Assembly (NCBI GenBank): GCA_947084965.1
Contig: CAMTUG010000001.1
Location: 211,914-275,913, forward strand
Reading direction: 5' to 3'
From: an uncultured Parcubacteria group bacterium
GTDB taxonomy: Bacteria > Patescibacteriota > Patescibacteriia > UBA9934 > CAMTUG01
DNA: 64,000 nucleotides
In this document: positions 1-64,000 of the stretch, piece by piece
Layout of the letters: each line of letters opens with the position of its first letter
Numbering within the stretch: the first letter of the stretch is position 1
The notes under the pieces: generated by a model
What the model was told of the DNA's origin: nothing
The model's input: the letters and a program-made list of their open reading frames with translations, nothing else
Databases searched by the model: none
Program-made: the position numbers and the translations under genes

Positions 1-243
1 GCGGCGGGCGGCGGCCACCTTGCGCTTCTCGGCGGCGTTGGCGCGGCGGGCGGCGTAGCGGGCGGCGCGCTCCTCGCGGGCCTTCTTGTTCGCCGCGGTC
101 TTGGCCTCGCGCTCGGCCTTCGCCGTCGCCTTCGCCTCGGCCCGCATCTGCCGGACCACGGCTTCCTTCTCGGCCTCCGTGGTGTCGGGGTTGAGGTTCT
201 GGATGGCGGCCTTCTCGGCCGAGGTCAGGTTGCGGAAACGCAT
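1..243 (-). CDS. hypothetical Lys/Ala/Glu-rich protein, 3' end cut by window edge (ATG at 241-243 on minus strand)
   Basis: Open minus-strand frame from ATG(243) to position 1 with no stop (MRFRNLTSAEKAAIQNLNPDTTEAEKEAVVRQMRAEAKATAKAEREAK...). AGGAG SD 7 nt upstream. GC3-rich codons like neighbouring high-GC genes. Absent from the ORF track because no stop lies inside the window. Confidence 0.45.
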   Translation of the reverse strand, partial: MRFRNLTSAEKAAIQNLNPDTTEAEKEAVVRQMRAEAKATAKAEREAKTAANKKAREERAARYAARRANAAEKRKVAAARR

Positions 244-331
244 GGCAGACTCCTGTGGTTGGACGTGAATTGGGATTGTGAGACGTTCTCTGGGGAGAGA
301 ATTCGCGGGGGAGACTTTTTAAATCTCATTC

Positions 332-378
332 CCGCAACAGATGCCACGAGTTATCTCGCGATCTCTGTTGCGGAGGGG
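332..378 (-). promoter_or_regulatory. palindromic element A1 (CCGCAACAG-N24-CTGTTGCGG, with conserved CTCGTGGCATCTG core) upstream of gene 1..243
   Basis: Near-identical copy at 1480-1522. The 9-bp inverted repeat arms and the 19-nt core CCGCAACAGATGCCACGAG are read directly from the sequence. Confidence 0.5.
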
Positions 379-409
379 ACAAGCCGTAGTGCCTGTCCCA
401 CTCCATCGA

Positions 410-667
410 TCACTCGACACCGCTGTCGGTGTCGGCTGGTTGGCCGGTATCGACCTCGACATCGACCTCGTCGCTGTCGATCGAGAGTTCCTCGACCAGG
501 ACGACGTATCCGGTGTCCTGCTTTCTGCAGCCGACGTCGCTGGTTCTGCTGAGGACCCCGTCGACGACGATCAGGGCGCAGACGATTCCGATGAGGACGA
601 CGACGAGCGCCCCGATCGTGGCGCAGACGTCGTATGCCACTTCCCAGACCATATCGATGATTTTCAT
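410..667 (-). CDS. small hydrophobic membrane protein (85 aa)
   Basis: ATG at 667 (MKIIDMVWEVAYDVCATIGALVVVLIGIV...) preceded by a GGAGAC SD. One predicted TM helix and an acidic C-terminus. The 361-aa ORF 410..1495 listed in the track is a spurious 5' extension across two other genes. Confidence 0.5.
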   Translation of the reverse strand: MKIIDMVWEVAYDVCATIGALVVVLIGIVCALIVVDGVLSRTSDVGCRKQDTGYVVLVEELSIDSDEVDVEVDTGQPADTDSGVE

Positions 668-714
668 GGTGTCTCCATGTCGGCGTTGCCGACGCGTGTG
701 AACGGACAGTGTGT

Positions 715-788
715 GTCCGCGAAAGAGGTGGCGAGCGATGCTCGTAAGCTCTTTTGCGGAGAGGATCGACCGTAGTGTCGATCCTCTC
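715..788 (-). promoter_or_regulatory. conserved intergenic element B1: 12-bp-stem hairpin (GAGAGGATCGAC..GTCGATCCTCTC) plus conserved 45-nt CCGCAAAAGAGCTTACGAGCATCGCTCGC..CTCTTTCGCGGAC
   Basis: A second copy at 1907-1973 has an identical 45-nt core but a different-sequence hairpin (GGGAAGTG..CACTTCCC). It sits upstream of gene 410..667 and downstream of gene 829..1401. Confidence 0.5.
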
Positions 789-828
789 TCACGCTGCAGA
801 CAGTGCCGGGTCTGCGAGCCGGGGCTGG

Positions 829-1401
829 TCAGTCCGCCACGACCTGCCAGGCGTCCCAGTAGGCCACGACCTCGACGGCCCGGGCCCGGATCTCGTCGCC
901 GGTGAGCGCCAGCGCCTCGTTGTTGCCGCCGGCGAGGTTCTTCACGAACCGCTCGTACCCGACCGGCGCCTTCGGACCGGCGAAGGCGAGGACCGCCACA
1001 AGGACGTGGGTGCAGTCCCTCTCCGAGATGTGGTGGAACTTCTCGGGCGTGCGCATCACGTCGGGGTCGGCGAGGTAGGCCTCGCGGGTGTACACGATCG
1101 CGGCGCAGGACTCGGCCGGGGCGGCGCAGGTGCGCTTGAGGAACAGGGAGGCCTGGCCGCGGTGCATCCGCACCACGTAGTCCTCGGGGTTCTTCGTGGT
1201 GCGCCCGACGCCCGCGCTGACCGTCTCGAGCACCTCGCTCGGCAGCATGATGAAGTGCTGGCCGGTCTGGCGGTCGGTCGACGGGTCGTGGGCGGCGACG
1301 GCGGCCTTGAGGACCTCCATGAAACGGGTGGGGTTGGTGACCTTCGTGCCGATCGTCTCGGTGGCGAAGGCGGTGAGGATGGACGAGTGGGCGATACGCA
1401 T
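829..1401 (-). CDS. hypothetical protein (190 aa)
   Basis: ATG at 1401 (MRIAHSSILTAFATETIGTKV...) with a GGAGAA SD 7 nt upstream. Strong GC3 bias. Track ORF 829..1446 is the same frame with 15 extra residues. Confidence 0.55.
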   Translation of the reverse strand: MRIAHSSILTAFATETIGTKVTNPTRFMEVLKAAVAAHDPSTDRQTGQHFIMLPSEVLETVSAGVGRTTKNPEDYVVRMHRGQASLFLKRTCAAPAESCAAIVYTREAYLADPDVMRTPEKFHHISERDCTHVLVAVLAFAGPKAPVGYERFVKNLAGGNNEALALTGDEIRARAVEVVAYWDAWQVVAD

Positions 1402-1463
1402 CTGTTGTTCTCCGTTCGTGTTGACTGATGCCGGACCTTTGGCCACCGGCTTCCCCTAGGGAG

Positions 1464-1527
1464 CGTTGCGGAAGTTTTTCCGCAACAGATGCCACGAGCT
1501 TAGCTCATGAATTCTGTTGCGGCGGGG
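1464..1527 (-). promoter_or_regulatory. palindromic element A2 (copy of A1) with an extra TTGCGGAA/TTCCGCAA hairpin
   Basis: CCGCAACAG 1480-1488 and CTGTTGCGG 1514-1522. The shared 19-nt core CCGCAACAGATGCCACGAG is identical to 332-350. Lies 63 nt upstream of the start of gene 829..1401. Confidence 0.5.
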
Positions 1528-1580
1528 AACGATGTGTTGCTCCCCGTCCACGTGAGTTCTCCAGGGTGAAGGTGCGTTGC

Positions 1581-1856
1581 TCAGTTGAAGGTGATGGCCA
1601 CCTCCAGCTCGTTCGCCTGCGCCTCGAGGCTGCGGGCGACGGCCTCCGGGCTGAAGGCCTCCGGGTTGGTCGCGAGAAGCTCCGTGAGTTCCTCGATGAA
1701 GATCGCACTCACGCGGTTGAGTGCTTCAGGCCTCTTCCCTCCGAGGAGGAGGATGAACCAGTCCGGGCGCTTGCGCAGCAGCTCGGCCTGCGCGCGCAGG
1801 ACGCCGATCTGCTTCTTCACGAACGCGACTTGCGCGTCCAGTTCTTCTTCCTTCAT
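1581..1856 (-). CDS. hypothetical small helical protein (91 aa)
   Basis: ATG at 1856 (MKEEELDAQVAFVKKQIGVLRAQAELLRKRPDWFILLLGGK...) with an AGGAG SD. Track ORF 1581..2036 is the same frame extended. Confidence 0.5.
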   Translation of the reverse strand: MKEEELDAQVAFVKKQIGVLRAQAELLRKRPDWFILLLGGKRPEALNRVSAIFIEELTELLATNPEAFSPEAVARSLEAQANELEVAITFN

Positions 1857-1906
1857 GGGGGACTCCTGGTGGTTGTTGGGGGAGAGTTGCGGTTGCCGTG
1901 AAGGGC

Positions 1907-1973
1907 GTCCGCGAAAGAGACAGCGAGCGATGCTCGTAAGCTCTTTTGCGGAGGGAAGTGAGTGCACTTCCCG
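1907..1973 (-). promoter_or_regulatory. conserved intergenic element B2 (copy of B1)
   Basis: GTCCGCGAAAGAG...GCGAGCGATGCTCGTAAGCTCTTTTGCGGAG is shared with 715-760. It is followed by a compensatory hairpin GGGAAGTGagtgCACTTCCC. Confidence 0.5.
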
Positions 1974-2036
1974 CCTAGCGTCGTTAGCGCGAATGAACGA
2001 TTCAGTCCTCCTAGTTGGTTTGTTGTTGGTTGTCAT

Positions 2037-2666
2037 CTAGGCCGCCGCCTGCTTCTTGTTCGCCGCGTAGCACGTCTCGCAGAGGATCCCGCGGGCGGGG
2101 TCGAGCAGCTTGCTCTCCTTGCCCATGACCTTGGCGGTGACGAACCCGCCGCAGGTGGTGCAGGAGTAGTGGGCGTGCTTCTTCCCTTCCAGCTTGCAGT
2201 GGCAGGTCTTGTCCTCCGGCAAGATCACGGCGTTGAAGACGATCTTCGCCGGGGCCGCGGCGAGCTTGTGGGCACGGGCGGCGTCGCGGCGCTTCTTCTC
2301 GTCCCGCACGTAGCGCCACCAGGCGATCTCGTGCTGGTCCTGCACGTGCGGCGGCTCCTCGTCCTCGTCGACCATCTCCTCGTCCTCGTCGGCCTCGCTC
2401 TCGCTGCCGCCGATGAGGTCGACCCAGGACTCGACCCCCGGGCTGCGGTAGACGAGGTCGGCCGGGCCCCAGGCGCTGAAGCCCTCGAGGTCCGAGTCGT
2501 CCAGCCCCTGCTCCTGGGCCAGCGCGAGGATCTCGTCGAGCTGGTCCTGGTTGAAGGTGCGGGACTTGTTCCCGATCTCGTACATGTCGCGCTCGGTGGC
2601 GCGGTCGTTCATCTCGCCGGCGTAGCGGGCGGCGGCGAGGGCGACGACGTTCTGGGGCTTGGTCAT
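2037..2666 (-). CDS. hypothetical acidic protein with C-terminal Cys-rich zinc-ribbon-like motif (CHC..H..C..C...C..C)
   Basis: ATG at 2666 with an AAGGAG SD. Asp/Glu-rich middle (EADEDEEMVDEDEE). C-terminal KTCHCKLEGKKHAHYSCTTCGG...CETC. Confidence 0.55.
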   Translation of the reverse strand: MTKPQNVVALAAARYAGEMNDRATERDMYEIGNKSRTFNQDQLDEILALAQEQGLDDSDLEGFSAWGPADLVYRSPGVESWVDLIGGSESEADEDEEMVDEDEEPPHVQDQHEIAWWRYVRDEKKRRDAARAHKLAAAPAKIVFNAVILPEDKTCHCKLEGKKHAHYSCTTCGGFVTAKVMGKESKLLDPARGILCETCYAANKKQAAA

Positions 2667-2835
2667 GGGATGCTCCTTCGGCTCAGTACGAGCAGATGGT
2701 TGTCGGTGGTGTCAAAGAGACCGTTTGGTAGTGGTCAGCTATCCGCAGCAGGGGTTGCTTGCCGGAACTCAGGAGCGAATCAAGGATTCGCTTCTAGGTT
2801 CCGGGTAGGGTGCGAGTGCACACCCTCCCGAGAGA

Positions 2836-3057
2836 TCACTTGGCCGCGATCGAGTCGCGGACGTTGGTCATCGGGACGCCGCCGTGGCGCCAGACGATGA
2901 CCTTGGCCGCCAGCTGGGGGTTGCCGCCGTAGCTGACGCGGCTGGTCGTGGCCCAGCTCATGGCGATCATGGCGATGGCGAAGCCGATGGTGATGAGGGT
3001 GGCGATCTGGATGTTGTTGGGGTTCGAGGCGTACTCGATGATCTGGGTGATGTCCAT
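2836..3057 (-). CDS. small membrane protein (73 aa)
   Basis: ATG at 3057 with an ACGGAG SD. Nearly every codon ends in G/C. Hydrophobic core IATLITIGFAIAMIAMSW. Confidence 0.5.
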   Translation of the reverse strand: MDITQIIEYASNPNNIQIATLITIGFAIAMIAMSWATTSRVSYGGNPQLAAKVIVWRHGGVPMTNVRDSIAAK

Positions 3058-3205
3058 GTGGGCTCCGTGGAAGAGGCATGGTCGTGTGACCGCGCCGGGG
3101 TGGGTGTTCTGGGCGGTCGGTGCCCAGACCGGAGAGGAGAAGAGATTCTCCGCTTTGGTCTGGGCCGGGCGCGCGTAGTTCGCACCCGGTCCGGAGAAGT
3201 GCGGC

Positions 3206-3433
3206 CTAGGCGGCCGCGGTGGTGTAGATCTCGATGATGCAGGCGGCGGCGGCCTGCTCGTGGGTGTCGGCGTCGATCTCGCCGATCACATGGCGGAGCT
3301 CGAGCTCCTCGGCCGCCATCCACCCGGAGGTCTCGCCGTCGGTCGCCTCGTCGCAGGCCACGAGGTCGAGGTCGATCGCGGGGGTGGCGTGGCAAGTGCA
3401 CTTGGCGGGGAAACAGGGGATACAGAGATACAT
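3206..3433 (-). CDS. small Cys-rich hypothetical protein (75 aa)
   Basis: ATG at 3433 with an AAGGAAG SD. N-terminal CIPCFPAKCTCH cysteine cluster. Confidence 0.4.
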   Translation of the reverse strand: MYLCIPCFPAKCTCHATPAIDLDLVACDEATDGETSGWMAAEELELRHVIGEIDADTHEQAAAACIIEIYTTAAA

Positions 3434-3924
3434 GGGGGCTTCCTTGGGTGAGGGACACTGACTGGCCGTGTGGCCGACGATCTACTGAGCGACGTTTCGC
3501 CCATGAATCTGGAGGGTAGGGACGCAGTGACCTGCCAAAGGCTGGTGTGCGTCATGACCGTCGAGTCCGTAGCAAGTGAGCTTGCGCCCAGTCGCTACGT
3601 TCGCCGGTCGACCGACTCGGTTTCCCGAGGTACGGCTACTCTCTCCTCCAGGTTCATGAACAAAAACCGCTTGTCTGTCTTGATCCTTTGGAGATCAAGT
3701 CAAACAAGCGGTAACGAACCCACCTATTCCTGCGCCCTCGTAAGGCGCCCAAATAGGTAGTTCGCGTTGACTCTCTCCCCAGAGAATATATGAGTTGTGA
3801 ATCCTGGGCGGTGAGCTCGTGACTCATCGTTCCAGGAGACTATTTATATCACATTTTGACCCTTCTGTCAAGGGAGTCAGGTGGTATTTGGGCCTAAGTT
3901 AGCCAAAATATTATCGGTAAATTC

Positions 3925-4055
3925 GAAGCACGAAATCCGAAATTCAAAACAAATTCGAATCGGAAAGGAGGAAGTTTTTAAAACTTCACTTTTTCCGAAT
4001 TTCCCGATTGTTTCGTATTTCGATATTCGAATTCCGCATTTCACGTTATAATGTC
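3925..4055. repeat. AT-rich palindromic repeat R1 built from CGAAATACGAAA / TTCGTATTTCGAA units around a central AAGTTTTTAAAACTT palindrome
   Basis: Same unit family as 6050-6148 and 6508-6565. The right arm TTGTTTCGTATTTCGATATTCGAATT is the reverse complement of the left arm of R2. A TATAAT box at 4047-4052 lies just before the holB ATG. Confidence 0.6.
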
Positions 4056-4061
4056 TCCACT

Positions 4062-4925
4062 ATGGATCAGTTGATCGGACACAGCGTGGCAAAAGAACTC
4101 CTTTTGCGGATGGTCAAAAGCGGTCGTTTGGGATCGGGGCTGATTTTGGTCGGGGCAGAAGGGGTTGGGAAAAGGAAAATGGCTGATTGGTTGGTGGAGG
4201 GTGGTTGGAAAGAGGAAAGAGGTGAGAGCAAAGAAGAGATGCGAGCGGATCTGATGGTTATTGAACGTCAACGTAATGACAAGGGCGATCTCAAAAAGAA
4301 CATCAGCATTGAACAGATCCGAGATCTGATTCAACGCCTTTCCATGAGTTCGTTTTCTGGGGGCGCGAAGATCGGTTTGATTGATGGGGCGGAAACGCTT
4401 TCTCTTGATGCGGCCAATGCGCTCCTCAAAACGCTCGAAGACCCTTCGGGAAAAACACACGTGATATTACTTGCGACTTCGGTTGCAAATCTCCCAGCCA
4501 CGATCCTTTCGCGCTGCCAAGTGATTCATCTCGGTCTCGTGCCGCGATCAGAGATCACCACAGCACTTGTCGACCGCGGCGCACCTCGATCGCTGGCAGA
4601 AGAGATCGCCGGATTCGCCGCCGGTCGTCCCGGCATCGCTCTCACGCTTTTGAAGGATGCCGAAGCGCTGGAGTCCGCGGTCGCGAGCAAAGATCGTCTC
4701 CGCGAACTCCTCGCCGCTTCACTCAGTCGGCGATTCGGGATCATTCAGGAATCGGTCAAAGGTGAAGACAAACGCAAAGAGGAGATTTCGCAGATGCTGA
4801 ACGTCTGGGAAACGACGCTCCACGACCTTGGCGAAATCACTCTGCTCGCTCGATTGACCGAAGCCCGCCGCGCCATCGCCCAAAATGTCAGTCCGCAATT
4901 AGCCCTTGAACACGCGTTTCTTTAA
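4062..4925 (+). CDS. holB: DNA polymerase III delta-prime subunit (clamp-loader AAA+ protein), divergent
   Basis: GHSVAKELLLRMVKSGRLGSGLILVGAEGVGKRK Walker-A-like segment, SRCQ sensor motif, HolB-like C-terminal helical domain. The ATG at 4062 follows TATAAT at 4047-4052, suggesting a leaderless or short-leader transcript. The track ORF starts at a TTG inside the repeat. Confidence 0.65.
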   Translation: MDQLIGHSVAKELLLRMVKSGRLGSGLILVGAEGVGKRKMADWLVEGGWKEERGESKEEMRADLMVIERQRNDKGDLKKNISIEQIRDLIQRLSMSSFSGGAKIGLIDGAETLSLDAANALLKTLEDPSGKTHVILLATSVANLPATILSRCQVIHLGLVPRSEITTALVDRGAPRSLAEEIAGFAAGRPGIALTLLKDAEALESAVASKDRLRELLAASLSRRFGIIQESVKGEDKRKEEISQMLNVWETTLHDLGEITLLARLTEARRAIAQNVSPQLALEHAFL

Positions 4926-4982
4926 AACTCCAAATCTCAAATTCCAAGTAACAAATAATTTTCAAAAGATCAATATTCCAAT

Positions 4983-6041
4983 ATGAAAACGCGACTACCA
5001 TTTTTCCTTATCCTTACCGTGTTGCTTACCACTGGCGCGGGGTGTATTTCATTCAAAAGTTCGGAGGTTTCGGGTAACGGCGGTGTGTGGACAACGGCCG
5101 ACGCCGGGGCGACCTGGGTCGCGAGCAGTACCGTTCCGACGCCAGAAGGGACCTCGACGATCAGCGGCGGTAACGTCACTGCGCTCCACTTCGATCCTTC
5201 GGATCCAGATGCTGTTTACCTTGGCACACGCGAGAACGGACTTTTTTATTCCTACGACAACGGTGCAGGTTGGATGCGGGTAAAAGAAGAGGCGTTGCGT
5301 ACAGGGTGGATTCGGGCGGTGGCCGTTGATCCTTCAGACAAGTGTACGGTGTACGTAGCCAAAGGAAATAACGTCATGAAGTCCACGGACTGTGCTCGCA
5401 CCTGGGATCTGGAAACGTTTGTAGAAACGAACGGAAAGATTATTTTGTCCCTCAGTGTGGATTGGTTCAATCCTCAGATCGTCTGGATCGGTACCGAAGC
5501 GGGGGATGTGGTGAAATCCACGGACGGAGGAGCTACCTGGTCGACCCTTGCGCGGGTGAAAGATGAAGTCGTGCACCTGATGGTGAGTAATGCCGATTCG
5601 CGCATCGTGCTTGCCGCGACCGAAGGCAAGGGCCTTTGGCGGACAACGGACGGCGGAGCGACCTGGACGCGCCTGGAAGACGAGTTGAAGAGTTTCCAAG
5701 ACAGCGAAGATGGATACCTTTTGGCACAAGACAAGGCAGGAACGGTGATGTACTTCGCCAACAAGTATGGGTTGTTGAAGTCGGTCGATAGTGGCGCGAC
5801 CTGGGAAGGATTGACGCTCGTGACCAAGCCGCGCAGCGTGCATATTTACTCGTTGGCGGTGAATCCTGATGACGGCAACAATGTTTTTTACGGAACAGCG
5901 ACGACGTTCTACGCCTCGACCGACGGCGGCGCGAGTTGGTCCACCCGCGAATTGCCTTCGACCCGCTATGCAACGGCACTTGCGGTTGACCCGAATGCCG
6001 TTGGTACGGTGTTCCTGGGGTCCTCGACGATTGAGGAATAA
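4983..6041 (+). CDS. BNR/Asp-box repeat beta-propeller lipoprotein (Ycf48/sialidase-like)
   Basis: Signal peptide plus lipobox LLTTGAGC. Five S/T-x-D-G-G-x-T-W motifs (TADAGATW, STDGGATW, TTDGGATW, SVDSGATW, STDGGASW). Confidence 0.75.
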   Translation: MKTRLPFFLILTVLLTTGAGCISFKSSEVSGNGGVWTTADAGATWVASSTVPTPEGTSTISGGNVTALHFDPSDPDAVYLGTRENGLFYSYDNGAGWMRVKEEALRTGWIRAVAVDPSDKCTVYVAKGNNVMKSTDCARTWDLETFVETNGKIILSLSVDWFNPQIVWIGTEAGDVVKSTDGGATWSTLARVKDEVVHLMVSNADSRIVLAATEGKGLWRTTDGGATWTRLEDELKSFQDSEDGYLLAQDKAGTVMYFANKYGLLKSVDSGATWEGLTLVTKPRSVHIYSLAVNPDDGNNVFYGTATTFYASTDGGASWSTRELPSTRYATALAVDPNAVGTVFLGSSTIEE

Positions 6042-6049
6042 CTGAGATT

Positions 6050-6148
6050 AAATTCGAAATACGAAAAACGAAATTCGAAACAATCGGAAATCGAAAAGGG
6101 AAAGGTTTAAAACTGTCTATTCGAATTTCGTATTTCGAATTTTTTAAG
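6050..6148. repeat. AT-rich palindromic repeat R2 (17-bp stem AAATTCGAAATACGAAA / TTTCGTATTTCGAATTT around a TTTAAAAC centre)
   Basis: Arms are reverse-complementary as read. It sits between the BNR lipoprotein gene and the four-helix-bundle gene and may act as a bidirectional terminator. Confidence 0.6.
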
Positions 6149-6150
6149 AT

Positions 6151-6507
6151 ATGCCTCAGTATGATCTTGAGGGGCGGACCCTACAGTTTGCGATGGATGT
6201 CCGTAAGTTTGTGAAGTGTCTTCATCGATCTGTGGCAAATACAGAGGATACCAAACAGGTTATCAGATCATCTGGATCGATCGGAGCAAATTATATCGAA
6301 GCCAATGAATCTCTTGGAAAGAAAGATTTTTCCATGAGGATTCGGATCTCAAGGAAGGAATCGAAGGAGACGAGATTTTGGTTATTCCTGATTGACACAG
6401 GCGACAACCAGGAGCTGGAAGTCGAGCGCCATCGGCTCATTAAGGAATCGACAGAGCTTATGTTGATTTTCGGTTCAATTCTTCAGAAGAGTTTGCGCAT
6501 TTCCTGA
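6151..6507 (+). CDS. four-helix-bundle protein of the 23S rRNA intervening-sequence / Avd-like family
   Basis: 118 aa. Motifs ...RSSGSIGANYIEANES...KKDFSMRIRISRKESKETRFWLFL... are typical of the 'S23 ribosomal / four helix bundle' family, which also includes DGR Avd proteins. Confidence 0.75.
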   Translation: MPQYDLEGRTLQFAMDVRKFVKCLHRSVANTEDTKQVIRSSGSIGANYIEANESLGKKDFSMRIRISRKESKETRFWLFLIDTGDNQELEVERHRLIKESTELMLIFGSILQKSLRIS

Positions 6508-6565
6508 TTTTTCTATTCGAATTTGTTTCGTATTTCGATTTTCGTATTTCGGATTTCATGAATTG
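6508..6565. repeat. AT-rich repeat R3 (TTCGAATTTGTTTCGTATTTCGATTTTCGTATTTCGGATTTC)
   Basis: Third member of the CGAAATACGAAA unit family. It lies immediately 3' of the four-helix-bundle gene, so that gene is bracketed by R2 and R3. Confidence 0.55.
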
Positions 6566-6600
6566 CCAAAACCGATCAATTCAGCTAAGCTTCAGAAACT

Positions 6601-7158
6601 ATGGCATCAACATTTATTGCGAAACATAAACCGGATTTTGACAAAGTCATCGATCATTTGCAGGCCGAACTCAATGCGATTCGTACCGGACGCGCCAATT
6701 CGGCGATCTTGGATTCCGTTCAGGTGGAAGCCTACGGATCGATGATGGAATTAAAAGGGGTGGCGTCGATCAGTGTGCCGGACGCCAAGACGATCACCAT
6801 TGAGCCGTGGGACAAATCCGTTCTGCACGCGATTGAAACCGCCATTCAAAAGTCCGACATCGGGATCAATCCGGTCAACGATGGCAAACTGATCCGGTTG
6901 ACGATGCCGCAAATGACCGAGGAATCGCGTTTGCGTTTGGTGAAGGTGGTGAAAGAAAAGATCGAAGAAGGTCGCGTGGCCATGCGCCAAGTGCGCGAAA
7001 AGGTACGCGACGAAGTGATCGCCAAAGAAAAGGCGAAAGAGATCCCTGAAGATGAGCGCTTTAAGGTCCTCGAGGAATTGGACAAGTACGTCAAAGAATT
7101 GGGGGGCGAGATCGACGCGATCGGAGAGAAGAAGGAGGAAGAAATCATGACGGTGTAG
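6601..7158 (+). CDS. frr: ribosome recycling factor
   Basis: Full-length RRF-like sequence (LQAELNAIRTGRANSAILDSVQVEAYG...LIRLTMPQMTEESRLRLVKVVKEK...). Confidence 0.9.
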   Translation: MASTFIAKHKPDFDKVIDHLQAELNAIRTGRANSAILDSVQVEAYGSMMELKGVASISVPDAKTITIEPWDKSVLHAIETAIQKSDIGINPVNDGKLIRLTMPQMTEESRLRLVKVVKEKIEEGRVAMRQVREKVRDEVIAKEKAKEIPEDERFKVLEELDKYVKELGGEIDAIGEKKEEEIMTV

Positions 7159-7191
7159 GACGAAAGAGGTTAGAGGTTAGAAGAAAAAAGA

Positions 7192-8523
7192 ATGACTATG
7201 GCAGACGTAACGATGGAGAAATTGGTGAATTTGTGTAAGGCTCGGGGGTTCGTGTACCCGGGCTCTGACATTTATGGTGGGCTGGCCAACTCCTGGGACT
7301 ACGGTCCGCTGGGGGTGGAGTTGAAAAAGAATATTGTGGACGCCTGGTGGAAGCGCTTTGTGACGTCACGTCGCGATATGGTTGGGATCGATGCCGCCGT
7401 GATCATGAATCCGAAAGTGTGGGAGGCGTCGGGACACTTGGCCGAATTCACGGACCCGCTCGTTGAATGTAAAAAATGTCACACCCGTTATCGTGCTGAT
7501 CAGATCGATGTCTCTGCTGCTTGCACGCATTGCGGCACCAAAGGGGAATTCACCGACGCCAAGAATTTCAACTTGATGTTTAAGACGTTCCTCGGTTCAA
7601 CCGAAGACGCCGCTGGTGTTGCCTACTTGCGCGGGGAGTTGGCGCAGGGGATGTTCGTGGATTTTCCGATGGTTCAGCAATCATCGCGCAAGCGCGTGCC
7701 GTTCGGGATCGCCCAGGTCGGAAAGTGTTTCCGTAATGAAATCACTCCAGGCAATTTCATCTTCCGTACCCGCGAATTCAACTTGATGGAGTTTGAGTAC
7801 TTCATCCATCCGTCAGAATGGGAAAAGCATTTTGAGTATTGGCTTGGAGAAATGAAAGCCTGGCTGAAGTTTTTGGGTGTTGCGGACGATAAGCTCGTCT
7901 ATCACGACATCGAAGATGGAGAACGTGCCCACTATTCCAAGCGCACCGTTGATATTGAGTATCACTATCCGTTCGGCCAGAAGGAATTGTATGGTCTCGC
8001 GTATCGTACGGATTTTGACTTGAAGAATCACATGGAAAAGTCTGGCAAGGATCTGCGCTACACCGATCCGATGACCAATGAAAAGTATTTGCCGCACGTC
8101 ATCGAACCGACGTTTGGTATTGATCGTTCGCTTCTTGTAACCCTCCTCGAAGCGTACCGCGAAGAAGAAGCGCCAACGAGCGAAGAGGGGGAATCGGCGA
8201 CGCGTGTTGTCCTGAGGCTTCCAAAGTCACTCGCCCCGTACAAAGTGGCTGTGCTTCCATTATCCAAAAAAGACGAACTTTCGAGTGTCGCGTTGAAACT
8301 CGCCGATGATCTGCGCACCCAATTCGCCTGCGACTACGATGAAACGCAATCGATCGGCAAACGCTATCGCCGCCAAGACGAAATCGGCACGCCGTTCTGT
8401 GTGACCGTGGACTTTGACTCGCTCACCGATCAATCGGTCACGGTGCGGGATCGCGACACGATGGCCCAAGAACGGGTGAAGATCGCCGAACTCGCGGACT
8501 ATTTGAAAAACAAATTGGCATAG
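7192..8523 (+). CDS. glyQS: glycine--tRNA ligase, single-chain alpha2 type
   Basis: Class II GlyRS hallmarks (GFVYPGSDIYGGLANSWDYGPLG, FRNEITPGNFIFRTREF, C-terminal anticodon-binding domain). 443 aa. Confidence 0.9.
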   Translation: MTMADVTMEKLVNLCKARGFVYPGSDIYGGLANSWDYGPLGVELKKNIVDAWWKRFVTSRRDMVGIDAAVIMNPKVWEASGHLAEFTDPLVECKKCHTRYRADQIDVSAACTHCGTKGEFTDAKNFNLMFKTFLGSTEDAAGVAYLRGELAQGMFVDFPMVQQSSRKRVPFGIAQVGKCFRNEITPGNFIFRTREFNLMEFEYFIHPSEWEKHFEYWLGEMKAWLKFLGVADDKLVYHDIEDGERAHYSKRTVDIEYHYPFGQKELYGLAYRTDFDLKNHMEKSGKDLRYTDPMTNEKYLPHVIEPTFGIDRSLLVTLLEAYREEEAPTSEEGESATRVVLRLPKSLAPYKVAVLPLSKKDELSSVALKLADDLRTQFACDYDETQSIGKRYRRQDEIGTPFCVTVDFDSLTDQSVTVRDRDTMAQERVKIAELADYLKNKLA

Positions 8524-8528
8524 GCGAT

Positions 8529-9803
8529 ATGTTGAAAGGGAAAACGCTGAAGAACGGAACGCGCGTCCATCTAGTGCCAACAGAAGGAACAGAAGCGACA
8601 ACCTTACTTGTTCTTTTTAAAGTCGGTTCGCGCAACGAATCGCTGCCGGTGTGGGGCGGATCACACTTTGTCGAACACTTGATGTTTAAGGGAACAAAGA
8701 AGCGGGGGACCACGCTCGATATTTCACGCGAACTCGATCGCTACGGCGCTGAATACAACGCCTATACCGGAAAGGACTTAACCGGCTATTGGGTCAAAAT
8801 CGAAAGTGGCAAAATTGGTGTCGCGGTCGACTTGTTGCACGACATGCTGTTTCACTCGAAGTTCGATGCGACCGAAATGACGCGCGAGAAAAAGGTGATC
8901 ATTGAAGAGATCAAGATGTACGAAGAGAATCCGATCATGCACATCGAAGACTTGCTCGAAGAGGCGATGTTCGATGGTCACGTGCTCGGACGCAACATCG
9001 CTGGCACGGCCAAATCGATGATCGCCATGAAACGCAACGACGTCGTTACTTATCACAAAAATTACTACGTCCCGGAAAACATGGTAGTCGTGATGGCCGG
9101 AAGCGTGCCAAAGAATGCCTTGGCCATGATTCAAAAAACGTTCGGCGGTGTTTCGTCCAAAAAGATGAAACGGCTCGACGAGCCGTTTGCTGGAGTGCTG
9201 GCAGCCAAATCGATTCGTGCTCGCATTCAGACGAAGCCGGTTGAGCAGATTCAGTTGGCACTCGGATTTCCAACGGGCGGCCGGGCGCATAAAGATATGG
9301 ACGCGCTGAAACTCTTGGCTTCGATTTTAGGTGGAACGATGTCTTCGCGGTTATTTGTCGAAGTGCGCGAGAAACGCGGGTTGTGCTATACCGTGCGTGC
9401 TGGACTTGATGCTTATGATGACGTCGGTGTTTTCCAGATTCGCGCCGGGCTCGACGCCAAGCGATTGAAGGAGGCGATGAAGGTGATTATCGATGAAGTG
9501 AAGAAGGTGGTCAAAGATGGCGTCTCTGCGAAAGAATTACAGATGGCCAAGGATAATGTCCGCGGCGGTATGCTCCTCCAGCTCGAGGACTCATCCGCTA
9601 GCGCAGAATTTGTCGCCCGCCAAGAATTATTTTTGCGTGAAGTGCTGACGCCAGAAGAACGGATGAAGCGCTTCGATGCGGTGACGCGTGAAGACGTCCT
9701 TCGTGCCGCGCGAGAAGTTCTGGATTTTCGTCTGATGTCCGCGGCAGGGATCGGTCCATACAAAACGACAACGGAGTTTTTGAAACACTTTCCTAAACTA
9801 TGA
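8529..9803 (+). CDS. M16 family zinc metallopeptidase (insulinase/pitrilysin-like)
   Basis: Inverted zinc motif HFVEHLMFKGT (HxxEH), a downstream E in REKKVIIEEI, and a two-domain M16 length. Confidence 0.8.
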   Translation: MLKGKTLKNGTRVHLVPTEGTEATTLLVLFKVGSRNESLPVWGGSHFVEHLMFKGTKKRGTTLDISRELDRYGAEYNAYTGKDLTGYWVKIESGKIGVAVDLLHDMLFHSKFDATEMTREKKVIIEEIKMYEENPIMHIEDLLEEAMFDGHVLGRNIAGTAKSMIAMKRNDVVTYHKNYYVPENMVVVMAGSVPKNALAMIQKTFGGVSSKKMKRLDEPFAGVLAAKSIRARIQTKPVEQIQLALGFPTGGRAHKDMDALKLLASILGGTMSSRLFVEVREKRGLCYTVRAGLDAYDDVGVFQIRAGLDAKRLKEAMKVIIDEVKKVVKDGVSAKELQMAKDNVRGGMLLQLEDSSASAEFVARQELFLREVLTPEERMKRFDAVTREDVLRAAREVLDFRLMSAAGIGPYKTTTEFLKHFPKL

Positions 9804-10564
9804 AGACGCTCGTCGCCAACTGGAAGATGCACTTGACGGTGCGCCAGTCGGTCGCCTTGGCGAAGGTGTCCGTTGCTGCGTTGCGTGGTAAAACGGCGCT
9901 GCCTGAGGTTATTCTCGCTCCAAGTTTTCCAGCGCTCGAAGCGGTGCACCGGGTGATAGCGAAAAGTCGCCTTGGCCTCTGCGCTCAGGATGTTTCCTTT
10001 GAAGACGCCGGCGCCTTTACCGGCGAAGTTTCTCCGCGACAACTCAAAGATCTCGGAGTCACCCATGTGATCATCGGTCACAGTGAACGCCGAGCGATGG
10101 GGGAAACGGATGCGACGATTAACAAGAAGGTGATCGCTGTGCTGGCTGCCGGAATGACGCCGATTATCTGCGTTGGGGAAAGGAAAGAGGAAAGAGGAAA
10201 GAGGAAAGAGATCGTCACCCGTCAAGTTAAAGCCGCGCTGGCGACACTGAAGACCCGGGCCAAGGAACACCTTGTTTTCGCTTATGAACCGATTTGGGCG
10301 ATCGGCACGGGTGATGCGGCGACTCCAGAAGATGCGGTTGCCATGCATGCCTGCATCCGGGAAACGGCGCTTGGGGCCATTGACGGACTAAAAGAAAAAC
10401 AACTGCGTGTGCTGTATGGTGGAAGCGTCAACGGAAAAAATGCGCAGAGTTTCTTGTGTGAAGATCAGATTGACGGATTGCTCGTCGGCGGGGCCAGTTT
10501 GAAACCTGTCGAATGGAAGGCGATTATCACCGCTGCGATCAAGATTCAAAATGGGAAACGTTAA
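9800..10564 (+). CDS. tpiA: triose-phosphate isomerase
   Basis: NWKMH, IIGHSERR, ICVGE, AYEPIWAIGTG and YGGSV motifs. Start overlaps the M16 stop (ATGA). Contains an in-frame (AGGAAAG)4 tract at 10181-10210 encoding RKEERGKRKE. Confidence 0.9.
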   Translation: MKTLVANWKMHLTVRQSVALAKVSVAALRGKTALPEVILAPSFPALEAVHRVIAKSRLGLCAQDVSFEDAGAFTGEVSPRQLKDLGVTHVIIGHSERRAMGETDATINKKVIAVLAAGMTPIICVGERKEERGKRKEIVTRQVKAALATLKTRAKEHLVFAYEPIWAIGTGDAATPEDAVAMHACIRETALGAIDGLKEKQLRVLYGGSVNGKNAQSFLCEDQIDGLLVGGASLKPVEWKAIITAAIKIQNGKR

Positions 10565-10565
10565 T

Positions 10566-11351
10566 ATGCTCTCCCTCTGGATTCCGCTCGGTATCATCAT
10601 CCTGTCGGTCATCCTTCTGCTCGTCTTGGCGATCAGAAAGATTCCGTATTTGCGCGCGCTTGATGTCCTTTCTGCACCGGAGCAAAAGGCTAAAGAGTTG
10701 AAACGTGCGCTGATCGCCTCGCGCCTTTCGCGTGCTGGGGCAAAATACGGAGGACAGATGAAGAAGATTTTTTCGCCGATCGTTGGAGCCGCCAAGTCGA
10801 GCGGAAGAAAGGCGGCAGAAAAAGTTTCTGCCCTTGAAGAACGCTATCAAAAGCTTCGGCGGGAAGCGATGGGACCGCACGCTCTGACTCCAGCGATGAT
10901 TAAAGAGATGATCAGTAAAGCCGAAGCGTTCATTAAGGATGAGCGATACGGCGAAGCGGAAAAAGCGTTAATCGAAGTTCTCTCCCACGATGCCAAGAAC
11001 GCTGAGGCGTACGAAACGCTCGGTTATCTATTCATGCTTCAGAAGAATTACGATCAGGCAGAAGAGACGTATAACTTTATCTTGAAAATTCAGCCAGGAG
11101 ACGCCTCGGTCCTAACGTCATTAGGGGAAATTGAATTGGCTCGAAATAATCCGGAGAAGGCGAAACAGTACTTCGATAAGGCGGTGAAGAAGCGTCCGCA
11201 TAATCCGAAGTATCTCGATTTTCTGCTGGAAGCATCGATCCAGGCTAAGGATGCTTCCGCAGCTCGCTGGGCGCTCGAGCAACTTCGCGGGGCGAATCCA
11301 GAAAATAAGAAACTCGGCGAATTTGAAGAGCGCATTCAATCGATTTCATAG
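10566..11351 (+). CDS. TPR-repeat protein with N-terminal transmembrane anchor
   Basis: N-terminal TM helix (LSLWIPLGIIILSVILLLVLAI), then about three TPR-like helical repeats (AEAYETLGYLFMLQKNYDQAEETYNFILKIQPGD...). Confidence 0.6.
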   Translation: MLSLWIPLGIIILSVILLLVLAIRKIPYLRALDVLSAPEQKAKELKRALIASRLSRAGAKYGGQMKKIFSPIVGAAKSSGRKAAEKVSALEERYQKLRREAMGPHALTPAMIKEMISKAEAFIKDERYGEAEKALIEVLSHDAKNAEAYETLGYLFMLQKNYDQAEETYNFILKIQPGDASVLTSLGEIELARNNPEKAKQYFDKAVKKRPHNPKYLDFLLEASIQAKDASAARWALEQLRGANPENKKLGEFEERIQSIS

Positions 11352-11365
11352 CTCGCGCACGAGCG

Positions 11366-11400
11366 ACCCTTTACAAAAGGGTCGTTTGTGTATAAGCTTG
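11366..11400 (+). terminator. intrinsic terminator after TPR gene (CGACCCTTtacaaAAGGGTCG + T-run)
   Basis: Perfect 8-bp stem followed by TTTGTGT. Marks the left edge of the high-GC island. Confidence 0.55.
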
Positions 11401-11452
11401 GACATCCTGTCTACCCAAATCAGGATGCCCCTGAACCTTCCCGAGGTGCCCC

Positions 11453-12589
11453 ATGTTCATCGCGCCGTTCATCCTTTCGCTCTTCGCTCCGGCCTTCGCC
11501 GAGGAGCCCGTCCCCGTCGTCTCGCCGGTCGCCGCGCCCAAGACCTACATCCTCGTCGCCGGGACGAGCGAGTACCAGAACGCGCCGGACCTGCCGGGCG
11601 TCGAGGGGGCGACCAAGGACTGCCAGACGATCGGTGCTCGGCTGATCGAGGTCGGGTTCACCACCGAGCAGGTCACCGCGCTCTGCGGCGACAAGCTCAC
11701 CAAGCCGGCGGTCGTCGAGGCGGTCAACACCCTGGCGCCCCGACTTGTTGCCGGGGACACCTTCGTCGTCGTCTGGATCGGCCACGGCGGCCAGGACCCG
11801 AAGGACGAGACCAAGAAGTACTGGCAGGGCTACGACGGCAGCTTCGTCGTCGATCCGGCCGCCCCGACCAACTACTTCACGACCGGGATCACCCCGACGA
11901 TGCTCACGAAGGCGATCAAGAGCAAGACGCCGGCCGGGACCCCGATCGTCCTCATGACCGACACGTCGGACAGTGGGTCCTACAACGGGATCCCGCTCAG
12001 CGGGCCGGTCGCCGACACCTTCGAGAAGGAGGTCTACATGATCTCCCCGGGGATGGCGCTTGGCAAGTCCGGGGCGCTCACGAAGTCGTTCATCGGCTGT
12101 CTCGAGCCCCGCATGCGCTACGGCGTCGCCGAGGAGCACACCGCGATCGAGGTCCAGGCCTGCATGTCGAACGGTCTCAGGGCCAGCAACATCGAGTCGT
12201 GGCTTTCCAGCGCGGACTGGGATACGATCACCACGCTCATCTGGTTCCCGCCGCTTCCGCCCGCGCTTCCCAGGCCACTCCCTGAGCAGACGGCCAGGAA
12301 GCCGTCGACGGTGAAGCCGGCGATGCGCTGGGGCGGTGTCGCCCTCGCCGTCATCGGTGGCGGTGGAGCAGCCGCGTCGTACCTCCACGCGGACGGCATC
12401 GCGGGACAGATCGCTGACGAGAACGGCGTCGTCGATCCCCGGGACGCGGCCGCGCTCGAGGAGTACAACCTGTTCAAGACCCTGACCTACGTCGGCTACG
12501 GTGTCGTCGGCCTCGGTGCGATCAGCTTCGGCGGTTCGCTCGTCGTCGCTCCCGCCCCGACCGGTGTCACGGTCAGCGGAACGTTCTAA
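11453..12589 (+). CDS. caspase-fold (peptidase C14-like) domain protein with signal peptide and C-terminal TM segments; catalytic Cys position occupied by Ser
   Basis: YILVAGTSEY...DCQTIGARLIEVGF...VVVWIGHGG...PIVLMTDTSDSGS matches the caspase/metacaspase strand order with His retained. DTSDSG sits where D-A-C-H-S-G is expected. N-terminal MFIAPFILSLFAPAFA signal. Gly-rich hydrophobic C-terminus. About 68% GC. Confidence 0.55.
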   Translation: MFIAPFILSLFAPAFAEEPVPVVSPVAAPKTYILVAGTSEYQNAPDLPGVEGATKDCQTIGARLIEVGFTTEQVTALCGDKLTKPAVVEAVNTLAPRLVAGDTFVVVWIGHGGQDPKDETKKYWQGYDGSFVVDPAAPTNYFTTGITPTMLTKAIKSKTPAGTPIVLMTDTSDSGSYNGIPLSGPVADTFEKEVYMISPGMALGKSGALTKSFIGCLEPRMRYGVAEEHTAIEVQACMSNGLRASNIESWLSSADWDTITTLIWFPPLPPALPRPLPEQTARKPSTVKPAMRWGGVALAVIGGGGAAASYLHADGIAGQIADENGVVDPRDAAALEEYNLFKTLTYVGYGVVGLGAISFGGSLVVAPAPTGVTVSGTF

Positions 12590-12614
12590 CCGTTCCGACC
12601 TCTCTAACGTGAAG

Positions 12615-12650
12615 CCCCCGACTGCAGACGGCAGTCGGGGGTTCGCATTT
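12615..12650 (+). terminator. intrinsic terminator (CCCCCGACTGC agacg GCAGTCGGGGG + TTCGCATTTTGT)
   Basis: 11-bp perfect stem and a T-rich tail just 3' of the caspase-like gene. Confidence 0.6.
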
Positions 12651-12694
12651 TGTCCGAGGTCCGGAGAGCGAGTGGCGCGCTCCGGACCGTCTGA

Positions 12695-13528
12695 CTAGCG
12701 GAAGTAGAGGGTGTGGTTGGACGCCTTGGGGCGTTGGCCGGCCAGTCGGTCGAACTGGGTGGGGACGAATCCCCCCAGGTTGACCCCCTGGAGACGCAGG
12801 GCCGAGGTTGCGTCGACGTCGCCGACCAGCCAGGCGTTCCACAGCGACTCGGCGAAGTCGCCGCCGCGGGTGCGCAGGGCACTCTCGATCACGGGCCAGG
12901 CTTCGTCCGAGTGCCAGTGATCGAACGGCGTGTACTCCGGCGGGAAGGTTGCCGGGAACCCGAACAGGGCGCGGAACCAGTTGGGGATCGCGCGGCGGGT
13001 TGCGATCTCCTGGTTGCGGAGATCGACCTTGGTGCGGTTCTCGCTCCAGAAGTCGATCTCGATGAAGGGCGTGTCCGTATCGCCCCCCTTGCGAACCGGG
13101 CAGAAGAAGATGGAGAACCCCGCGCTCACCTTGGCGCCGCGAAGGATCAGGAGGTTGAGCAAGGGTTCGAGCCGGGCCTTCATGCCCTTCTCGTCTCGCA
13201 TCTTGTCCAGGATCTTCGGGTGCTTCGGTCCGGCGCTGATCACCCAGCTCCCGAGCGGCACGGGGCCGGTCGTCTTGAGATCTTCGAGCACCGCCCGGAC
13301 CTCGACGAGTGCCGGGACGGACACGGGCTTCTGCCGTTCGCGGAACGGGGTGAGGGTCACCCAGGGCAGGCTCGGGTCGACCTCGTCCTTGTCGATCACG
13401 CGGTCGGTGGGGAGACGCAGGACCCGGCTCTTGTTGTCCGGTCGGTCGATGTCCGGCGTCCGGATGAACGAACGCACTTCGGGTGCGCCCTTCTTGGGAA
13501 CGGCGAAGGGGAGAGATCTCTGGGCCAC
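12695..13528 (-). CDS. hypothetical protein (about 277 aa, high GC), likely GTG start
   Basis: Long GC3-rich frame. The first 35 residues of track ORF 12695..13633 lie in AT-rich promoter DNA. GTG at 13528 is preceded by GAGGT. No recognisable domain. Confidence 0.45.
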   Translation of the reverse strand: MAQRSLPFAVPKKGAPEVRSFIRTPDIDRPDNKSRVLRLPTDRVIDKDEVDPSLPWVTLTPFRERQKPVSVPALVEVRAVLEDLKTTGPVPLGSWVISAGPKHPKILDKMRDEKGMKARLEPLLNLLILRGAKVSAGFSIFFCPVRKGGDTDTPFIEIDFWSENRTKVDLRNQEIATRRAIPNWFRALFGFPATFPPEYTPFDHWHSDEAWPVIESALRTRGGDFAESLWNAWLVGDVDATSALRLQGVNLGGFVPTQFDRLAGQRPKASNHTLYFR

Positions 13529-13589
13529 GGCTACCTCGGGGTTAAGGGTTTGCACATGAAAGCATTTTTTCAAATGAACGTCAATGATT

Positions 13590-13647
13590 ATTGACAATTC
13601 GCTTATTTTCGTGTTAAAGAACCGTTGGCACATTCACGGAGGTCTAG
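13590..13647 (+). promoter_or_regulatory. AT-rich divergent promoter region with TTGACA box and GGAGGT SD for the kinase gene
   Basis: TTGACA at 13592-13597. GGAGGT sits 6 nt before the ATG at 13648. This is the only AT-rich stretch inside the high-GC island. Confidence 0.35.
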
Positions 13648-15366
13648 ATGCAAGAACACCCAACGTCGTTTGGCGAAGGACGCTACCGCGTCGAGCGGCT
13701 GATCGGCCAAGGAGGGATGGCCAGGGTGTACCTGGCCTACGACACCCGGAACCACCGACCGGTCGCGATCAAGGTTCCGAACCCCAACCTGCTCACCCCG
13801 GACAAGGTGGTGCACGTGCGGGCGCGGCACGACAACGAACGTGCGGTCCTCGGAATTCTGGTCCACCCGTTCGTTCCGGCGCTCTACGATCACGGTGAGG
13901 AGCCGTCGGGGAAGGAGAACAACCCGACCACCACGCCCTACATCGTCATGGAGTACGTGCCGGGACGCGACCTCGAAGAGTGTCGGACCGAGTTCGGCGC
14001 ACTGCCGCCTCGGGTCGTCTGTCACGCCATGCTCCAGGTCCTCTCGGTTCTGGCTCAGCTCCACGCCGACGTTCGCGGGATCGTCCACCGTGACGTCAAG
14101 CCGGCGAACATCCGTCTGCGTGCGGACAAGCTCGTCAAGCTGATGGACTACGGGATCGCCAAGGTGCATCGCACCAGGGGCTCTGCCGGCAAGACGATGT
14201 TCCAGCCCAACATGACCCGGAGCGATTCACCGATCGGCACCCGCGGGTTCATGGGGATCGCCCAGATCTCGATGGATGCGGACCTCGGACCGCGGGCGGA
14301 TCTCTACGGCGTCGTGGCCACGATGGTCGCGCTCCTCACCGGCAAGGACCGCGCACCTGATCTGTGGAACGTGAAGGGCGAAGTGCACACTGCGCTCACC
14401 GGTGTGCCGCGGATCCTGCGGCCGATCATCATCCGCTGTGCGAGCGAGGTGATCCCAGACAACCAGAAGGTCACCTCGGCCGAAGAGTGCGCGCGCCTGC
14501 TCGAGGCCCTGATCGCCAAGCTTCCGGAAGATGACAGCGATCGCTTCTGGAAGTGGTTCCGGAAAGAGGGGATGACGATCGTTCCAGACGTCCTCGTGCC
14601 GAGCTCCTGGCCCGGTGGCGACATCGATGAGCACCTGCGTGAACTCCCGTCGGTCGATCGCTTCGTCCCCGAACCCGCGGAAGCGGAAGGGGAACCGGCG
14701 GAGTTCGATGACGAGGGATCGGCCCCGGACGATGAGGAGTTCGTCCCGGCTCGTCGATCGCGAGTCCTGCCCTTCTTCGGAGGGGCGGCTCTGCTCGCGG
14801 CTCTCTTCGGACTCGGCGTCGTGTTCTGGGGTGACGAACCGAGCGTGGTGCAGGAAAGTCTCATGCCGGCTGTCGCGGCCCCATCGAGCGCGGCCGTCAT
14901 CGAGATCGATCGAAGGGATACCCAACCGTCCCTCACCAGGATCGCCACATCGGATCCTGCGCCTTCACCCCCGCCTGAATCGGTCGGCGGTGTCCCAGCG
15001 ATCAACACGCCGCCCACACCAGCCGAACAGACCGATCGTCCGAAGATCGATCGGCCGGTCCGCGATCGTGTCCCGGCAACCGTCACCCCTGCGCCGGTCG
15101 TCACCCCACCCCCTCCGATCCCGGCCCAGGCCCCTCCGGCTCCGGTCGAGGAAGAAGAGAAGGGCACGGTGCGTGTCACGGGCGGAGTTCCGGTGCGGCT
15201 CAAGAAGGGGGGAGCGATCTTCTCCGCCCCGGGCTCGGTCAAGCCGGGCACCTACACGGTCGAGGCACAGTTCGCCGACACCTACACCCCGCAGATGGAG
15301 ATCACCGTGAAGCCCGGGGAGACACGGACCGTCTCCTGCGACCGCGACTTCACGTCCTGCGAATAG
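13648..15366 (+). CDS. Hanks-type Ser/Thr protein kinase, single-pass membrane, with Pro-rich linker and C-terminal PEGA-like beta domain
   Basis: GQGGMARV (G-loop), VAIK, HRDVKPANIRL, DYG (DFG variant), one TM helix (VLPFFGGAALLAALFGLGVVFW), PAPxPPP-rich region, and a terminal KPGTYTVEAQF...TVKPGETRTV motif. Confidence 0.85.
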   Translation: MQEHPTSFGEGRYRVERLIGQGGMARVYLAYDTRNHRPVAIKVPNPNLLTPDKVVHVRARHDNERAVLGILVHPFVPALYDHGEEPSGKENNPTTTPYIVMEYVPGRDLEECRTEFGALPPRVVCHAMLQVLSVLAQLHADVRGIVHRDVKPANIRLRADKLVKLMDYGIAKVHRTRGSAGKTMFQPNMTRSDSPIGTRGFMGIAQISMDADLGPRADLYGVVATMVALLTGKDRAPDLWNVKGEVHTALTGVPRILRPIIIRCASEVIPDNQKVTSAEECARLLEALIAKLPEDDSDRFWKWFRKEGMTIVPDVLVPSSWPGGDIDEHLRELPSVDRFVPEPAEAEGEPAEFDDEGSAPDDEEFVPARRSRVLPFFGGAALLAALFGLGVVFWGDEPSVVQESLMPAVAAPSSAAVIEIDRRDTQPSLTRIATSDPAPSPPPESVGGVPAINTPPTPAEQTDRPKIDRPVRDRVPATVTPAPVVTPPPPIPAQAPPAPVEEEEKGTVRVTGGVPVRLKKGGAIFSAPGSVKPGTYTVEAQFADTYTPQMEITVKPGETRTVSCDRDFTSCE

Positions 15367-15373
15367 CTCAACG

Positions 15374-15400
15374 CCCTCCTCGGTACTCGAGGGGGGCGCT
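15374..15400 (+). terminator. GC-rich hairpin after kinase gene (GCCCTCCTCGgtacTCGAGGGGGGC)
   Basis: Read directly from the sequence. The T-run is weak. Confidence 0.4.
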
Positions 15401-15456
15401 GCATTTATACGCTTGTCATTCCAGGACCGTTCGGGTATATTGACGCGGCAATATTA

Positions 15457-15531
15457 GCCGCAGTAGCTCAGTGGTAGAGCACCTCCATGGTAAGGAGGGG
15501 GTCTCGGGTTCAAATCCCGACTGTGGCTCCA
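15457..15531 (+). tRNA. tRNA-Thr (anticodon GGT)
   Basis: Cloverleaf GCCGCAG/ta/GCTCagtggtAGAGC/a/CCTCCatGGTaaGGAGG/gggtc/TCGGGttcaaatCCCGA/CTGTGGC/t/CCA. CCA is encoded. Confidence 0.85.
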
Positions 15532-15532
15532 T

Positions 15533-15568
15533 GAAAATAGATCAGAAGTTTCTGATCTATTTTCATTT
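15533..15568 (+). terminator. intrinsic terminator after tRNA-Thr (GAAAATAGATCAG aagtttc CTGATCTATTTTC)
   Basis: Perfect 13-bp stem with a T-rich 3' side. Confidence 0.7.
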
Positions 15569-15666
15569 AAGGGTGGGGATTTGAACCGTGGGAAAGGGGT
15601 ACGGGGAAAACGAACACGAGGGAGACCTGTTTGTGTTACAATTAAACAAAGGATGCATGAATATTT

Positions 15667-16677
15667 ATGAAAAAATCGACGCTTACGTATCTTAGTTTGT
15701 TGATCGTTCTTGGCCTGGCGATGGTTACAGGATTTTCTGTGATCAAGGATCGTTTTTTCACATCAGACAATTTGATCGCGGATAACACGAATGAGAGGGT
15801 GTTGAATGCCTTTAGTTGTAATAGCAGTCAAATGTTCATACCCCCGACAAGCGGAGAAGACTTAACGGAGATTCAATTGTATACCGCGCGAAGTGATGAT
15901 GGTGTTACTTTTGCAGATGAACGGGAGTTTATAAAAGGTGCGGGCGTACCAAGTGTGACGCAAGGTGAGGACGGAACGCTCTTTGCTGTTTTCAATTGGT
16001 TCCCATCCTATGCAGAAAATCCAGATTGCTATAACAAAATCGCCATGATGACTTCGAACGACGCTGGTGTTACATGGGACGGTCCGTTCGGTTTATTTAT
16101 CGAAGAGTTCCCGGACGATTATCAACTGCCTTATGATCCTACGATTGCACGAGACGCTGAGGGGAAATTTAGGATGTTTTTCACGACACATAAATTAGGT
16201 ATGGACGAGCCGTTTATTTACGGGAGTGCAGTATCTGAAGACGGTCTTCACTTTACTTATGACGGTATCGTATTTGAAAGTAAAGGTAATCATGTTGTGG
16301 ATGGCTCAGAAATATATTTCAACGGCAAGTGGATTATGATTGCCCCGCTCGCTAAGCAAAACGGCGAGGCCCTTCAGGCGACTTCCATTGATGGACGTTT
16401 GTTTGAGGTGGTGAATAGTAATCGGCCAAAACGCAGTATGTATTGGGTAGGAAATATGGTCGCACTTGCTGACGAAGTCCGTTTTTATGGTTCGTGCGGT
16501 GAAGAAACGGATCTTCGTGGACTTTGTTATAGTGCGACAACGGATGGGAATGTTTGGGATGATCCGGTCCTTACAAACGGTTACGCCGGTGATCCGGGGG
16601 TTGTATATCTGGATGATGGACAGTTCGTCATTATTTATGCAGAGCCTCGTGCGCCTGTCGTACCAATAGAACGATAA
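15667..16677 (+). CDS. secreted BNR/Asp-box beta-propeller protein (sialidase / glycoside-hydrolase-like), low GC
   Basis: Signal/TM N-terminus. S-x-D-x-G-x-T-W/F motifs (SDDGVTF, SNDAGVTWDG, SEDGLHF, TTDGNVWD). About 42-45% GC versus about 50% for the backbone. Confidence 0.6.
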   Translation: MKKSTLTYLSLLIVLGLAMVTGFSVIKDRFFTSDNLIADNTNERVLNAFSCNSSQMFIPPTSGEDLTEIQLYTARSDDGVTFADEREFIKGAGVPSVTQGEDGTLFAVFNWFPSYAENPDCYNKIAMMTSNDAGVTWDGPFGLFIEEFPDDYQLPYDPTIARDAEGKFRMFFTTHKLGMDEPFIYGSAVSEDGLHFTYDGIVFESKGNHVVDGSEIYFNGKWIMIAPLAKQNGEALQATSIDGRLFEVVNSNRPKRSMYWVGNMVALADEVRFYGSCGEETDLRGLCYSATTDGNVWDDPVLTNGYAGDPGVVYLDDGQFVIIYAEPRAPVVPIER

Positions 16678-16803
16678 AAGTGAGCGTCCGACGATCAACT
16701 TTTTAAAACACTGTTGTTGAAGCTCTTTTAGCTTGCCTAGAATAGTCCCTCACCAGGCCTTGCTTTTTAGCTTCCGTTTGTATATCATGCTCACGCAAAA
16801 CAT

Positions 16804-16890
16804 GGGCAGGTACCGAAGTGGTCAAACGGGGGAGACTGTAAATCTCCTGGCTTTACGCCTTCGATGGTTCGAACCCATCCCTGCCCACCA
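16804..16890 (+). tRNA. tRNA-Tyr (anticodon GTA), long variable arm
   Basis: GGGCAGG acceptor pairs with CCTGCCC. Anticodon stem-loop GGAGA-CTGTAAA-TCTCC. Type II variable arm. T-arm GATGGttcgaacCCATC. CCA encoded. Confidence 0.8.
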
Positions 16891-16891
16891 G

Positions 16892-17017
16892 ACCGGTCCG
16901 CAGATTTTGGTCCAGGACTGTGTTGCGGGGCCCTGTCGTCTTGTCGCCGTACGTTTCAGTACGGCTCCTGCGCCGACGTCCCGCGCCTTGTCCTGAACAC
17001 AAAATCTGCAGACCGGC
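16892..17017. repeat. 18-bp inverted repeat (ACCGGTCCGCAGATTTTG / CAAAATCTGCAGACCGGC) enclosing a GC-rich 90-bp spacer between tRNA-Tyr and tRNA-Thr
   Basis: Arms match 16/18. The spacer GC is much higher than the flanks and contains a CCGTACGtttcaGTACGG hairpin. Confidence 0.5.
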
Positions 17018-17027
17018 GCTAAAACAG

Positions 17028-17101
17028 GCCGGCGTAGCTCAGTGGTAGAGCAACACTTTTGTAAAGTGAAGGTCGTCGGTTCAAATCCGACCGTCGGCTC
17101 C
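17028..17101 (+). tRNA. tRNA-Thr (anticodon TGT)
   Basis: GCCGGCG acceptor pairs with CGTCGGC. D-arm GCTCagtggtAGAGC. Anticodon loop tTTGTaa. T-arm GTCGGttcaaatCCGAC. CCA encoded. Confidence 0.8.
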
Positions 17102-17157
17102 AGAGTATTGACGAAATCAGCCCGTTTTGTTACTATCCCAGCACATAAATTTGCCAT

Positions 17158-17313
17158 ATGCCACAGGATCAACGCGCCAAAATGGAATGCACCGACTGCA
17201 AACACGTTGGCTATAACACCACTCGCAACAAAAAGACGCTTAAGGAACGCCTTCAGCTCTCCAAGTTCTGCAAGTGGTGCCGTCACCACACGACGCACAA
17301 AGAAACGAAATAA
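17158..17313 (+). CDS. rpmG: 50S ribosomal protein L33
   Basis: 51 aa, MPQDQRAKMECTDCKHVGYNTTRNKKTLKERLQLSKFCKWCRHHTTHKETK, with the L33 zinc-ribbon pattern C..C...C..C. Below the ORF-track length cutoff. Confidence 0.8.
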   Translation: MPQDQRAKMECTDCKHVGYNTTRNKKTLKERLQLSKFCKWCRHHTTHKETK

Positions 17314-17376
17314 TCAAAAGCCGCCTCCGGGCGGTTCTTGATTTTCCCCCAAGGAGTCGGTATAGTTCCGCCGCAT

Positions 17377-17451
17377 AGGGGTGTAGTGAAATGGTTATCA
17401 CTAGGGTCTCCAAAACCCTCATTCAGAGTTCGAATCTCTGCGCCCCTGCCA
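17377..17451 (+). tRNA. tRNA-Trp (anticodon CCA)
   Basis: AGGGGTG acceptor pairs with CGCCCCT. Anticodon stem-loop AGGGT-CTCCAAA-ACCCT. T-arm CAGAGttcgaatCTCTG. CCA encoded. Confidence 0.8.
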
Positions 17452-17602
17452 AAAATTCCGACGGCTTTTGCCGGCGGGATTTTTGATAAGGCAGAGATTC
17501 GAACGGAGGGATGGTAAGGGAGGATACTCCCTTACATGTCGGGGGTGACAGGAGCGAAGCGACGACCAGAGGGGCGGAAGCCCCTCTGGGTTCGGTGAGA
17601 TT

Positions 17603-17618
17603 CTCTGCGCCCCTGCCA
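17603..17618 (+). repeat. direct duplicate of the 3' end of tRNA-Trp (CTCTGCGCCCCTGCCA), about 150 bp downstream of the tRNA
   Basis: Exact 16-nt match to 17436-17451. An inverted tRNA-like fragment (GGCAGAGATTCGAAC, 17491-17505) and three perfect hairpins (17619-17640, 17641-17668, 17691-17717) lie around it. Confidence 0.6.
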
Positions 17619-17690
17619 CGTCGGTCGCGACCGACGTGGCCTGCCACTTGCGTTGGGTGGCAGGCCTCCGGGGTCGTGCCAACATGATTC

Positions 17691-17717
17691 AAAAGAACGC
17701 CGAAAGGCGTTCTTTTG
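17691..17717 (+). terminator. hairpin AAAAGAACGCCgaaaGGCGTTCTTTT
   Basis: Perfect 11-bp stem with a GAAA tetraloop and a U-tail. Confidence 0.6.
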
Positions 17718-17846
17718 TTATGGTAGAATAATGTTGGTATATGGTACTTCTACATCCTACAAAGCCAGAAGGATACGAACTACGATAGCCTGGCACCATA
17801 ATTTGAAATCCATTAGAAGACTCTGCGATACTATTTTCCTACCTGT

Positions 17847-18473
17847 ATGCCAAGACTTCTCGTTAGCGAACCGATGCCGTGGGCGATCATGGTCTTTGGA
17901 TTCCTGAGCATCATTCCGTTGTTGACTACAGCACTGTTCGGTTGGCGCACGTTCGATGCAGCATCAGCGATGCTCCGCGGAGAGGAGCGCTTGCAGACGA
18001 TCTGTCTCGACGTTGCCCCTCCGCCGATCTGTATGACCACTGAGGCCTATCCGGCATTCCTGCCAAGTGCGGTGGGGCTTGTGATAAGCATTCTCGGCCT
18101 CGTTGCTTGTTGGGTGTTGGCGGCTAGAAAGCGGGCTGTGTGGATGGATGGAGACGGAACGATGCGCGTGACGTGGGGCGACGGTCGTGGCCCTGTGGTG
18201 TTGCGTCGGTTTTTGCTTGAAGCGCTGAGTGACTTTTCTGTCACGCGCGAGCGGCGCGTAACCCTTTCACCTATTGTTGGCACGAGCGTCACGCGCGTGG
18301 GACGAGCACCAGATCGTTGGCGACTGCGTGCGACGTTCAAAGGCGGAACGGCAGACTTGGGGAGCTACCCGAGTGAGGAAGCGGCGAAGAAGATCGTCCG
18401 TCTGGTCACATCAGTGCGGAACAATGAGCAGGACGATGAAAGCGGCATCTGGTATTATGGTCGTTCAAATTGA
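17847..18473 (+). CDS. hypothetical membrane protein (two N-terminal TM helices plus soluble domain)
   Basis: TM helices WAIMVFGFLSIIPLLTTALFGW and AVGLVISILGLVACWVLAA. No recognised catalytic motif. Confidence 0.5.
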   Translation: MPRLLVSEPMPWAIMVFGFLSIIPLLTTALFGWRTFDAASAMLRGEERLQTICLDVAPPPICMTTEAYPAFLPSAVGLVISILGLVACWVLAARKRAVWMDGDGTMRVTWGDGRGPVVLRRFLLEALSDFSVTRERRVTLSPIVGTSVTRVGRAPDRWRLRATFKGGTADLGSYPSEEAAKKIVRLVTSVRNNEQDDESGIWYYGRSN

Positions 18474-18481
18474 AACGATGT

Positions 18482-18691
18482 ATGGAAACAGATCAACCAG
18501 CACAAACGATCGATGACCTGATGGACGCAGGGACGGGTTTGGTCATCGAGGTTAGTCGACTGGATGCGGCGCTCGCCAAGCGACTTGGGGAGCATCTGTT
18601 TGCCTGGCGCTCACTTGCTTGCCGCGGGTTCGGTGTTTCCGAAGATGGTTTAGATGTGTTACGTAGGCATTTCGATCGTAGGGGTGAATAA
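18482..18691 (+). CDS. small hypothetical protein (about 70 aa)
   Basis: Track ORF 18470..18691. A start at METDQ avoids overlap with the upstream gene. Support is weak. Confidence 0.3.
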   Translation: METDQPAQTIDDLMDAGTGLVIEVSRLDAALAKRLGEHLFAWRSLACRGFGVSEDGLDVLRRHFDRRGE

Positions 18692-18712
18692 AATAATTGT
18701 ACATCGAAACGT

Positions 18713-19180
18713 ATGCGCACGTTTACGCGTAAACCGTGGCTTGTGAAAACGGATCGACTGTTCTATGGACTTTTTCCTGCGTTCATCGGGATCGGGCTTA
18801 TCGCAGCTGCATGGGGGTTGCAGGGCACGGCCGGGGTGCCGGCGGTGGCCATTTGGCTCTGGGGTACGATGGGGATCTTATTGATCGGATTTGGAGGTTG
18901 GCTGTATAAGCGCGCTCCTGTCCCGACGCGGATCAGTATTGATGAAACTTCCGTACGCATTGAGTATGATCGTATGACACCTGTCATCATTCCGCGGAGC
19001 GCCGTGACCAATGTGAATATAGGAATGGTGCGCACCCAGTCTAGCAACAACCATATAACGTATCGTGAAAACGGGATCGTAAAGCACGCGATTCTCCTTA
19101 GTGGGTATCGTGACGACGAAGGGAAAAGATACAGTGGGCGGGCTCTTGTCAAAGAATTGCGCTCAATCCTCCTTTCATAA
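18713..19180 (+). CDS. hypothetical membrane protein (two TM helices plus PH-like soluble domain), architecture parallel to 17847..18473
   Basis: TM helices LFPAFIGIGLIAAAWGL and IWLWGTMGILLIGFGGWLY, followed by a beta-rich domain. Confidence 0.5.
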   Translation: MRTFTRKPWLVKTDRLFYGLFPAFIGIGLIAAAWGLQGTAGVPAVAIWLWGTMGILLIGFGGWLYKRAPVPTRISIDETSVRIEYDRMTPVIIPRSAVTNVNIGMVRTQSSNNHITYRENGIVKHAILLSGYRDDEGKRYSGRALVKELRSILLS

Positions 19181-19211
19181 AAAAGATCTCTCGGGTGAGA
19201 GATCTTTTTTA
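19179..19211. terminator. bidirectional intrinsic terminator AAAAAGATCTCTCgggtgAGAGATCTTTTTT
   Basis: Perfect 13-bp stem with A/T runs on both sides, between convergent genes. Confidence 0.7.
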
Positions 19212-19224
19212 TGATGGATGTTTG

Positions 19225-19773
19225 TTAGTCGATCTTGAGGGTGGGTGCCACGGCCGTGCGGATGACGTCGCAACCGTTTTCTTTGCCCGCTGAGTAACCG
19301 CTTCCACAGCTGCCGGCGAACAGGAGTGTTGATGCACTGACGGCGGTCGGATAGAGCGTCCCACCCGCGGCACAGATATCAAAGTCTTGTTTAAAACTCT
19401 CAAGGGTTCCGTAAGCCGGAACGTTCGGTGCGAGAGTGACGGTCCAGGTCGGCATTTCATAGTCGCCGGCGATCGTAAACGTGTATCGTTGTTGAGCTGT
19501 TCCAGCGAAGAGGCGTTCGAGGTCTAGATAATACGAAGCATCGCGGGCATAGCCACATTCTTCGGCTTGGGTATAGAGCGTTTCTGCATCGATCAATGAT
19601 GCATCGGTTCCATCTGGCAGGATCGTCTCTGTGGTCACGGAGATCTTCCCATCCGCCGGGAGAGTGTATTGGAGCGGAGAAAGACTCCAAGGCTCTGATG
19701 TTGGCGCCGACGATCCGGCACACCCCCCGCCGACCAAAAGGAGGGCGATGCTTAGGATAAGAAGATTGCGCAT
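19225..19773 (-). CDS. hypothetical lipoprotein
   Basis: Signal peptide with lipobox LLLVGGGC. Secreted-type composition. Six Cys. Confidence 0.55.
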   Translation of the reverse strand: MRNLLILSIALLLVGGGCAGSSAPTSEPWSLSPLQYTLPADGKISVTTETILPDGTDASLIDAETLYTQAEECGYARDASYYLDLERLFAGTAQQRYTFTIAGDYEMPTWTVTLAPNVPAYGTLESFKQDFDICAAGGTLYPTAVSASTLLFAGSCGSGYSAGKENGCDVIRTAVAPTLKID

Positions 19774-19899
19774 AGCAGACAGAATTTACATGACAATACC
19801 TTTAGGATACCCCAAAACGTGATGGGGGCAAAAGGTCCTTTTTCTAATGACAGGATAACGCGTTCCTAGTATACTTACGCTATTCTTTCTTTTGCCTTT

Positions 19900-22800
19900 A
19901 TGTTTAAGCGGTTCGTCTGTCTGCTCGGGGTCCTTTCAGCAGTTTTTATTTTTGCCGGGGCAGAACCGGTGCACGCCGCGGCCTACACCTGGGATGGCGG
20001 GGGATCGACGAATAATTGGAGCGATTGTTTGAACTGGTCGACTAATGTCTGTCCGGTCGGAGCTGATACCGTAACCTTTGATGCCACCAGCACCAAAAAC
20101 GCTTCGATCGATGCCTCATGGGGTGGTTCAATTACGGGAATCACGATCGCCTCGGGTTATTCAGGAACGGTCTCTGTTGATCGTTCATTGGCGGTTAGTG
20201 GCGCATTTAGCATTGCCGCTGGCGCCTTTAACGGCACATCACAAAGCATAGACTTCAACGGGTCAGTGACCATTTCCGGAGGAACATTCACGGCTTCTTC
20301 TGGCTCGATGACTATGGCCGGCGGGTTTACCCATACAGCCGGGGGAACGTTTGCTCACAATAACGGTTCCATCACCATGGACGGCAGTACAGCGTTCACA
20401 TGGAATGTCGCTGTCACCGAGGAACTCTATAATCTCACCATCAACAACACCAGTACATCGGCGATCACTGTTGCGAGCGGCGACACATTGAATGTTAATA
20501 ACACCTTGACCTTCACTGACGGCTCGATCGCGACGGGTACGATCGCCGGTAAAGGGGCGACGATCGTCGTCGACGCTGGATGGGGAACGGGTTCAAACTC
20601 GAGCGGGACGTTGCTTGTGAACGGTGGCGGTGCGCAAACAGTCACCATCGCCCCACAGTCGAACGCCTCATTTGAAGCCTTTGATCAGCTCACCTTGAAC
20701 AACGCCTTAGCATCGATCACAGGGACAGGCGGCGCGGGTGCCATCGGTCTGGATAAGATTACCCTGACCGCTGGAACATTGAACGTTACTGGGTACACCT
20801 TGATCGCCAACGAAACGATGACGATTAACGGCGGTACCTTGACGCTCGGCACGACGGGGACATCGACGATCGGTTCAACCTTCAATCTTTCTGCTGGCAT
20901 CTTCAACGGCGGTTCTGCGACCGTTGATTTTAATGGCACTGTGACGATCTCTGGCGGGACGTTCAACGCATCTTCCGGTTTGCAGACGATGGACAGTAAT
21001 TTCACCCATACTGCGGGCGGGACGTTCAATCATGGCAACGGCTCGATCACGATCGATGGGAGCACGGCCGTGACCTGGGACGTGTCGACCACGGAAAATC
21101 TGTATAATCTCACGATCAACAATACGAGTACGTCAGCGATGACGGTGGCAAGCGGGGATACTCTGAACGTCAACAATAACGCAACATTTACCGATGGTGG
21201 GATTATCACCGGAACGATCGCGGTCAAAGGGCCTGCCGTCTCGATCGGGACAAACTTCGGTTTTTCTGCTTTCTCCAACGGTACTTTGACGATCAACGGT
21301 TCCGGAGCGCAGACGGTGACGATGGCGGTGCTGGCGGGTGCGGGTTTTGAGCCGTTTGATCAGATTATCTTGAATAACGCTGCGGCCACCTTTGGCGGAA
21401 CAGGCGCGGCTGGCACATTAGCTTTCGATAAAGTGACGGTTACTGCCGGTGTCTTTGACATGACTGGCTACACATTTTCGGCCAACGAAGCGGTCGTGGT
21501 CAATGGGGGGACGATGACCATGGGAACGTCTGGAACAAACACGTTTAGCGGCACATTCAGTCTTTCTTCGGGGACGTTCAACGGTGGGTCCGGGAATGTG
21601 AATGACTTTAACAGCACCATCACGATTTCCGGTGGAACGTTCAACGCTTCATCGGCCACAACGACTGCGGCTGGTGACTACACTCACTCGGCAGGCGGAG
21701 TGTTCAATCACAACAATGGGTTGTTTACCATCGACGGATCCTCTGGCTCGACGATTGATATTGGTACCACCGAGACGTTTTACGACTTGACGATAAATAA
21801 CAGCGCCACGACGGCGTTAACGCTCACGAGCGGAACGACACTGAATGTCAATAATGCATTGACGCTGACGGATGGAGGTTGGCTCTCGGGTACGATCGCG
21901 GCTAAAGGGCCAACGACGACGATCGGGGCCGGCTTTGGTTTCGCGACGATCGCCGCTGGTACGCTGACCATTAATGGCGTCGGTGTCCAATCGGTGACGA
22001 TGGCCGCTCTTGCCGCCGGGTTTGAACCCGTTGATCAGCTGACGATCAACAACGCCTCAGCAACCTTGACGGGCACTGGGGCGTCCGGGGTGTTGGCTTT
22101 TGATAAGGTGACGGTCACAGCGGGTTTGTTTGACGCCACGGGATATACGGTTTCCATCAATGAACCGGTTATCATCAACGGCGGTACCATGACCATGGGT
22201 AACTCCGGCACGAATACGTTCAACGGTACCTTCGCTATTTCTTCCGGAACGTTCAACGGCTCTGCTGCGACTCTGGATTTCAACAGTACCGTTACTGTGT
22301 CTGGGGGTATCATGAATTTCTCCTCAACCGTGACGTCGCTGGCCGGGACGTACACCCACACTGCCGGCGGCACGGTCAACTATAACGGCACGACCTTGAC
22401 CATCGATGGGGGCAGCGGCTCAACGTGGGACGTCTCGACCAACGAGACGGTACCGGCTTTGACCGTGGCTAAAACAGGAAGCGCGACATGGACGATCGCG
22501 ACGGGTGACACGATGATCGTTACGGGCACAACGCTTCTTACGGACGGCGAACTTTCTACGGGTGCGATTTCCGCCCGTGGCGACGTAACCGTTTCTTCCA
22601 CCTGGGACGGTGGGGCGGGGACATCCGTTCTCAGCTTGGATGGCTCGGGCGTTGTTGTGATGACCCACACCAACGGCGGCAACAACACGGAGCCAGCAAA
22701 TACCTTGATCGTGAATAATGCCAACGCGACGGTCAACATGCCGGCGACAGGCGCTTCATTTGTCTGGGGGTTGGATATTCGTGCTGGTGTGGTCAATGTC

Positions 22801-25800
22801 AATGGTGGTGATCTGACTGTGGGGAGTACCTATACACAGTCCGGCGGGACATTCAACGGCGGAGCGGGGAGTGTGACTACTTCCACCACGTACACCCTTT
22901 CCGGCGGGACGTTCAATGCGCCAAGCGGCACCTTGAATCTTGTTGATGACTTCACCCATACCGCTGGTGGAACGTTCAATCATAACAACGGCTTGGTGAA
23001 GACGATCAATGCCGTGGATCTTACCTTTGACTTCAACGTCTCTGAGACGTTCTATAATTTTGAATCTTCAAAAACAACGAACTGGCAGACGATCATCACT
23101 TCTGGGGATTCGTTGATCGTCCTGAATACAGCGACCTTGACTGACGGTCGAATCATGACCGGAACACTTGAAATCAAAAATACGTTATCGATCGCATCGA
23201 CGTACGATTACGGCAATGCGAGCCTAACGTTTTCGGGAACGGTCGACCAAACATTCACACTTCCTTCAGGGCAATCTGCTTCCTGGGACATGCCGGCGCT
23301 TACGGTTAACAAGGCTTCAGGTACGCTGACGTTCGGTTCGGATGTGACGTTGGATTGCGGGGGCACGAGTTGCAACCTCGTTTTGCAACAAGGGGTGCTT
23401 TCTCTTAACGGGTTTGGCCTGCGAGTTAATGATTTCTCGATCAGTAATGGAACGTTTATTTCCGGAGCGAGCACGGTTGATATCGATGACGACTTGACGA
23501 TTACTGGCGGAACGTTTAACGCCACGACAGGGACGACCATCATCGGCGGGGATTTTACCCATACCGCCGGTGGGGTGTTCAATCATAATAACGGGACGGT
23601 GGAGTTCGATACGTCAAATGATCAGACCATTAACGTCAATGTTAACGAAACGTTTTATACGGTTCGCATCAGTAAAAACGGTTTTCAACAGACGATTACT
23701 GCGGGGGACACGATTACGGTTCTCGGCAACCTATTGTTGACGGACGGTCGTTTTGGAACAGGAACGATTGATATGCAAGGCGCGGCGACGACCATCGCTT
23801 CAACTTATGACCCCAGTGATGTCACATTGAAGTTCACCGGTACGGCAGCACAGACGCTTGACTTGACCGGAGCGGCCGCCGTATTTGATGGGCCAGTAAC
23901 GATCGATAAGCCTTCTGGCGAAGTTGCTTTGCTCTCTGCTCTGACGATGGACACAAGCAGTCGCACCTTGACGTTGCAATCCGGAACGCTGAATCGGAAC
24001 GGGTTCGCTTTGACTGTCCACCACTACACCCAGACAGGCGGGACGTTCTCAAGTAGTGCGGGCAACGTTGACGTGAACGGTACGTTTACGCTTTCTGGGG
24101 GTACGTTCTCTGCCTCATCTGGAACGACGTTTTTTGGCGGTGCTTATACCCATACCGCCGGTGGAACGTTCGATCACAATAACGGTCGGGTGGAATTTGA
24201 CACCGCGGTGGACATTACTGCAGACGTTATCGGATCGGAGACGTTTTATGATCTGGCCATTACCAAAGCTGGGAATCTGGTCACGTTGGGGGCGGGCGAC
24301 ACGTTGATCGCCACCGGCGATCTGTATCTCACAGATGGTCGTTTTGGTGGCGGCACGATCGAAGCACGCGGCAACGTGACCGTGGCCTCGACGTTTGATA
24401 TTGGTAATGCTGCCTACACGTTTACCGGGAGCGCTGTTCAGACCTTTACTCTCGGAGTTGCTGCCAACATCGACGGCGACGTCACTGTGAACAAGAGCGG
24501 CGGATCGGTGGTACAGGTCGGAACGCTTACCCTGAACGCCGCATCACAAGATCTGACGATCGTTTCCGGAACGTATGATTTGAACGGCTCCAATCTCACT
24601 GTGAACGGCAGTAGCGGTACGTTAGTTGTACAGAATGGGGGTGTGCTTCAGCTTCAAGGTGGAGAAGTGGTCACTCTGAATGTCAGTAACCCGACGTTCC
24701 AGGCCGGAAGTTTGGCTCGCTACACCGGAACGGTCGGCCCGTATACCCTCAAGAACTGGACGTACAGATCGATCACGGTCGACGGAGGGGCAGCATCTGT
24801 TTTTGCTCTGCCAGGGGCGCTTTCTCTCCCTGCAGATCTGACGATCACTTCTGGAATCGTAAGTTTGGGGGGCAATGCGTTGACCGTTTCAGGAACGTTC
24901 TCAAATGACGGCACATTACGATTACGCGGGAACGAAACGGTGACGCTCACCAACGATGCTGATTCTGGAACGGTGGAATATGTCGGCGACGGCGATGCTG
25001 CGGCCGATGCCTATGTTCTTCAGAACTGGCCGTACTACCATCTCACCTTGGCCTTTGTGGACGCCCTTGATTCCGCGTCAGCCGGTGGAACACCGCTCGA
25101 CATCAATGGATCGTTTACGCTCAGCGCGGGGACGTTTACCGCTCCAGCGACGATGACCGTAGCTGGAAATTTTGCCCATAGTGGTGGGGTGTTCACGCAT
25201 AACAACGGTACGGTGGTTCTTGATGGGTTGAATCAGACCGTCTCAGGGACAACGACCTTTAATCACTTCACAAAATCTGTTAGTTCAGCAGCGACCCTGA
25301 CTCTTCCGGCAACAGCGACCCAGACGTTTGTCGGGACGATGACGCTGACGGGTGCGAGCGGGCAGCGTCTTTCCTTGCGCAGTTCTACGCCGGGGGTGCA
25401 GGCGCTGATCGATCCACAAGGGACTCGGACCGTTTCCTATCTCGACGTCCAAGACAACAATAACGCCAATGCAACGATGATCGTCTGCTCGACGGGGTGT
25501 GTTGAAGGCACCAACGTGACAAATTGGTCGTTCACCACGCCAGGGATCACAGTCGGAGCCATCTCCGGTGACACCACTGAAGCGGGGGGTACCGCCACCT
25601 TCACCGTCGTTCTCGAATCTGAACCAACCGCAGACGTGACGATCGGCGTGAGTTCTTCGGACGTAACCGAAGGGACGGTTGATCCGGCCTCCCTCACCTT
25701 TACTTCGCTCAACTGGGATACTCCACAAACGGTCACGGTTACTGGCACCGATGACTTCGTGATTGATGGCAGTGTTGTCTTCTCGATCGTTCTTGAGCCA

Positions 25801-28557
25801 GCCGTCTCAGCCGATCTTGGTTACAACGGCCTTGATGCAGCAGACGTAAGTGTTACGAATGGAGACAATGATGTCGCTGGTGTGGTCGTGACCGAGTCTG
25901 CAGCGTCAACAGATGTGACCGAAGGCGGAGCGACAGATACGTACACCCTCGTCTTGACCGCAGAACCGACTGAGGATGTCACCATCACGATAACTGCAGA
26001 CGCCTTGATCACTACAGACCTGTCTGAGGTCGTGTTTACCGCGCTGAACTGGAGCACCCCACAGACAGTTACGGTAAGTGCGGTTGATGATGACATCGCG
26101 TCTGGGGCTCTGACGCCTTCGATCAGTCACACAACGGACAGCTTGGACGGAGATTTCTCCGGACTGGTTGTGGCGGATGTCGTTGTCAATCGAGCGGATG
26201 ACGACTCTGCTGGTATTACGGTCGGAGCCATCTCTGGCGACACCACTGAAGCGGGCGGTACCGCCACCTTCACCGTTGTTCTTACTTCTGAACCGACCGC
26301 AAACGTGACGATCGATGTGAGTTCATCAGATACAACAGAAGGAACGGTTCTTCCAGCAACGTTGACCTTCACAGCGCTTGACTGGGACACTCCGCAAACG
26401 GTGACCGCGACCGGCGTGGACGATGATCTCGTCGATGGTTCCGTTCCTTATACGATTCTCCTTGATGCCTCTGTTTCGGTCGATCCAAATTATTCCGGGA
26501 TCAATCCAACCGACGTCGATGTAAACAACACCGATGACGATTCCGCCGGTGTTCTTGTAACCTCTTCGGGCGGATTGACCGAGGTCAGTGAAGCGGGTGC
26601 AACGGATACCTACACGATCGTTTTGACGGCTGAACCAACGGCGGACGTTGTAGTCTCGGTCAGCCCGGAGAGTCCGGTCGAAACGGATCTAAGCGAAATT
26701 ACCTTTACGTCTGGGAACTGGAGCGTTGCACAGACGATCACCGTTTCTGCCGAGGATGATTTCATCGCTCAAGGAACGCACGTCCATCCTATCGTTCACG
26801 GAACGTCTTCTCTCGACCTGGTGTTTGATGGTCTCGTCGTTTCTGATGTCAACGTCAGTGTCCTGGATAATGATACGGCCGCGATTACGGTCGGCGCGAT
26901 TTCTGGCGACACCACTGAAGTCGGCGGTACCGCCACCTTCACCGTTGTTCTTACTTCTGAACCGACCGCCGACGTGACGATCGATGTGAGTTCATCAGAT
27001 ACAACAGAAGGAACGGTTCTTCCAGCAACGCTGACCTTCACAGCGCTCAACTGGAGCACCCCACAAACGGTGACCGCGACCGGCGTGAATGACGCCGTTG
27101 ACGATGGTGATGTTGCCTACACCCTTGTCCTTGCTCCATCTGTATCAGACGACACGTCGTATGACGCGATCAATCCAGCTGATGTTGCTGCGGTCAACGA
27201 CGATGATGATACGGTCGGTATCACCCTGGTCGAAAGTGATGGCGAGACGATCGTAACGGAAGGGGGAGCAAGTGATGCCTACACCGTTGTGTTGAACAGC
27301 GAGCCGACCGCGAACGTCAACGTCTTTTTCATCGGGGATGGAGACGTGACCACATCGACCGCACAGATGATTTTTACTTCCCTGAATTGGAGCACCCCGC
27401 AGGCCTTGGTCGTTTCGGCCGTAGACGATTCGGCTGTGGAAGATACGGAGATGCACTCGATCTTGCACGTCGTTACTTCAGCAGACCCACTTTATGGCGA
27501 CGTTGATCTTGATGGTGTTCCGGTAACGGTTATCGATGATGATGAGGAAGAGGCCGAAGAGGAAGAGAGTGGTGGAAGCAGTGGCCGTGGGGGATCTCCC
27601 GTGGGATCAAACAGACCGACCATCGATATTCGTCGTCCTGCGGACGGGACCACCTACGCTCTCGGTTCATTGGGTGTGTCATGGACGTGGACCGGGACGA
27701 TTCCGTCGGTGAACGTGTACCTTTCCTGGGATAGCGGAACGACTTGGGCGCTCCAGCGCTACTTCATCACCAACACAGGACAAACGACGATTGTCCTCGA
27801 TCGGGAATCAACGACGGCTCGTGTGCGTGTGGAGGGAACGGATTTTATCCGATCGCTCACGAACGACCAGACCGGAACCTTCTCCGTTTCTGCAGACGCA
27901 TCTCCGATCGTCAACGAGGCGGATAGCGTCAATCAGGGCGGACTGACAGAAGAAGAGCAGATCGCCGCCATTGCTGCTCGTGTCGCCGCTCTGCCTTCAG
28001 TGATGACACTGCACGGACTCGTTAAGCTCGCTGATGACGGCAATCCTGAAACGCATAACGATACGACGGTGTATTACGTCGGTGCTGACGGGTATCGCCA
28101 CCCATTCCCGAATAGCCACGTCTTTGGAAGTTGGTTCTGCGTCGCCCCTGAGCTGGTTTCCAGTCTTGGGACGGTCCTGGCCGATCAGGTGACAGAAGTG
28201 ACACCTTCGCAGCTGGCGTCCGTGCCCCTTGGGCCGAACGTCACGTATCGCCCGGGGTACAAGATGGTGAAGTTCATCACCGATCCGCGCGTCTACGCGG
28301 TCGATGCGGACGGAAGTTTGCGATGGGTGCTCTCAGAGACCGATGCCCAGACGATTTACGGCGAGGAATGGCGATTCGAGATTTACGATATCGCCGACGT
28401 GTTCTATCGCAACTATCGGTTCGGTGTGCCGCTGACCGACCTTACCTGGGATCCAGAAGTTGTCCGACGTCAGGTGCGTTATCCGAGTGATGTCATGAAA
28501 ATCCCCGGATACCTTGTTGAACTTGCCGCTGAAACAGACCTTTGCCCGACGATGTAG
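19900..28557 (+). CDS. giant secreted surface protein (2885 aa): signal peptide, about 12 tandem 170-190-aa beta-helix/PATR-like repeats, 6 Calx-beta/cadherin-like domains, poly-Glu linker, C-terminal domain
   Basis: N-terminal signal MFKRFVCLLGVLSAVFIFAGAEPVHA. Reiterated ...GGTFNASSG...FTHTAGGTFNHNNGSITIDGS...YNLTINNTSTSA...TLNVNN... units. C-terminal reiterated ...ISGDTTEAGGTATFTVVLTSEPTADVTIDVSSSDTTEGTV...LTFTALNW.TPQTVTATGVDDD... Then EEEAEEEESGGSSGRGG. Copies at 26221-26420 and 26886-27085 are near-identical at the DNA level. Confidence 0.8.
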   Translation: MFKRFVCLLGVLSAVFIFAGAEPVHAAAYTWDGGGSTNNWSDCLNWSTNVCPVGADTVTFDATSTKNASIDASWGGSITGITIASGYSGTVSVDRSLAVSGAFSIAAGAFNGTSQSIDFNGSVTISGGTFTASSGSMTMAGGFTHTAGGTFAHNNGSITMDGSTAFTWNVAVTEELYNLTINNTSTSAITVASGDTLNVNNTLTFTDGSIATGTIAGKGATIVVDAGWGTGSNSSGTLLVNGGGAQTVTIAPQSNASFEAFDQLTLNNALASITGTGGAGAIGLDKITLTAGTLNVTGYTLIANETMTINGGTLTLGTTGTSTIGSTFNLSAGIFNGGSATVDFNGTVTISGGTFNASSGLQTMDSNFTHTAGGTFNHGNGSITIDGSTAVTWDVSTTENLYNLTINNTSTSAMTVASGDTLNVNNNATFTDGGIITGTIAVKGPAVSIGTNFGFSAFSNGTLTINGSGAQTVTMAVLAGAGFEPFDQIILNNAAATFGGTGAAGTLAFDKVTVTAGVFDMTGYTFSANEAVVVNGGTMTMGTSGTNTFSGTFSLSSGTFNGGSGNVNDFNSTITISGGTFNASSATTTAAGDYTHSAGGVFNHNNGLFTIDGSSGSTIDIGTTETFYDLTINNSATTALTLTSGTTLNVNNALTLTDGGWLSGTIAAKGPTTTIGAGFGFATIAAGTLTINGVGVQSVTMAALAAGFEPVDQLTINNASATLTGTGASGVLAFDKVTVTAGLFDATGYTVSINEPVIINGGTMTMGNSGTNTFNGTFAISSGTFNGSAATLDFNSTVTVSGGIMNFSSTVTSLAGTYTHTAGGTVNYNGTTLTIDGGSGSTWDVSTNETVPALTVAKTGSATWTIATGDTMIVTGTTLLTDGELSTGAISARGDVTVSSTWDGGAGTSVLSLDGSGVVVMTHTNGGNNTEPANTLIVNNANATVNMPATGASFVWGLDIRAGVVNVNGGDLTVGSTYTQSGGTFNGGAGSVTTSTTYTLSGGTFNAPSGTLNLVDDFTHTAGGTFNHNNGLVKTINAVDLTFDFNVSETFYNFESSKTTNWQTIITSGDSLIVLNTATLTDGRIMTGTLEIKNTLSIASTYDYGNASLTFSGTVDQTFTLPSGQSASWDMPALTVNKASGTLTFGSDVTLDCGGTSCNLVLQQGVLSLNGFGLRVNDFSISNGTFISGASTVDIDDDLTITGGTFNATTGTTIIGGDFTHTAGGVFNHNNGTVEFDTSNDQTINVNVNETFYTVRISKNGFQQTITAGDTITVLGNLLLTDGRFGTGTIDMQGAATTIASTYDPSDVTLKFTGTAAQTLDLTGAAAVFDGPVTIDKPSGEVALLSALTMDTSSRTLTLQSGTLNRNGFALTVHHYTQTGGTFSSSAGNVDVNGTFTLSGGTFSASSGTTFFGGAYTHTAGGTFDHNNGRVEFDTAVDITADVIGSETFYDLAITKAGNLVTLGAGDTLIATGDLYLTDGRFGGGTIEARGNVTVASTFDIGNAAYTFTGSAVQTFTLGVAANIDGDVTVNKSGGSVVQVGTLTLNAASQDLTIVSGTYDLNGSNLTVNGSSGTLVVQNGGVLQLQGGEVVTLNVSNPTFQAGSLARYTGTVGPYTLKNWTYRSITVDGGAASVFALPGALSLPADLTITSGIVSLGGNALTVSGTFSNDGTLRLRGNETVTLTNDADSGTVEYVGDGDAAADAYVLQNWPYYHLTLAFVDALDSASAGGTPLDINGSFTLSAGTFTAPATMTVAGNFAHSGGVFTHNNGTVVLDGLNQTVSGTTTFNHFTKSVSSAATLTLPATATQTFVGTMTLTGASGQRLSLRSSTPGVQALIDPQGTRTVSYLDVQDNNNANATMIVCSTGCVEGTNVTNWSFTTPGITVGAISGDTTEAGGTATFTVVLESEPTADVTIGVSSSDVTEGTVDPASLTFTSLNWDTPQTVTVTGTDDFVIDGSVVFSIVLEPAVSADLGYNGLDAADVSVTNGDNDVAGVVVTESAASTDVTEGGATDTYTLVLTAEPTEDVTITITADALITTDLSEVVFTALNWSTPQTVTVSAVDDDIASGALTPSISHTTDSLDGDFSGLVVADVVVNRADDDSAGITVGAISGDTTEAGGTATFTVVLTSEPTANVTIDVSSSDTTEGTVLPATLTFTALDWDTPQTVTATGVDDDLVDGSVPYTILLDASVSVDPNYSGINPTDVDVNNTDDDSAGVLVTSSGGLTEVSEAGATDTYTIVLTAEPTADVVVSVSPESPVETDLSEITFTSGNWSVAQTITVSAEDDFIAQGTHVHPIVHGTSSLDLVFDGLVVSDVNVSVLDNDTAAITVGAISGDTTEVGGTATFTVVLTSEPTADVTIDVSSSDTTEGTVLPATLTFTALNWSTPQTVTATGVNDAVDDGDVAYTLVLAPSVSDDTSYDAINPADVAAVNDDDDTVGITLVESDGETIVTEGGASDAYTVVLNSEPTANVNVFFIGDGDVTTSTAQMIFTSLNWSTPQALVVSAVDDSAVEDTEMHSILHVVTSADPLYGDVDLDGVPVTVIDDDEEEAEEEESGGSSGRGGSPVGSNRPTIDIRRPADGTTYALGSLGVSWTWTGTIPSVNVYLSWDSGTTWALQRYFITNTGQTTIVLDRESTTARVRVEGTDFIRSLTNDQTGTFSVSADASPIVNEADSVNQGGLTEEEQIAAIAARVAALPSVMTLHGLVKLADDGNPETHNDTTVYYVGADGYRHPFPNSHVFGSWFCVAPELVSSLGTVLADQVTEVTPSQLASVPLGPNVTYRPGYKMVKFITDPRVYAVDADGSLRWVLSETDAQTIYGEEWRFEIYDIADVFYRNYRFGVPLTDLTWDPEVVRRQVRYPSDVMKIPGYLVELAAETDLCPTM

Positions 28558-28559
28558 TT

Positions 28560-29279
28560 ATGGGCATTGCTCTGAAGATCGATACTCTCCAGAAAACGTA
28601 CAAAACCGGGACGCAGGCGCTCAAAGGTGTGTCCTTTACAGTGCAAGCCGGGGAGATGTTCGCCCTGCTTGGGGCGAACGGGGCAGGGAAGACGACCTTG
28701 ATCGGCGTGCTGTGCGGGCTGGTTGCCAAAACAGGCGGCAAGGCCGAGGTATTCGGGATCGATATCGATGCGGAGCCGGAAGAGGCCCGCCGCCTGATCG
28801 GCGTTGTGCCGCAAGAATTCAACTTCAATATTTTTGAGCGGGTCATTGATATCGTTGTCGATGCTGCCGGGTATTACGGCGTGCCGCGTTCGGTCGCCAC
28901 TCCGCGAGCAGAGAAACTACTGAAAGATCTCGGGCTCTGGGAAAAGCGTCACGTTGCTTCGCGTACGCTCTCGGGGGGAATGAAGCGTCGATTGCTGATT
29001 GCACGTGCCTTGGTGCATCAACCGAAGTTGTTATTGCTCGACGAACCTTCCGCGGGTGTGGACGTGGAGTTGCGTCGTGGGATGTGGGAGTTCATCAGCA
29101 GCTTGAATGCGCAGGGGACGACGGTGATCCTTACGACGCATTATTTGGAAGAAGCAGAAAAGCTGTGCAAGCGCGTGGTGATTTTGAAGCAGGGTGTCGT
29201 TGCCAAGGAAGGGGAGATCGCTGCGCTTGTTGCCGCGTCCGGAGAAAAGAATCTTGAAGATTTCTATTTAAGCGTATGA
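28560..29279 (+). CDS. ABC transporter ATP-binding protein (ABC-2 exporter type)
   Basis: Walker A GANGAGKTT, signature LSGGMKRR, Walker B LLLDEPSAGVD. ATG at 28560 follows the giant gene's stop. The stop overlaps the permease start. Confidence 0.85.
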   Translation: MGIALKIDTLQKTYKTGTQALKGVSFTVQAGEMFALLGANGAGKTTLIGVLCGLVAKTGGKAEVFGIDIDAEPEEARRLIGVVPQEFNFNIFERVIDIVVDAAGYYGVPRSVATPRAEKLLKDLGLWEKRHVASRTLSGGMKRRLLIARALVHQPKLLLLDEPSAGVDVELRRGMWEFISSLNAQGTTVILTTHYLEEAEKLCKRVVILKQGVVAKEGEIAALVAASGEKNLEDFYLSV

Positions 29280-30046
29280 TCCGTCCTTCCTTGGTGGGTG
29301 CGGCGACGATCTTCCGCAAAGAAACGGTACGCGTGTTTCGTATTTGGACGCAGACGATTCTACCATCCGTTGTTTCTCAGACGCTCTACTTTGCGATCTT
29401 CGGCGGGATCATTGGTTCAAAGATCGGGGAAGTCGGCGGAGCAAGTTATGCCGCTTTTCTCGTTCCTGGTCTGATCATGATGTCATCGATCACCAACGCT
29501 TTTAGTAACGTCGCGAGTTCGTTTTTCGGTGCTAAGTTTCAACGCTCGATCGAGGAAATTCTCGTTTCGCCGATGAAGCCGTGGGCCGTGCTGGCAGGAT
29601 ACATCTCCGGTGGGGTCATGCGCGGCATGGTCGTCGCCTTGGCGGTTTTTCTCGTCTCGATCGCCTTTGTTCACCCTACAGTTGCTCACGCAGTTCCACT
29701 GATCTTCTTTATCTTCATTACCTGTCTCATCTTCTCTCTTCTCGGGTTTTTGAACGGGATGTTCGCGCGCAAGTTTGATGACGTGGGAATCGTCCCGGTT
29801 TTCGTGCTCACGCCGCTCACATATCTCGGCGGGGTATTTTACAGCTTGGATTCACTGCCGTCGTTCTGGCGCTCCCTGTCCTACGTCAATCCGATCGTCT
29901 ATATGATTGATGGGTTTCGTTACGGGTTCGGTGGTGTTGCCGCAACGTCGGTGCTTGCAAGCGCCGTTGTGCTGACTCTTGTCGCTGTCATTCTTGTCGT
30001 GATCAACCTTACATTGCTACGTCGCGGAATCGGCCTCAAATCATAA
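29276..30046 (+). CDS. ABC-2 family transporter permease
   Basis: Six predicted TM helices. Translationally coupled to the ATPase (ATGA overlap). Confidence 0.75.
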   Translation: MIRPSLVGAATIFRKETVRVFRIWTQTILPSVVSQTLYFAIFGGIIGSKIGEVGGASYAAFLVPGLIMMSSITNAFSNVASSFFGAKFQRSIEEILVSPMKPWAVLAGYISGGVMRGMVVALAVFLVSIAFVHPTVAHAVPLIFFIFITCLIFSLLGFLNGMFARKFDDVGIVPVFVLTPLTYLGGVFYSLDSLPSFWRSLSYVNPIVYMIDGFRYGFGGVAATSVLASAVVLTLVAVILVVINLTLLRRGIGLKS

Positions 30047-30097
30047 ATGTCTATTTTTGTGCTACACTGAGAGGAGTTTATTAACTAACTTCTTTTT

Positions 30098-30349
30098 ATG
30101 GGGATCATCCTTTGGATCATCTTCGGCGGGATCGTGGGCTGGATCGCTTCGATGCTCATGGGTACCAACGCGCAGATGGGACTGCTCATGAACGTGATCG
30201 TCGGTGTGATCGGGGCGATGCTCGGGGGCTGGATCTTTTCCATGCTCGGTGAAACGGGGGTCACAGGCTTCAACATTTGGAGTTTGATGGTCGCGGTGAT
30301 CGGTGCGGTCGTTTTGCTCGGGATCGTACGTTTGGTCCGAGGCAAATAA
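30098..30349 (+). CDS. GlsB/YeaQ/YmgE family (transglycosylase-associated) small membrane protein
   Basis: 83 aa with GGIVGWIASMLMG...GVIGAMLGGWIF...AVIGAVVLLGIV glycine-zipper TM repeats typical of this family. Confidence 0.7.
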   Translation: MGIILWIIFGGIVGWIASMLMGTNAQMGLLMNVIVGVIGAMLGGWIFSMLGETGVTGFNIWSLMVAVIGAVVLLGIVRLVRGK

Positions 30350-30367
30350 GGGACTTGCCCGTTTCTA

Positions 30368-30396
30368 CAAAACCTCCATTATTTTGGAGGTTTTGT
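30368..30396 (+). terminator. intrinsic terminator ACAAAACCTCCattattttGGAGGTTTTGT
   Basis: Perfect 11-bp stem with a U-rich 3' side. Confidence 0.65.
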
Positions 30397-30418
30397 GATA
30401 AGATGAGGGAATTCAATT

Positions 30419-32056
30419 ATGGCCAAAAAGTCTAGTACCAGTGCATTAACGGCGGAACAGCACGCGGCCCAGGACAAGCGCTATGCCGAAGGGCACGAGT
30501 ATGATTATGTGATTATCGGGACGGGAAGTGCGGCGTTAACGGTCGGATCCTTGCTTGCCCATGCCGGACACAAAGTCTGTCTGCTCGAAGCACATGATAT
30601 TCCGGGCGGGTACTGCCAAACGTTCCGCACCGGAGATTTTCACTTCTGTGCCCAGGTTCATTACATCTGGGGTTGTGCCCCGGGCGGCCGTATCTACGAG
30701 TTTTTGAAACACATCGGGTTAGAGAAGGAGATCACCTTCTCGCTCTTCGACAAAGAAGGATACGATCACATGGTCATGCCTGATGGCACCCGAGTGAAAA
30801 TTCCGTACGGATGGGACAAGCTCGTGGAAAGCATCTGTTCGCACTATCCGGATCAGCGTGCCCCCATGAAAAAGTTTGTGAACGTGATGAAAACGTTGCG
30901 CGCCGAGTTTCATCATCTGCCAGAAGGGGAACCAAAGTGGTGGCAGTACTTGCAGGCCTACAAAGTGCCGACGATTCTAAAGTACAAAATGTCGACCCTG
31001 CAGGATCTGTTTGATGAGTGCCGATTGAGCAAAGAGGCTCAAGCGGTTTTGTGCGCCCAGGCCGGGGACTTCATGGAACCGCCAGAGCGGTTGTCGCTTC
31101 TCATGTACGTGGCGCTCTTTGGTGGTTACAACACCGGTGCCTACGCTCCAACCAAACATTTCAAGTATTATGTCGACCGATTAGCACAATCGATTACAGA
31201 CCAGGCAGGCTGTCACATCTATTACGAAACAGAGGTGACCAAGGTGAACGTCGAAGGCGATCGGGTGGTCAGTGTCGGTACGGCCAACGGAAAGACGTTC
31301 ACGGCCAAGAATTTTATTTGTAACGCGGATCCGAAAAAGATGTCCGAGATTATCGGTCGGGAAAAGTTCCCGGCGGGCGAGCAGAAGAAACTCGATTACA
31401 CCTATTCTCCAGCCGGGGTGATGATCTACCTTGGGCTCAAAGATATCGACCTGCGCAAGTACGGATTCGGTTCGTTCAACATCTGGCATTTGGAGGACTG
31501 GGACATGAACAAGATGTGGAAAGAGATGGGGAAGGTCAATTTTGAAAAGCCGTGGATCTTTATGTCCACGCCAACGCTTCACTCAGAGGAAGGTGGGACA
31601 ACGCCCGGCCCGGATCATCAGATTTTGGAGATCGCCGCTTATACCGAATACAAACCGTTCAAAGATGCCCAGAATCGCAGTTACGCAGAGTACGCCAAGC
31701 TGAAGCAGAAGATCGCGGAGCGGATGATCGATATCGTCGAAGAAAAATATATCCCTGAGCTGCGCAAACACATCGTGGTCAAAACGGTTGGTACCTCCAC
31801 GACCAACGAGGATTTTATCTTGGCGCCGACAGGGAATGCGTATGGGGCGACGATGACCCCAGAGCAGGTGACCAAGGTGCGCTTAAAAGCAAAAACGCCG
31901 TTTGAAAATTTCTGGTGGTGTAATGCTTCGAGCGGCTGGGCCGGGATGTATGGCACGGTCACGACGGGGGTGCAGTTGTACGAAGATTTAACGGGAGACC
32001 GATTTTACGTTCACAAAAAGGCGAAGTCAGACGACGACATGATCGCCGCGCTTTAA
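30419..32056 (+). CDS. FAD/NAD(P)-binding oxidoreductase of the amine-oxidase / phytoene-desaturase (CrtI-like) superfamily
   Basis: YDYVIIGTGSAALTVGSLLAHAGHKVCLLEAHDIPGGY dinucleotide-binding motif. 545 aa. Specific substrate not inferable. Confidence 0.6.
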   Translation: MAKKSSTSALTAEQHAAQDKRYAEGHEYDYVIIGTGSAALTVGSLLAHAGHKVCLLEAHDIPGGYCQTFRTGDFHFCAQVHYIWGCAPGGRIYEFLKHIGLEKEITFSLFDKEGYDHMVMPDGTRVKIPYGWDKLVESICSHYPDQRAPMKKFVNVMKTLRAEFHHLPEGEPKWWQYLQAYKVPTILKYKMSTLQDLFDECRLSKEAQAVLCAQAGDFMEPPERLSLLMYVALFGGYNTGAYAPTKHFKYYVDRLAQSITDQAGCHIYYETEVTKVNVEGDRVVSVGTANGKTFTAKNFICNADPKKMSEIIGREKFPAGEQKKLDYTYSPAGVMIYLGLKDIDLRKYGFGSFNIWHLEDWDMNKMWKEMGKVNFEKPWIFMSTPTLHSEEGGTTPGPDHQILEIAAYTEYKPFKDAQNRSYAEYAKLKQKIAERMIDIVEEKYIPELRKHIVVKTVGTSTTNEDFILAPTGNAYGATMTPEQVTKVRLKAKTPFENFWWCNASSGWAGMYGTVTTGVQLYEDLTGDRFYVHKKAKSDDDMIAAL

Positions 32057-33327
32057 GATCTCTCGATACTCAAGCAAACTTGCTTGGCGACGCGCTGACC
32101 GCAACGGAGCGCTCCTTCGGTCCATGGGCTGTTCAAGTAATCGCCGCAGAGGAAGACGTGATTGGCGCCTTGGCCCGTGCTATCCATAAATGTTTTGACC
32201 CGAGTTAAATGACCGTGCGAGAACTTCGGCATCGCTTCCGGCCAGCGCTGGAGGTCAAATGACTCGAGATCTTGCGTTCCATCGAACCACGGGCAAACCC
32301 GGGTGAGTTCTTGTTTCACGGCGGCGAAAATCTCTTCGTCTGTTTTTTCCATCAGCGTCTTGGCAAATGCTTCGTGGAGCCAGGTGGAGATGAGTGACTT
32401 TCCGTCGTGTACCAACTCGTCGCCTTTCATCGCTTCGTTAACGTAGCCCGAGATTTGATTGCTCTCGACAAACGGCACCCAAACGATCGCCGTGTCTGGG
32501 AGCTTTTTGCGGTCAACGCGGAAGGCGACGCTGATCGTTGCGGCGTAGTGCGATTGATCGAGGAGGTCGCGTTGATGTTCGGTTGGATTTTTATAAAACG
32601 TTTTTGTTTGTGTGGCCTGGCTGGCGATGACTACCGCATCAAACGTTTCGCCATCAACGACAACCTGATTGCCTCCGATGACTTCTGCTACCGGATGATT
32701 CAATCGCACGTCGAGGTGTGAAGCAAAGGCATCAGGGAGTGCTTGCATGCCGCCCACGGTGCGATGTAAGTCCCATCGCGCCTGGTCTTGCCTGATCGAG
32801 CGCATAATGCCGAAGAGCGCCCCAACGGAAATCTCTTCCGCTCGGTGAAATTGATACGTTGAGGTAAAGGCATCAACAAAATAATCACTGACCTCTTTTC
32901 CTGCGCGTCGTTTCATGAACGCATAGGCGTTGTCTTTGTCATGATCAACAAAGTTATTGAGATCAAAAAAGTCATGCACATCCGGCGTCAGGAGATACTG
33001 CATCGCCATGCGCATCTTTGAAAACGTGCTGATCGCATCTTTCATCGCCAACACCTTGCCGCTGCGAAAAATACCGTACTTTAAAAAGCGCATCTTTTCC
33101 CAGGGGATGCCAAACTCTGTACAGTACGCTTTGATCGCGTCATAGAGGTCACACAGATGATCGGCGCCGATGTCAAAGATGAATCCGTCTTTAATCCGCG
33201 ACGCCATCCGTCCGCCGACATGGTCGTTCTTTTCAAAGACAACGACGGTATTCCCAGCGCGTTGAAGTTCGTAGGCACAGACGAGGCCACTGATTCCAGC
33301 TCCAATAACCGCGATCTTCTTGTTCAT
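32053..33327 (-). CDS. FAD-dependent amine-oxidase / protoporphyrinogen-oxidase-like oxidoreductase
   Basis: IAVIGAGISGLVCAYELQRAGNTVVVFEKNDHVGGR Rossmann motif. Convergent with the previous gene, with a 4-nt stop overlap. Confidence 0.6.
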   Translation of the reverse strand: MNKKIAVIGAGISGLVCAYELQRAGNTVVVFEKNDHVGGRMASRIKDGFIFDIGADHLCDLYDAIKAYCTEFGIPWEKMRFLKYGIFRSGKVLAMKDAISTFSKMRMAMQYLLTPDVHDFFDLNNFVDHDKDNAYAFMKRRAGKEVSDYFVDAFTSTYQFHRAEEISVGALFGIMRSIRQDQARWDLHRTVGGMQALPDAFASHLDVRLNHPVAEVIGGNQVVVDGETFDAVVIASQATQTKTFYKNPTEHQRDLLDQSHYAATISVAFRVDRKKLPDTAIVWVPFVESNQISGYVNEAMKGDELVHDGKSLISTWLHEAFAKTLMEKTDEEIFAAVKQELTRVCPWFDGTQDLESFDLQRWPEAMPKFSHGHLTRVKTFMDSTGQGANHVFLCGDYLNSPWTEGALRCGQRVAKQVCLSIERS

Positions 33328-33377
33328 ACCCGTACATCCTACAACTCTGACGGGTTTTCTGCTATAACACCTTCATT

Positions 33378-34385
33378 ATGCATGCGCTTTTACCCACACT
33401 CATCAAAAACCTTAAGGATACGCTTGATTTAGCGATCTGCCACACACCTGACCACCGAGCGCTGGTCGTCTACGACCGTCAGTCGCCACTGGCGGCATTG
33501 ATTACGGAAGGCTACAAAGCCGTACTCCCGAAGGCGACCTTTCTTGATTTTGAAGAAGCTGGGGCCGATGAAATCCGTGCTCTGATGAACACACTTGCTC
33601 CACGTGATCTGGTCGTTCTGATCCAATCGACTTCGTTTCGTCTGAATGACTTTCGTTTTCGTCTTGAACTGTTCAATCGCTCGCTCGCCGTGATCGAACA
33701 CCCACACCTCGGCCGCATGCCGGAAGGGGAGCATCAAACGTACGTTGACTCGCTAGCCTACGATATCAACTATTACCGCACCGTCGGCCCGAAGCTGAAG
33801 GCGATGATCGACATCGCCAAGCGCGTTGTTGTTTCTTGCGAAGGAACAGAGCTTGTCTATGACGGCCCGTTGGAGTCCGGCAAACTGAACACTGGCGACT
33901 ACACCGGGATGAAAAATATCGGTGGACAGTTTCCGATCGGGGAAGTCTTCACAGAATTGGTCGACCTGTCGCAGGTCAACGGGCAGGTGAAGATCTTTGC
34001 GTTCGCCAATCGCGAGTTCCGTGTGATCGTTCCGGAGATTCCGGTGCTGGCCACGATTGAAAAGGGGATCATCACCAAAACAGAAAACGCCACAGAGGAG
34101 TTTATCTCCATCCTCGATCAAATCCGCACCGATGAATTACTCACCATTCGCGAACTCGGCTTTGGGATGAATCGGGCGATGACCCGCAGGCGAACGCTGG
34201 CCGACATCGGGAGTTATGAACGGATGTGCGGCATTCATCTTTCGCTCGGAGCCAAGCATACGATTTACGCCAAACCAGGATTTTCCAAACGCCAAAGCCG
34301 TTACCATGTCGACGTCTTTGTGGACGTTACAACAGTCACGATCGACGGGATAACGGTCTTTAAAGACGGGGCGTACACGGTGTGA
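33378..34385 (+). CDS. hypothetical protein (335 aa)
   Basis: Long frame with normal codon usage. No motif recognised by eye. Confidence 0.5.
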   Translation: MHALLPTLIKNLKDTLDLAICHTPDHRALVVYDRQSPLAALITEGYKAVLPKATFLDFEEAGADEIRALMNTLAPRDLVVLIQSTSFRLNDFRFRLELFNRSLAVIEHPHLGRMPEGEHQTYVDSLAYDINYYRTVGPKLKAMIDIAKRVVVSCEGTELVYDGPLESGKLNTGDYTGMKNIGGQFPIGEVFTELVDLSQVNGQVKIFAFANREFRVIVPEIPVLATIEKGIITKTENATEEFISILDQIRTDELLTIRELGFGMNRAMTRRRTLADIGSYERMCGIHLSLGAKHTIYAKPGFSKRQSRYHVDVFVDVTTVTIDGITVFKDGAYTV

Positions 34386-34398
34386 TATTATAAATCAT

Positions 34399-34620
34399 AT
34401 GGCAGAACAAACGTTCGACCAGGAACGGGCAACTCGGACCAACCGCGAACTGATCGCCGAAGCGCAGCGTATCCGCGACCTTTTGAGTAAGGAAGTGATC
34501 GATTATTATTGGGAGGCACCAACATCCGAAGCAGAGGAGCGCGAATACCATGACGGTATGCGTAAGTTTTTGCGCCAGGCCGTTGAACGGATCGACGATC
34601 TTTTGCGCAGGCTTGCTTAA
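34399..34620 (+). CDS. small hypothetical helical protein (73 aa)
   Basis: Starts 14 nt after the upstream stop. Charged helical composition. Confidence 0.4.
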   Translation: MAEQTFDQERATRTNRELIAEAQRIRDLLSKEVIDYYWEAPTSEAEEREYHDGMRKFLRQAVERIDDLLRRLA

Positions 34621-34628
34621 CCCTTTTT

Positions 34629-35345
34629 ATGAAACATCATTGGCGCCTTCTGCTTCTCGTCGTCATCGTCGTCATTGCCGCGTCGCTGTATCGACAATCA
34701 TCCGAACTAGTAGATGTGTATGCTCCAACAATCAACCCAACGGAGTTTACCAAGGTGATTGATAATCCTTATTTAACGTTGATTCCCGGCTGGACCCGTG
34801 TGTTCGAAGCAGAAACGGAAGAAGGGAAAGAGCGGATTGAAGTGACAGTTACGTCTGATACAAAAGTCGTCATGGGGATCGAGGCGGTTGTGGTTCATGA
34901 TCGCGTTTGGTTGAACGACGTGTTGATTGAAGATACCTTTGATTGGTACGCACAAGATGCGGCGGGGAACGTTTGGTATTTGGGCGAGGCGACGATCGCT
35001 TATGCCGAGGACGGCACTACAAGCACCAAGGGATCCTGGGAGGCTGGGGTGAACGGCGCACAGCCGGGGGTGGTGATGTGGGCCGATCCGCAGGTCGGGC
35101 AGGTCTATCGCCAGGAGTACTTCGCCGGAGAGGCTGAGGATATGGGTGAGGTGATCGCTCTGGGGGAATCTGTGACTACCGCCCTAGGATCATACGAAGG
35201 ATGCGTCAAAACGCGTGACTACACGCCGCTCGAAGCGCAGGTTGATGAGTATAAGTGGTACTGTCCAGCAACGGGCGGGCTGACGCTTGAAGAAGGGATC
35301 TCCTCCGGGGAACGTGTGGAGTTAGTCCGTATTTATAAAGAGTAA
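34629..35345 (+). CDS. hypothetical membrane-anchored extracytoplasmic protein
   Basis: N-terminal TM helix (WRLLLLVVIVVIAASLY) followed by a beta-rich domain. Confidence 0.5.
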   Translation: MKHHWRLLLLVVIVVIAASLYRQSSELVDVYAPTINPTEFTKVIDNPYLTLIPGWTRVFEAETEEGKERIEVTVTSDTKVVMGIEAVVVHDRVWLNDVLIEDTFDWYAQDAAGNVWYLGEATIAYAEDGTTSTKGSWEAGVNGAQPGVVMWADPQVGQVYRQEYFAGEAEDMGEVIALGESVTTALGSYEGCVKTRDYTPLEAQVDEYKWYCPATGGLTLEEGISSGERVELVRIYKE

Positions 35346-35349
35346 TACT

Positions 35350-35736
35350 ATGATACAGAAATCAACGCTCGGATTGTTTGCGGTCGCTGGACTTGTTGTC
35401 ATCGGATTAGTCGGTCTTGCGGTGTATAAAAACGTCGCTCCGTCACCCTATGACGCATTTGCCCAATGCTTGTCCGATGAAGGCGTGACGATGTATGGAG
35501 CCTGGTGGTGCCCGCACTGTCAGAACCAGAAGGAACTTTTCGGCAATGCCTTCCGTAACATTAACTACGTGGAATGCTCTGCTCCGGGATCTCGTTCCAT
35601 GCTCCCGATCTGTAGCTCTGCGGGGATCACCGGTTATCCAACCTGGCGGTTTGCTGACGGGTCAGAACTGAACGGCGAAGCGCCGCTCGCGTCATTAGCA
35701 GAAAAAACGACCTGCCAGCTTCCAACGATTGAGTAA
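35350..35736 (+). CDS. membrane-anchored thioredoxin-fold protein (WCPHC active site), putative redox partner of VKOR
   Basis: N-terminal TM helix. GAWWCPHCQNQKELFG CxxC motif. Immediately upstream of the VKOR gene. Confidence 0.7.
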   Translation: MIQKSTLGLFAVAGLVVIGLVGLAVYKNVAPSPYDAFAQCLSDEGVTMYGAWWCPHCQNQKELFGNAFRNINYVECSAPGSRSMLPICSSAGITGYPTWRFADGSELNGEAPLASLAEKTTCQLPTIE

Positions 35737-35738
35737 GT

Positions 35739-36179
35739 ATGAAAAGGCGTTTGTTGATGGCGATGGTCGTCCTCTCTGCTTTTGGTGTGATTATTTCAGG
35801 GTATTCTTTGCTCCAAAAGCAAGGACTCGCCAGCGGATCGTTCTGTACGATTAACGCCACGTTTGATTGTGATGTCGTTAATAAGGGGCCGTATGGAAGT
35901 TTGTTCGGCGTTCCGGTGTCGCTGATCGGCGTCGTTGGTTATGGGTTGCTGCTCATCGGATCGGTGATGCACCTTCGTTCGTTGTCTGATCGTTTGCTCT
36001 CCGGTTTTCTTCTCGTAAGTTCTACGGGCGGCCTCGGGTTTGCGCTTTACCTTACCGGGATCGAAGCATTTGTGCTCGATACGTATTGTCTGCTCTGTCT
36101 AACCTCGCAGGCGTTGATCCTCGGACTTTTCACCCTTAGTGTTGCCGTTTTTAAACAAAAAGAGTCCGGCCCCGCGTAA
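35739..36179 (+). CDS. vitamin K epoxide reductase (VKOR) family protein
   Basis: Four TM helices. Loop Cys pair (SGSFCTINATFDCD). Active-site CxxC in a TM helix (TYCLLCLTSQ). Confidence 0.75.
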   Translation: MKRRLLMAMVVLSAFGVIISGYSLLQKQGLASGSFCTINATFDCDVVNKGPYGSLFGVPVSLIGVVGYGLLLIGSVMHLRSLSDRLLSGFLLVSSTGGLGFALYLTGIEAFVLDTYCLLCLTSQALILGLFTLSVAVFKQKESGPA

Positions 36180-36195
36180 GTCCAACGCGAGGCCG

Positions 36196-37071
36196 TCAGC
36201 CGGTGTGAGATGATCCTTCCTGCCGCAGATCGTGCAGGAAGTGATTTTTTGCGAGGAAGCTGTCGGCCAGGTACTGGCGACGGCCGATGAGGTCGAGGGG
36301 GATGAGCCCGGTTGCTTCCTGTCCGCGCAGGTGGAAGGTGCGGCCCACGATCCGGAACCGATCTGCGAACCAGCCGCTCGTGGTCACGTCGAACCCGCAG
36401 GTCAGGTCGAGGATCCGGTAGGGGAGATCGAGGTCCTGCATCGTCTCCATGATCTCGCCGACGCCACCGGCCCGCGGGGCGAGCGTCGTCCCGGGCCAAT
36501 CCGTGAATCCAGGGATCTTTGTCCCGAAGTTTTCGCGGTCTCGCGCGAGTTTCTGTTCTGACCAGCGGCTCTGATCGACGAAGATCACGAGCGTTGTCCC
36601 TGGGAGGAAGACGCGCGGGACTTCGGTCCGCAACGTACGCTTGGCGGACGCGGTGCTCGCACGGTTGATGAACATCCCCATCTTCGCCGCGGCGATCGCT
36701 GTGCCGAAGAACGGGATGAACTGGTAGAGCTTGCGGGCCACGAAGGCGAGGTGCGGCCGGGCGGCCCGCCGGGTCAGGGCGTGGATGAACGGAACGGTCT
36801 CGAGCGTTGCGGGGTGGTTGGCGATCGCCAGCACCCGGTCGTTCGGGGCGAACGTCGGCCAGGGGCCTGGGTCATCGATCGTGACTCCCATCGGGACGTA
36901 CAGCTCGTTCCACACCGCTCGCGCCCAGATTGCAGGCATCCGGCTTGCCTGCACCTTGCCCGTCGCTCCGTACCAGCCGAGCGCGTTCTGGTGGGTGCGC
37001 CAGCCGGCCGCCAGCGTCATCGAAATCCCCGGCCACAGTGGGTCGGGGACTGGCCGTTGCAGTGCGTTCAC
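36196..37071 (-). CDS. lysophospholipid (1-acylglycerol-3-phosphate) acyltransferase-family protein, high GC, GTG start
   Basis: NHPATLE (HxxxxE/D acyltransferase motif). GGAGGAGG SD 7 nt before the GTG at 37071, directly downstream of typA. About 66% GC versus about 52% for typA. Confidence 0.5.
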   Translation of the reverse strand: MNALQRPVPDPLWPGISMTLAAGWRTHQNALGWYGATGKVQASRMPAIWARAVWNELYVPMGVTIDDPGPWPTFAPNDRVLAIANHPATLETVPFIHALTRRAARPHLAFVARKLYQFIPFFGTAIAAAKMGMFINRASTASAKRTLRTEVPRVFLPGTTLVIFVDQSRWSEQKLARDRENFGTKIPGFTDWPGTTLAPRAGGVGEIMETMQDLDLPYRILDLTCGFDVTTSGWFADRFRIVGRTFHLRGQEATGLIPLDLIGRRQYLADSFLAKNHFLHDLRQEGSSHTG

Positions 37072-37087
37072 TGAACCTCCTCCGGCC

Positions 37088-38893
37088 TTAGCCGTTGTTG
37101 GATTTTTTGCGTTGCGTGGCGTCCAAAATTGCTTTACGAATGCGCAAAGATTTTGGTGTTACTTCAAGGAGCTCGTCTTCGCCCAAGTATTCGAGCGACG
37201 TTTCGAGCGTCATCTGGCGCGGGACATCAAGCCCGGCGGACGGGCCGTCACCCTTGGAGCGCATGTTGGAGAGTTTCTTTTCTTTGCACGGGTTGACTTC
37301 CAGGTCCTCGCCCTTGTTGTTTTCACCGATGACCATCCCAGCGTAGACCTCGGTACCAGGTCCGACGAACATCACCCCGCGTTCCTGCAGGTTGGCGAGG
37401 GAATAGCCCATCGTTTCTCCGTTTTCCATCGAAATCAAGGAACCGTGCGGGTTAGTGGCGATCTCCCCGATCTCTGGGCGGTAGCCCAACAGAAGGGTGT
37501 TCAAAATCCCTTGGCCTTTGGTGTCGGTCATAAACTCTGTGCGGTAGCCGATCAACCCACGGGTTGGAATGTCGAATTCCATGAAGGTCGTGCCGTTCTC
37601 AACTTTCATATCCTTCATTTCGCCTTTGCGGCGACCCATCTTTTCAATCACCACCCCACCGAATCCTTCTGGGCATTCAATCGAAACAGCTTCGAACGGT
37701 TCGTTTTCGACTCCGTCGATCGTGCGGTAGATGACTTTCGGACGCGAGACTTGGAATTCGTATCCTTCGCGGCGCATCTTTTCAATCAAAATGGCGAGGT
37801 GTAATTCACCGCGGCCGCTGACATGGAACGTCCCTTCGCCTTCGCCAGCGAGAATTTTCAAAGCGACGTCATTTTGGAGTTCACGTTCCAGACGTTCTTT
37901 GATGTTGCGGGCAGTAGAAAACTCACCTTCACGCCCAGCGAACGGGGAGGTGTTGACCGAGAAAGTCATTTTGACCGTCGGTTCTTCAATATGCATGACC
38001 GGAAGGGCGACGGGGTTGGCAGCATCCGCAATCGTTTCACCGATCGTCACATCTTCAATACCAGAAAGCAAAACAACTTCGCCCGCTTCGGCCGATGCGA
38101 CCTCCTTTTTATTCAATCCTTCAAAGACCTGAAGGGCGGTGATGCGGGCAGATTTCATCTTTCCGTCGCGGTCGATGTGCATCACGTTCATCCCGACTTT
38201 GGCCACGCCGTTGACCACGCGACCGATCGCCGAGCGGCCCTTGTAGTTATCATACAAGACGTTGATGACCGAAAACTGGAACGGCTTTGCGGCGTCGCCG
38301 GTCGGGAGCGGAATGTGTTCTACAACCGCGTCCAAGAGCGGGGCGATATCTTTCATTGATTCCATTTTCGGTTCTGGACCGGCCACACCGTTGATCGCCG
38401 AAGCGTAAACAACGGGGAAGTTCGCCTGCTCTTCGGACGCCCCGAGGTCAATAAAGAGATCGAATGTCTTGTTTAAAACCCAGTCCGGTCGAGCTGCCGG
38501 CTTGTCGATCTTGTTGATCACCAAAATGATTTTGTGTCCGGCTTCGATCGCCTTTTTGAGTACAAACTTGGTTTGCGGCATCGGCCCTTCCTTGGCGTCA
38601 ACCAACAGGAGACAGCCGTCAACCAAATTCATGATGCGTTCAACTTCGCCGCCGAAGTCGGCGTGGCCAGGGGTGTCGACGATGTTGATTTTGACGTTGT
38701 TCCAATTGATCGAACAGTTCTTGGCCAAAATGGTAATCCCGCGTTCGCGTTCCAGCTCGTTGCTGTCCATGATGGTGGTACCCATCGCGTCGGCGTTGCG
38801 GAAGGTGTTCGATTGTTTAAGCAAAGCATCCACGAGCGTCGTTTTGCCGTGGTCAACGTGAGCGATAATAGCGATATTGCGGATGTCTTGCAT
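37088..38893 (-). CDS. typA: translational GTPase TypA/BipA
   Basis: MQDIRNIAIIAHVDHGKTTLVDALL, DTPGHADFGGEVER, NKIDK. Collinear with E. coli BipA over the full length. Start at the ATG of MQDIRN (38893). Confidence 0.9.
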   Translation of the reverse strand: MQDIRNIAIIAHVDHGKTTLVDALLKQSNTFRNADAMGTTIMDSNELERERGITILAKNCSINWNNVKINIVDTPGHADFGGEVERIMNLVDGCLLLVDAKEGPMPQTKFVLKKAIEAGHKIILVINKIDKPAARPDWVLNKTFDLFIDLGASEEQANFPVVYASAINGVAGPEPKMESMKDIAPLLDAVVEHIPLPTGDAAKPFQFSVINVLYDNYKGRSAIGRVVNGVAKVGMNVMHIDRDGKMKSARITALQVFEGLNKKEVASAEAGEVVLLSGIEDVTIGETIADAANPVALPVMHIEEPTVKMTFSVNTSPFAGREGEFSTARNIKERLERELQNDVALKILAGEGEGTFHVSGRGELHLAILIEKMRREGYEFQVSRPKVIYRTIDGVENEPFEAVSIECPEGFGGVVIEKMGRRKGEMKDMKVENGTTFMEFDIPTRGLIGYRTEFMTDTKGQGILNTLLLGYRPEIGEIATNPHGSLISMENGETMGYSLANLQERGVMFVGPGTEVYAGMVIGENNKGEDLEVNPCKEKKLSNMRSKGDGPSAGLDVPRQMTLETSLEYLGEDELLEVTPKSLRIRKAILDATQRKKSNNG

Positions 38894-38968
38894 AAATCTG
38901 GGTAAACCTATTAACGGGCGGATTATGCCCCGAAAGTGGCGTCTTGTCAACGATTGGCCTAGAATAAA

Positions 38969-39493
38969 ATGATTATGGCTGATCTCTTGTCCCTCTTTCT
39001 GATCGTTTTGTTGGTTTCCCTAGCCGTTGCTGCTCTTTCTTTTGCGCCGTGGGTGCCGGTGCCGAAAAAGGAATTGCGGCGCATTCTCGGGCTTGCTGAG
39101 CTCAAGACAGGAGAGGTCTTTTATGATTTGGGATGCGGTGATGGGCGAGTCGTTTTTGCGGCGGCCGAGATCCCGGGAGTACAGGCGGTTGGTATTGAAC
39201 TCGCATTACCGATGTATCTTGTCTGTCGGATTAAACAGGTCGTTTGGCCTGAGGCACGACGGGCGAAGATCCGGTTAGCGAACTTTTTTCGTGTCGATCT
39301 TCAGCATGCGGACGTCATCTATCTGTTCGGTGTGCCGCGGACTTTGCGTACACGATTGACGAACAAGCTCAAAGCCGAGTGCAAGCCAGGGACCCGCGTC
39401 CTGTCTTATGCGTTTCCTGTTGACGGGTGGTCATCGATGGCTGAAGACGTTCATCCACAGAGCGGTGTAACGATTTATCGCTACGTGTTATGA
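38969..39493 (+). CDS. class I SAM-dependent methyltransferase with N-terminal TM helix
   Basis: Motif I VFYDLGCGDGRVVF. Alternative ATG at 38975. Confidence 0.6.
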   Translation: MIMADLLSLFLIVLLVSLAVAALSFAPWVPVPKKELRRILGLAELKTGEVFYDLGCGDGRVVFAAAEIPGVQAVGIELALPMYLVCRIKQVVWPEARRAKIRLANFFRVDLQHADVIYLFGVPRTLRTRLTNKLKAECKPGTRVLSYAFPVDGWSSMAEDVHPQSGVTIYRYVL

Positions 39494-39524
39494 TGAAACT
39501 ATTAACCCTTAATGTTCCTTCGTT

Positions 39525-39737
39525 ATGATGCATGAGAAGATGTGCGGCGTGCACAAGATCGGTGCCGCCCTTGTGGTTGTCGGTGCGATTAACTGGGGCC
39601 TGATCGGACTCCTTCAGTGGAATCTGGTCGAGGCAGTGCTCGGAACGGGGACCGTGACCCGCGTCGTGTACATCCTTGTCGGTTTGGCGGGCATCGCCAT
39701 GCTCGGGATGTGTAAGTGTTCGGGATGTAAAAAGTAA
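39525..39737 (+). CDS. DUF378-family small membrane protein
   Basis: 70 aa. KIGAALVVVGAINWGLIGLL...VVYILVGLAGIAML pattern typical of DUF378. Confidence 0.65.
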   Translation: MMHEKMCGVHKIGAALVVVGAINWGLIGLLQWNLVEAVLGTGTVTRVVYILVGLAGIAMLGMCKCSGCKK

Positions 39738-39740
39738 GGA

Positions 39741-39762
39741 AACGATCTTCGGATCGTTTTTT
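39741..39762 (+). terminator. intrinsic terminator AAACGATCttcgGATCGTTTTTT
   Basis: 8-bp stem, tetraloop, and a U6 tail. Confidence 0.7.
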
Positions 39763-39836
39763 GATAAAGGCGGGCTTTCGGGCTCGCTTTTGGTTTAACG
39801 GCAGCGCCCCCAGGGAGTGTCCCTGAGGGCGTGGCG

Positions 39837-40445
39837 TTAGCCGAGAGCGGAGAGGATGATCCAGCGGATGTCGTCCGCGGATTCGATCTCTCGTTCGGGA
39901 GGGCAGCGGAGTGTCAGAACGCGATCGTCGGGCGTGAAGAGTCGTCGGATCCCGCAGAGCTCGCGGCGGTCGAGCATCTCAGAGACGGGGTCTTCGACGA
40001 CCCCGCGCGTCTTGTTGCTGGCGTGGATCACCGTTCCTTCGCCGGTTGCGAAGACGACATGTCCGATCCCTTGGTTTGGGTCGGACTCGTAGCGGTTGAT
40101 CCATCCTTTGGTGAACAGAAGGTCGCCCATGATCGGCGGTTGATCTGGCTCGATCCCTTGGCCGAAGCGGAACTGCTGGATCGCTCGGCGCGGCAGATCG
40201 ATTCCGCGGTGACGGTAGAGCCACTTCATCAGGCTCGAGCAGTCGAAGACGCTCGGGGCCTCGCGAAGACGCGCGCCGCGGCGGTAGGTCGAGCCGATGG
40301 CGCTCCGTGCAGTGGCGAGGAGGTCGACGTCGATGACCTCGAAGCCACGTTCCGCGAGGATGTTGATCGCTTCGTCATCTGTCATCGGCAAGTGCATCTG
40401 TCGAACGCTCACCGCCTGGCGGTTGCCGTGTCCTCGAAAGTCCAT
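39837..40445 (-). CDS. NlpC/P60 (C40) family cell-wall peptidase, high GC
   Basis: FDCSSLMKWLY (catalytic Cys) and IGHVVFATGEGTVIHAS (His). GAGGT SD before MDFRG. About 66% GC. Own terminator hairpin at 39775-39833 on the minus strand. Confidence 0.65.
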   Translation of the reverse strand: MDFRGHGNRQAVSVRQMHLPMTDDEAINILAERGFEVIDVDLLATARSAIGSTYRRGARLREAPSVFDCSSLMKWLYRHRGIDLPRRAIQQFRFGQGIEPDQPPIMGDLLFTKGWINRYESDPNQGIGHVVFATGEGTVIHASNKTRGVVEDPVSEMLDRRELCGIRRLFTPDDRVLTLRCPPEREIESADDIRWIILSALG

Positions 40446-40531
40446 GTCATACCTCGGTGGGCGCATTCAAACATAGATGAACAGATAAATCCATGTGCAG
40501 GTTCAGGTCCCAAACCGTGTCTGCGGGACTA

Positions 40532-40639
40532 CTCAAAAAATAATTTCCGCAAAGTGGAAGTACACAGGGTTTATTTTATACTAAGCTTAGTAAAAATTGA
40601 GGTCTATGTACTTCCACTTTGCGGAAATCTATTTTTGAG
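40532..40639. repeat. MITE-like element: 33-bp terminal inverted repeats (CTCAAAAAATAATTTCCGCAAAGTGGAAGTACA / TGTACTTCCACTTTGCGGAAATCTATTTTTGAG) around a 42-bp AT-rich core
   Basis: Arms match 31/33. Outer flanks GTTCAGGT...ACCTGTCAAC are also partly complementary. Lies between two minus-strand genes. Confidence 0.55.
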
Positions 40640-40736
40640 TACCTGTCAACCTGACGAGCTTACCTTAAAGAAGACGCGAATCATCGACTCGCATGGTGAA
40701 GCATTCGGCTTCGATCAGGTCATTTACAGGACCTGA

Positions 40737-42758
40737 TTACCGGATAAACGTAAACACGGTTGTGGCGCCGTTTGAAAGAGAGATCCAGTGGTCGGCTTCG
40801 CGTTTAGCGTTTTCGATGACTTTGTCAGACATCCACCAATAGTCGTTGACGACGAAGTAGGCGGTGTCGACGTCGGCCAGATTCATCGCTGCTTCAGCGC
40901 GTTCTCGGGTCGGGCCAATGTTGACCATTTCGAGATACAGTTGATAGAGCGGTCCACCGGTCGGGATCGGGTAGTAAAAGATATCGCCCTCGGAATATTT
41001 TAAAAATCCATATTCTTGCACGGCCGCGGCACTCACGGCCTGGTTGGCAAGAACAACGTAGTCGATGGTACTCGTATCAGAGAGCCCATGAATGTAGCGC
41101 ACCGTTTCGAAATCAGATTGCCCGACGTTAAATCCACGGCTGATCTCGTAATTATCATGACGCGGGTAGGTCATGTACACACTAGCGGTCAGGATCATGG
41201 CGGTGAGAAGAGTGAAACCGAAGCGGAGCGGAGCTGGTTTTTCTTTCAGAACTTCGAAGATGCGTCCGACCACGATTCCCAGAATTGGCAAGAGCATGAA
41301 CTGCATCATCTCGAAGATGCGCGCGCTGTAATTGCTCCGTTCATAGTCGATCAAAAAGTCAAAACCGATCAGGGTGGAGAGAAGCAGATAGTTGATCAGC
41401 ATGATCGCTGGAGGAAAGAGGAAAGAGGAAAGAGGAAAGGCGGGGCCGCTGCGTCCCGCAATACGGCGAAGGATGATAATCCCAGCGATCGTGAGGGTGA
41501 GAAGAATCAAGATGCGATTCCATCCGAAGAGATATGCGGCATCAAGAAAGGGATGGAAGCGATTTTCGACAAAAAGGTGCAAGCCGAGGAGCTCCGTCCA
41601 TGGCGTGGTGAAGATATTTTTGAAAGAAAGGGTGACGTTGAGACCAGAGATCTTGGCGTTCAATAAAAAGATCGCAGGGAGTGAAATCGATCCGAGGCCA
41701 GCGGTCAGATAGCCCAGGCGTTTGTAATCGCGGGTGAACAGTTCAAGCAAAACGGCGTAGATGATGATTGGGATGCCAGCGAGTGGATGAGTAAAAACAG
41801 CGGCGACGGCGAAGATCCACAATGCGAGATGATCCTGGTTGGTGCGTTTTTCTTTTTTAAGCAGGGGGATCGAAACGAGAATGGCGGCGAGCGACCAGGT
41901 GTTGGCGAGAGCTTGCGGGGTGGTGGCGATGAACGACGAAAGGGGGAGGAGGAAGAGGACAAGAGCGCCGGATTTTAATGAGCGCCAAGCGAGGAGCGGA
42001 AGCAATAGCCCGGCGAGGAGGGGAACAAGGTAGCTGTCCGCCAGCGCCACCGGAATTGAAAATCCATGCGCGGCGATCAGGACAAGGGCGTATTGTCCGG
42101 CGTAGTAGAGCGGCTTGGGGGTAATGGTGCCGTGTTCGAGGATGTGTGATTCCGTCGCTTTATGGATGAAGGAATCAAATCCGTAGCCGAGCGGGTAGGA
42201 GAGAAGGGCGACCGAGATCGTAAGTAAGAAAAAGATGGTCAGGGTTAGGCGGGACGGTTTGCTTGCGAGCAAGAGGGCGAGGAAAAAGATTCCGATAAAA
42301 AAAGCTGTCGGAATGACGAGCCAGGGGGAGCGGACCGGTTCGATGATCTCCGTTCGTGTGAGGATGGAGGTGGTGGCAAGAATGATAAATAGGAAGAAAG
42401 TGGTAAGTGGTAAGTGGTAAGTGGAGGGGCGGGAGAGGAAAGAGGAAAGGCGGGGCCACCGTGTCCCGCCACTGGTCTGCATCGGTCGCCAGAAACAGAT
42501 GAGGGGGACAGCGATCACCACACCCGTTGCGAAGGGGAGAGTGAGCAGGTCGAGATAGTAAGCGATCCCTCCGAGAATGGAGAGGAGGGCGATCAGCTGT
42601 GCCGCACCGATAGGACTTCGGCCGTAAAACAGTAGCATCCCAGCAAGGAGCACGAGCCCCAACCACGTCGCCTGAAGAAAAAAGGCGTTGGCAACAAACA
42701 GGACTAGAAAAACAAGGGAAACGGTGATATATTTAAGAAGTGATCCTACCGATTGCAT
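40737..42758 (-). CDS. large polytopic membrane protein (>12 TM) with C-terminal extracytoplasmic domain, glycosyltransferase-like; start uncertain
   Basis: Long frame 40737..42812. Start chosen at MQSVGSLL to avoid overlapping the divergent gene. Carries two in-frame heptamer-repeat + GC-hairpin inserts (41409-41459, 42399-42470). Confidence 0.5.
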   Translation of the reverse strand: MQSVGSLLKYITVSLVFLVLFVANAFFLQATWLGLVLLAGMLLFYGRSPIGAAQLIALLSILGGIAYYLDLLTLPFATGVVIAVPLICFWRPMQTSGGTRWPRLSSFLSRPSTYHLPLTTFFLFIILATTSILTRTEIIEPVRSPWLVIPTAFFIGIFFLALLLASKPSRLTLTIFFLLTISVALLSYPLGYGFDSFIHKATESHILEHGTITPKPLYYAGQYALVLIAAHGFSIPVALADSYLVPLLAGLLLPLLAWRSLKSGALVLFLLPLSSFIATTPQALANTWSLAAILVSIPLLKKEKRTNQDHLALWIFAVAAVFTHPLAGIPIIIYAVLLELFTRDYKRLGYLTAGLGSISLPAIFLLNAKISGLNVTLSFKNIFTTPWTELLGLHLFVENRFHPFLDAAYLFGWNRILILLTLTIAGIIILRRIAGRSGPAFPLSSFLFPPAIMLINYLLLSTLIGFDFLIDYERSNYSARIFEMMQFMLLPILGIVVGRIFEVLKEKPAPLRFGFTLLTAMILTASVYMTYPRHDNYEISRGFNVGQSDFETVRYIHGLSDTSTIDYVVLANQAVSAAAVQEYGFLKYSEGDIFYYPIPTGGPLYQLYLEMVNIGPTRERAEAAMNLADVDTAYFVVNDYWWMSDKVIENAKREADHWISLSNGATTVFTFIR

Positions 42759-42779
42759 ACCGCCGTATTCTATCATGTT

Positions 42780-43355
42780 ATGGCTCGCGATCCATCGCTT
42801 CTCTACCCGCATGACCGTATTTTAGCGAAAACGGTTTTGCCACTCATCCCTCGCGTCGTGACACCGAATCATGTCACGATCTTTCGCTACGGCACGATCC
42901 CCTTCATCATCTATTTTTTGTTCAACGAGAATTATCTGATCGGATTGCCGCTCTTTGTTTTTTCTGCCTGCACGGACGCGATCGACGGCTCACTTGCACG
43001 TACGCGTAAAATGATCACTCGCTGGGGGACGTTTTATGACCCGGTCGCTGATAAACTGCTGATCATGAGCACGATCCTCCTCCTTGTGTTTCGTTTTCTC
43101 CCACCGTGGTTTGCGGCGGTGATCGTCCTGCTTGAATTGCTGATCGGCATTGGCGGTTATGTCTATCGTAAGGAAGGCAAGATGCAGAGCGCTAACGTCT
43201 TCGGGAAGTGGAAGATGTTCGCTCAGAGTACTGGCGTGACCCTTATTTTGGCGGCGGCGGCGTTTGGGGCGCCATGGCTCATTCCGTACGCCATGGTTAC
43301 CCTTTCCGTGGCTATCGTGCTCGCGGTTATCTCGCTCTATACCTACGGCTTGTGA
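42780..43355 (+). CDS. CDP-alcohol phosphatidyltransferase family protein
   Basis: D-x2-DG-x2-AR-x8-G-x3-D-x3-D motif (TDAIDGSLARTRKMITRWGTFYDPVADK). Multi-TM. Start could be 42753 or 42780. Confidence 0.7.
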   Translation: MARDPSLLYPHDRILAKTVLPLIPRVVTPNHVTIFRYGTIPFIIYFLFNENYLIGLPLFVFSACTDAIDGSLARTRKMITRWGTFYDPVADKLLIMSTILLLVFRFLPPWFAAVIVLLELLIGIGGYVYRKEGKMQSANVFGKWKMFAQSTGVTLILAAAAFGAPWLIPYAMVTLSVAIVLAVISLYTYGL

Positions 43356-44899
43356 TCAAACCTCGTGCAGACTTTTTGATCCTCACGTTCGCCGCGCTCT
43401 TCTTTTTTGTGTCGAGTGGTATTTTGGCGTTCAACATGCCGGCCGTCTATAACTCGCCGGATGAAAATGCCAACGCCGTTTTTACAGAGCAGGTACGCCT
43501 GACCGGCACGCCGGACATCTTCGATCCGTTTCTCGCGCTGAGCCCGCTTTTGCATCCCCGTAGTGTGATTAACACCGGGCTGCATGTACTCCCAGGGAGT
43601 TTTCTCGGTCTGCCGTTTTATTACGGCTATCTCGCGCGTGCTACCGATGTTGAACTTTTGCGTTATTTCACCCCCTTGCTCGCCGTACTGGCGATTTTTT
43701 GCTGGCGTCGCATTGTTGAAGAGGTTTTTCGTTCCCGTACGGTGGCATTGGTCGCCGCTCTCGGGCTGATGTTTCACCCGGCGTTTTGGTATTGGAGCGC
43801 CAGGTCGATGATGCATAACGTTCCGTTCATCGCGCTCATGATCATCGCCCTGTATGTCGCCGTGGTTCGGCCGCGTTTCCTCTGGCTTTCAGGTCTTCTC
43901 TTCGGCACTGCGATCATGTTCCGCTCGGTAGAACTTTTTTGGATCATCCCGATCGTGTTTCTCCTCCTCGTTCGTTTTCAGCGTGAGCTTGGACTCGGAC
44001 GGATTATCGGATTTATGATCGGGGTGGCGATCGCTATCGCCCCGATGCTGGTGTTGAATCAACAGCTCTACGGCAACATGTTTGAAACGGGGTATACCTA
44101 TCATCAAACTTCTGATGCAGCGATCACGGCGAGTACACTGCCTGTCCCGAATGCGTCCTTTTTGGAATTGGGAAAATCTATCTTGCGAAACAGTTGGCAC
44201 TATTCCGTCACATTGTTTCCGTGGCTTTCCTTTGCCGCTGCTCTCGGATTTCTGACGCGCATACAGGAACGCCGTGAACGTCTTTTCGCCGTCGTGGCGG
44301 TACTGACCACCGCATTATTGTGGATCTTTTATGGGTCCTACACCTTCCGTGATAACCCTGATACCGATCTCATCACCATCGGCACGTCCTACACGCGCTA
44401 CTGGTTGCCGATCTTCGCTTTGGCCAGTCCGTACGTCGCCTGGCTGATCGTTTGGTTGAGTGATCGGGTACGGGTGGTCACAGCCAGGAAGATCGTCCTG
44501 GTGGGATTAACCGTTTTGATGATCACCCTTTCCATCCGCCCGGTGTTTCTGGCTGAAGACGGGTTGATCGGCGTTCGCGCGGCGCTCTTGGGATCGTACG
44601 AAAAGCAACAGCGCGTGCTGGCGGTCACTGAAGAAGAAGCGGTCATTATCGTCGATCGTGCGGATAAGTTCCTCTGGCCCGATCGTCACGTCGTCTATCC
44701 GCTTCGTTCTGAAGAAACGTATGCGGCCATGCCCAAGCTCGCCGCCGGCGCTCCGCTTTATTATTTCGGCATCACTTTGCCAGAAGGGGACCTCGTCTAT
44801 TTGAATACGGAAAAGCTCCCGCCGCTCGGCCTGCAGATTGAACACGTCGTGACGGTTGAGGATGAATCGCTCTACCACATCTATGAAGCGCTTCGTTAA
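43352..44899 (+). CDS. polytopic membrane protein, GT-C-fold glycosyltransferase-like (ArnT/PMT-like), GTG start overlapping upstream stop
   Basis: More than 10 TM helices. DE motif in the first extracytoplasmic loop (NSPDENANAVF). GTGA overlap with the upstream stop at 43352-43355. Confidence 0.5.
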   Translation: MIKPRADFLILTFAALFFFVSSGILAFNMPAVYNSPDENANAVFTEQVRLTGTPDIFDPFLALSPLLHPRSVINTGLHVLPGSFLGLPFYYGYLARATDVELLRYFTPLLAVLAIFCWRRIVEEVFRSRTVALVAALGLMFHPAFWYWSARSMMHNVPFIALMIIALYVAVVRPRFLWLSGLLFGTAIMFRSVELFWIIPIVFLLLVRFQRELGLGRIIGFMIGVAIAIAPMLVLNQQLYGNMFETGYTYHQTSDAAITASTLPVPNASFLELGKSILRNSWHYSVTLFPWLSFAAALGFLTRIQERRERLFAVVAVLTTALLWIFYGSYTFRDNPDTDLITIGTSYTRYWLPIFALASPYVAWLIVWLSDRVRVVTARKIVLVGLTVLMITLSIRPVFLAEDGLIGVRAALLGSYEKQQRVLAVTEEEAVIIVDRADKFLWPDRHVVYPLRSEETYAAMPKLAAGAPLYYFGITLPEGDLVYLNTEKLPPLGLQIEHVVTVEDESLYHIYEALR

Positions 44900-46325
44900 G
44901 CTATTGGCCGCTGCCCTTATCATCACCGCACCGATCGCTCTTTTCGTTTGGCTCTTTTTGAAAGATCTCACTCCGAGCGGCGTCTTAACGATCAACCACT
45001 CCGTGACCGATGCATCGCCGTTCATCGATCGGTTTTTGCCGGACACGCGGGCGATCAACGGGGAGGTGATCGTCGACGAACCGGTGTACGCGGCGGTGCA
45101 TCTGCCCGGAGACTTTGAAACGGTGACGGTTGATCTGTTTTACGAAAACGCCTATCAGCCGATCGTTCAAGTCGGATTTTTAGCGAGCGAGGATCCGCTG
45201 CAATATGTGTTGGAGCCGTTACAAAACTTGTTGATCGACCGTTCAGAATGGGATCGAATCGACGCAGGGGGTCTCGTCCTTCTCCAGCGCTACAAAGTGT
45301 TCGAATCGATCGATACCTTTCTGGCCGACCCACCGTTGCGTGGCACGATCGCTACCTTTAACACCTCGCTTACGACCCCGTACCGTATCCCTGATTACTA
45401 CCCAACGAATACCTTGCAGACGATCGATACTTCACTGCGCGGGTATCATGAATTTTTGACCTACGTCAAAAACGAACCGCTTCTCGTTCAGGCCGAGTTC
45501 CAGGATATGAATCGCGATTTTGGCGAAGATCCAGTTGAACTTCTGGTCTTTAACGAGGAGAACGATCTCGTCGGGTCTCAGTCAACGTTGGATGATGGGG
45601 TCATCGAGGCAACCGCTAAGGGCAGCACATTACGCTCAACGACGGTCGTCTTGAATGATCTTCCGGAAGGGGTTTATAAAGTGATTCTCAAAGCTCCGCG
45701 AGATATTTTTTTTCGTAAGATCATGAGCCGTCAGCGTTACCTGACATTCGTCGGCCCGATCTTTTTCGGTGACGATGTCGGCTATCGCGATGATATTCGC
45801 CCGGTTGATTACTTCACCGATGCCAAGCACGTCAGTTTTTTCACCTATCATGCCGATGCTGCACAAAAGGTAACGATAGGTGCGTCTGAAGTGCGATTGC
45901 CGGAAGCGCAGGTACGGTATGATCACGACGTGACCGAGGCGGGGCTCGTTGCGGTGCACGCTCCGGCCTCTGACTTCACTTTTACCCATGACGGCAAGGT
46001 TGCCTTTCGGGCCGATCAGTTTTTCAACCCCGATCCGGTCAACCTGAGCTGGAACACTGATCTCGACGCGCTTGGTGTGAATTTTGTTCTGGCGGATTAC
46101 ACCTCGCCGCCCACCGAAGAGGGAATTGTTCATGCCCAGGCGACCTTTGATCTGCAGGAGGTGATGACCAAGGATGGGGAGGTAAAGCTCGTTCTTTCGG
46201 CGCCAGGGATCAGGTCCCTGCAGCAACAGCTGACCTTGCGTGATCTGCAATTAACGTTTGAACGACCTCAGATGTCTGGAGCTGACATCTGGAACAAGCT
46301 CAGAGAATTTCTCACCTTCTTATGA
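44883..46325 (+). CDS. hypothetical membrane-anchored extracytoplasmic protein (480 aa)
   Basis: N-terminal TM helix (LLAAALIITAPIALFVWLFL). Overlaps the upstream gene end. Confidence 0.5.
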   Translation: MKRFVKLLAAALIITAPIALFVWLFLKDLTPSGVLTINHSVTDASPFIDRFLPDTRAINGEVIVDEPVYAAVHLPGDFETVTVDLFYENAYQPIVQVGFLASEDPLQYVLEPLQNLLIDRSEWDRIDAGGLVLLQRYKVFESIDTFLADPPLRGTIATFNTSLTTPYRIPDYYPTNTLQTIDTSLRGYHEFLTYVKNEPLLVQAEFQDMNRDFGEDPVELLVFNEENDLVGSQSTLDDGVIEATAKGSTLRSTTVVLNDLPEGVYKVILKAPRDIFFRKIMSRQRYLTFVGPIFFGDDVGYRDDIRPVDYFTDAKHVSFFTYHADAAQKVTIGASEVRLPEAQVRYDHDVTEAGLVAVHAPASDFTFTHDGKVAFRADQFFNPDPVNLSWNTDLDALGVNFVLADYTSPPTEEGIVHAQATFDLQEVMTKDGEVKLVLSAPGIRSLQQQLTLRDLQLTFERPQMSGADIWNKLREFLTFL

Positions 46326-46642
46326 ATCTCGCGCGTCTCGGCTATTGCGTCTCGTTTTTCTCCTACCTGTTTTTTCTGATGCTTGAATATCTGCGTCCGG
46401 GTTTTGTTTCCAATTATCTTTCCGTGCACCTCTTTCTGATCCCCGCAATCATCTTCGGGATCCTTTGGGCGCGCAAAAGCCCATCCTATCCTTTTTCCTC
46501 TTTCCTTTTTCCTCTTTCCATTTCCATCCTCTTCTCCGTATTTACTTGGCGTGAAGGACGGGCTTTTGAGGATTATCGGGTGCTGATGACCTTGGTCGCC
46601 TTTTTCCTCCCGATGCTCGTCTGGAGACAAGTCCAGAAATGA
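46322..46642 (+). CDS. small membrane protein (106 aa) containing heptamer-repeat-encoded segment
   Basis: ATGA overlap with the upstream stop. 46467-46527 carries a GC hairpin + (CTTTCCT-like)n tract that encodes KSPSYPFSSFLFPLSIS. Confidence 0.45.
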   Translation: MNLARLGYCVSFFSYLFFLMLEYLRPGFVSNYLSVHLFLIPAIIFGILWARKSPSYPFSSFLFPLSISILFSVFTWREGRAFEDYRVLMTLVAFFLPMLVWRQVQK

Positions 46643-46726
46643 TTTGACAGGTCCTCAAGGACTGGTATCCTTAATGCGTTATGATGATGCATCGCACAAC
46701 AACGTCGACGACCACGACCCCTTAGC

Positions 46727-46772
46727 GCGAGGGCCATCTTGTTGTGTGGCGGCCCTCGGGGCCGTTTTTGTT
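46727..46772 (+). terminator. GC-rich hairpin(s) + T-run (GAGGGCC...GGCCCTC / GGCCCtcgGGGCC + GTTTTTG)
   Basis: Alternative overlapping stems also include CACAACAAC...GTTGTTGTG (46694-46747). Lies between the 46322 gene and the HAD gene. Confidence 0.45.
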
Positions 46773-46782
46773 TATCAAGCCT

Positions 46783-47430
46783 ATGACCAATTACAAACAG
46801 ATTTTCTTTGACTTTGACAGTACCCTCGTCCGTGTCGAGACTCTGGATCAACTCGCTTCTGATCCCGTGAAGCGAGCAGAGGTTGAAGCTCTGACCAACG
46901 CGAGCATGAACGGGGATCTCTCCTTTGCCGAGGTGTTTCCGAAGAAGATGGCGATTCTTGCTCCGTCGATCGGTGACTTAGAAGCGCTTGCTCAGCGTTG
47001 TATGGATGAGTGGCTTGTCGCTGGGGTACGCGAAGCGATTGAGCGCATTCAGGCGAACGGAGGGGAGGTCTGGATGATCACCGCCAATTTTCATCCGCTC
47101 GTTGATCCCGTTGCTGAGCATCTCGGCATCCCATCTGAACGCGTGCTGGCCAACACGATCTGCTTTGATGAAGAGGGGAACTATCTTCGTTGCGAAGCGT
47201 CGGTATTGATGGGCGATGGCGGAAAGGCGGTGGCGATGCGGCCGTGGGTTCGTAACCGTGAGGAGGCGGTGATGATCGGGGACAGTGTCAGTGATCTGGC
47301 GTGCGCAAGTGAGGTCGGACTTTTTGTCGGGTTCGGAGGCGTGGTTGTCCGGCCTGCGGTCCAACATGCGGCATCGGTTTTTGTTGAAGAACCCAACATG
47401 CTGGCCGTCCTTCGTCATCTTTATCCTTAA
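46783..47430 (+). CDS. HAD-superfamily hydrolase, phosphoserine-phosphatase-like (subfamily IB)
   Basis: FFDFDSTL (DxDxT), later MIGDSVSD. About 215 aa. Confidence 0.65.
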   Translation: MTNYKQIFFDFDSTLVRVETLDQLASDPVKRAEVEALTNASMNGDLSFAEVFPKKMAILAPSIGDLEALAQRCMDEWLVAGVREAIERIQANGGEVWMITANFHPLVDPVAEHLGIPSERVLANTICFDEEGNYLRCEASVLMGDGGKAVAMRPWVRNREEAVMIGDSVSDLACASEVGLFVGFGGVVVRPAVQHAASVFVEEPNMLAVLRHLYP

Positions 47431-47493
47431 GGGTTTTCCTCTGCCGTTGTCGTCCTGATGACGGTAGTCTGAACTCTTGAGGAGGAATGACCG

Positions 47494-48834
47494 ATGTCCG
47501 AAGCCATCGACTTTCACAGCCCGCTCCCGTACCGTCGCGCTGACATGAGCGCCTACTGCCGCCAGAAGGGGGTCACGCTCATCGAGCATCCGTCGGTCGA
47601 TTGTTCGGCTCTCGGTTCGAGCGATTCCGCTGTGCCGCGGGGGATCGATCCGTTCGCCTGGGCGCACTTCTGGTGGCCGCGGCTGCACGCCGCCGCTCTC
47701 GGGGATCTCGGAGCGCTCTGTGCCACGCGCTTCCCGGGGGAGATCCTTCCCGGACCGGGCGGCCACGGGGCGACCTGTGTCACGGAGCGCCTGGCCTACG
47801 GGCGGTACCAGAGCTTCCGGAGCGACCAGCGCCTGCTGCCATCCGTGCCGGCGTTCGCGCGCCGCAAGGTCGGCGCGATCGCCGACTGGCCCTGGGGAGA
47901 AATTCGGGAACCCCAGCTCGAAGAGGTCGTCTTCAATCTCGATCCATCGAACGCGACCGACAAGCCGTTCGACGTCGACGGGATCACCTGCGATCCCGAG
48001 GGGATCCGCGTGATCAGCCGTCTGTGGTGCCCGGGGAAGGAACATCTGTGGAGCCGGCAGGAAGAGACGATCGAGCGTTTCCTGAGCTTGCTTCCTGAGC
48101 CCGTCCGTCCGGCGGTCCTCGCCTTCGAAGTCGAAGAGTGCCTGGCGCACGCTTACGAAGCACGTGAGTGGAACGGCCACGGGCACGGGATGTGCAACGG
48201 GGTCTGGCTCGAAGTCGGCCTGGCAGCGATCGAGAAGATCCGCCCGACCGAGCTCGCCGTCACCGCGCGCATCGCGGCTGAACTCATCACCCTGACGGAG
48301 TCCGGGTTCGCCCCGATCGTGGTCAACGAGTGGGGGTGTGACACCGACGGCACCCACCGCCTGATGGCCGCCTGGATCTTCAACCTCTGCCGCGACCTCG
48401 ATCCGTCCGTTCTCGCGAACCTGGACGTCGGTTGTCGCTTGGTTCACGTGAAGGAGCGGCTTCGTCTCTGGCTCGACGCGCGGATCGCTCCGTTCGTCCG
48501 CCCGCGGCCGCTGATCGTCCGTGAAGCTCTGCGCTTCCTTGCCGAAGCGATCCGTGATCCCGACCTCCTCGCCACGCTGATCGAGGTCGTCCGTCGCGCC
48601 AAGCACGCTCCGCCCGTGGCTCGACTGCCTGTGACCTTCCTGCGTGAAGCAAGTTGGGGAACGGTGGTCAAAGGACCGTACGACAGCGGGGAAGCGATCA
48701 TCCGGGTCGATCCGCGGATCTACGCCGAACTGGCGGATCACCCGCATCTGGTCCTGCCGCCGCGCGGGCCTTACCACATGACCGACGAGCTCGAGATGCT
48801 CTGGTTCGACGTCTTGCGCATCAACGCGACCTAG
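47494..48834 (+). CDS. hypothetical protein (446 aa), high GC
   Basis: GGAGGA SD. About 67% GC. No recognisable motif. Own terminator. Confidence 0.5.
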   Translation: MSEAIDFHSPLPYRRADMSAYCRQKGVTLIEHPSVDCSALGSSDSAVPRGIDPFAWAHFWWPRLHAAALGDLGALCATRFPGEILPGPGGHGATCVTERLAYGRYQSFRSDQRLLPSVPAFARRKVGAIADWPWGEIREPQLEEVVFNLDPSNATDKPFDVDGITCDPEGIRVISRLWCPGKEHLWSRQEETIERFLSLLPEPVRPAVLAFEVEECLAHAYEAREWNGHGHGMCNGVWLEVGLAAIEKIRPTELAVTARIAAELITLTESGFAPIVVNEWGCDTDGTHRLMAAWIFNLCRDLDPSVLANLDVGCRLVHVKERLRLWLDARIAPFVRPRPLIVREALRFLAEAIRDPDLLATLIEVVRRAKHAPPVARLPVTFLREASWGTVVKGPYDSGEAIIRVDPRIYAELADHPHLVLPPRGPYHMTDELEMLWFDVLRINAT

Positions 48835-48859
48835 CCGCTCGTTCGCGTGACTTCTTGTC

Positions 48860-48897
48860 CGGCCCGCCAGTACGTGGCGGGCCGCTGACATTTTTTT
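48860..48897 (+). terminator. intrinsic terminator CGGCCCGCCAgtacgTGGCGGGCCG + T7
   Basis: 10-bp perfect stem. The CCAGTACGTGG core is shared with the hairpin at 50849-50871. Confidence 0.65.
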
Positions 48898-48951
48898 AAG
48901 GGATTGTTGTATACTAGTCGTGAGCATCATTGATTCATTACAGGAGATTCT

Positions 48952-49359
48952 ATGCCCGTCGATTGTCTGTTTTGTAAAATTATCGCCGGCGAGATCCCGT
49001 CGCACACGATTTACGAGGACGAAAAGACCGTGGCTTTTTTGGATATTCTCCCGGTAAGCGTCGGGCATACGCTCGTCGTTCCCAAAGCGCATAGCGAGAA
49101 TTTACTCGAAGCCGATCCAGAGGATGCTAACGCTGTCCTTGCCACTATGCAAAAAATTGCGCCCGTTCTTCGTGTGGCGCTTGAAGCAGATGGAATGAAC
49201 GTGGGGATCAATTGCGGCGAAGCGGCCGGACAGGTCGTCTTTCACACCCATGTCCACATGATGCCGCGTGTTGCTGGAACCCCGCGATCGTTTGAGCACA
49301 AGAGTGTCTCGCAGGAAGAATTAGCCGCGACTGCCGAAAAGATCCGCGCCAAGATGTAA
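48952..49359 (+). CDS. HIT-family (histidine triad) nucleotide hydrolase
   Basis: HTHVHMMPR histidine triad. AGGAGA SD. Confidence 0.8.
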   Translation: MPVDCLFCKIIAGEIPSHTIYEDEKTVAFLDILPVSVGHTLVVPKAHSENLLEADPEDANAVLATMQKIAPVLRVALEADGMNVGINCGEAAGQVVFHTHVHMMPRVAGTPRSFEHKSVSQEELAATAEKIRAKM

Positions 49360-49360
49360 T

Positions 49361-49903
49361 ATGGCACTCAAAGTAAAACGTTGGAAACAAGTTGCGGTCA
49401 AAACGCTCGGGAAGAACGCCTACTTTGATTATGTGTTGGAAACGTATCTGCTGCCGAATGGCAAGCTAGTGGAGTATTACGCCGTTCGCAAATCACATGC
49501 GGCTACCATGGTCGGGGTGCTTGATGACGGCCGGGTGATCCTCGTCAAACAGTATCGTGCCCTGTTCGATAAGGTCAGTTTAGAAATTCCGGGCGGTGGG
49601 GGCGGAAAACGCGAACGACCAAAGACGATCGCTCGCCGCGAATTTGAAGAAGAGACCGGATATTATGCCGGCTCGGTCCAAGAGATCGGCACCTGGGCCA
49701 CGGACAACAGTTTAATGGACGAGGTGATTCACACTTTTTTGCTGACCAATTTGAAAAAGGGGAAGAAGATGTACGATGGGGTAGAAGAGACCGATCTTGT
49801 CCTCATGACTCCCAAGGAGATCGACCGGGCTATCGCCAACGGTACCATCTGGCACGGCCAATCGATCGCGTCCTGGCACCTGGCCAAGCCGCATTTGTCT
49901 TAA
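49361..49903 (+). CDS. NUDIX hydrolase (ADP-ribose pyrophosphatase-like)
   Basis: Nudix box GGGGGKRERPKTIARREFEEETG. Confidence 0.8.
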   Translation: MALKVKRWKQVAVKTLGKNAYFDYVLETYLLPNGKLVEYYAVRKSHAATMVGVLDDGRVILVKQYRALFDKVSLEIPGGGGGKRERPKTIARREFEEETGYYAGSVQEIGTWATDNSLMDEVIHTFLLTNLKKGKKMYDGVEETDLVLMTPKEIDRAIANGTIWHGQSIASWHLAKPHLS

Positions 49904-50037
49904 ACAATCAGAAGGTCAGCCGATTGACAGGTCGGTTGATTTTTTGTATTGTCTTTTCTTCTTCGGCAGGAGCCGGAGGAGATTCAGGCACCGTACTTGG
50001 TGCATCACCACCCCGCAGGAGCGGGAACGGAGCAGAG

Positions 50038-50826
50038 ATGAACGGCAATCTGATGGTCGACAAAGGTCGTGAACGTGAAGACGGCATCCAGGACCGCGAA
50101 GAGCGGCTGGTCGCGGTCAACGCCCTGCTCGCAGAGCGGCACCTGAAGCCGCGCGGCAAGCTCGGGCTCGCCAGCGAGAACGAGCAGGAGATCCTCGGGA
50201 TCTACCACATCGACGACCGCACGCCGCAGTTCCACACCACCATCTACTACGCCGTCCTTCTGAAGGACGGCCGGGTGATCGAGCTCCCGGTGCGCTACAA
50301 CGCCAACGGGGACAAGTGCGACGGGGTCGTCTTCGTCATCCTCCTGAACGGCACGCACCTGGTGCTCGTCAAGGAGTGGCGTCACAGCCTCGCCGAGTGG
50401 GTGACTGGCATCCCGCGCGGCTTCACCGAGCTCGAGGACGTGATGCAGATGCCCCAGGGCGGCCCGATCGGCAACCCGGCCGACCTCAAGATCCCGGCGC
50501 TGCGCGTCCTCTTCCGTGAGCTCGGCGAGGAGGTCGGCGATCCCTCGACGCTCGCCCTGACGCAGATCGCCTTCCTCGGCAAGGTCTACCAGAACACCGG
50601 GACCGACTCGGCCGCCCCGGACTACGTCCTCCTCTCCCTCCGCGGCCCGACGAACTTCAAGTCGACGCCCAAGGACCCGGACCACAAGGTCCGCGTCTGG
50701 AGCGTGGAGCAGGTCCGCGAGGCGATCGGCGGGGAGCTGAACGACAGCCATACGCTCACCGCGCTGGTCCTCCTCGAGCGGTTCGCTCGTTCGCTCTCCG
50801 GAGCGCCTGCGGGCCGCTTCCTGTAG
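50038..50826 (+). CDS. NUDIX-like hydrolase, high GC
   Basis: GIPRGFTELEDVMQMPQGGPIGNPADLKIPALRVLFRELGEEVG (Nudix-box-like RELGEEVG). GGAGCAGAG SD. About 66% GC. Confidence 0.5.
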   Translation: MNGNLMVDKGREREDGIQDREERLVAVNALLAERHLKPRGKLGLASENEQEILGIYHIDDRTPQFHTTIYYAVLLKDGRVIELPVRYNANGDKCDGVVFVILLNGTHLVLVKEWRHSLAEWVTGIPRGFTELEDVMQMPQGGPIGNPADLKIPALRVLFRELGEEVGDPSTLALTQIAFLGKVYQNTGTDSAAPDYVLLSLRGPTNFKSTPKDPDHKVRVWSVEQVREAIGGELNDSHTLTALVLLERFARSLSGAPAGRFL

Positions 50827-50848
50827 GGTCCCCGACCCTGTCGCTTCC

Positions 50849-50885
50849 GCCGGTCCAGTACGTGGGCCGGCGTTGCGTTTTCTGC
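50849..50885 (+). terminator. terminator hairpin GCCGGTCCAgtacgTGGGCCGGC + T-rich tail
   Basis: Stem with one G-U pair. Shares the CCAGTACGTGG core with 48860-48884. Confidence 0.55.
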
Positions 50886-50940
50886 ACTGATAAACAAGGC
50901 GATTGACGGGGCAAAAGCTCCATACTAAGATGCCACTGCT

Positions 50941-51960
50941 ATGAAATTGCTGGTCACAGGTGGTTGCGGGTTTATTGGGTCGCATTTTATCCGGGTCGTT
51001 CTCACCGAACGCCCAGATTGGGATGTGATCAATTTGGATGCGTTGACCTACGCCGGCAATCTCACCACGACGATGGATATCCAAACCCATCCGCGGTATC
51101 GATTTGTTTACGGTTCGGTCACTAATCGTGAGTTAGTCGAAAAGTTAGTGGCTGAAGTTGATGCGGTTGTGCACATCGCTGCCGAAACACACGTTGATCG
51201 GTCGATCGTCGACGTGGAGCCGTTCATCATGACCAACATTTTAGGGACCCAGCGTTTGATCGATGCCTGCAGAAAACATGGCAAGCGCTTGCATCATGTT
51301 TCTACCGATGAAGTGTTTGGTTCGCTCGGTCCAAACGATCCAAAGTTTACCGAATCCACACCATACGATCCGCGCAATCCTTATTCCGCCACCAAGGCGG
51401 CGGCTGATCACTTGGTGCGTGCCGCGGTGCATACGCACGCCTGCAAAGCGACGATCAGTAACTGCACCAACAACTACGGACCGTTTTTGTATCCAGAAAA
51501 GTTTTTGTCTATTGCGATTACTAATATTCTCGAAGGCAAGCCGGTGGTGATTCACGGCGATGGCGCGCAGAAGCGCGACTGGATCCACGTGCAAGATCAT
51601 GCTCGTGGTATTTTGGCGATTCTCGAGCGCGGACGGATCGGCGAGACGTACATGATGGGCGGCGGAACAGATGTTTCTGTTGCGGAAACGGCGCGGCTTC
51701 TTTTGCTCGTGATGGGTCATCATGAAAACATGCTGGTCTATCTGCATGATCGTCAAGGACAAGATCGTCGCTATGCGATCGATCACAGCAAGATTGAGCG
51801 CGAGCTTGGTTGGCGTCCGAGCGTTACCTTAGAGCAAGGATTGAATGAGATGGTTGAGTGGTATCGCAAGAATCATGATTGGTGGAAGCCGATCAAGGAA
51901 AGCGCCGGGTATCGACAGTGGTACCAGCATCAGGTCGAGGGGGCGAAAAATCAACTCTAG
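50941..51960 (+). CDS. rfbB: dTDP-glucose 4,6-dehydratase
   Basis: MKLLVTGGCGFIGSHF, YAGN, DEVFG, YSATKAAADHL (YxxxK) motifs. 339 aa. Confidence 0.85.
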   Translation: MKLLVTGGCGFIGSHFIRVVLTERPDWDVINLDALTYAGNLTTTMDIQTHPRYRFVYGSVTNRELVEKLVAEVDAVVHIAAETHVDRSIVDVEPFIMTNILGTQRLIDACRKHGKRLHHVSTDEVFGSLGPNDPKFTESTPYDPRNPYSATKAAADHLVRAAVHTHACKATISNCTNNYGPFLYPEKFLSIAITNILEGKPVVIHGDGAQKRDWIHVQDHARGILAILERGRIGETYMMGGGTDVSVAETARLLLLVMGHHENMLVYLHDRQGQDRRYAIDHSKIERELGWRPSVTLEQGLNEMVEWYRKNHDWWKPIKESAGYRQWYQHQVEGAKNQL

Positions 51961-51967
51961 TGCGCGT

Positions 51968-52810
51968 ATGAAAATTTTGATCATCGGTCGCGGATACATG
52001 GGAGAGAGGATTCATGCCGCTTGGCCAGATTCGATTTTGTCAGATGCCATGATTGCGGATAAAGCATCGATGCTGGCGGAACTTCGTAAGCACGAGCCGG
52101 ATGTAGTCTTGAACGCCGCGGGGGTGCGCGGCCGCCCCAACGTGGATTGGTGCGATGACAATCAACTGGAGACGATTCGGGGAAACACCTTGCTCCCCAT
52201 CATCATGGCCGATGCTTGTGCGGAAGCCGGTGTCTATCTGCTGCACATGGGTTCAGGGTGCATTTTTTACGGTCCGTCTCAGCACCCAGATCACGCCTGG
52301 CGCGAAGAGGATTTTGGGAATCCCAAGCCGACCTATTCGCGTTCCAAGTACGCCGCTGACCTTGTCCTTTCAACCTTGCCTAACGTGGGGATCGCCCGCA
52401 TCCGTATGCCTATCGACCACATTCCTTCACCAGGGAATCTGATCGACAAGCTTTCTTCTTTTGCCAAAGTGGCCGATGTGGAAAACAGTGTGACGATCGT
52501 CGATGATATGATCGATGTTTTTCATCAACTGTTGGAAAAGCGTGCTCAAGGGATTTTTCATGTGGTCAATCCTGGGACGCTCAAGTTTCGTGATCTGATC
52601 GCGTTGTACGAAGAGTTGGTCGACCCAACACACACCTGCGAGTGGGTCAGTGACGACGCCTTAAACGCCGCAGGGATCAACAAAAAACCGCGCTCCAATA
52701 ATTTCCTTTCCTCGGAACGATTGAAAGAAGCGGGGATCACCGTTCGTCCGGTTGCTGTGGCTTTGCGCGACACGATGCAAAAGTACGCAGAAGCAAAAAA
52801 AAAGATGTGA
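51968..52810 (+). CDS. NAD-dependent sugar-nucleotide epimerase/reductase, RmlD (dTDP-4-dehydrorhamnose reductase)-like
   Basis: MKILIIGRGYMG N-terminus and YSRSKYAAD (YxxxK). About 280 aa. Confidence 0.55.
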   Translation: MKILIIGRGYMGERIHAAWPDSILSDAMIADKASMLAELRKHEPDVVLNAAGVRGRPNVDWCDDNQLETIRGNTLLPIIMADACAEAGVYLLHMGSGCIFYGPSQHPDHAWREEDFGNPKPTYSRSKYAADLVLSTLPNVGIARIRMPIDHIPSPGNLIDKLSSFAKVADVENSVTIVDDMIDVFHQLLEKRAQGIFHVVNPGTLKFRDLIALYEELVDPTHTCEWVSDDALNAAGINKKPRSNNFLSSERLKEAGITVRPVAVALRDTMQKYAEAKKKM

Positions 52811-53670
52811 ACGGACAAGCAAAGCCACAGATCAGCCTGATCATCGTGAGCTTGAACGTGCGTGATTTGCTCCGCAAGAATTTGGATTCTATTTTTTCTA
52901 CCGACTCCGCCTGCACGTTCGAAGTGATCGTGATCGATAATGGATCGGAAGACAAAACAGCCAGAATGGTCCGCGAGGATTTTCCTCAGGTACATCTGAT
53001 TCAGAACGACTACAATTCGGGGTTTGCCCACGCCTGTAACCAGGGTCTTGCCGTAGCCCAGGGCGATGTTCTTGTCTTGTATAATCCAGATATGCTTATG
53101 GGCGATGGGGTCCTTGATCACACCTGGAACACGCTTACGTCCCGATCAGAGATTGGTGTCCTCGGGGTGCAGTTGCGCAAAGAAGACGGATCGTTGGTGC
53201 GTTCCGTCCGGCGTGATCCGGGGCTTCAAGACCAGTTGGCGGTTTTGCTCAAGCTCCCGCATCTTTTTCCAAACGTCGTGAAGCAGTACCTGGCCGAAGA
53301 TATAGACCAGCGGGTGAGTCAAGAAGTCGAGCAGCTGCGTGGTTCGTATTTCGCTTTCCGTCGTGATGTCATGGAGAAGATCGGCGTGCTGGACGAAAAG
53401 AACTTTTTTGTCTGGTTTGAAGAAGTCGATTTTTGCAAACGTGTCCGTGCGGCTGGGTTGAAGGTTTGGTTTAGCGCCGAAGTTTTCTGCACCGACCTTG
53501 TTGGCCAGACGTTTAAAACGCAGCCCACGGCGTTAAAGCAAGCACGATTCTCAAAAAGTTTGGCCAATTATTTTAAAAAGTGGCATCCGCGCTGGCAGTC
53601 CGTCGTCATCACGATCCTTCGTCCGTTGGCGATTGCTGCTGGATACGCCCACGATCTATGGCGACGTTAG
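52807..53670 (+). CDS. family 2 glycosyltransferase
   Basis: ISLIIVSLNVRD...EVIVIDNGSEDKT... GT-A DxD-type N-terminus. Confidence 0.75.
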   Translation: MNGQAKPQISLIIVSLNVRDLLRKNLDSIFSTDSACTFEVIVIDNGSEDKTARMVREDFPQVHLIQNDYNSGFAHACNQGLAVAQGDVLVLYNPDMLMGDGVLDHTWNTLTSRSEIGVLGVQLRKEDGSLVRSVRRDPGLQDQLAVLLKLPHLFPNVVKQYLAEDIDQRVSQEVEQLRGSYFAFRRDVMEKIGVLDEKNFFVWFEEVDFCKRVRAAGLKVWFSAEVFCTDLVGQTFKTQPTALKQARFSKSLANYFKKWHPRWQSVVITILRPLAIAAGYAHDLWRR

Positions 53671-54521
53671 TCCTTCAACTCGGGACCCATCATCGCACGG
53701 AAACGCTTCCGGCGTTATTCGCGTCGCTTTCATCGCAGACAGACAAAGATTGGACTCTGTACTGGTGTGATGACGCTTCGACGCCAGAAGAACGGGCGAT
53801 GATGCGTCAGATTCTCGAGGAATCACATCCCAGTTACACCGTCGTGACAGCGGACAGCGATCTGAACATCGGTTTTTCTGGCGTGCACGAGCGATTATAC
53901 GAAATGCACGATGCGGATTACGTGATGCTCGTCAATGACGACGCGATTCTCGAGCCTGGTTATGTTGCCGGGCTTCGGGCCCATCTCGATACGCACCCGG
54001 ATGTTGCTTCTGTCAGCGGAAAGATTCTTCGTTATAACACGGATGCATCTGGCGCTATTGTGAAGACGGAGGTGATTGATTCGCTCGGCTTAGCACGAAC
54101 GCGCTATCACAAAGTGTATGATATCGGAGCGGGGGAGCGAGCGCCGGAGATGATAGGGCCGGTACAGGTTTTTGGTGTCTCTGGCTGTCTGCCGATGTAT
54201 CGTCGAAGCGCAATCGGCGATCAACTGTTTGATCCTTCATACTTCATGTATAAAGAAGATGTTGATGTCGCCTATCGTCTACAGGCCGCGGGGTTTGAGG
54301 CGGCGATCGTGCCGGAGGCCGTTGCGTATCACAAGCGTAGTTTTCGCAAGTCCGTATTGCACCTGGGCGTTTCTCGTAAATCACAATGGCTGTCGTATCG
54401 CAATCATTGGCGCAACTTGCGCAAGCATCTCACCTTGAAAGATTGGCTCTTAGATGGTTGGGCCATCCTTCCGTTTGAAGCGGCGAAGGCGATCTTTATG
54501 CTCGTTCGATCTGTTGTATGA
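53658..54521 (+). CDS. family 2 glycosyltransferase
   Basis: WTLYWCDDASTPEE, VMLVNDDAIL. Start MATLVLQL overlaps the upstream stop. Confidence 0.65.
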   Translation: MATLVLQLGTHHRTETLPALFASLSSQTDKDWTLYWCDDASTPEERAMMRQILEESHPSYTVVTADSDLNIGFSGVHERLYEMHDADYVMLVNDDAILEPGYVAGLRAHLDTHPDVASVSGKILRYNTDASGAIVKTEVIDSLGLARTRYHKVYDIGAGERAPEMIGPVQVFGVSGCLPMYRRSAIGDQLFDPSYFMYKEDVDVAYRLQAAGFEAAIVPEAVAYHKRSFRKSVLHLGVSRKSQWLSYRNHWRNLRKHLTLKDWLLDGWAILPFEAAKAIFMLVRSVV

Positions 54522-55318
54522 AATACGATATCGCTATTGTCACCGTTTCTACCAACATGCTCCATGAAGCCTGTCTGACTTCGGTTCGGCAGTTGATGGA
54601 TGCCACCCCGCTCAAGATCGCGTTTGTCCTCGTTGATAACGGTTCCACGAAATTTAATGCCCATGCGCTCGCCAAATCACACCTCAAAGAGGCACACGTT
54701 ATTTTGCGCAACGGCAATCATGGGTTTGGGCGCTCTAGCAATCGTGGCGCACGAGAGGTTGAAGCGGACTACTATTTCTTTTTAAATCCCGACACCTGCA
54801 TTAAAGATCTCACCCTGCTTTCACGACTGCATGACTTCATGAAGCAACATCCGAAGGTGGGGATCGCTGCGCCAAAGATTTTGTACATGGACGGCCGGGT
54901 GCAAGAAACGTGTCGTCGTTTTCCAAGCTGGTTTGCTCCGATCGCCCAGCGCACCAAGCTGTTACCGAAGAAATTAACCGAAGAGCATCGTAAGCGATTT
55001 TTGATGGAGGACTTTGGGCACAACAAGCGCCGGATGGTTGATTGGGTGCAAGGAAGTGCGTTCATGATTGAAGGCGAGTTGTTTCATCAGTTGGGCGGAT
55101 TTGATGATCGTTTTTGGATGTACTATGAGGACGTGGACTTGTGTCGCCGTTCTTGGAACGAAGGTCGACCGGTGTATTACCTGCCTGATGTGGAAATTTA
55201 TCACGCCTATGGCAAAGAGTCGGCCAAGGTGGAAGGGATCGTCAGCGGGATCGTCAAAAACAACAAAGCACGTCAGCATATTTTGAGCTGGATGAAGTAC
55301 ACCTTAAAGTGGCTATGA
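54518..55318 (+). CDS. family 2 glycosyltransferase
   Basis: IAIVTVSTN...FVLVDNGS...YFFLNPDT. Confidence 0.7.
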   Translation: MKYDIAIVTVSTNMLHEACLTSVRQLMDATPLKIAFVLVDNGSTKFNAHALAKSHLKEAHVILRNGNHGFGRSSNRGAREVEADYYFFLNPDTCIKDLTLLSRLHDFMKQHPKVGIAAPKILYMDGRVQETCRRFPSWFAPIAQRTKLLPKKLTEEHRKRFLMEDFGHNKRRMVDWVQGSAFMIEGELFHQLGGFDDRFWMYYEDVDLCRRSWNEGRPVYYLPDVEIYHAYGKESAKVEGIVSGIVKNNKARQHILSWMKYTLKWL

Positions 55319-56370
55319 ATCCATTAGTCGTAGTTCAAATTCTTCTGTACAACGAGCCGTTCGATGGGATCGATCGGTTGCTTGCTTCGCTTGAGGCAGT
55401 CGATTATCCGCTTGGTCGCTGGAAGGTGGTGATCGTCAATAATCAATGTGCGGGTTTTGATATTGCCGGACATTTTGAAAAGAAATGGCGGGCCAAGGTC
55501 GGCGTGTCGCTTCCGGAAACGGTTTTTCAGGTGCAGAAAAATAATGGGTTTGCCGGTGGACACAATTCTGCTCACGCGATCAGCAAAACGTTTCACCCGG
55601 AGTATATCTACTTGCTGAATGGGGATGCGCATGTAGACCATCAGTTTTTGTGGCGAGTGGTGCAGGCGGCGGAAGCACATCCGAACGCGGCACTCGTTCA
55701 GTCGCGCATCCTGTTAGATCAAGATCGCGAGAAGATTAACTCGATCGGCAATGCGTTGCATTTTCTCGGGTTTGGGTTTTCTAAGACGACCGATGAATCT
55801 TCTCTCCCGACCTTTTATGCTTCTGGTGCGGGGGTGTTGATTCGCACGGCGATGTTGCACGGACGGATGTTTGACGACGGGTATTTTATGTATCACGACG
55901 ACGTTGATCTTGGCTGGCGTGCTCGGCTGGCCGGTCACGATATTGTGATCGCCAATGATTCCGTGATTTATCATCACTACGAGTTTTCGCGCAGCATTAA
56001 AAAGTTTTATTGGATGGAACGCAATCGTCACCTGACCAATCTTGCCAATTATAAACTGGGCACGTTGATCTTGATCGCACCCGCGGCGATCATCATGGAG
56101 TTCGGGACACTGATTTTTGCGATCAAAGGTGGGTGGGCGAAAGAAAAAGTCCGCTCGTGGCTGCATTTCTTTAAACCGTCCACATGGAGATGGATTTTCC
56201 GTACCCGTTACGAAGTCGCTGGTTTGCGCAACGTGACCGATCGCGTGATTCTTTCAAAGATGGTTGGGGTAATCGAGAATCAGGAAACAAATAATCCATT
56301 CGTTCTCTATCTCGTTAATCCGCTGATGTCCTTGTATCTCGTCATCCTGCGCACCCTTGTCAGGTGGTAG
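55309..56370 (+). CDS. family 2 glycosyltransferase with C-terminal membrane segments
   Basis: VVVQILLYNE...VVIVNNQ...LLNGDAHV. C-terminal TM helices. Confidence 0.7.
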   Translation: MAMNPLVVVQILLYNEPFDGIDRLLASLEAVDYPLGRWKVVIVNNQCAGFDIAGHFEKKWRAKVGVSLPETVFQVQKNNGFAGGHNSAHAISKTFHPEYIYLLNGDAHVDHQFLWRVVQAAEAHPNAALVQSRILLDQDREKINSIGNALHFLGFGFSKTTDESSLPTFYASGAGVLIRTAMLHGRMFDDGYFMYHDDVDLGWRARLAGHDIVIANDSVIYHHYEFSRSIKKFYWMERNRHLTNLANYKLGTLILIAPAAIIMEFGTLIFAIKGGWAKEKVRSWLHFFKPSTWRWIFRTRYEVAGLRNVTDRVILSKMVGVIENQETNNPFVLYLVNPLMSLYLVILRTLVRW

Positions 56371-56408
56371 GGAACGTGATACGTTCACCCGTCCCAAGGA
56401 GGTCTTTC

Positions 56409-56846
56409 ATGCCGTTCCGCATCCTGTTCAAGCTCTTCGGTCTCTCTGCTCTCGCTGCCCGTTTCGGACGACGGCGGGGTGTCGAGACGATCGAGGTGGA
56501 CGATACTCCGCTTCCCCTCGACGTGCAGATGGAGCTGGCGCTCATGACGATCACGGCGTTCGTCGAGGTCGGCGCCTCGGACAGGTCGCTCGCGACGATG
56601 CGGATGCTGCAGCGGAACGCAACGTTCGCGATGTACGAACAGGCCAAGACCCGGCGCGAGCGGGCGGCGGTCGATCTCTTCGCCCTGGCGATCGACTTCT
56701 GCCTGAGGGACGTCACCGTCGAGGAGTTCTCCCGAGGGGTCCAGGTGCATACGCAGACGTCTCGGCCGCTCCTGCCGCAGGTCGGGCGCCTCATCGAGCT
56801 CTTCCCGTTCCTTCGGGAGAAGATCCCCATCAGCGTTTCCTGCTAG
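56409..56846 (+). CDS. hypothetical protein (145 aa), high GC
   Basis: GGAGG SD. About 66% GC. Followed by the hairpin CCGCGCTCC...GGAGCGCGG + CTTTCGTTTT. Confidence 0.45.
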   Translation: MPFRILFKLFGLSALAARFGRRRGVETIEVDDTPLPLDVQMELALMTITAFVEVGASDRSLATMRMLQRNATFAMYEQAKTRRERAAVDLFALAIDFCLRDVTVEEFSRGVQVHTQTSRPLLPQVGRLIELFPFLREKIPISVSC

Positions 56847-56907
56847 ACCGCGCTCCCGGCGCCCTTCGACACGAAGTCGCGCCACACTCTGGAGCGCGGC
56901 TTTCGTT

Positions 56908-58032
56908 TTAACGCGTCAGACCGATGCTATATATTCCCTCCGTACCCTGAACGCTCCCGACGAAGAAGCCGGTGCGGCCGCGGGTGTCGATCCAGAAGGT
57001 GTCGATCGCCTCTGCCGAAATGATGGGAACAAGAACGGGGCGCGCAGGATCAGAATAGTCCACAGCCGTCACCGCTGTTTCTGTGACAAGAAAGACCGTT
57101 GCGGTGGCGGGAAAGGGAACGGCGTCCTGTAAATAGACCCCGGAGCGTGTCAGGAGCGTATCGTTTCCCGTTGCTGGATCAAAGCGATGCACTTCGAATC
57201 CATCGCTGTAAAGCAGTCCTGTCGATTCCCAATGGAACGATTCCGCCCGAACGTTCAAGAGGATCGGCGGTCCTTCCGTTCTGATATCAACAAGGACGAG
57301 TCGTGCGGCGCGTTGATCGAAAAAAAGAAGGAGATTACCGCGCTGTTCTTCGATGGTGTACGTGCCGGATGGCAAGACAGCGATCGTGGCTTTGTCTATT
57401 GTTTCGATAAGCTGAATACCGTCCTCCGTTTCTTTCAATGCGTAGAGTTCTGTGGTCGATGGAGGGTGGGCCAGCTCGTGGATCATCGTGATGAGTTGAT
57501 CCGGGCTGACGGACGCGGCGCTTAACCGGTCGCGTAAGACGACTTCACCGGTTTCCACGTTTTCCGTCCACAGCTCAATCCAAGAGCCAACGATCGTGGC
57601 ATAGGCAACGCTCGGTCCATTGCCGGTCGCCGCGCTTGCCACCAGGTCGATGCTGCGTAAGAGCTTCGGTTCTGTTGCTAAGAAGAGGACGACATCTTCC
57701 ACATACGTTGTCTGTCGACTGCGCACCTCGATGTCGCGTTCCCATGTTTGATATCCTTCCTTTTTAAAACTGAGGTGATACGTTCCCGGCAACGTGCGTT
57801 TGACAATGGCTGGGGTCGTGTCCGAAAAAACGTTATGGTCGAGGGAGACCGTGGCCCCGCGTGGAACGGTCGAAAGGGAAAGGGCCCCCGTTTGCACGAG
57901 CGAGCGCGTGGTCAGATCCAGTCGAAATCCCATGGTGTACAAAACGACCGTCGGAGCGGCGATCAGAAAGAGGGTGATGTACAACCAGAAGAACGCTTTG
58001 CGAATCCGCAGTGACATAGTGGCCGTAAGCAT
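56908..58032 (-). CDS. PEGA-domain membrane-anchored protein
   Basis: N-terminal TM helix. LPGTYHLSFKKEGYQTWERDIEV matches the PEGA consensus. Alternative start at 58017. Confidence 0.55.
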   Translation of the reverse strand: MLTATMSLRIRKAFFWLYITLFLIAAPTVVLYTMGFRLDLTTRSLVQTGALSLSTVPRGATVSLDHNVFSDTTPAIVKRTLPGTYHLSFKKEGYQTWERDIEVRSRQTTYVEDVVLFLATEPKLLRSIDLVASAATGNGPSVAYATIVGSWIELWTENVETGEVVLRDRLSAASVSPDQLITMIHELAHPPSTTELYALKETEDGIQLIETIDKATIAVLPSGTYTIEEQRGNLLLFFDQRAARLVLVDIRTEGPPILLNVRAESFHWESTGLLYSDGFEVHRFDPATGNDTLLTRSGVYLQDAVPFPATATVFLVTETAVTAVDYSDPARPVLVPIISAEAIDTFWIDTRGRTGFFVGSVQGTEGIYSIGLTR

Positions 58033-58081
58033 AGTCGATTTTGCCCGCTGCGTCGAGGGGTGGTATGCTAATCGGCGTTTT

Positions 58082-59305
58082 ATGGCAACGTCAACGTTTC
58101 AACGTCCGTTTAAGATTCTGATCATCCTTTTGCTCGTCATCGGGACGTTCTCGATTGGGTTCGAATTGGGAAAAGGTGTTGGGGTTCGCTCCGTGGTGCC
58201 AGAAGGTGAAGGCAAGGTTTTGGGGCAAGGGGAGATCCCAGCCGGACTCGGCGAAGATGTCAATTTTTCGCTCTTTTGGGACGTCTGGGATTTTATCAAG
58301 GACGATTACGTGGATCAGCCAGTTTCGGAAAAGGATCTGTTTTACGGAGCGATGCAAGGACTCGTTTTCGGACTCGGGGATCCGCACAGTGTCTTTTTTA
58401 CCCCCGAAGATGCGGCAGAATTTCAGCAGGATTTGAGTGGGGAGTTTTCTGGGATCGGGGCGGAGATCGGTTTAAAGGATGATCAGCTGCAGATCGTCGC
58501 GCCGCTTCCGGGCACGCCCGCGCAACGTGCTGGGCTCCAGGCGGGGGATGGCATTTACGCGATCGACGGGGTCGACACGGCCGGGATGGCGGTCGATGAA
58601 GCGGTCAGTCGGATTCGTGGAGAAAAGGGAACCCCGGTCGTTTTGACGATCTCCCACAACGGCGTGGATACTCTGGAAGAGGTGACGATCATCCGCGACA
58701 CGATCACAGTGGAAAGTGTGAAGTTGACGATCCGCGAAGACGGGATTGCGGTGATCGATATCTATTTCTTCAACGAAGATACGACGGCGTTGTTTGATGC
58801 GGCTGTGCAAAAGATTCTGACGAGCGATGTCAGCGGGTTGGTCGTTGACTTGCGTAATGATCCTGGGGGGTATCTCACTTCCGCGATTGACGTAGCGAGC
58901 GCTTGGGCCGGGCGCGATGTGATTACGTATGAATCGCAAAAGGATCAAAAGCGTCCGCTGATCGGGACGGGTGAAGCTCTCCTTGCCGGGCTCCCGACCG
59001 TTGTTCTGGTAAACGGTGGGAGCGCTAGTGCATCAGAAATTGTTGCTGGAGCGCTTCAGGATTTTGATCTGGCGACGATCGTTGGCGAACAGACGTTCGG
59101 CAAAGGCTCTGTTCAGGATTATCGCGATTTACCAGACGGTTCAGCGATCAAAATCACGATCGCCAAATGGTTAACGCCAAAGGGGCGTTCGATCGATCAA
59201 CTCGGGATTACGCCAGATGTGATCGTTGAGTTTACGGAAGAGCAGTTTGTGGCCGGAATCGATCCGCAGATGGACAAGGCGATCGAGGTCTTGAATGCAG
59301 AATAG
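58082..59305 (+). CDS. ctpA: C-terminal processing peptidase (S41 family) with PDZ domain
   Basis: PDZ segment (GIGAEIGLKDDQLQIVAPLPGTPAQRAGLQAGDGIYAIDG), LVVDLRNDPGGYL, and the S41 Ser/Lys region. N-terminal TM helix. Confidence 0.85.
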   Translation: MATSTFQRPFKILIILLLVIGTFSIGFELGKGVGVRSVVPEGEGKVLGQGEIPAGLGEDVNFSLFWDVWDFIKDDYVDQPVSEKDLFYGAMQGLVFGLGDPHSVFFTPEDAAEFQQDLSGEFSGIGAEIGLKDDQLQIVAPLPGTPAQRAGLQAGDGIYAIDGVDTAGMAVDEAVSRIRGEKGTPVVLTISHNGVDTLEEVTIIRDTITVESVKLTIREDGIAVIDIYFFNEDTTALFDAAVQKILTSDVSGLVVDLRNDPGGYLTSAIDVASAWAGRDVITYESQKDQKRPLIGTGEALLAGLPTVVLVNGGSASASEIVAGALQDFDLATIVGEQTFGKGSVQDYRDLPDGSAIKITIAKWLTPKGRSIDQLGITPDVIVEFTEEQFVAGIDPQMDKAIEVLNAE

Positions 59306-59783
59306 TATGGGAGCAGACGTTGAAGTCATTGAAGAAAAAGCACGGCTGGAAGTTTCTGCTGGTGCGCTCACATTCAAGCGCGGCAAGGACGGCGTGTTTT
59401 TTGCGATGGTCATGGATTCCTACGGCAAGTGGACATTTCCCAAAGGTCATGTGCGTCGCGGGGAAACCCTTTCCGAAGCAGCGATGCGTGAGTGTATGGA
59501 AGAGACCGGGTTGCGCGGGATTCGCCTGAAGCGCAAGCTCGGTTCGATCGATATCTACTTTCGCGATCGCTTTGTCTTCAAAGGACGAATGATTCACAAG
59601 TTCATCCATTACTATCTGTTCGAGGCGTCGCCTCATGCCAAGGTGCGGGTGCCAAAACATTTGGAAGGGGAAAAGATTCAGGAAGTAGCGTGGATTCCGC
59701 GCGAAGTATTACTTGAACGTTCGGCGTATAAAGACATGAAAGAGATCGTCCAGCTGGCAATTTCCGCCACGGGGAGGGTGTGA
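59295..59783 (+). CDS. NUDIX hydrolase
   Basis: Nudix box GHVRRGETLSEAAMRECMEETG. Start may be 59307. Confidence 0.75.
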   Translation: MQNSMGADVEVIEEKARLEVSAGALTFKRGKDGVFFAMVMDSYGKWTFPKGHVRRGETLSEAAMRECMEETGLRGIRLKRKLGSIDIYFRDRFVFKGRMIHKFIHYYLFEASPHAKVRVPKHLEGEKIQEVAWIPREVLLERSAYKDMKEIVQLAISATGRV

Positions 59784-59798
59784 TATACTTGGCCTCGT

Positions 59799-60242
59799 AT
59801 GAAAGTTGTTCTTCTCAAAGATGTAAAGACCGTAGGAGCCGAAGGGTCGGTTGTCGAGGTATCTGAAGGATACGCTCGAAATTTTTTGTTCCCGCAAAAT
59901 TTGGCGGTGCAGGCAACACCTCAAGCGATCGCTGCGGCTACGGATAAGAAAAAGCGCATTGCCGGGAAAGAAAAAAAGGAATTGGCGACGGAGCGCAAGT
60001 TAGCTACGAAGCTCGACGGTCTGGAAGTGACGGTTAAGGTGAAGGTAAACGAAAAGGGGGTGCTTTTTGCCGCGGTTTCAGCCAAAGAAGTCGCGAAGGC
60101 GCTCAAAGGATTAAAGCTTGCTGTAGAACCGGATTGGATTATTTTTCAAAAACCGATTAAAGAGACGGGCACGCATCGCGTCACGGTGGACCTTCCGCAC
60201 GGACTTGAGGGGGAGATTCAACTGATCGTCGAGGCGGAGTAA
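59799..60242 (+). CDS. rplI: 50S ribosomal protein L9
   Basis: MKVVLLKDVKTVGAEGSVVEVSEGYARNFLFPQNLA N-domain plus C-domain. 147 aa. Confidence 0.9.
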   Translation: MKVVLLKDVKTVGAEGSVVEVSEGYARNFLFPQNLAVQATPQAIAAATDKKKRIAGKEKKELATERKLATKLDGLEVTVKVKVNEKGVLFAAVSAKEVAKALKGLKLAVEPDWIIFQKPIKETGTHRVTVDLPHGLEGEIQLIVEAE

Positions 60243-60249
60243 ATGAGGT

Positions 60250-61869
60250 ATGACCAAATACATTTTTATTTGTGGGGGTGTGATGTCTGGTATTGGAAAG
60301 GGGATTACAACGTCATCGATCGGACGGGTGTTGAAAGATGATGGTTTCTCAGTGACGGTGGCGAAGATTGATCCGTATTTTAATGTCGATGCGGGTACGC
60401 TCAATCCGATCGTTCACGGGGAGGTCTTTGTGACGGACGACGGCACGGAAGCGGATCAAGATTTGGGAAACTACGAACGTTTTCTTGAACAGGACATGGG
60501 CGCCCTGAACATCATGACCTCGGGTCTTGTGTATCGCTCGGTCATTGAACGCGAGCGCAATTTGGAATACGGCGGGAAGGACGTGCAGATGATGACAGAC
60601 ATCGTCGACGAAGTGATCCGCCGTCTGCACGCCCTTGCCAATGCTTCAAAAGCTGATTTTGTCCTTGTGGAAATCGGGGGCACGGCCGGTGACGTCGAAA
60701 ACCTGGTCTTCTTAGAAGCTGCCCGTGTGATGAAGCTCGCTCAACCAGAAGGCGTGCTTTTTGTTTTGGTCAGCTACTTGCCGGTGTTGAACAACACGGG
60801 AGAAATGAAATCAAAGCCAACACAGCACGCTGTGCGCGCCCTCAGCTCTGTCGGTATTCAAGCGGATATTATCATCGCCCGTTCGAGCGTGCCGATGGAT
60901 CAACCGCGCAAAGAAAAGATTTCACGTCTCTGCAACGTACAAGCTCAGGACATTATTTCGGCACCGGATGTGCCGAGTATTTACGAAGTGCCGCTTAACT
61001 TTGAACGCGACCAGATCGGTCGTCGCATTTTGGAAAAAGTGCACATGAAAGCAAAGAATCATAATAACGCTGTTTGGAAGAAACTTGTTGGTACTATTCA
61101 AAAAGCGAAGAAGCCAGTGAACATCGCTATTGTAGGGAAGTATTTCACCAGCGGGGATTTTTCGCTGACAGATTCTTATCTCTCTGTCATCGAAGCGATC
61201 AAGCACGCCTCGTGGTCCGTCGGTCGTAAGCCGGTGATTACTTGGCTTGGTGCGGAATCGTATGAAAAGGATCCAAAGAAACTAAAAGAACTGAGTGCCT
61301 TTGATGGTGTTGTCATTCCTGGTGGTTTTGGTGGGCGCGGGATCGAAGGCAAGATCGCGGCGATCAAGTATCTGCGCGAACACAATATTCCGTTCCTCGG
61401 ACTTTGTTATGGTTTGCAACTCGCTGTTGTGGAATATTCCCGCAACATCCTCGGACTCAAGAAGGCACATACAACCGAGATCGATCCCAAGACTCCGCAC
61501 CCTGTCATCGATACGTTGCCAGATCAGGTTGCCAAGATTATGGCTAAACAGCTTGGGGGGACGATGCGTCTCGGTGCCTACGATTGCAAATTAAAAGCGG
61601 GGAGTGTTGTTCGTAAGCTGTACGGGAAAGAATTGATTAGCGAGCGTCATCGTCATCGTTACGAAGTCAACAATGATTATAAGAAGCAGTTGGAAGATGC
61701 TGGGCTCGTGATTTCTGGTATCAATCCCAAAACTAACTTGGCCGAGATGATTGAACTTCCTGGACACAAGTTTTTCGTCGGAACGCAGGCGCATCCTGAA
61801 CTCAAGTCCCGTCCGCTCCACCCCCACCCGCTGTTTGTTGGGCTTATTAAGGCGGGGATCAAGAAGTAA
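60250..61869 (+). CDS. pyrG: CTP synthase
   Basis: KYIFICGGVMSGIGKG, DPYFNVDAGTLNP, glutamine amidotransferase domain with GLCYGLQ and H-x-E. 539 aa. Confidence 0.9.
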   Translation: MTKYIFICGGVMSGIGKGITTSSIGRVLKDDGFSVTVAKIDPYFNVDAGTLNPIVHGEVFVTDDGTEADQDLGNYERFLEQDMGALNIMTSGLVYRSVIERERNLEYGGKDVQMMTDIVDEVIRRLHALANASKADFVLVEIGGTAGDVENLVFLEAARVMKLAQPEGVLFVLVSYLPVLNNTGEMKSKPTQHAVRALSSVGIQADIIIARSSVPMDQPRKEKISRLCNVQAQDIISAPDVPSIYEVPLNFERDQIGRRILEKVHMKAKNHNNAVWKKLVGTIQKAKKPVNIAIVGKYFTSGDFSLTDSYLSVIEAIKHASWSVGRKPVITWLGAESYEKDPKKLKELSAFDGVVIPGGFGGRGIEGKIAAIKYLREHNIPFLGLCYGLQLAVVEYSRNILGLKKAHTTEIDPKTPHPVIDTLPDQVAKIMAKQLGGTMRLGAYDCKLKAGSVVRKLYGKELISERHRHRYEVNNDYKKQLEDAGLVISGINPKTNLAEMIELPGHKFFVGTQAHPELKSRPLHPHPLFVGLIKAGIKK

Positions 61870-61937
61870 GGCGGGCTCTTGACCAATTTGCAGGGATTAT
61901 CTATACTTCCCTCACAAATCTCAAGCAATAAGCCATT

Positions 61938-62225
61938 ATGGCACATAAGAAAGCCGCGGGTTCCACAAGTCTAGGCCGCGATAGCGCTGGAAAGCGCCTC
62001 GGGGTCAAAGTTCCAGACGGCGCCTTTGCTAAGGCCGGCGTCATTTTGGTCCGCCAGCGCGGCACCAAAATTCATCCTGGGAAGAACGTCGAACGGGGGT
62101 CAGATGACACCTTGTTCGCTAAAGTCGCTGGATTGGTGAAATTCACCAAAAAGCAGAAGGAAAACTTTCATGGTGCGCTTCAGTTGCGGACCTACGCACA
62201 CGTGGAACCGGTGAAATCGAAATAA
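61938..62225 (+). CDS. rpmA: 50S ribosomal protein L27
   Basis: [28 protein letters not shown]...[16 protein letters not shown]. Confidence 0.9.
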
Positions 62226-62252
62226 CAAGAAGCAGTAAGTGGTAATTGGTAA

Positions 62253-62288
62253 GTAGAGATGCTCAGTGAGCGTCTCTACTTTCTTTTT
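62253..62288 (+). terminator. intrinsic terminator GTAGAGAtgctcagtgagcgTCTCTAC + TTTCTTTTT
   Basis: 7-bp stem with a nested inner stem. Preceded by GGTAAGT-like heptamer repeats (62239-62256). Confidence 0.6.
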
Positions 62289-62338
62289 ACTGCTTACCAC
62301 TTTCCAAAGACCTTAGATTTTGATACGATCGTACCGAT

Positions 62339-62566
62339 ATGAAAGAGATGATTGAGCAACTTCTGAACGAAATGCGACCGGCGTTCGAACGCCATCGCGG
62401 CAACATCGAACTGGTCGATGTGAACGTGGAAACGGGCGTTGTTTCTGTACGGTTGCAGGGCGCCTGCAAACACTGTCCATTGTCCGAGATGACGTTGAAG
62501 GGCGCCGTTGAATCAACGCTCATGGCTGAAGTTCCTGGCGTGACCGAAGTAATCGCCGTGGCATAA
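62339..62566 (+). CDS. NifU-like (Nfu-type) Fe-S cluster assembly domain protein
   Basis: 75 aa with the GACKHCP CxxC motif of the NifU C-terminal domain. Confidence 0.7.
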   Translation: MKEMIEQLLNEMRPAFERHRGNIELVDVNVETGVVSVRLQGACKHCPLSEMTLKGAVESTLMAEVPGVTEVIAVA

Positions 62567-62568
62567 GT

Positions 62569-62949
62569 GTGATGCTGTTCAAAAAAACTCAACGTCCAAC
62601 GCTTGTTATCGCTCGAACACACCCGTTCGAGCGTGTGGTGATTAGCATTTCGCTGGTGCTGATCGTGCTATCGATCCTCCTCCCGCTCTGGAAGTTGATG
62701 CCCCTTGAAGATAAGTCTGCCATCCCGTTGCACTACAGCGTCATTTTTGGCGTTGATCTTCTAGGTCCGTGGTATCAGGTGTTTTATCTTCCGGCCCTCG
62801 GACTCGTTCTCCTCGGCGCAAATCACGCTTTTGGAAAGATGTTGACCGGGAATGAAAAAATTCTCAGTCGATTTTTTCAAGTGGCAACGTTGATCTGCGA
62901 AGTCGTTTTATTTGTGGCCGTTATCTTGATCGTTTTGCTTAATTTATAG
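62569..62949 (+). CDS. hypothetical membrane protein (126 aa)
   Basis: Three to four TM helices. Confidence 0.45.
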   Translation: MMLFKKTQRPTLVIARTHPFERVVISISLVLIVLSILLPLWKLMPLEDKSAIPLHYSVIFGVDLLGPWYQVFYLPALGLVLLGANHAFGKMLTGNEKILSRFFQVATLICEVVLFVAVILIVLLNL

Positions 62950-62951
62950 CT

Positions 62952-64000
62952 ATGTTGGAATCTGTTGCTGCCTTAAAGATTATTCTGTTAACGACGTTGT
63001 CGTTCGGTTTGGCAATGCTTTGGATGCCGATCCTCCTTCGGATTTTGCACAGATATAAATTAGGCAAGTCCATTCGCGATTCGTTGACCGCCCCGATTTA
63101 CGCCGCGCTTCACGCCAAAAAGTCTGGGACGCCGACCATGGGCGGGGTGCTCGTTTGGGGGACCGTTTTGATGCTGGCACTTATCGTCATGATCATTTCT
63201 CGCCTGGCTCCGGATACCTTTTTTGGTTCACTGAATTTCATCTCTCGCGAGCAAACCTTGTTGCCGTTTGGGGCGTTGATCGCTTCCGGTCTCATCGGGT
63301 TAATCGATGACTACATGAACGTGCGTCGCATCGGCCCCCATGGCGGCGGGGTGCGCTTCCGTCACCGGTTGATGATGTATGCCGCGATCGCCGCGGTTGG
63401 AGCCTGGTGGTTTTACGCCAAGCTCGATTGGGACTTGCTGCACGTGCCGTTTTTTGGTGACTTCGAACTCGGCTGGATCTATCCGATCTTCTTCCTGCTC
63501 GTTATCGTCAGTACGTCGTTTTCGGTTAATCAAACCGACGGCCTGGACGGGCTCGCGGGCGGATCGTTGTTGACGTCCCTCGGTGCTTTTGGAGCGATCG
63601 CTTTTTTGCAGGGGCGGTTCGATCTTACGGCACTCTGCGGTGTGGTCATCGGTGCCTTGCTCGCCTTCCTCTGGTGGAATATTCACCCAGCGAAATTTTT
63701 TATGGGCGACACAGGGGCAATGTCGCTTGGGGTTCTGCTCGGAATCGTGGCGATGCTTCTTAATCAGCCTTTGCTGCTCCCGATCGTCGGGATCGTTTTC
63801 GTGATTGAAGGGGTCAGTACCCTCGTGCAGATCTTTTGGAAAAAGGTGTACGGCAAAAAACTTCTCCTTTCCTCGCCCATCCACCATCATTTTGAGGCGC
63901 TCGGATGGGGAGAATGCACGATCGTAATGCGTTCCTGGGTGATCTCCATCGTCGCAGCGGCTCTCGGTGTCGTCCTGGCGCTGGTCGATATGGCGCGGTA
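62952..64000 (+). CDS. mraY: phospho-N-acetylmuramoyl-pentapeptide transferase, 3'-truncated by window edge
   Basis: ATG at 62952, then MLESVAALKIILLTT... with MraY motifs (DDYMNVR, NQTDGLDGLAGG, HHHFE). Runs to the window end with no stop. Confidence 0.85.
   Translation, partial: MLESVAALKIILLTTLSFGLAMLWMPILLRILHRYKLGKSIRDSLTAPIYAALHAKKSGTPTMGGVLVWGTVLMLALIVMIISRLAPDTFFGSLNFISREQTLLPFGALIASGLIGLIDDYMNVRRIGPHGGGVRFRHRLMMYAAIAAVGAWWFYAKLDWDLLHVPFFGDFELGWIYPIFFLLVIVSTSFSVNQTDGLDGLAGGSLLTSLGAFGAIAFLQGRFDLTALCGVVIGALLAFLWWNIHPAKFFMGDTGAMSLGVLLGIVAMLLNQPLLLPIVGIVFVIEGVSTLVQIFWKKVYGKKLLLSSPIHHHFEALGWGECTIVMRSWVISIVAAALGVVLALVDMAR

Follow-up and report, generated by a model that had tools for sequence, protein, structure and literature searches.

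Pairing-selected intergenic modules in a hypervariable array of foreign small genes suggest a possible integron-like cassette operon in Patescibacteria

The systems that most resemble the locus analysed here are sedentary chromosomal integrons and CALINs (attC clusters without an integrase), the REP/BIME palindromes of enterobacteria, and the PeSLs of T4-type phages. In integrons, the integrase gene intI adjoins the array; to our knowledge, no integrons are known in Patescibacteria, and a literature search turned up nothing relevant. REPs are spread genome-wide and mobilised by RAYT, and REP/BIME elements can stabilise the mRNA upstream of them. PeSLs are stem-loop intergenic modules that flank ORFans and recombine (Arbiol et al. 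2010, PMC2839356; PMC4122927). The array of small genes described here, which shares traits with all of these systems, occupies positions 1–3460 of the window, the whole 64-kb stretch of DNA that was analysed.

GC content in 1-kb windows is 64–66% over positions 1–3000 and 45–56% in most of the remaining window; the high-GC block reported by the initial annotation is thus real, its value of about 70% being slightly high. The coding parts of the block contain 61–74% GC, with a GC3 of 0.84–1.00 against 0.57–0.66 (about 0.6) in neighbouring host genes. The block is therefore compositionally foreign and consists of real coding sequences with GC3 near saturation. As annotated, it holds seven ORFs, all on the minus strand, each with a Shine–Dalgarno site of the GGAG/AGGAG type 5–8 nt ahead of the ATG (table 1). 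The array genes matched nothing in PHROG, Pfam, PADLOC or NCBIfam; g1 had no family matches, and g5 is a true ORFan, matching only itself among 5.8e9 proteins. The family of g3 has members across phyla and on large viral contigs, and the predicted fold of g3 (pLDDT 96) is similar to those of 4fbd and 2pd0, two hypothetical proteins from apicomplexans.

Table 1. Features of the array and of the region ahead of it (coordinates in the window)
Feature	Position	Strand	Description
g1	1–243	-	Seventh visible cassette gene; cut by left window edge, N-terminal 81 aa only; Lys/Ala-rich; GC3 0.98
Module A1	332–399	-	hp1 376–399 (GGGACAGGC/GCTTGTCCC); hp2 332–373 (CCGCAACAGA...TCTGTTGCGG), inner stem TCGCGAG/CTCGTGG; CM R1 74.4 bits
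g2	410–667	-	85 aa; predicted TM segment and acidic tail; GC3 0.84
Module B1	717–788	-	hp1 759–788 (stem 759–770/777–788, 12 bp, 100% complementary); hp2 717–759; CM 84.8 bits
g3	829–1401	-	190 aa; large unannotated family
Module A2	1480–1545	-	hp1 1524–1545; hp2 1480–1522; CM 72.1 bits
g4	1581–1856	-	91 aa
Module B2	1909–1972	-	hp1 1953–1972 (GGGAAGTG/CACTTCCC), stem 1953–1960/1965–1972; hp2 1909–1951; CM 71 bits
g5	2037–2666	-	209 aa; acidic centre; Cys-rich, zinc-ribbon-like C-terminus; GC3 0.99
Unique-sequence module	2762–2829	-	hp2 2762–2804 (CCGGAAC...GTTCCGG); hp1 2805–2829
g6	2836–3057	-	73 aa; small membrane-type protein; GC3 1.00
Unique-sequence module	3122–3188	-	hp2 3122–3165 (20-nt arms); hp1 3166–3188
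g7	3206–3433	-	75 aa; Cys-rich; first, promoter-proximal cassette; GC3 0.93
Structured leader RNA	3434–3836	-	Roughly 400 nt; first hairpin UUCUCUGGGGAGAGA; long hairpin 3666–3712; multi-branch domain
Putative array promoter	3871–3843	-	TTGACA 3871–3866; 17-nt spacer; TGaTATAAA, -10 at 3848–3843; read by eye from sequence

All six spacers of the window contain a bipartite module, in which a short GC hairpin (hp1) abuts a 43-nt hairpin (hp2) laid out as outer stem, internal loop, inner stem and small loop. The A and B elements of the initial annotation are two sequence subtypes of this module; the two remaining spacers have the same architecture with a different sequence. The pattern CCGCRAMAG-N18-30-CTKTTKCGG coincides with the hp2 of A1, B1, A2 and B2 and is found nowhere else in the 64 kb (4 sites vs 0 expected, no shuffle matching); the four annotated palindromes are thus real and have no further full copies in the window, where 8 of the 9 half-sites also fall inside the array. 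The type A copies share 22 nt at 95% identity, including the annotated 19-mer. The 45-nt identical core assigned to type B is instead a stretch of 47 nt at 94% identity, with 13 and 31 identical bases split by three mismatches, and the adjacent hairpins do pair as described. Strict alternation of the two types carries no weight, because two A and two B elements have a 2/6 (1/3) chance of alternating. Nor do the elements precede the first four genes: modules sit 3' of each gene in the direction of transcription, and because a complete array has one after its last gene and none ahead of its first, they are to be assigned to the 3' side of their genes. Every gene has a single module, always in the same orientation and position, and in the related genome L027 the hp1 plus hp2 arrangement recurs in all spacers and after the last gene.

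Across the modules, pairing holds in 92.9% of cells, and changes on both sides have affected 10 pairs, compared with 3.2 ± 1.4 in shuffles (0/500) and at most 3 in slid controls. As had been proposed, pairing is under selection, to judge from these substitutions. From module to module, the arms of the palindrome vary widely in sequence without loss of pairing (CCGCAACAGA, CCGCAAAAGAG, CCTCACACAAGA, CCGGAAC..., GCCCAGACC..., CTCTGGAACTCA). Strand asymmetry of wobble pairs is mixed, five module types favouring the antisense strand and two the sense strand, and thus singles out neither a reading as RNA nor one as bottom-strand DNA. The module CM matched in these arrays only; the rest of the window, 20 viral loci and the g3 loci of other phyla gave no match.

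The leader ahead of g7, present in one copy per locus, folds with z = -9.1 on the gene strand vs -5.9 on the other. A 5-genome alignment contains 29 compensatory pairs where shuffles gave 14.2 ± 2.6 (0/500), as well as invariant G.U pairs; on the gene strand, the leader clearly forms a structure at the RNA level. Against Rfam 15, only tRNAs exceeded gathering thresholds, and positions 1–4200, which include leader and modules, gave no credible match at E ≤ 5; neither belongs to an Rfam 15 family, and the leader is a structured RNA not described before. In the 630 nt that separate g7 from holB, no ORF exceeds 96 aa. The putative promoter is conserved in L027 (CTTGACAAAATCCTCAAAATGTGGTATTGT). A consensus promoter scan of positions 1–4200 returned no site, inside modules or elsewhere; it also missed the putative promoter, because the last base of its -10 element is A. 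A terminator scan detected only sub-stems inside hp2, at shuffle level (5 vs 4.4). The module stems are GC-rich hairpins with no U tract after them and do not qualify as intrinsic terminators. The array ends are canonical A-stem-T terminators and do have such a tract, so the modules, which lack one, lie inside a single transcription unit.

An array stands at this locus in four related Patescibacteria genomes, and both flanks are visible in three of them (L027, L028 and L030), which share the order trmB-like gene, array, leader, holB-BNR-RRF. In the fourth, L031, the leader and the start of the array lie beside holB, and the contig ends before the far flank. Complete arrays in relatives span 3.3–3.7 kb between host genes. 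When the array proteins of five genomes were compared with each other by blastp, there was no match at E<1e-3: the gene content has turned over totally. The leader, on the other hand, is 70–80% identical across genomes and the type-B module 77–89% (89% between B1 and L027 12634–12686), whereas the holB proteins are only about 50% identical; cross-genome identity of the modules is higher than that of housekeeping DNA, and module homology has sharp boundaries that delimit a 75-nt unit. The sharp GC step at about 3460–3800 had suggested a chimeric assembly in which a high-GC organism was joined to a genome of roughly 52% GC. Four other genomes have this step at the same place, and an independent Logan contig of 5468 nt runs g6'-g7-leader-holB-BNR-RRF across the GC junction; since an independent assembly spans it, the block is not a chimera, and we give this explanation next to no credit.

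The explanation that we favour, tentatively, is that positions 1–3460 form the promoter-proximal stretch of a hypervariable gene-cassette operon, specific to the lineage and located on a Patescibacteria chromosome, integron-like in organisation and with structure-selected modules at its junctions; the earlier term "cassette array" describes it well. A conserved sigma-70-type promoter would drive the structured leader RNA, followed by a series of small genes, acquired horizontally, that share one orientation and have their own Shine–Dalgarno sites. Each captured gene would be followed by hp1 and then the 43-nt hp2, the A and B subtypes being selected for pairing and not for a sequence that a protein could read. 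The modules would act as cassette junctions, structured sites where units of DNA enter, leave or are exchanged, so that every captured gene would have a module at its boundary and would depend on the platform promoter for its expression, according to an integron logic with non-canonical sites and no linked integrase. In the transcript, the same hairpins may separate and stabilise the cistrons. The sole homolog of g4, 61% identical to it, forms the final cassette of a different array in this lineage (L035), and its different, terminal position counts in favour of this explanation. Counted against it are the lack of any recombinase among the 30 window ORFs scanned and within 9 kb of the L028 and L030 arrays (precomputed Pfam lists, no Phage_integrase), and modules without the attC hallmarks of conserved AAC/GTT and extrahelical bases. 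Movement of a single unit was not seen directly either, L028 and L029 being identical, and the turnover could be generic hotspot recombination at conserved flanks with hairpins that act in RNA only. A bolder version, a hitherto unknown gene-capture platform of Patescibacteria, has a rather low probability in our view: leader RNA and modules might jointly direct capture or excision of foreign genes without an integron integrase. They might, for example, guide or recruit a recombinase whose gene lies elsewhere, or work on a single-stranded DNA intermediate imported by the competence system. If so, these ultra-small symbionts would sample genes of their high-GC hosts or of the large phages of those hosts.

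That the modules are purely intercistronic RNA structures is a possible though doubtful alternative. They would block exonucleases, undergo RNase III-like processing or serve as pause sites read through via the leader, and would set the stability and expression of each cistron, while genes turned over by ordinary hotspot recombination between conserved flanks. The RNA-level leader with its invariant G.U pairs, the position of the modules within one unit running from promoter to canonical terminator, the G.U pairs used on the gene strand by type A inner stems, and the tandem hairpins that also occur 3' of g3 homologs in the unrelated genomes L011, L016 and L017 all agree with it. However, it leaves unexplained why the same 75-nt module, sharply bounded, follows unrelated foreign genes in different genomes; most hp2 types have gene-strand A.C mismatches that would be G.U on the other strand, and the last genes of L027 and L030 have a module although a real terminator follows closely. 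The phage or plasmid early region proposed by the initial annotation is not supported: the array stands at a conserved chromosomal locus and is short where complete. A captured fragment of the early or hyperplastic region of a high-GC phage or mobile element, with the modules as its own regulatory cassettes, comparable to the PeSLs through which ORFans are shuffled by homologous recombination, would account for small ORFan genes beside modules of a kind that recombine in phages (PMC2839356) and for the g3 family being present on 22 IMG/VR contigs (6.6–407 kb, most >50 kb), some of them of 63–69% GC with a g3 gene matching contig composition. This occurrence of the g3 family is an exception among the tests for phage, which were otherwise negative: no blastn or tblastn match was obtained in 50,697 phage records, DNA and g3 protein matched nothing in phage and plasmid collections, and a range of 9 kb around the relatives' arrays contains neither an integrase nor a phage hallmark gene. 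On the viral contigs, g3 lies among closely spaced genes with no hairpins between them and no match to the module CM, and IMG/VR does not contain the motif. Promoter and leader match the host in composition and are conserved at a fixed chromosomal site in relatives, and modules have neither an internal promoter nor a U tract, where a PeSL would combine a sigma-70 promoter and a terminator; we therefore consider a phage fragment improbable.

The two remaining explanations seem very unlikely to us. Dyad symmetry, and a trmB-like gene bordering the array in L027, L028 and L030, would suit operator sites for a repressor such as this neighbouring TrmB-family regulator. The proposal that A and B form one family holds, but not their role as operators: the arms vary while pairing is kept, and the modules lie 3' of genes, the last one included, and at a distance from the only promoter, so that no single repressor could recognise them all. 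The arms are 20–23 nt apart and enclose a second stem, and the trmB-like gene is convergent with the array and of host composition. Selfish REP- or MITE-like repeats without function in the array would likewise be short imperfect palindromes in intergenic DNA, and short-read assemblies do break at the repeat copies of the modules. Against this, no module copy was found outside the array in the 64 kb or in the relatives' flanks (the genome comprises at least 476 kb, part of which was scanned), no RAYT or IS200-type gene lies nearby, and neither one oriented module per gene nor conservation above that of housekeeping DNA is expected of such repeats.

Compared with the described systems, the modules resemble REP/BIME elements in being imperfect palindromes of 35–45 nt, often paired, between operon cistrons, but they are confined to a single array. 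With PeSLs, they share the form of short conserved stem-loop modules beside small ORFans in a co-oriented, highly variable region, where they are thought to mediate shuffling. PeSLs, however, carry a strong early promoter and a terminator and belong to phage genomes, whereas the modules lie on a bacterial chromosome and border cassettes whose composition is far from that of the replicon around them. The array is not an integron by the usual tests: where intI and attI would be, there is the 400-nt structured leader; the sites are shorter than attC (43 nt) and have a second hairpin ahead; and the R'' (RYYYAAC) and R' (GTTRRRY) boxes are not a general feature, since only 3 module types out of about 9 have AAC...GTT at the stem ends (type A, CCGCAAC...GTTGCGG; 2762–2804; and L027_0), and type B, the most conserved, and the others do not. 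In the predicted folds of hp2, the internal loops are symmetric and no base bulges out, B-type modules having one conserved mismatch at outer stem position 5; the folds thus lack the extrahelical bases and asymmetry of attC. Nevertheless, it is with sedentary chromosomal integrons and CALINs that the array shares most of its layout: a fixed chromosomal platform per lineage, a common promoter at one end, co-oriented, promoterless and mostly ORFan small cassettes, array content wholly different between relatives, and, 3' of each ORF, an imperfect palindrome whose structure and part of whose sequence are kept within the lineage and whose succession of stem, internal loop, stem and small loop recalls the R box, UCS, L box and VTS of attC.

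The leftmost 3460 nt of the window consist of seven ORFs, g1 to g7, all on the minus strand and each preceded by a GGAG-type Shine-Dalgarno (SD) site, as the initial annotation had described. The step in composition that it reported is also present, at a lower level than the "about 70%" claimed: per-kb GC is 64–66% in the left 3.46 kb, against 45–56% in most of the remaining window. GC at third codon positions (GC3) reaches 0.84–1.00 in g1–g7, compared with 0.57–0.66 in the adjacent holB, BNR and RRF genes and those that follow, which shows that the seven frames are real coding sequence of a composition foreign to the host. Searches of Pfam, PHROGs, PADLOC and NCBIfam returned no match for any of the seven proteins, and no promoter-like site was detected inside the block. 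Misassembly of the high-GC block, raised initially as a possible chimeric join at about 3460, is unlikely, as an independent 5468-nt contig from the Logan assembly of run ERR3478686 crosses the junction, extending from the end of g6 through g7, the spacer, holB and the BNR protein to RRF; other Logan contigs of this run break precisely at the B repeats described below. The junction with the 52% GC DNA is thus real. Across the 64 kb, the cumulative GC skew climbs nearly monotonically and the plus strand holds the majority of host genes, from which we infer that the array genes are oriented head-on to replication.

Genes of the high-GC array, with window positions
Gene	Position	Strand	Remark
g1	1-243	-	truncated by window edge
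g2	410-667	-	
g3	829-1401	-	
g4	1581-1856	-	
g5	2037-2666	-	
g6	2836-3057	-	
g7	3206-3433	-	

The palindromic pattern CCGCRAMAG-N-CTKTTKCGG occurs at 332-373, 717-759, 1480-1522 and 1909-1951, at no other site in the 64 kb and in none of the shuffled sequences. The two copies of type A, one of the two element types initially distinguished, have 22 nt in common at 95% identity, and those of type B 47 nt at 94%. The supposed 45-nt identical core of type B in fact consists of 13 and 31 identical bases separated by three mismatches, and the "strict alternation" of the two types carries no weight, because an ABAB order arises by chance one time in three with two copies of each. The flanking hairpins noted at the same time are present. 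Read in the direction of the genes, all six spacers of the block contain the same parts: a short GC-rich hairpin (hp1), a gap of 0–1 nt, a hairpin of ~43 nt (hp2) made of an outer stem of 10–11 bp, a small internal loop, an inner stem of 5–8 bp and a loop of 3–5 nt, and then a C-rich stretch of 50–96 nt, the SD site and the next ATG. A and B represent subtypes of the hp2 sequence and can be aligned along their entire length, and the spacers at 2762-2829 and 3122-3188 keep the architecture of this module with unrelated sequence. When eight modules from four genomes are aligned, 92.9% of the cells pair, and 10 of the 22 pairs show changes in both partners; shuffles gave 3.2 ± 1.4 such pairs (0/500) and slid controls no more than 3. 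The modules therefore conserve pairing and not sequence, which bears out the earlier proposal of selection on structure. A covariance model of the module matched array copies only, with nothing elsewhere in the window, in the g3 loci of other phyla or in 20 viral loci. Three approaches to the hairpins were set aside: wobble pairs gave a mixed, nonsignificant answer as to the strand of hp2; whole-spacer energies favor the antisense strand but are confounded by the C-rich sense strand; and hairpin density along the window is confounded by GC content.

Scanning JGI metagenomes with a degenerate form of the motif gave a single contig, L027, from a related genome; it is syntenic with window positions 3833-11336 at 50–80% protein identity. 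Relatives of holB brought in L028 (identical to L029), L030 and L031/L032. L027, L028 and L030 share a common map, namely a TrmB-family gene (with a GT4 glycosyltransferase beside it in L028 and L030), the array block, a noncoding leader, holB, BNR and RRF; L031 contains holB, the leader and the start of the array before the contig ends, its far flank lying outside. The array blocks of the first three measure 3.3–3.7 kb at 60–70% GC, with small genes all directed away from holB, and no protein match (blastp, E<1e-3) was found between any two arrays of the five genomes. Among these genomes, the holB proteins share only about 50% identity, the leader DNA 70–80% and the type-B modules 77–89%. The type-B module, present in two copies in the window and in one copy each in L027, L028 and L030, has homology that begins a few bases before hp1 and ends right after hp2. 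The complete L027 array has a module after each of its genes, the last one too, and lacks one before its first high-GC gene, which places the modules on the 3' side of genes. Array ends carry canonical A-stem-T terminators with the common loop TTCTCCCCAG. Ordinary terminators are therefore in use in this lineage, and the modules, which lack U tracts, lie within a single transcription unit. L028 and L029 were rejected as a strain pair for cassette indels, being 100% identical, with apparent differences that proved to be a gene-calling artifact. A 15-mer, TTCTCTGGGGAGAGA, occurs once in the array spacer IG1 (285-301, plus strand) and once, inverted, at 3772-3786, where it forms the first hairpin of the leader; on the gene strand the IG1 copy resembles the terminator loop at the array ends of L028, L030, L031 and L035, and it may be what is left of an earlier array end.

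The interval between holB and the array (3434-3871, minus strand) is occupied by a promoter and the leader. The promoter, upstream of g7 on the gene strand, is near consensus (TTGACA at 3871-3866, a 17-nt spacer and TGaTATAAA) and is kept in L027. The ~400 nt that follow it fold far better than shuffled sequence, with z scores of −9.1 on the gene strand versus −5.9 on the opposite strand, and −11.2 in L027. The consensus structure from five genomes comprises 84 pairs with 90.4% of cells paired. The 29 pairs with compensatory changes exceed the 14.2 ± 2.6 of the shuffles (0/500) and the maximum of 9 in slid controls. Several G.U pairs never vary, and on the opposite strand they would be C.A mismatches. 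This identifies the leader as a structured RNA of the array strand; each locus has one copy, and Rfam has no match for it. Candidate roles are those of a regulatory 5' leader, of an aid to polymerase read-through at the hairpins, or of a participant in cassette capture. In the MFE fold of the window sequence, the stretch that forms the first leader hairpin can instead pair with the region of the g7 SD site.

The genes themselves differ widely in their distribution. No homolog of g5 was found among 5.8 billion proteins, and g4 has a single one, at 61% identity, on L035, a 708-nt contig corresponding to the terminal cassette of a further array of the same lineage. Upstream of this homolog lies half of a B-like hp2; downstream come hp1, a terminal module and the terminator common to the arrays. 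Homology with the window starts at the hp2 half, covers the ORF and reaches ~40 nt beyond the stop. Because it is the terminal cassette there, the g4 gene occupies different positions in different arrays. By comparison, g3 belongs to a family of >650 unannotated proteins (~55% identity). Its predicted fold (pLDDT 96, model m0b68df433763) has as its only structural neighbors in the PDB the apicomplexan hypothetical proteins 4fbd (Toxoplasma) and 2pd0 (Cryptosporidium), at E ~1e-5, which may be linked to DUF3228; Pfam did not confirm this link, a literature search on DUF3228 gave nothing, and a PDB sequence search with the g3 profile returned noise only. In 19 species genomes, which cover several phyla and include one archaeon (MAG), g3 is usually a solitary gene of 62–69% GC inside a 32–47% GC genome, with none of g1, g2 or g4–g7 beside it. 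The closest homologs, P0002 and P0003, were discarded as module carriers, since they lie in low-GC genomes without modules. The family is also found on 22 IMG/VR contigs of 6.6–407 kb, most of them >50 kb, where its GC equals that of the contig (41–69%) and genes are tightly packed without hairpin spacers; the g3 cassette, at least, therefore comes from a pool of genes shared with large phages.

Other GC-rich segments were observed in the window and around g3 homologs. At L007, in another Patescibacteria genome of 35% GC, small GC-rich genes adjoin the g3 homolog, and a low-GC element that resembles a promoter (GGGACTTTTATAGAAGTATCTAT.T.TAGATGTTTCTTAGAAGA; 2740-2785, 3935-3980) is repeated in front of each of them. 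A second island of the window (11453-15366; 62–68% GC, GC3 0.80–0.91) encodes a caspase-like Peptidase_C14 protein, an unannotated 312-aa protein and a Ser/Thr kinase, and the islands adjoining g3 homologs at L016 and L018 encode bpMoxR, VWA and SAVED domains, gene types typical of conflict or defense systems. Three more islands, at 36196-37071, 46978-49092 and 50005-51090 (62–66% GC), encode an acyltransferase and two proteins without Pfam match (704 and 361 aa); in the latter two islands the rise in GC is stronger at first than at third codon positions. The window also contains an ORF of 2885 aa (19900-28557) of host-like composition with zero Pfam matches, and a tRNA cluster (Thr-GGT, Tyr, Thr-TGT, Trp; 15457-17451) in DNA of host composition.

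These data are consistent with a cassette-capture operon, in which the array would follow the logic of a sedentary chromosomal integron or CALIN. The main rival holds that the hairpins act in RNA only, in stability, processing or pausing, and that gene turnover reflects generic hotspot recombination; the leader and the operon layout agree with it, but it leaves the rule of one module per gene unexplained. The second rival, a captured phage region with PeSL-like cassettes (PMC2839356), draws on the viral relatives of g3, but no viral sequence searched contains modules and the platform is of host type; both points weaken it. Degenerate and exact motif scans of IMG/VR gave no match, and the phage or plasmid origin proposed initially found no support in similarity searches of phages and plasmids, either with positions 1-3800 (blastn) or with g3 (tblastn). 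That the modules serve as operators for the neighboring TrmB-like protein is unlikely; the initial annotation had placed operators upstream of genes, and the modules are 3' of them. REP-like selfish repeats are likewise improbable, and an uptake signal was rejected together with them, because within the 64 kb half-sites are limited to the array (8 of the 9 copies lie within the high-GC block). The initial observation thus holds with minor corrections, and its interpretation in part: the "cassette array" and selection on structure stand, whereas the phage or plasmid early region and the operators upstream of genes do not.

Reading the array as a cassette-capture operon would account for unrelated foreign genes each bounded by the same module, for the sharp homology borders of the modules and for complete array differences at a fixed locus. 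We infer recombination at the modules; no single-cassette gain or loss was observed between close strains. Patescibacteria are dependent on other cells and their genomes are tiny; how foreign genes are acquired and tried out in this group is, to our knowledge, poorly documented. If a promoter, a structured leader and one structured junction module for each gene form a fixed platform on the chromosome that expresses ever-changing foreign ORFans, the integron principle would be widened. The array also provides two concrete motifs with covariation support, the ~400-nt leader RNA and the ~75-nt junction module, and points to an ORFan gene pool of which large phages share at least one gene. Membership of the integron family itself fails: no intI was found within 9 kb of the arrays (L028, L030) or among the window ORFs scanned, the conserved AAC/GTT of attC occurs in only three module types, the modules have no extrahelical bases, unlike attC, and a structured RNA takes the position of intI/attI. 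Compared with integrons, the array combines a new phylum, another site architecture and no linked integrase, and is best filed as a Patescibacteria variant of the integron/CALIN organization in which both the junction module and the leader RNA are new.

Follow-up and report, generated by a model that had tools for sequence, protein, structure and literature searches.

The DNA analysed here, a window of 64 kb, lies in a contig of at least 476 kb, and its host, an uncultured bacterium of groundwater type, is Patescibacteria/Uhrbacteria-like according to the best named matches. On the + strand at 9800-10564 the window carries tpiA, which encodes a triosephosphate isomerase (TPI) of 254 aa (Pfam TIM, E 4e-79; also supported by an AF2 model and by synteny). 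The gene order holB-BNR-frr-aaRS-M16-tpiA-TPR is common to the window and the relative L002. Inside tpiA, Tandem Repeats Finder (TRF) detected a perfect (AGGAAAG)x4.3 array at 10181-10210 (+; period 7, 30 nt, 100% matches). The 36 bases 10175-10210 read GGG GAA AGG AAA GAG GAA AGA GGA AAG AGG AAA GAG in the frame of the ORF and encode GERKEERGKRKE, in which RKEERGKRKE, TPI residues 128-137, is the peptide of the array. The first-pass annotation had described the tract as perfect and in frame, and both properties were borne out by TRF, by the reading of the ORF and by independent Logan contigs.

The Logan contigs come from run ERR3478686 and match window positions 8364-10210, 10181-15493 and 38841-52776 at 100% identity; the last of these ranges includes three arrays. 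Two of them, L125 (ending at 10210) and L127 (starting at 10181), overlap by exactly the 30-base tpiA array. Since the unitigs break exactly at this array, the 30-mer is a branch node in the k=31 graph of ERR3478686. The break is the point in favour of an assembly, library or adapter artefact, or of an array that was collapsed or mis-joined at the repeat. However, both unitigs hold the full 30-nt array joined to the correct tpiA halves, the join is predicted to yield a full-length TIM barrel (pLDDT 93), an independent Logan contig crosses three other arrays unbroken, and the degeneracy of the holB copy (76% matches) speaks for evolutionary age. The array is also not known to match Illumina adapter sequences. 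An artefact is extremely improbable; the tract is real, and the independent contigs reproduce it outside the present assembly. When JGI metagenomes were searched with the flanks of the tpiA array set 23-53 nt apart, no length alleles were recovered (0 matches); conspecific contigs were not found there either, and the result is neutral on polymorphism. The branch node in the Logan graph is the one indirect hint of an unstable copy number. For annotation and assembly, such arrays matter as branch points in de Bruijn graphs, which can split essential genes across contigs.

Five AGGAAAG arrays were detected in the window, distributed over four genes: holB, tpiA, a gene for a 691-aa membrane protein (twice) and a gene for a 106-aa membrane protein. 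In-frame recurrence in at least four other genes had been proposed before; the recurrences exist and are in frame, but the four other sites lie in three genes. With at most one mismatch, (AGGAAAG)2 gave 10 matches at 5 window loci, compared to 0.03 expected from dinucleotide shuffles, so that recurrence by chance is excluded. AGGAAAG is also the sole homopurine unit repeated in the window.

The holB array (4207-4234, +) is degenerate and consists of the units GGAAAGA GGAAAGA GGTGAGA GCAAAGA, which encode WKEERGESKE (TRF period 7, 4.0 copies, 76% matches; 26 of 30 positions match an ideal AGGAAAG array). The conserved, Uhrbacteria-type membrane-protein ORF at 40737-42812 (-, 691 aa) carries two arrays. 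At 41411-41459 (+ strand coordinates, TRF), a perfect (GAGGAAA)x4.1 array (41411-41439) is followed by a 20-nt non-repeat flank, GCGGGGCCGCTGCGTCCCGC; the sense strand of the gene (-) reads AGRSGPAFPLSSFLFPP, and the translation of the array aligns with PLTIFLLPS and TLSIFLLPP of relatives. The other site (42398-42469, +, TRF) is compound and falls within a variable loop of the protein. It comprises (AAGTGGT)x3.9 at 42398-42424, (AGAGGAA)x2.3 at 42434-42449 and the flank GCGGGGCCACCGTGTCCCGC at 42450-42469, which is identical to the flank 41440-41459 at 17 of 20 positions and is read in a different frame. AAGTGGT gives TAA on the + strand and is open on the - strand, the sense strand of this gene. 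In the conserved 106-aa membrane ORF (46322-46642, +), an alternating AGGAAAG/AGGAAAA array with a 14-nt higher-order period (x2.5, TRF) lies at 46489-46523 on the - strand; its pyrimidine strand is the sense strand and reads YPFSSFLFPLS. Apart from the flank of the two membrane-gene copies, nothing beyond the repeat is shared, as the tpiA, holB and 106-aa-gene copies have only the unit in common and the flanks of the tpiA array match no other array in the window. A composite of flank and array, GGCCCCGCCTTTCCTCTTTCC, had 0 matches in JGI metagenomes, which is neutral on wider dispersal. The GC-rich sequence beside the two membrane-gene arrays was considered as a hairpin or terminator; this reading was rejected, as it folds no better than its shuffles and a terminator scan made no call.

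The tpiA tract belongs to this same-unit family and, beyond it, to about 11 period-7 arrays, as counted by TRF within the 64 kb of the longer contig. Among perfect arrays with at least 3 copies and periods of at least 5, only period 7 occurred (3 observed, 0 in 50 shuffles). The lengths of the perfect arrays are bimodal, with 2-2.5 and 4-4.5 copies and none at 3. The units found are AGGAAAG, AAGTGGT, AGAGGTT and AAATNCG. (AGAGGTT)x2.4 is intergenic, between frr and the next gene (7165-7181, +, TRF), and two of its positions distinguish it from AGAGGAA; in the relative L002, the spacer at this place is 1 nt long.

A cassette of about 510 nt (6047-6559, +) is also a period-7 phenomenon, but with a different unit. 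Its inverted arms (6047-6097 and 6509-6559; a 51-nt inverted repeat, 80% complementary) and an inner arm (6120-6142) consist of AAATNCG heptamers, and the arms pair in MFE and centroid folds (z -3.75). They enclose an ORF (6151-6507) of the 23S rRNA-intervening-sequence protein family (Pfam PF05635, E 6e-11). In place of the cassette, L002 has a 40-nt spacer. For this Avd-like gene, no reverse transcriptase partner was found among the window ORFs scanned. An intergenic hairpin after rpmA (62229-62303, +; RNA fold of -38.7 kcal/mol at z -6.3, a stability that none of 200 shuffles reached) carries (GTAAGTG)x2.9 in its 5' arm (62235-62254, TRF) and the complement in its 3' arm; the unit is the same as that of the array at 42398-42424.

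The state before the arrays can be read from two syntenic relatives that are essentially without heptamer arrays. Where the window has its tpiA and small-gene arrays, the DNA of L002 (65% TPI protein identity) and L126 (75.5% nucleotide identity over 6.7 kb) is free of repeats, and the 67%-identical homologue of the 106-aa gene in L126 is non-repetitive, with the window gene 2 aa shorter. The tract is therefore derived and lineage-specific, and ordinary divergence, the alternative raised for it in the first-pass annotation, does not account for it. In the alignment, CVGERKEER--GKRKEIV of the window TPI stands opposite CVGESTKERTSGKQKRVV and CVGETKTERQAGKAESVV. The array takes the place of a 12-residue segment of the relatives with a net loss of 2 residues; the earlier view that it replaces the native segment after ICVGE, and is no addition to it, holds. 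An in-frame mini-insertion, likewise suggested earlier, applies to holB only, where the array is a clean 30-nt (10-aa) insertion into a variable-length linker compared to the syntenic ortholog, and not to tpiA and the 106-aa gene (each net -2 residues). In their similarity to the array, the orthologous native segments rank merely at the 73rd-98th percentile (tpiA segment of L002 98th, other sites 73rd-88th), and nucleation of the arrays on array-like native DNA was rejected. Judged by the 2 aa that tpiA and the 106-aa gene have each lost on balance and by native DNA that is poorly array-like, the arrays replaced native sequence and did not grow from a proto-repeat. The comparison genomes are distant (62-75% identity), and intermediate states are unseen among them. 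With this earlier state available, events can be scored as replacement or insertion, together with length change, orientation and tolerance of the site.

The first-pass annotation had also placed the tract next to the catalytic loop, which is incorrect. In the AF2 model, residues 128-137 make up the first (N-terminal) half of helix alpha-5, which follows strand beta-5 (block-mean pLDDT about 95-96), and in alignment and model the catalytic residues K9, H94 and E163 as well as loop 6 lie away from them. The invariant glycine G133 is kept within the array segment. As the model of the window TPI is a full TIM barrel (mean pLDDT 93, pTM 0.92), a simple DNA repeat appears to have remodelled a helix of a conserved enzyme with the predicted fold unbroken. 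The RNA fold of the tract is weaker than that of its shuffles.

The AGGAAAG unit contains a stop codon in none of the six frames and hence is able to sit inside ORFs. Which strand is the sense strand follows the type of protein in all five cases: the purine strand is read in holB and tpiA, and the pyrimidine strand at the three membrane-protein sites. Soluble proteins thereby receive the purine-strand peptide RKEERGK, and membrane proteins the pyrimidine-strand peptide LSSFLFP. All array sites are permissive, being a surface helix, a variable linker, or a loop or transmembrane edge. This pattern of strands and sites suggests that selection filters a mutational process.

Repeats of AGGAAAG are widespread, with at least 119 matches in very diverse bacteria. 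In 119 loci from other phyla, period 7 accounted for 207 perfect arrays, compared to 1-6 for each other period of at least 5, and 34 of 109 arrays lay within long ORFs, compared to 67% of random segments. Inverted pairs, (AGGAAAG)n-spacer-(CTTTCCT)n, make up about 15 of 130 arrays there, and their orientation is exclusive (17 to 0); some of these pairs lie in frame inside recJ, gcpE/ispG and mfd. A phmmer search of all ORFs of the 119 loci found no 23S-intervening-sequence protein gene alongside the arrays, with the limited sensitivity of a single query. The mirror-image control (GAAAGGA)3, of identical mono- and dinucleotide content, stands at 22 in viral contigs, compared to 10 for AGGAAAG. 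The mirror-image unit is thus at least as frequent there, and a special cross-phylum role of AGGAAAG was rejected; the breadth of its matches is therefore largely ascertainment. Xanthomonas is reported to prefer four units; that such a preference is general was rejected as well, since the non-AGGAAAG arrays of the other loci fall steadily in number from 2-3 copies up. One unit at five sites in the window, although not favoured globally, points to copying within the genome or to a genome-specific bias.

On balance, the tpiA tract is moderately likely to be one copy of a lineage-specific dispersed heptanucleotide family of the STRR or long simple sequence repeat (SSR) kind, spread by templated patch copying with subsequent slippage and passively carried. 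A brief templated patch, made for example by template switching or microhomology-guided repair with another array as the template, would have substituted an array of about 30 nt for about 36 nt of native tpiA; for the tpiA array we infer this copying. Once written, arrays would drift by slippage and point mutation, and the 14-nt period at 46489-46523 is counted as such later slippage. Inside a gene, a copy would survive only if it alters the length by a net multiple of 3, if its sense strand is free of stops, if it falls into a permissive segment, and if its orientation gives a suitable peptide (RKEERGK in soluble, LSSFLFP for membrane proteins). Probably the gene tolerates the tract as a passenger without a function of its own, and we infer that it is neutral. 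Among the three mechanisms named in the first-pass annotation, a conversion or templated-patch tract would fit best, with slippage visible as a putative later process.

Pure replication slippage in situ would do without copying between loci: the arrays would have grown from purine-rich proto-repeats, and the shared unit would reflect codon and amino-acid bias (GAA, AAG, AGA, GAG, GGA). This is the standard SSR model and has been proposed for heptamers (PMC4679880, PMC4692102); the 14-nt period can be taken as a local duplication, compound arrays with units one mutation apart abut in other bacteria, and the native TPI segment is rich in Glu, Lys and Arg, that of L002 reaching the 98th percentile of array similarity. 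However, steps of +/-7 nt shift the frame of essential genes, so that 4.3 perfect copies at a net change of -6 nt could be reached only through several steps that coincide or are lethal. The remaining orthologous sites do not stand out (73rd-88th percentile), all five homopurine arrays share a single necklace out of about 18 possible ones, a non-repeat flank is common to two sites, and copy numbers avoid 3. The same unit five times, lengths altered by a net -6, -6 and +30 nt, target DNA with little prior similarity and a shared flank are hard to obtain by stepwise slippage and therefore constrain the mechanisms; slippage as the only process is fairly unlikely. Somewhat less probable still is an origin without any slippage, in which a dedicated templated process would write the heptamer arrays. 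A polymerase, a primase or a repair activity copying a 7-nt template over and over at breaks, or a function encoded by an element, might produce arrays of about four units, often as purine-then-pyrimidine inverted pairs, and might overwrite coding DNA. If this were true, essential genes in the gene-dense genome of this Patescibacterium would make the process visible and help to explain the dominance of 7-nt units among the long SSRs of prokaryotes.

The inverted pairs of other phyla, with their exclusive orientation, are also what would be expected if the arrays were solo arms, that is remnants of small palindromic mobile elements with heptamer-array terminal inverted repeats that inserted in frame like Rickettsia palindromic elements. 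The hairpins with heptamer arms in the window (62229-62303 and the gene-bearing 6047-6559) and the clean insertion in holB agree with this. Yet no inverted partner was found near any AGGAAAG array in the 64-kb window, the orthologs of tpiA and of the 106-aa gene are longer than the window genes, neither target-site duplications nor common ends were seen, and no transposase, integrase or reverse transcriptase occurred among the part of the window ORFs that was scanned with Pfam. Hairpins beside the membrane-gene arrays are no more stable than shuffles. An origin from such elements is unlikely. That the array is functional, as a contingency locus, an internal Shine-Dalgarno-like pause, a binding site for RNA or protein (e.g. 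for cold-shock-type OB-fold proteins) or a stabiliser of helix alpha-5, is very unlikely. Units whose length is not divisible by 3 are the hallmark of frame-switching contingency loci, GAGG/AGGA cores are repeated in the array, CspB was reported to bind heptamer repeats with one protein per heptamer (PMC4679880), and RKEERGKRKE is predicted to be helical with high confidence. But the hosts are housekeeping or essential genes (tpiA, holB) and not surface or host-interaction genes, so that switching them off is implausible as a bet-hedge; AGGAAAG lies on opposite sense strands in different genes, contrary to an RNA signal on one particular strand, relatives with the same operons lack the arrays, and there was no match to an Rfam family.

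The family of copied and then slipping heptamers favoured here resembles several known systems. STRR have been known in cyanobacteria since 1990, and period-7 units have been noted as the dominant long simple repeats of many bacteria since 2007. STRR1-3 of heterocystous cyanobacteria have the units CCCCAGT, TTGGTCA and CAACAGT; membership in this group was rejected, as neither the units of the window nor its Patescibacteria/Uhrbacteria-like host match. The RPE described by Ogata et al. in 2000 in Rickettsia are reportedly palindromes of 100-150 bp that lie in frame in protein genes and add residues. Like these, the arrays are short repeated DNA in frame in housekeeping genes, at surface-exposed tolerant sites and specific to a lineage; unlike them, the tpiA tract is 30 nt long, non-palindromic and built from a simple 7-nt unit, with a net loss of 2 residues. 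An RPE-like or MITE nature does not fit, since neither palindromes nor terminal inverted repeats were found at the AGGAAAG arrays of the window, since no duplicated flanks were seen, and since tpiA and the 106-aa gene lost 2 aa each and only holB gained residues (+10 aa). A target of a diversity-generating retroelement was likewise rejected: no reverse transcriptase was found in the part of the window ORFs that was scanned, and the variants between arrays are not adenine-specific.

Contingency loci (phase-variable SSRs) of Haemophilus, Neisseria and others (PMC8262952, PMC11868660) also have tandem units that are not a multiple of 3 in or near a gene, so that a change by one unit would shift the frame. 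The arrays of the window differ from them, with about 4 copies and hosts from core metabolism and replication instead of surface or restriction genes, and no length alleles were observed; with tpiA, holB and conserved membrane proteins as hosts, membership is very unlikely. The cyanobacterial STRR, GGGAATC/GGGGAYT of Xanthomonas and Nostoc (PMC4692102) and TAACTGA of Beggiatoaceae, Cyanobacteria and Bacteroidetes (PMC4679880) are genome-specific families of one or a few heptamers in 2 to tens of copies at many loci, sometimes as inverted pairs forming stem-loops, and of patchy phylogenetic distribution. The unit sequences differ, and TAACTGA contains stop codons whereas AGGAAAG has none; formation of G-quadruplexes does not apply to AGGAAAG because the unit has no G3 runs.

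There is also a likeness to the heptanucleotide long SSRs of Mrazek, Guo and Shah (2007). As presented in two papers citing that study (PMC4679880, PMC4692102), heptanucleotides are the most abundant long SSRs in many prokaryotes, by a mechanism that is unexplained, with polymerase slippage over a 7-nt footprint as the proposal; several tandem 7-nt units per genome, strongly over-represented relative to other periods of at least 5, occur at many loci and are lineage-specific. The tpiA tract, too, consists of at least 3 head-to-tail copies of a 7-nt unit, and period 7 is over-represented around it. In these accounts, the long SSRs lie for the most part between genes, and genes are expected to contain few units of a length indivisible by 3, whereas about half of the window arrays (6 of about 11) lie inside conserved ORFs, in frame, also in essential genes, and at least 2 of them overwrite native codons. 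The literature search found no report of heptamer long SSRs for Patescibacteria and no mention of the AGGAAAG repeat string for bacteria. The class of repeat is thus a known one; its occurrence in this lineage is new, and so is the overwriting of essential genes in frame.

The triosephosphate isomerase (TPI) gene tpiA (ORF 9800-10564, + strand; Pfam TIM, E 4e-79) contains a perfect array of the heptamer AGGAAAG (x4.3, 10181-10210; 100% matches at period 7 in Tandem Repeats Finder). Bases 10175-10210 read GERKEERGKRKE in the frame of this ORF, and both bases and frame agree with the first-pass annotation. In the window, two tandem AGGAAAG units with at most one mismatch gave 10 matches at 5 loci (0.03 expected). 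Perfect arrays of at least three copies, at periods of five or more, were detected with period 7 only (n = 3 vs 0 in 50 dinucleotide-preserving shuffles of the window). A chance origin of the tpiA array is excluded.

The identical TPI protein is recorded on an NCBI contig of 476,519 nt, and Logan contigs, which stem from an independent assembly of run ERR3478686, are identical to the window (100%) in three stretches. One of these (38841-52776) crosses three arrays; the others end (L125, 8364-10210) and start (L127, 10181-15493) exactly where the tpiA array ends and starts. Their overlap is exactly this 30-nt array, which corresponds to k-1 of a k=31 unitig graph. Since both contigs share the array, it is present in the reads on both sides, joined to the halves of one frame, and the break with overlap at this position identifies the 30-mer as a branch node in the graph of ERR3478686. 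The sample must hold either a second copy of at least 30 nt elsewhere or a longer allele. Assemblies at the unitig level can break essential genes at heptamer arrays of this kind. The joined protein gave a full TIM-barrel model (mean pLDDT 93, pTM 0.92), and the copy in holB is degenerate (76% matches), which argues for evolutionary age and against a library artefact. An assembly artefact, considered in the first-pass annotation, is very unlikely in view of the Logan contigs, the intact barrel model and the degenerate holB copy.

The nearest TPI relatives are 62-65% identical, and the best named matches of TPI and of the membrane protein encoded at 40737-42812 belong to Candidatus Uhrbacteria and other Patescibacteria. 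One of these TPI relatives, a contig from Hainich groundwater (L002), has holB-BNR protein-frr-class II aaRS-M16 peptidase-tpiA-TPR protein in the same order as the window, and L126 is the closer relative for another part (75.5% DNA identity over 6.7 kb, collinear with 43200-49891). In the alignment, CVGERKEER--GKRKEIVTRQV of the window TPI stands against CVGESTKERTSGKQKRVVGKQV and CVGETKTERQAGKAESVVRAQV of the relatives, whose tpiA codons at this site are ordinary, non-repetitive DNA. The window protein is 2 residues shorter at the tract; G133, an invariant glycine, and the conserved Glu/Arg/Lys positions are retained. Judged from this alignment, the tpiA event is a replacement and no insertion, as had been proposed in the first pass for the segment after ICVGE. 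The placement next to the catalytic loop was mistaken, since the catalytic residues K9, H94 and E163 as well as loop 6 (after E163) lie elsewhere in the sequence; the tract does come after the conserved motif ICVGE. In the model, the tract comprises residues 128-137 in the N-terminal half of helix alpha-5 (H129-146; block-mean pLDDT about 95-96), directly after strand beta-5 (E120-125). The tract is most likely a tolerated passenger.

In-frame recurrence of the heptamer, likewise noted before, was confirmed, with four further sites in three genes instead of four genes. In holB, the array GGAAAGA GGAAAGA GGTGAGA GCAAAGA (4207-4234) encodes WKEERGESKE, a 10-residue insertion in comparison to the syntenic ortholog, within a linker of variable length among homologues. 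The membrane protein gene (ORF 40737-42812, - strand), a real gene, full-length homologues of which occur in Uhrbacteria, harbors a perfect array (x4.1, 41411-41439) and a shorter one (x2.3, 42434-42449), both with the pyrimidine strand as sense strand, as well as (AAGTGGT)x3.9 (42398-42424). Its FPLSSFLFPP aligns with SPLTIFLLPS and TLSIFLLPP of relatives at a loop/transmembrane edge; the second array site is a variable loop. These AGGAAAG arrays lie about 1 kb apart and are each followed by a GC-rich 20-nt stretch, GCGGGGCC-N5-GTCCCGC (41440-41459 and 42450-42469; 17/20 identical, translated in different frames). A 21-nt composite of flank and array had no match in the JGI metagenomes. The last site (46489-46523) lies inside a 106-aa ORF of a small membrane protein; the homologue in L126 (67% identical) is encoded by non-repetitive DNA, and the window gene is 2 residues shorter. 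As a set, the coding copies inform on how heptamer arrays arise.

In translation, a 7-nt unit occupies each of the three frames within 21 nt and can be coding only if the circular unit is free of stop triplets. AGGAAAG lacks T and its complement lacks A and G, so that all six frames are open. AAGTGGT yields TAA on the + strand and is open on the - strand, which is the sense strand where it was found. In two soluble proteins the sense strand is the purine strand (RKEERGK), and at three membrane-protein sites it is the pyrimidine strand (LSSFLFP), a pattern that holds for 5/5 sites; all AGGAAAG coding sites are a surface helix, a variable linker or a loop edge. The net length changes at coding sites (-6, -6 and +30 nt) are multiples of three. 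This pattern of frame, strand and site is what purifying selection would leave from a frame-blind process, and it does not require a frame-respecting one.

Stepwise slippage from a proto-repeat at each site might be considered as the origin of the arrays. Single-unit steps would shift the frame of essential genes, however, and two of the genes ended up shorter than their ancestral form. Moreover, the orthologous DNA of the relatives is unremarkable in its similarity to the array (98th percentile for L002 tpiA, 88th for the L126 small gene, 73rd for tpiA of the comparison locus L004 and 72nd for L002 holB). All five homopurine arrays belong to the same one of about 18 possible homopurine necklaces, and two of them share the 20-nt non-repeat flank. 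Frame steps, ortholog percentiles and the common unit and flank together argue against slippage as the origin, and on these sequence comparisons we favor short-patch copying between loci. Short patches might be copied via template switching or microhomology-guided repair, and slippage may have acted later, as the 14-nt higher-order period at 46489-46523 suggests. No donor of the tpiA tract was found; its flanks match no other array.

About 11 period-7 arrays were detected in the 64 kb by Tandem Repeats Finder. Beside AGGAAAG, the units are AAGTGGT/GTAAGTG (42398 and 62235), AGAGGTT (7165) and AAATNCG (6050, 6120 and 6526); each unit of the first two departs from the AGGAAAG register at two positions, and their arrays match an ideal AGGAAAG array at 23/30. 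Intergenic arrays tend toward hairpins, such as a very stable one directly after rpmA (L27; 62229-62303, -38.7 kcal/mol, z -6.3). Its arms consist of GTAAGTG and the complement, a unit common to the in-frame array 42398-42424. A cassette of about 510 nt (6047-6559), located between frr and the BNR-protein gene, carries 51-nt inverted arms of AAATNCG heptamers, which pair in the predicted fold (z -3.75) and flank ORF 6151-6507 (118 aa; 23S rRNA-intervening-sequence protein family, PF05635). This four-helix-bundle family includes the DGR accessory protein Avd. At the same site L002 has only a 40-nt spacer, and the cassette looks like an rRNA-IVS-type element within an mRNA operon. The 33 nt that separate frr from the following gene (1 nt in L002) contain (AGAGGTT)x2.4 (7165-7181). 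AGAGG cores recur in this array 11-27 nt ahead of the ATG at 7192, so that it may have duplicated the ribosome-binding site. The comparison contigs L001, L002 and L126 are essentially free of such arrays, which points to a family that is recent in the window lineage or was lost in the others.

The G+C content is 60-65% at 1-4000 and about 11400-16000, and 50-55% in the rest of the window. Genes for a Ser/Thr protein kinase and for a protein of the caspase family (Peptidase_C14) lie in the latter region, which ends at tRNA-Thr (15457-15531). It is contiguous in L127, which excludes a mis-join, and may have been acquired horizontally as an island. Positions 19900-28557 form a single ORF of 2885 aa.

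In a scan with each species represented by one genome, (AGGAAAG)3 occurred in at least 119 stretches. Hosts among the matches listed were Bacteroidota, Chloroflexota, Gammaproteobacteria, Cyanobacteria, Deinococcales, Acidobacteriota and others. Perfect arrays in these matches were mostly of period 7 (n = 207; 130 of the query unit and 77 of about 40 others, often abutting) vs 1-6 for each other period of at least 5, and about one third (34/109) lay in long ORFs vs 67% of random segments. Bona fide genes with arrays, again among the matches listed, were recJ (same site in two Anaerolineae), gcpE/ispG, mfd and a TonB-dependent receptor. The same matches contained about 15 inverted pairs, (AGGAAAG)n-spacer 9-143 nt-(CTTTCCT)n (L066 6837-6908, L087 3323-3373, L080 2066-2150, L120 4915-5019 and about 11 further loci), some in frame inside recJ, gcpE/ispG and mfd, with the purine arm first in 17 to 0. 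In Burkholderiales (L052, L101), complementarity extends beyond the arrays, and Prevotellaceae spacers begin with AATACT. As an ascertainment control, the mirror-image unit (GAAAGGA)3, of the same mono- and dinucleotide content, was at least as common in viral contigs (22 vs 10). The reading of AGGAAAG as a special cross-phylum element was therefore dropped, and the breadth is ascribed to a general heptamer phenomenon.

Among long SSRs, heptanucleotide units have been reported as the most abundant kind in many prokaryotic genomes, and polymerase slippage linked to a footprint of 7 nt was proposed as their cause (Mrazek et al. 2007, as cited in PMC4679880 and PMC4692102). Known families are the cyanobacterial STRR and GGGAATC/GGGGAYT in Xanthomonas and Nostoc (PMC4692102) as well as TAACTGA in Beggiatoaceae, Cyanobacteria and Bacteroidetes (PMC4679880); they are described as mainly intergenic and of unknown origin (PMC4679880, PMC4692102). 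The window arrays resemble them in unit length, over-representation, multiple loci and units, and lineage specificity, but differ in the host lineage, the frequent in-frame arrays in essential genes and the overwriting of native codons. Literature searches found no report of heptamer repeats in Patescibacteria. Rickettsia palindromic elements are likewise repeat DNA tolerated in frame at protein surfaces, but their defining features, palindrome and added length, are missing from the tpiA tract. By gene class, the tract is not a contingency locus, and no DGR partner was seen among the window ORFs scanned. The first-pass description was largely correct; the feature is real and lineage-specific. 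The tract is best filed as a heptamer repeat of a known class, with novelty in its host lineage and in the in-frame overwriting.

Follow-up and report, generated by a model that had tools for sequence, protein, structure and literature searches.

Caspase homologs with an incomplete catalytic dyad, the pseudo-orthocaspases, have been described mainly from Cyanobacteria and Rhizobiales. These proteins carry a p20-type domain, usually with Tyr-Ser (or Tyr-Asn) at the dyad positions and the His lost, and they keep both Asp residues of the acidic pocket (PMC6426788, PMC3501461). The equivalent S1 pocket residues of metacaspases accommodate basic P1 residues (PMC6426788), and roughly 15 % of the caspase homologs of prokaryotes have signal-peptide-like or transmembrane segments (Klemencic et al. 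2019, PMC6426788; Asplund-Samuelsson et al. 2012, PMC3501461). Caspase-fold proteins and Ser/Thr kinases are brought together in one compact mobile locus in the NTP-dependent conflict systems (Kaur, Burroughs, Iyer, Aravind 2020, PMC7159879). Receptor Hanks kinases, both the PknB/Stk1-like enzymes and the myxobacterial Pkn kinases, consist of an N-terminal cytoplasmic kinase, one transmembrane (TM) helix and an extracellular sensor module. Classical tRNA-linked islands combine foreign composition with sharp intergenic borders and a tRNA gene alongside.

The locus described here shares features with each of these systems. It is a 4-kb island of three genes, A, B and C, in a 64,000-nt stretch of DNA (the window) from an uncultured Parcubacteria group bacterium. 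On balance we lean towards reading it as a rare, conserved transmembrane signalling cassette of three genes, present here as a horizontally acquired copy. No described system was found to match the trio, in agreement with the sequence-only reading of this DNA, and no pseudo-orthocaspase has been reported as part of a fixed trio that also includes a receptor kinase and a B-type protein.

Results

Composition and borders of the island

GC content in 400-nt windows was 0.48-0.52 up to position 11,399, 0.62-0.685 in 11,400-15,399 and 0.43-0.46 beyond 15,400. The island proposed from the sequence alone was therefore recovered with its borders, as a rise from about 0.50 to 0.65-0.68 between 11,400 and 15,400, and both GC3 and tetranucleotide usage were deviant. 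In 60-nt windows the steps fell at about 11,400-11,460 and at 15,370-15,400, with a GC content of 0.47 at 15400. GC3 was 0.91, 0.90 and 0.80 for genes A, B and C, respectively, versus 0.42-0.65 for host genes (n=12), and the tetranucleotide distance to background was 2.7-3.2 for island tiles versus 1.1-1.8 for typical tiles.

The left border is the terminator of the host TPR gene (11365..11391, + strand), with a hairpin at 11365-11383, GACCCTTT-ACA-AAAGGGTC, and then the T-rich GTTTGTGT; the step up in GC content lies inside the next ~60 nt. At the right border a G+C-rich hairpin stands 3' of the stop codon of the kinase gene (~15372..15398, + strand); its T-run is weak and it was missed by the consensus terminator scan. 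Beyond it are a promoter-like site of the host (TTGTCA, 17 nt, TATATT; 15413-15441, + strand), which is the tRNA's own, and tRNA-Thr(GGT) (15457-15531, + strand), 57 nt past position 15400. Both are neighbours of the island and lie outside it.

With integrase-type tRNA islands the locus has deviant composition and sharp borders in common, whereas an integrase, att sites and insertion at the tRNA 3' end were not found. No integrase or recombinase gene lies in the island, which contains genes A, B and C only, and the direct repeats that the earlier reading had suggested looking for at its borders were absent at lengths of at least 11 nt. The island further differs from classical tRNA-linked islands in being only 4 kb long, in the lack of a duplicated tRNA 3' end and in lying upstream of the tRNA promoter. 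Adjacency to tRNA-Thr, as claimed, was confirmed; a functional link to the tRNA was not, since the island ends before the tRNA promoter and has neither integrase nor direct repeats, and the association looks incidental.

The island is not unique but one of at least five islands of like composition in the window; at least four further stretches of ~65 % GC (1-3650, 36101-37250, 47401-48900 and 49951-51000) carry the same GC3 signature. Several of the window's islands are single genes fitted closely among host genes. In the Logan assembly of run ERR3478686, contig L001 (window 10181-15493) covers the TPI/TPR-island junction, genes A, B and C, and runs into the tRNA. Because this contig crosses the junctions, they are no artefact of the deposited assembly. 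Proteins of three other islands (1-3650, 36101-37250 and 47401-48900) likewise appear in the Logan data, and Logan contigs end within tRNA genes.

Gene A encodes a caspase-fold protein

Gene A (11453..12589, + strand) encodes 378 aa, whose features were assigned from a PF00656 match, family alignment and hydropathy. In its upstream region (11398..11446, + strand) a tentative promoter (TTGGAC, 17 nt, CAGGAT), absent from the consensus scan calls, was assigned by eye together with a Shine-Dalgarno sequence (SD), GAGG, at 11443-11446. An intrinsic terminator with a 13-bp stem containing 9 G-C pairs, followed by CGCATTTTGT, is located at 12613..12643 (+ strand). The N-terminus is signal-peptide-like (MFIAPFILSLFAPAFA/EEP), although the Hainich copy of A is called as an ORF without a signal peptide. 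A p20-like caspase-fold domain (~aa 30-200) follows, no p10 domain was detected, and hydropathy indicates two C-terminal hydrophobic helices (~aa 290-316 and 343-375). In the family alignment C57 and C78 are invariant, as is the C-terminal SGxF.

Against Pfam PF00656 (Peptidase_C14) A scored 32.2 bits (gathering cut-off 21.4, E 1.1e-7), with A aa 34-173 aligned to positions 5-128 of the 233-position profile. It also matched GSU0716 (PDB 3bij), a protein of solved caspase-fold structure, at E 2.8e-4. These matches uphold the caspase fold claimed earlier for A, a call made from sequence profiles that reach no further than the N-terminal half of p20; the single-sequence structure model had a mean pLDDT of 34. 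The score against NCBIfam caspase_w_EACC1 was 21.3 bits, with a cut-off of 140.

The catalytic His111 is kept within a GHGG(Q) motif that is invariant across the family and aligns with SGHGG of GSU0716 and metacaspase-4, and with the Yca1 motif. At the Cys position of the D-x-C-H-S-G motif the window copy has Ser172 (D-T-S-D-S-G), and its homologs have Ala (D-T-A-R-G-G in L085/L088 and L091, D-S-A-R-S-T in L086). Compared with an active Peptidase C14 enzyme, A retains the fold profile and the His and lacks the Cys, as expected of the pseudo-protease that had been proposed. The acidic pocket residues D56 (G-A-T-x-D-C) and D170 (T-D-T/S) are invariant in the family and, from motif alignment with the residues listed in PMC6426788, would correspond to TbMC2 Asp95 and Asp211. 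A is thus predicted to be a caspase-fold protein without the nucleophilic Cys and with the His and two acidic pocket residues. Known pseudo-orthocaspases likewise keep the pocket Asp pair (PMC6426788), whereas the His-Ser or His-Ala combination of the A family is an atypical substitution class.

Gene B and the divergent promoter

Gene B (12695..13528, - strand) encodes 277 aa from a GTG start at 13528 preceded by the SD GAGG; the reading frame could extend to at most 312 aa. The protein has no hydrophobic segment, is cytoplasmic and belongs to an undescribed family of ~10 proteins among 1.84 billion representatives. Profile searches returned no known domain or fold and PADLOC-DB 2.0 gave no match, so that B remains, as first described, a protein without a recognisable domain. 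Its structure model was confident overall with a low-confidence C-terminal tail, and in this tail Thr273 is invariant and Thr257 nearly so. A mirror-tree comparison of B with the kinase domain gave no correlation (r = -0.18).

Between B and C lies an AT-rich divergent promoter region (13529..13647) with back-to-back -35 boxes, TTGACG (13584-13579, - strand) and TTGACA (13591-13596, + strand), and a -10-like hexamer 17 nt beyond each; the SD of gene C is GGAGG (13638-13642). The GTCAA...TTGAC pair and a spacer of 118-133 bp are kept in 6/6 loci. The three genes, terminators and internal divergent promoter of the earlier reading were accordingly borne out, with agreement of the gene calls and retention of the promoter at all six loci.

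Gene C encodes a receptor-type kinase

Gene C (13648..15366, + strand; Pfam Pkinase, family alignment, hydropathy) encodes a receptor-type Hanks Ser/Thr kinase of 572 aa. The kinase domain (aa 13-294) leads through an acidic juxtamembrane stretch into one TM helix (aa ~371-396), after which come a Pro-rich linker and a C-terminal ecto-module of ~70 aa with two invariant Cys (C564, C571). The Pfam Pkinase profile was matched at E 1.8e-28, and G22, G23, K42, E64, H147, R148, D149, K151, N154, D167 and T190 are invariant in the five family sequences. The Hanks features are all present, namely the Gly-rich loop, VAIK Lys, alpha-C Glu, HRDxKPxN loop and DFG Asp; the activation segment of the window copy is without the usual APE motif. 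Judged from these residues and from hydropathy, C is a single-pass receptor-type Hanks Ser/Thr kinase with complete predicted catalytic residues, which corroborates that part of the earlier reading.

The top NCBIfam match was the PknB/Stk1 kinase domain (E 1.5e-43). Against NF033483 (PknB/PASTA) C scored 149.7 bits (cut-off 450) over profile positions 6-205 only, that is, the kinase domain, and no Pfam PASTA domain was found. The nearest kinase domains beyond the family are those of Polyangiaceae and other Myxococcota and of actinobacterial PknB (31-40 % identity). The terminal module had been called PEGA-like, a label that no profile search supported: none of the five ecto-modules matched PEGA PF08308 at E <= 10, and no PDB entry was matched at E < 0.2. 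The best profile match of the ecto-module was CarboxypepD_reg (E 0.0098), for one member and under the cut-off. C differs from the PknB/Stk1-like and Pkn kinases in its two-Cys module in place of PASTA, PEGA or another recognised ectodomain, and in always having a divergently oriented B gene as its partner.

The trio recurs in other uncultured bacteria

Three further metagenomic lineages share the order A(+)/B(-)/C(+), with identities of 24-40 %, and are represented by L085/L087/L088 (a single groundwater population), L086 and L091. Identity to these homologs was 32-35 % for A (E 3e-30 to 2e-67), 24-36 % for B and, in the complete genes of L088, L086 and L091, 28-33 % for C over its full length including the ecto-module; the L085 copy of C comprises the N-terminal 288 aa only. 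At 6/6 loci with a readable upstream flank the kinase is the divergent neighbour of the B homolog. Several uncultured lineages keep the three genes together as a conserved syntenic cassette.

A second cassette variant (L082, L089) carries a different, non-caspase anchored protein in the slot of A; the membrane anchors of the two A-slot variants could not be shown to be homologous (hhalign E 0.026, probability 2 %). In L093 the B homolog has no A gene after it. Comparison of L088 with L091 revealed a mosaic, in which A and the kinase ectodomain are 62-77 % identical, and DNA identity is 82 % across A and its terminator and 73 % across the kinase ecto-module and downstream flank. Between those blocks there is no detectable DNA similarity, with protein identities of 25-29 % for B and ~33 % for the cytoplasmic part of the kinase.

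In relatives the caspase-type trio has a GC content of 57-64 %; the trio at ~50 % GC that the earlier reading had named as evidence against acquisition was not found there. On the longer contigs L082 and L088 the cassette adjoins DNA of similar GC content. The L082 contig is itself GC-mosaic (0.52-0.69), and its housekeeping gene ychF has a GC3 of 0.87. Searches for a donor lineage, an empty site and an insertion scar found none.

Discussion

Joint recurrence of the trio in a few uncultured bacteria suggests that it is probably a rare, undescribed and horizontally moving signalling cassette. From synteny and topology we infer the sensor and substrate roles as follows. A would be exported and membrane-anchored, and would act outside the cell, with the kinase ecto-module, as a non-catalytic binding subunit (co-sensor) whose likely ligands are peptides carrying a basic residue. 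The kinase domain in the cytoplasm could then receive the signal via the membrane helix of the kinase. B may be the dedicated cytoplasmic partner of the kinase, as substrate, regulator or output, with Thr257 and Thr273 in its putatively disordered tail as candidate phospho-acceptor sites. The position of A may serve as an input slot whose occupant can be exchanged, given that the second cassette variant has a non-caspase anchored protein there.

The surface signalling or conflict module suggested earlier fared unevenly, in that signalling is the best reading and the conflict part has indirect support, from one cassette replacement in related genomes. A role in conflict, immunity or kin recognition rather than ordinary signalling, with a kinase that senses an invader or non-kin cue, B as latent effector or variable specificity partner and diversification of the locus through cassette exchange among strains, is in our view unlikely. 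The L088/L091 mosaic is as expected of a polymorphic locus and recalls the hint of cassette diversification in the conflict systems and in single-gene kinase defence (PD-T4-6), but it concerns one pair of loci. The cassette has a sparse, patchy distribution and moves horizontally, and caspase-like and kinase domains are common bacterial conflict effectors (PMC7159879). Matches of the kinase domain to the PADLOC PD-T4-6 and MADS kinase models, however, amount to generic Pkinase-domain similarity; A matched the PADLOC caspase model at just E 3.9e-4 over 85 positions, B matched none, and PADLOC-DB 2.0 held no specific profile matches for all trio components. Unlike the described systems (PMC7159879), the trio lacks a STAND, vWA-MoxR or GTPase core as well as EAD/EACC1 domains, core NTPases and effector-associated domains being absent from A, B, C and their neighbours, and its caspase-like protein is predicted to be exported and inactive. 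Since the nucleophile is missing, A cannot be a proteolytic effector. Activity of A through a Ser172-His111 dyad, to which the Ser in the Cys place of the window copy and the retained His111 might point, is hardly credible, as all three other family members have Ala there (TDTARG or TDSARS), so that the family conserves no nucleophile at this position. Neither viral contigs nor plasmids yielded relatives, and no defence genes were seen alongside.

A PknB-like monitor of the cell envelope is less probable still. The pseudo-caspase pocket would here bind a basic residue (Lys/diaminopimelate) of the peptidoglycan stem or another envelope peptide, and the kinase would tune wall synthesis or division through B. 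The PknB/Stk1 top match of C, the retained acidic S1 pocket of A (D56 and D170), the inferred location of A and the ecto-module outside the cell and the fusion of certain bacterial caspase homologs to peptidoglycan-binding/amidase domains (PMC3501461) are all consistent with such a role. Against it, C has no PASTA or other wall-binding domain and scores far below the PknB/PASTA cut-off, wall-synthesis genes adjoin the cassette in no locus, and a housekeeping role fits poorly with rarity, foreign composition and cassette replacement.

Horizontal acquisition is the best reading of the island's origin. That its GC contrast arose otherwise, through intrinsic genome heterogeneity of the lineage or as a contig chimera of two organisms, we regard as very improbable, even though the window holds five islands of like composition, several of them single genes tight between host genes, the related contig L082 is GC-mosaic too, Logan contigs break inside tRNA genes, and neither integrase, att repeats, donor nor empty site was found. 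Both the TPR-island and island-tRNA junctions lie within one independent contig, the proteins of three other islands are present in the Logan data, and five independent chimeric joins in one 64-kb stretch would be improbable. The shift is strongest at GC3 (0.8-0.9 versus 0.4-0.65), as expected of foreign codon usage and not of a protein-driven bias, and homologous trios reside in high-GC genomes. Under horizontal acquisition an unsampled donor of high GC would have supplied the cassette to this ~52 % GC genome by a route leaving neither integrase nor att repeats behind, and the cassette would be one of several such insertions. The trio's synteny elsewhere and the four further islands of the window had been overlooked in the sequence-only reading.

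Composition and borders of the island

The three genes of the island, encoding a predicted Cys-less caspase-fold protein (A), a cytoplasmic protein without a known domain (B) and a receptor-type Hanks Ser/Thr kinase (C), differed in composition from the surrounding DNA. GC measured in 400-nt windows was 0.48-0.52 up to 11,399, 0.62-0.685 at 11,400-15,399 and 0.43-0.46 beyond, with 60-nt windows placing the steps at about 11,400-11,460 and 15,370-15,400. The shift was strongest at third codon positions, with GC3 values of 0.91, 0.90 and 0.80 for A, B and C versus 0.42-0.65 for twelve host genes, and the tetranucleotide distance of the island to background was about twice that of ordinary tiles. 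These measurements confirm the sharply bounded GC island described by the sequence-only reading. The left border lies directly after the terminator hairpin of the host TPR gene (11365-11391) and the right border directly after a G+C-rich hairpin at about 15372-15398, which follows the kinase stop codon. The adjacent tRNA-Thr(GGT) gene occupies 15457-15531, behind a promoter-like site of its own (15413-15441).

An independent Logan contig from run ERR3478686 (L001) covers window positions 10181-15493 and carries the end of the host TPI gene, the TPR gene, A, B and C, and the beginning of the tRNA. As this contig independently spans both junctions, they are no artefact of the deposited assembly. 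Logan contigs of this run end inside both tRNA-Thr genes (15457-15531 and 17028-17102), L001 stopping at 15493 and a second contig, L092, covering 15474-17064. Such breaks would be expected if the tRNA sequences are common to other genomes in the sample; an alternative (empty-site) join at tRNA-Thr(GGT), were there one, would produce them as well. No paralogs of A, B or C were found within the window.

Gene A (11453-12589, + strand, 378 aa) has a Shine-Dalgarno GAGG 6 nt upstream of its ATG and is followed by a canonical intrinsic terminator at 12613-12643. Gene B (12695-13528, - strand, 277 aa) has a GTG start behind GAGG; its maximal ORF of 312 aa extends into the AT-rich spacer of 119 bp that separates it from gene C (13648-15366, + strand, 572 aa), which is preceded by GGAGG. 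Across six loci this spacer measures 118-133 bp, and a GTCAA...TTGAC pair is kept in all of them. On the strand of each TTGAC (in the window 13584-13579 on the - strand and 13591-13596 on the + strand) a -10-like hexamer lies 17 nt further downstream, and the pair was therefore read as back-to-back -35 boxes of two divergent promoters. An operator for B was rejected as an explanation of the pair because the arms lie anywhere between 4 and about 20 nt apart and the distance from box to hexamer is fixed at 17 nt.

Conservation of the three-gene cassette

Examining the surroundings of the B homologs, and of P0005, a kinase relative of full length, revealed the A(+)/B(-)/C(+) order in three other places, namely one population in Hainich groundwater metagenomes (contigs L085/L087/L088), contig L086 from SRR32573209 and contig L091 from SRR22388305. 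Identity to the window copies was 32-35 % for A (E 3e-30 to 2e-67), 24-36 % for B and 28-33 % for C. Where the kinase gene is complete (L088, L086 and L091) the similarity is full-length and includes the ecto-module, the part of C beyond its TM helix; L085 carries only the N-terminal 288 aa of C. The kinase faced B in 6/6 loci in which the upstream flank of the B homolog was readable, contigs L090 and L093 being too short to judge. On L093 a B homolog (P0129, 12-842) is followed by an unrelated low-GC ORF (899-1384) with no A gene after B, and the upstream side, where the kinase is expected, lies beyond the contig end. Genes for Asp/Ser/Thr dipeptide-like repeats (DSDSDTDAD...) were seen on both sides of the Hainich trio (L088 4024-4308, L087 1-460).

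A second variant, present in L082/L083/L084 and L089, retains the divergent B-C pair and has A replaced by a non-caspase protein of 269-277 aa with a weak TPR match and two C-terminal hydrophobic segments, after which it ends in an aromatic residue. This protein is preceded by a MopE-motif repeat protein ("putative metal-binding motif", PF11617, E 5.6e-52), the two genes occupying L082 4534-6413 and L089 2116-3850. Comparison of the membrane anchors of the two kinds of protein in the A slot by hhalign gave E 0.026 and a probability of 2 %. TPR proteins also flank the second-variant loci. A metagenome scan with the A alignment returned only two further contigs, both of the Hainich population, and relatives of A and B were found neither on viral contigs in the scan nor on plasmids by tblastn.

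No description of the fixed trio, of the B family or of the two-cysteine ecto-module was found in the literature, nor of an exported caspase variant with His kept and Cys lost that is paired with a kinase; the earlier suggestion that a caspase-like protein with a Ser/Thr kinase is not a described system thus met no matching description. What is apparently new is the fixed trio together with one protein family, B, and the kind is a known one, a receptor-kinase module with accessory proteins. The individual parts are familiar; the cassette is real, rare and testable.

Protein A is a predicted caspase fold without its cysteine

Protein A matched the N-terminal half of the Pfam Peptidase_C14 profile with 32.2 bits (gathering score 21.4, E 1.1e-7), and its sole significant PDB relative by sequence was GSU0716 (PDB 3bij; E 2.8e-4, profile E 0.0064), a caspase-fold protein of solved structure. 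Both matches favor the caspase fold first proposed for A from sequence; a single-sequence AlphaFold model reached a pLDDT of only 34, too low to be of use. The catalytic His sits in an invariant GHGG motif. The Cys position of the D-x-C-H-S-G motif is Ser172 in the window and Ala in the three other family members. The family has therefore lost the nucleophile, and it does not conserve a Ser-His mechanism. In metacaspases the pocket for the basic residue is formed by two Asp, Asp95 and Asp211 in TbMC2 (PMC6426788), and motif alignment places the invariant D56 and D170 of A at the equivalent positions. C57 and C78 are likewise invariant.

The N-terminus of A resembles a signal peptide (MFIAPFILSLFAPAFA followed by EEP in the window, MLTILSLVTSVALA followed by DEP in L086), and its C-terminus is an invariant SGxF that comes after two hydrophobic segments (about aa 290-316 and 343-375). 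We infer that the domain would be extracytoplasmic and membrane-anchored. The ORF called for the Hainich copy has no signal-like segment. A HicB/HicA-like toxin-antitoxin pair of about 40 % GC lies directly upstream of A in this population (L087 590-1118; also L085 3270-3694), and its insertion may have truncated the 5' end of the gene.

Pseudo-orthocaspases are a known class, accounting for 8.6-16 % of bacterial p20 proteins, in which the dyad is usually Tyr-Ser and the pocket Asp pair is kept, and TM segments occur in about 15 % of prokaryotic caspase homologs (PMC6426788, PMC3501461). The A family resembles this class in keeping the pocket Asp pair but differs in its dyad, since it keeps His and loses Cys rather than having the usual Tyr-Ser.

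Protein B belongs to a small family

Searches with B against Pfam, NCBIfam, PHROGs and PADLOC gave no match, in agreement with the initial view that it has no recognizable domain. B was not a true orphan, as although a word-indexed search found the query alone, an exhaustive HMMER search over 1.84 billion representatives recovered nine homologs (266-313 aa, E 1.5e-28 to 3.6e-5). The word-indexed search with A likewise returned only the query itself, and since HMMER and synteny found relatives these query-only results reflect the sensitivity limit of that search. Among the conserved motifs of B are PAxV, SWxI...P, CP, PF, PxGY..DPW, LW..W and, at the C-terminus, T-x-Y-F; the low-confidence tail of the model contains an invariant Thr273 and a nearly invariant Thr257. 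B has no hydrophobic segment and no structural neighbor was found for it. Its family, which counts about 10 proteins in 1.84 billion representatives, may represent a new fold. It offers a clear experimental handle because its neighbor is an intact kinase.

Protein C is a receptor-type kinase

Receptor Hanks kinases are well known. C matched Pfam Pkinase with E 1.8e-28, and when five members of the family were aligned the Gly-rich loop, K42, E64, H147-R148-D149, K151, N154 and D167 were invariant, as was Thr190 in the activation loop. As the catalytic residues are invariant, the kinase should be active. The catalytic domain is followed by an acidic stretch, a single strong hydrophobic helix (aa 371-396), a Pro-rich linker and the C-terminal ecto-module of about 70 aa, in which a G, a P, a Y and two Cys (C564 and C571) are invariant. 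The ecto-module matched no Pfam family (best CarboxypepD_reg, E 0.0098, in one of five members) and no PDB sequence; its description as PEGA-like is unproven, none of the five members matching PEGA. Outside the family, the closest kinases were from Polyangiaceae and other Myxococcota, followed by actinobacterial PknB-type kinases, with 31-40 % identity confined to the kinase domain.

Replacement or rapid divergence of B and the kinase's cytoplasmic part

The genomes behind contigs L088 and L091 are related. The two contigs share 82 % DNA identity from inside A to 67 nt beyond the A stop codon and 73 % over the final ~260 nt of the kinase gene and on into the flank downstream of it (L088 478-1197 and 3573-4151; L091, reverse complement, 4-724 and 3127-3696), and no DNA similarity was detected in the stretch separating these two segments. 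At the protein level, A was 77 % and the ecto-module 62-68 % identical, compared with 25-29 % for B and about 33 % for the cytoplasmic part of the kinase. From this pattern it follows that B, the promoter, the kinase domain, the TM helix and most of the linker were either replaced jointly or hyper-diverged. This pattern groups B with the cytoplasmic portion of the kinase and A with the outer portion; coming from a single pair of loci, it is the one observation to hint at diversifying selection. A mirror-tree comparison of B with the kinase domain over 15 pairs of loci gave r = -0.18, the identities being saturated and uncorrelated.

Possible function of the cassette

Taken by their residues, the kinase is predicted to be an intact receptor type and A to be a Cys-less caspase-fold protein that keeps the pocket residues; the cytoplasmic partner gene is conserved under a shared divergent promoter, the synteny extends across lineages and the composition is foreign. 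We propose that A and the kinase ecto-module would sense an external ligand, perhaps peptide-like and basic, that the kinase would phosphorylate B or be controlled by it, and that the A slot would serve as an exchangeable input. If true, bacterial receptor Ser/Thr kinases would have a new type of accessory architecture, in which the partner outside the cell is an exported but inactive caspase-fold protein and the one inside is a dedicated cytoplasmic protein whose fold is unknown, and it would give a concrete, testable function to pseudo-orthocaspases, whose roles have so far been largely unknown.

Four other explanations were considered, taken here in descending order of weight. That the trio is a conflict or recognition module is unlikely, its only support being the cassette replacement, the rarity and the mobility, and no defense-type components are present. 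We doubt still more that it is a PknB-like envelope monitor, as C has no PASTA domain. Intrinsic GC heterogeneity or a chimera, as an account of the island itself, has the second assembly against it and is very improbable, and it is scarcely credible that A acts as a Ser-His protease given that its homologs carry Ala at the nucleophile position.

Beyond the proposed sensing module, a bolder reading, which taken as a whole we consider unlikely, is a polymorphic surface-to-cytoplasm recognition or immunity module of a new kind. The exported pseudo-caspase and the kinase ecto-module would then form a conserved outer receptor, and B and the kinase catalytic domain would be swapped between strains as a cassette, B being a previously unseen fold that acts as specificity-determining effector or target. 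Such a module would spread horizontally into distant lineages, among them the host, a small-genome bacterium that would repeatedly take genes from a high-GC partner or neighbor.

Origin of the island and related insertions

Host genes of the window have about 0.52 GC and include holB, two M16 peptidases, tpi, typA, HIT, NUDIX, rfbB/rmlD, glycosyltransferases, a Ctp protease and pyrG. The best match of the host TPI was 47 % identical among 185,579 species representatives; PyrG, RfbB, HIT and both M16 peptidases were singletons at 90 % identity among ~15 billion proteins, and exact look-ups of flanking host proteins returned the same sample only. No other member of the host's lineage appears to have been sampled. 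A host ORF of 2885 aa (19900-28557, + strand) has host composition and no Pfam domain at E <= 0.001, and further large host ORFs without domains lie at 40737-42812, 43208-44899 and 44856-46325.

Relatives of the trio are found at 57-64 % GC, and the housekeeping gene ychF of L082 has a GC3 of 0.87. The sequence-only reading had proposed acquisition, and because the relatives carry the trio at high GC and not at about 50 %, the simplest account is that the trio was transferred from a lineage of high GC. All known relatives share only 24-40 % identity with the window copies, which means that the donor itself is unsampled. No integrase or duplicated tRNA end was found at the island, and a search for direct repeats at its borders, recommended earlier, gave nothing convincing; with the island also lying upstream of the tRNA promoter, the adjacency to the tRNA is probably incidental.

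At least five islands in the window, the trio island among them, have this signature, the others lying at 1-3650, 36101-37250, 47401-48900 and 49951-51000 (about 65 % GC, GC3 0.77-0.99). Three of these four are single genes fitted tightly, and in the same orientation, among host housekeeping genes: an acyltransferase gene (36196-37071) 17 nt from both neighbors, typA included, a gene for a 446-aa protein with no domain match (47494-48834), and, next in line behind the NUDIX gene of the host itself, a NUDIX-like ORF (49924-50826). The products of island 1-3650 are small proteins without Pfam or PHROG matches. Five insertions of the same composition in 64 kb, together with the replacement of B and the cytoplasmic part of the kinase, bear on gene acquisition by small-genome uncultured bacteria. 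A search for a border motif common to the five islands gave nothing convincing. The terminator hairpins after two of the other islands (48860-48884 and 50848-50872) have G+C-rich stems and the loop core CAGTACGTG in common, and the kinase terminator (15372-15398) has a similar GGTACTC center; this common core may mark one donor lineage or be due to chance.
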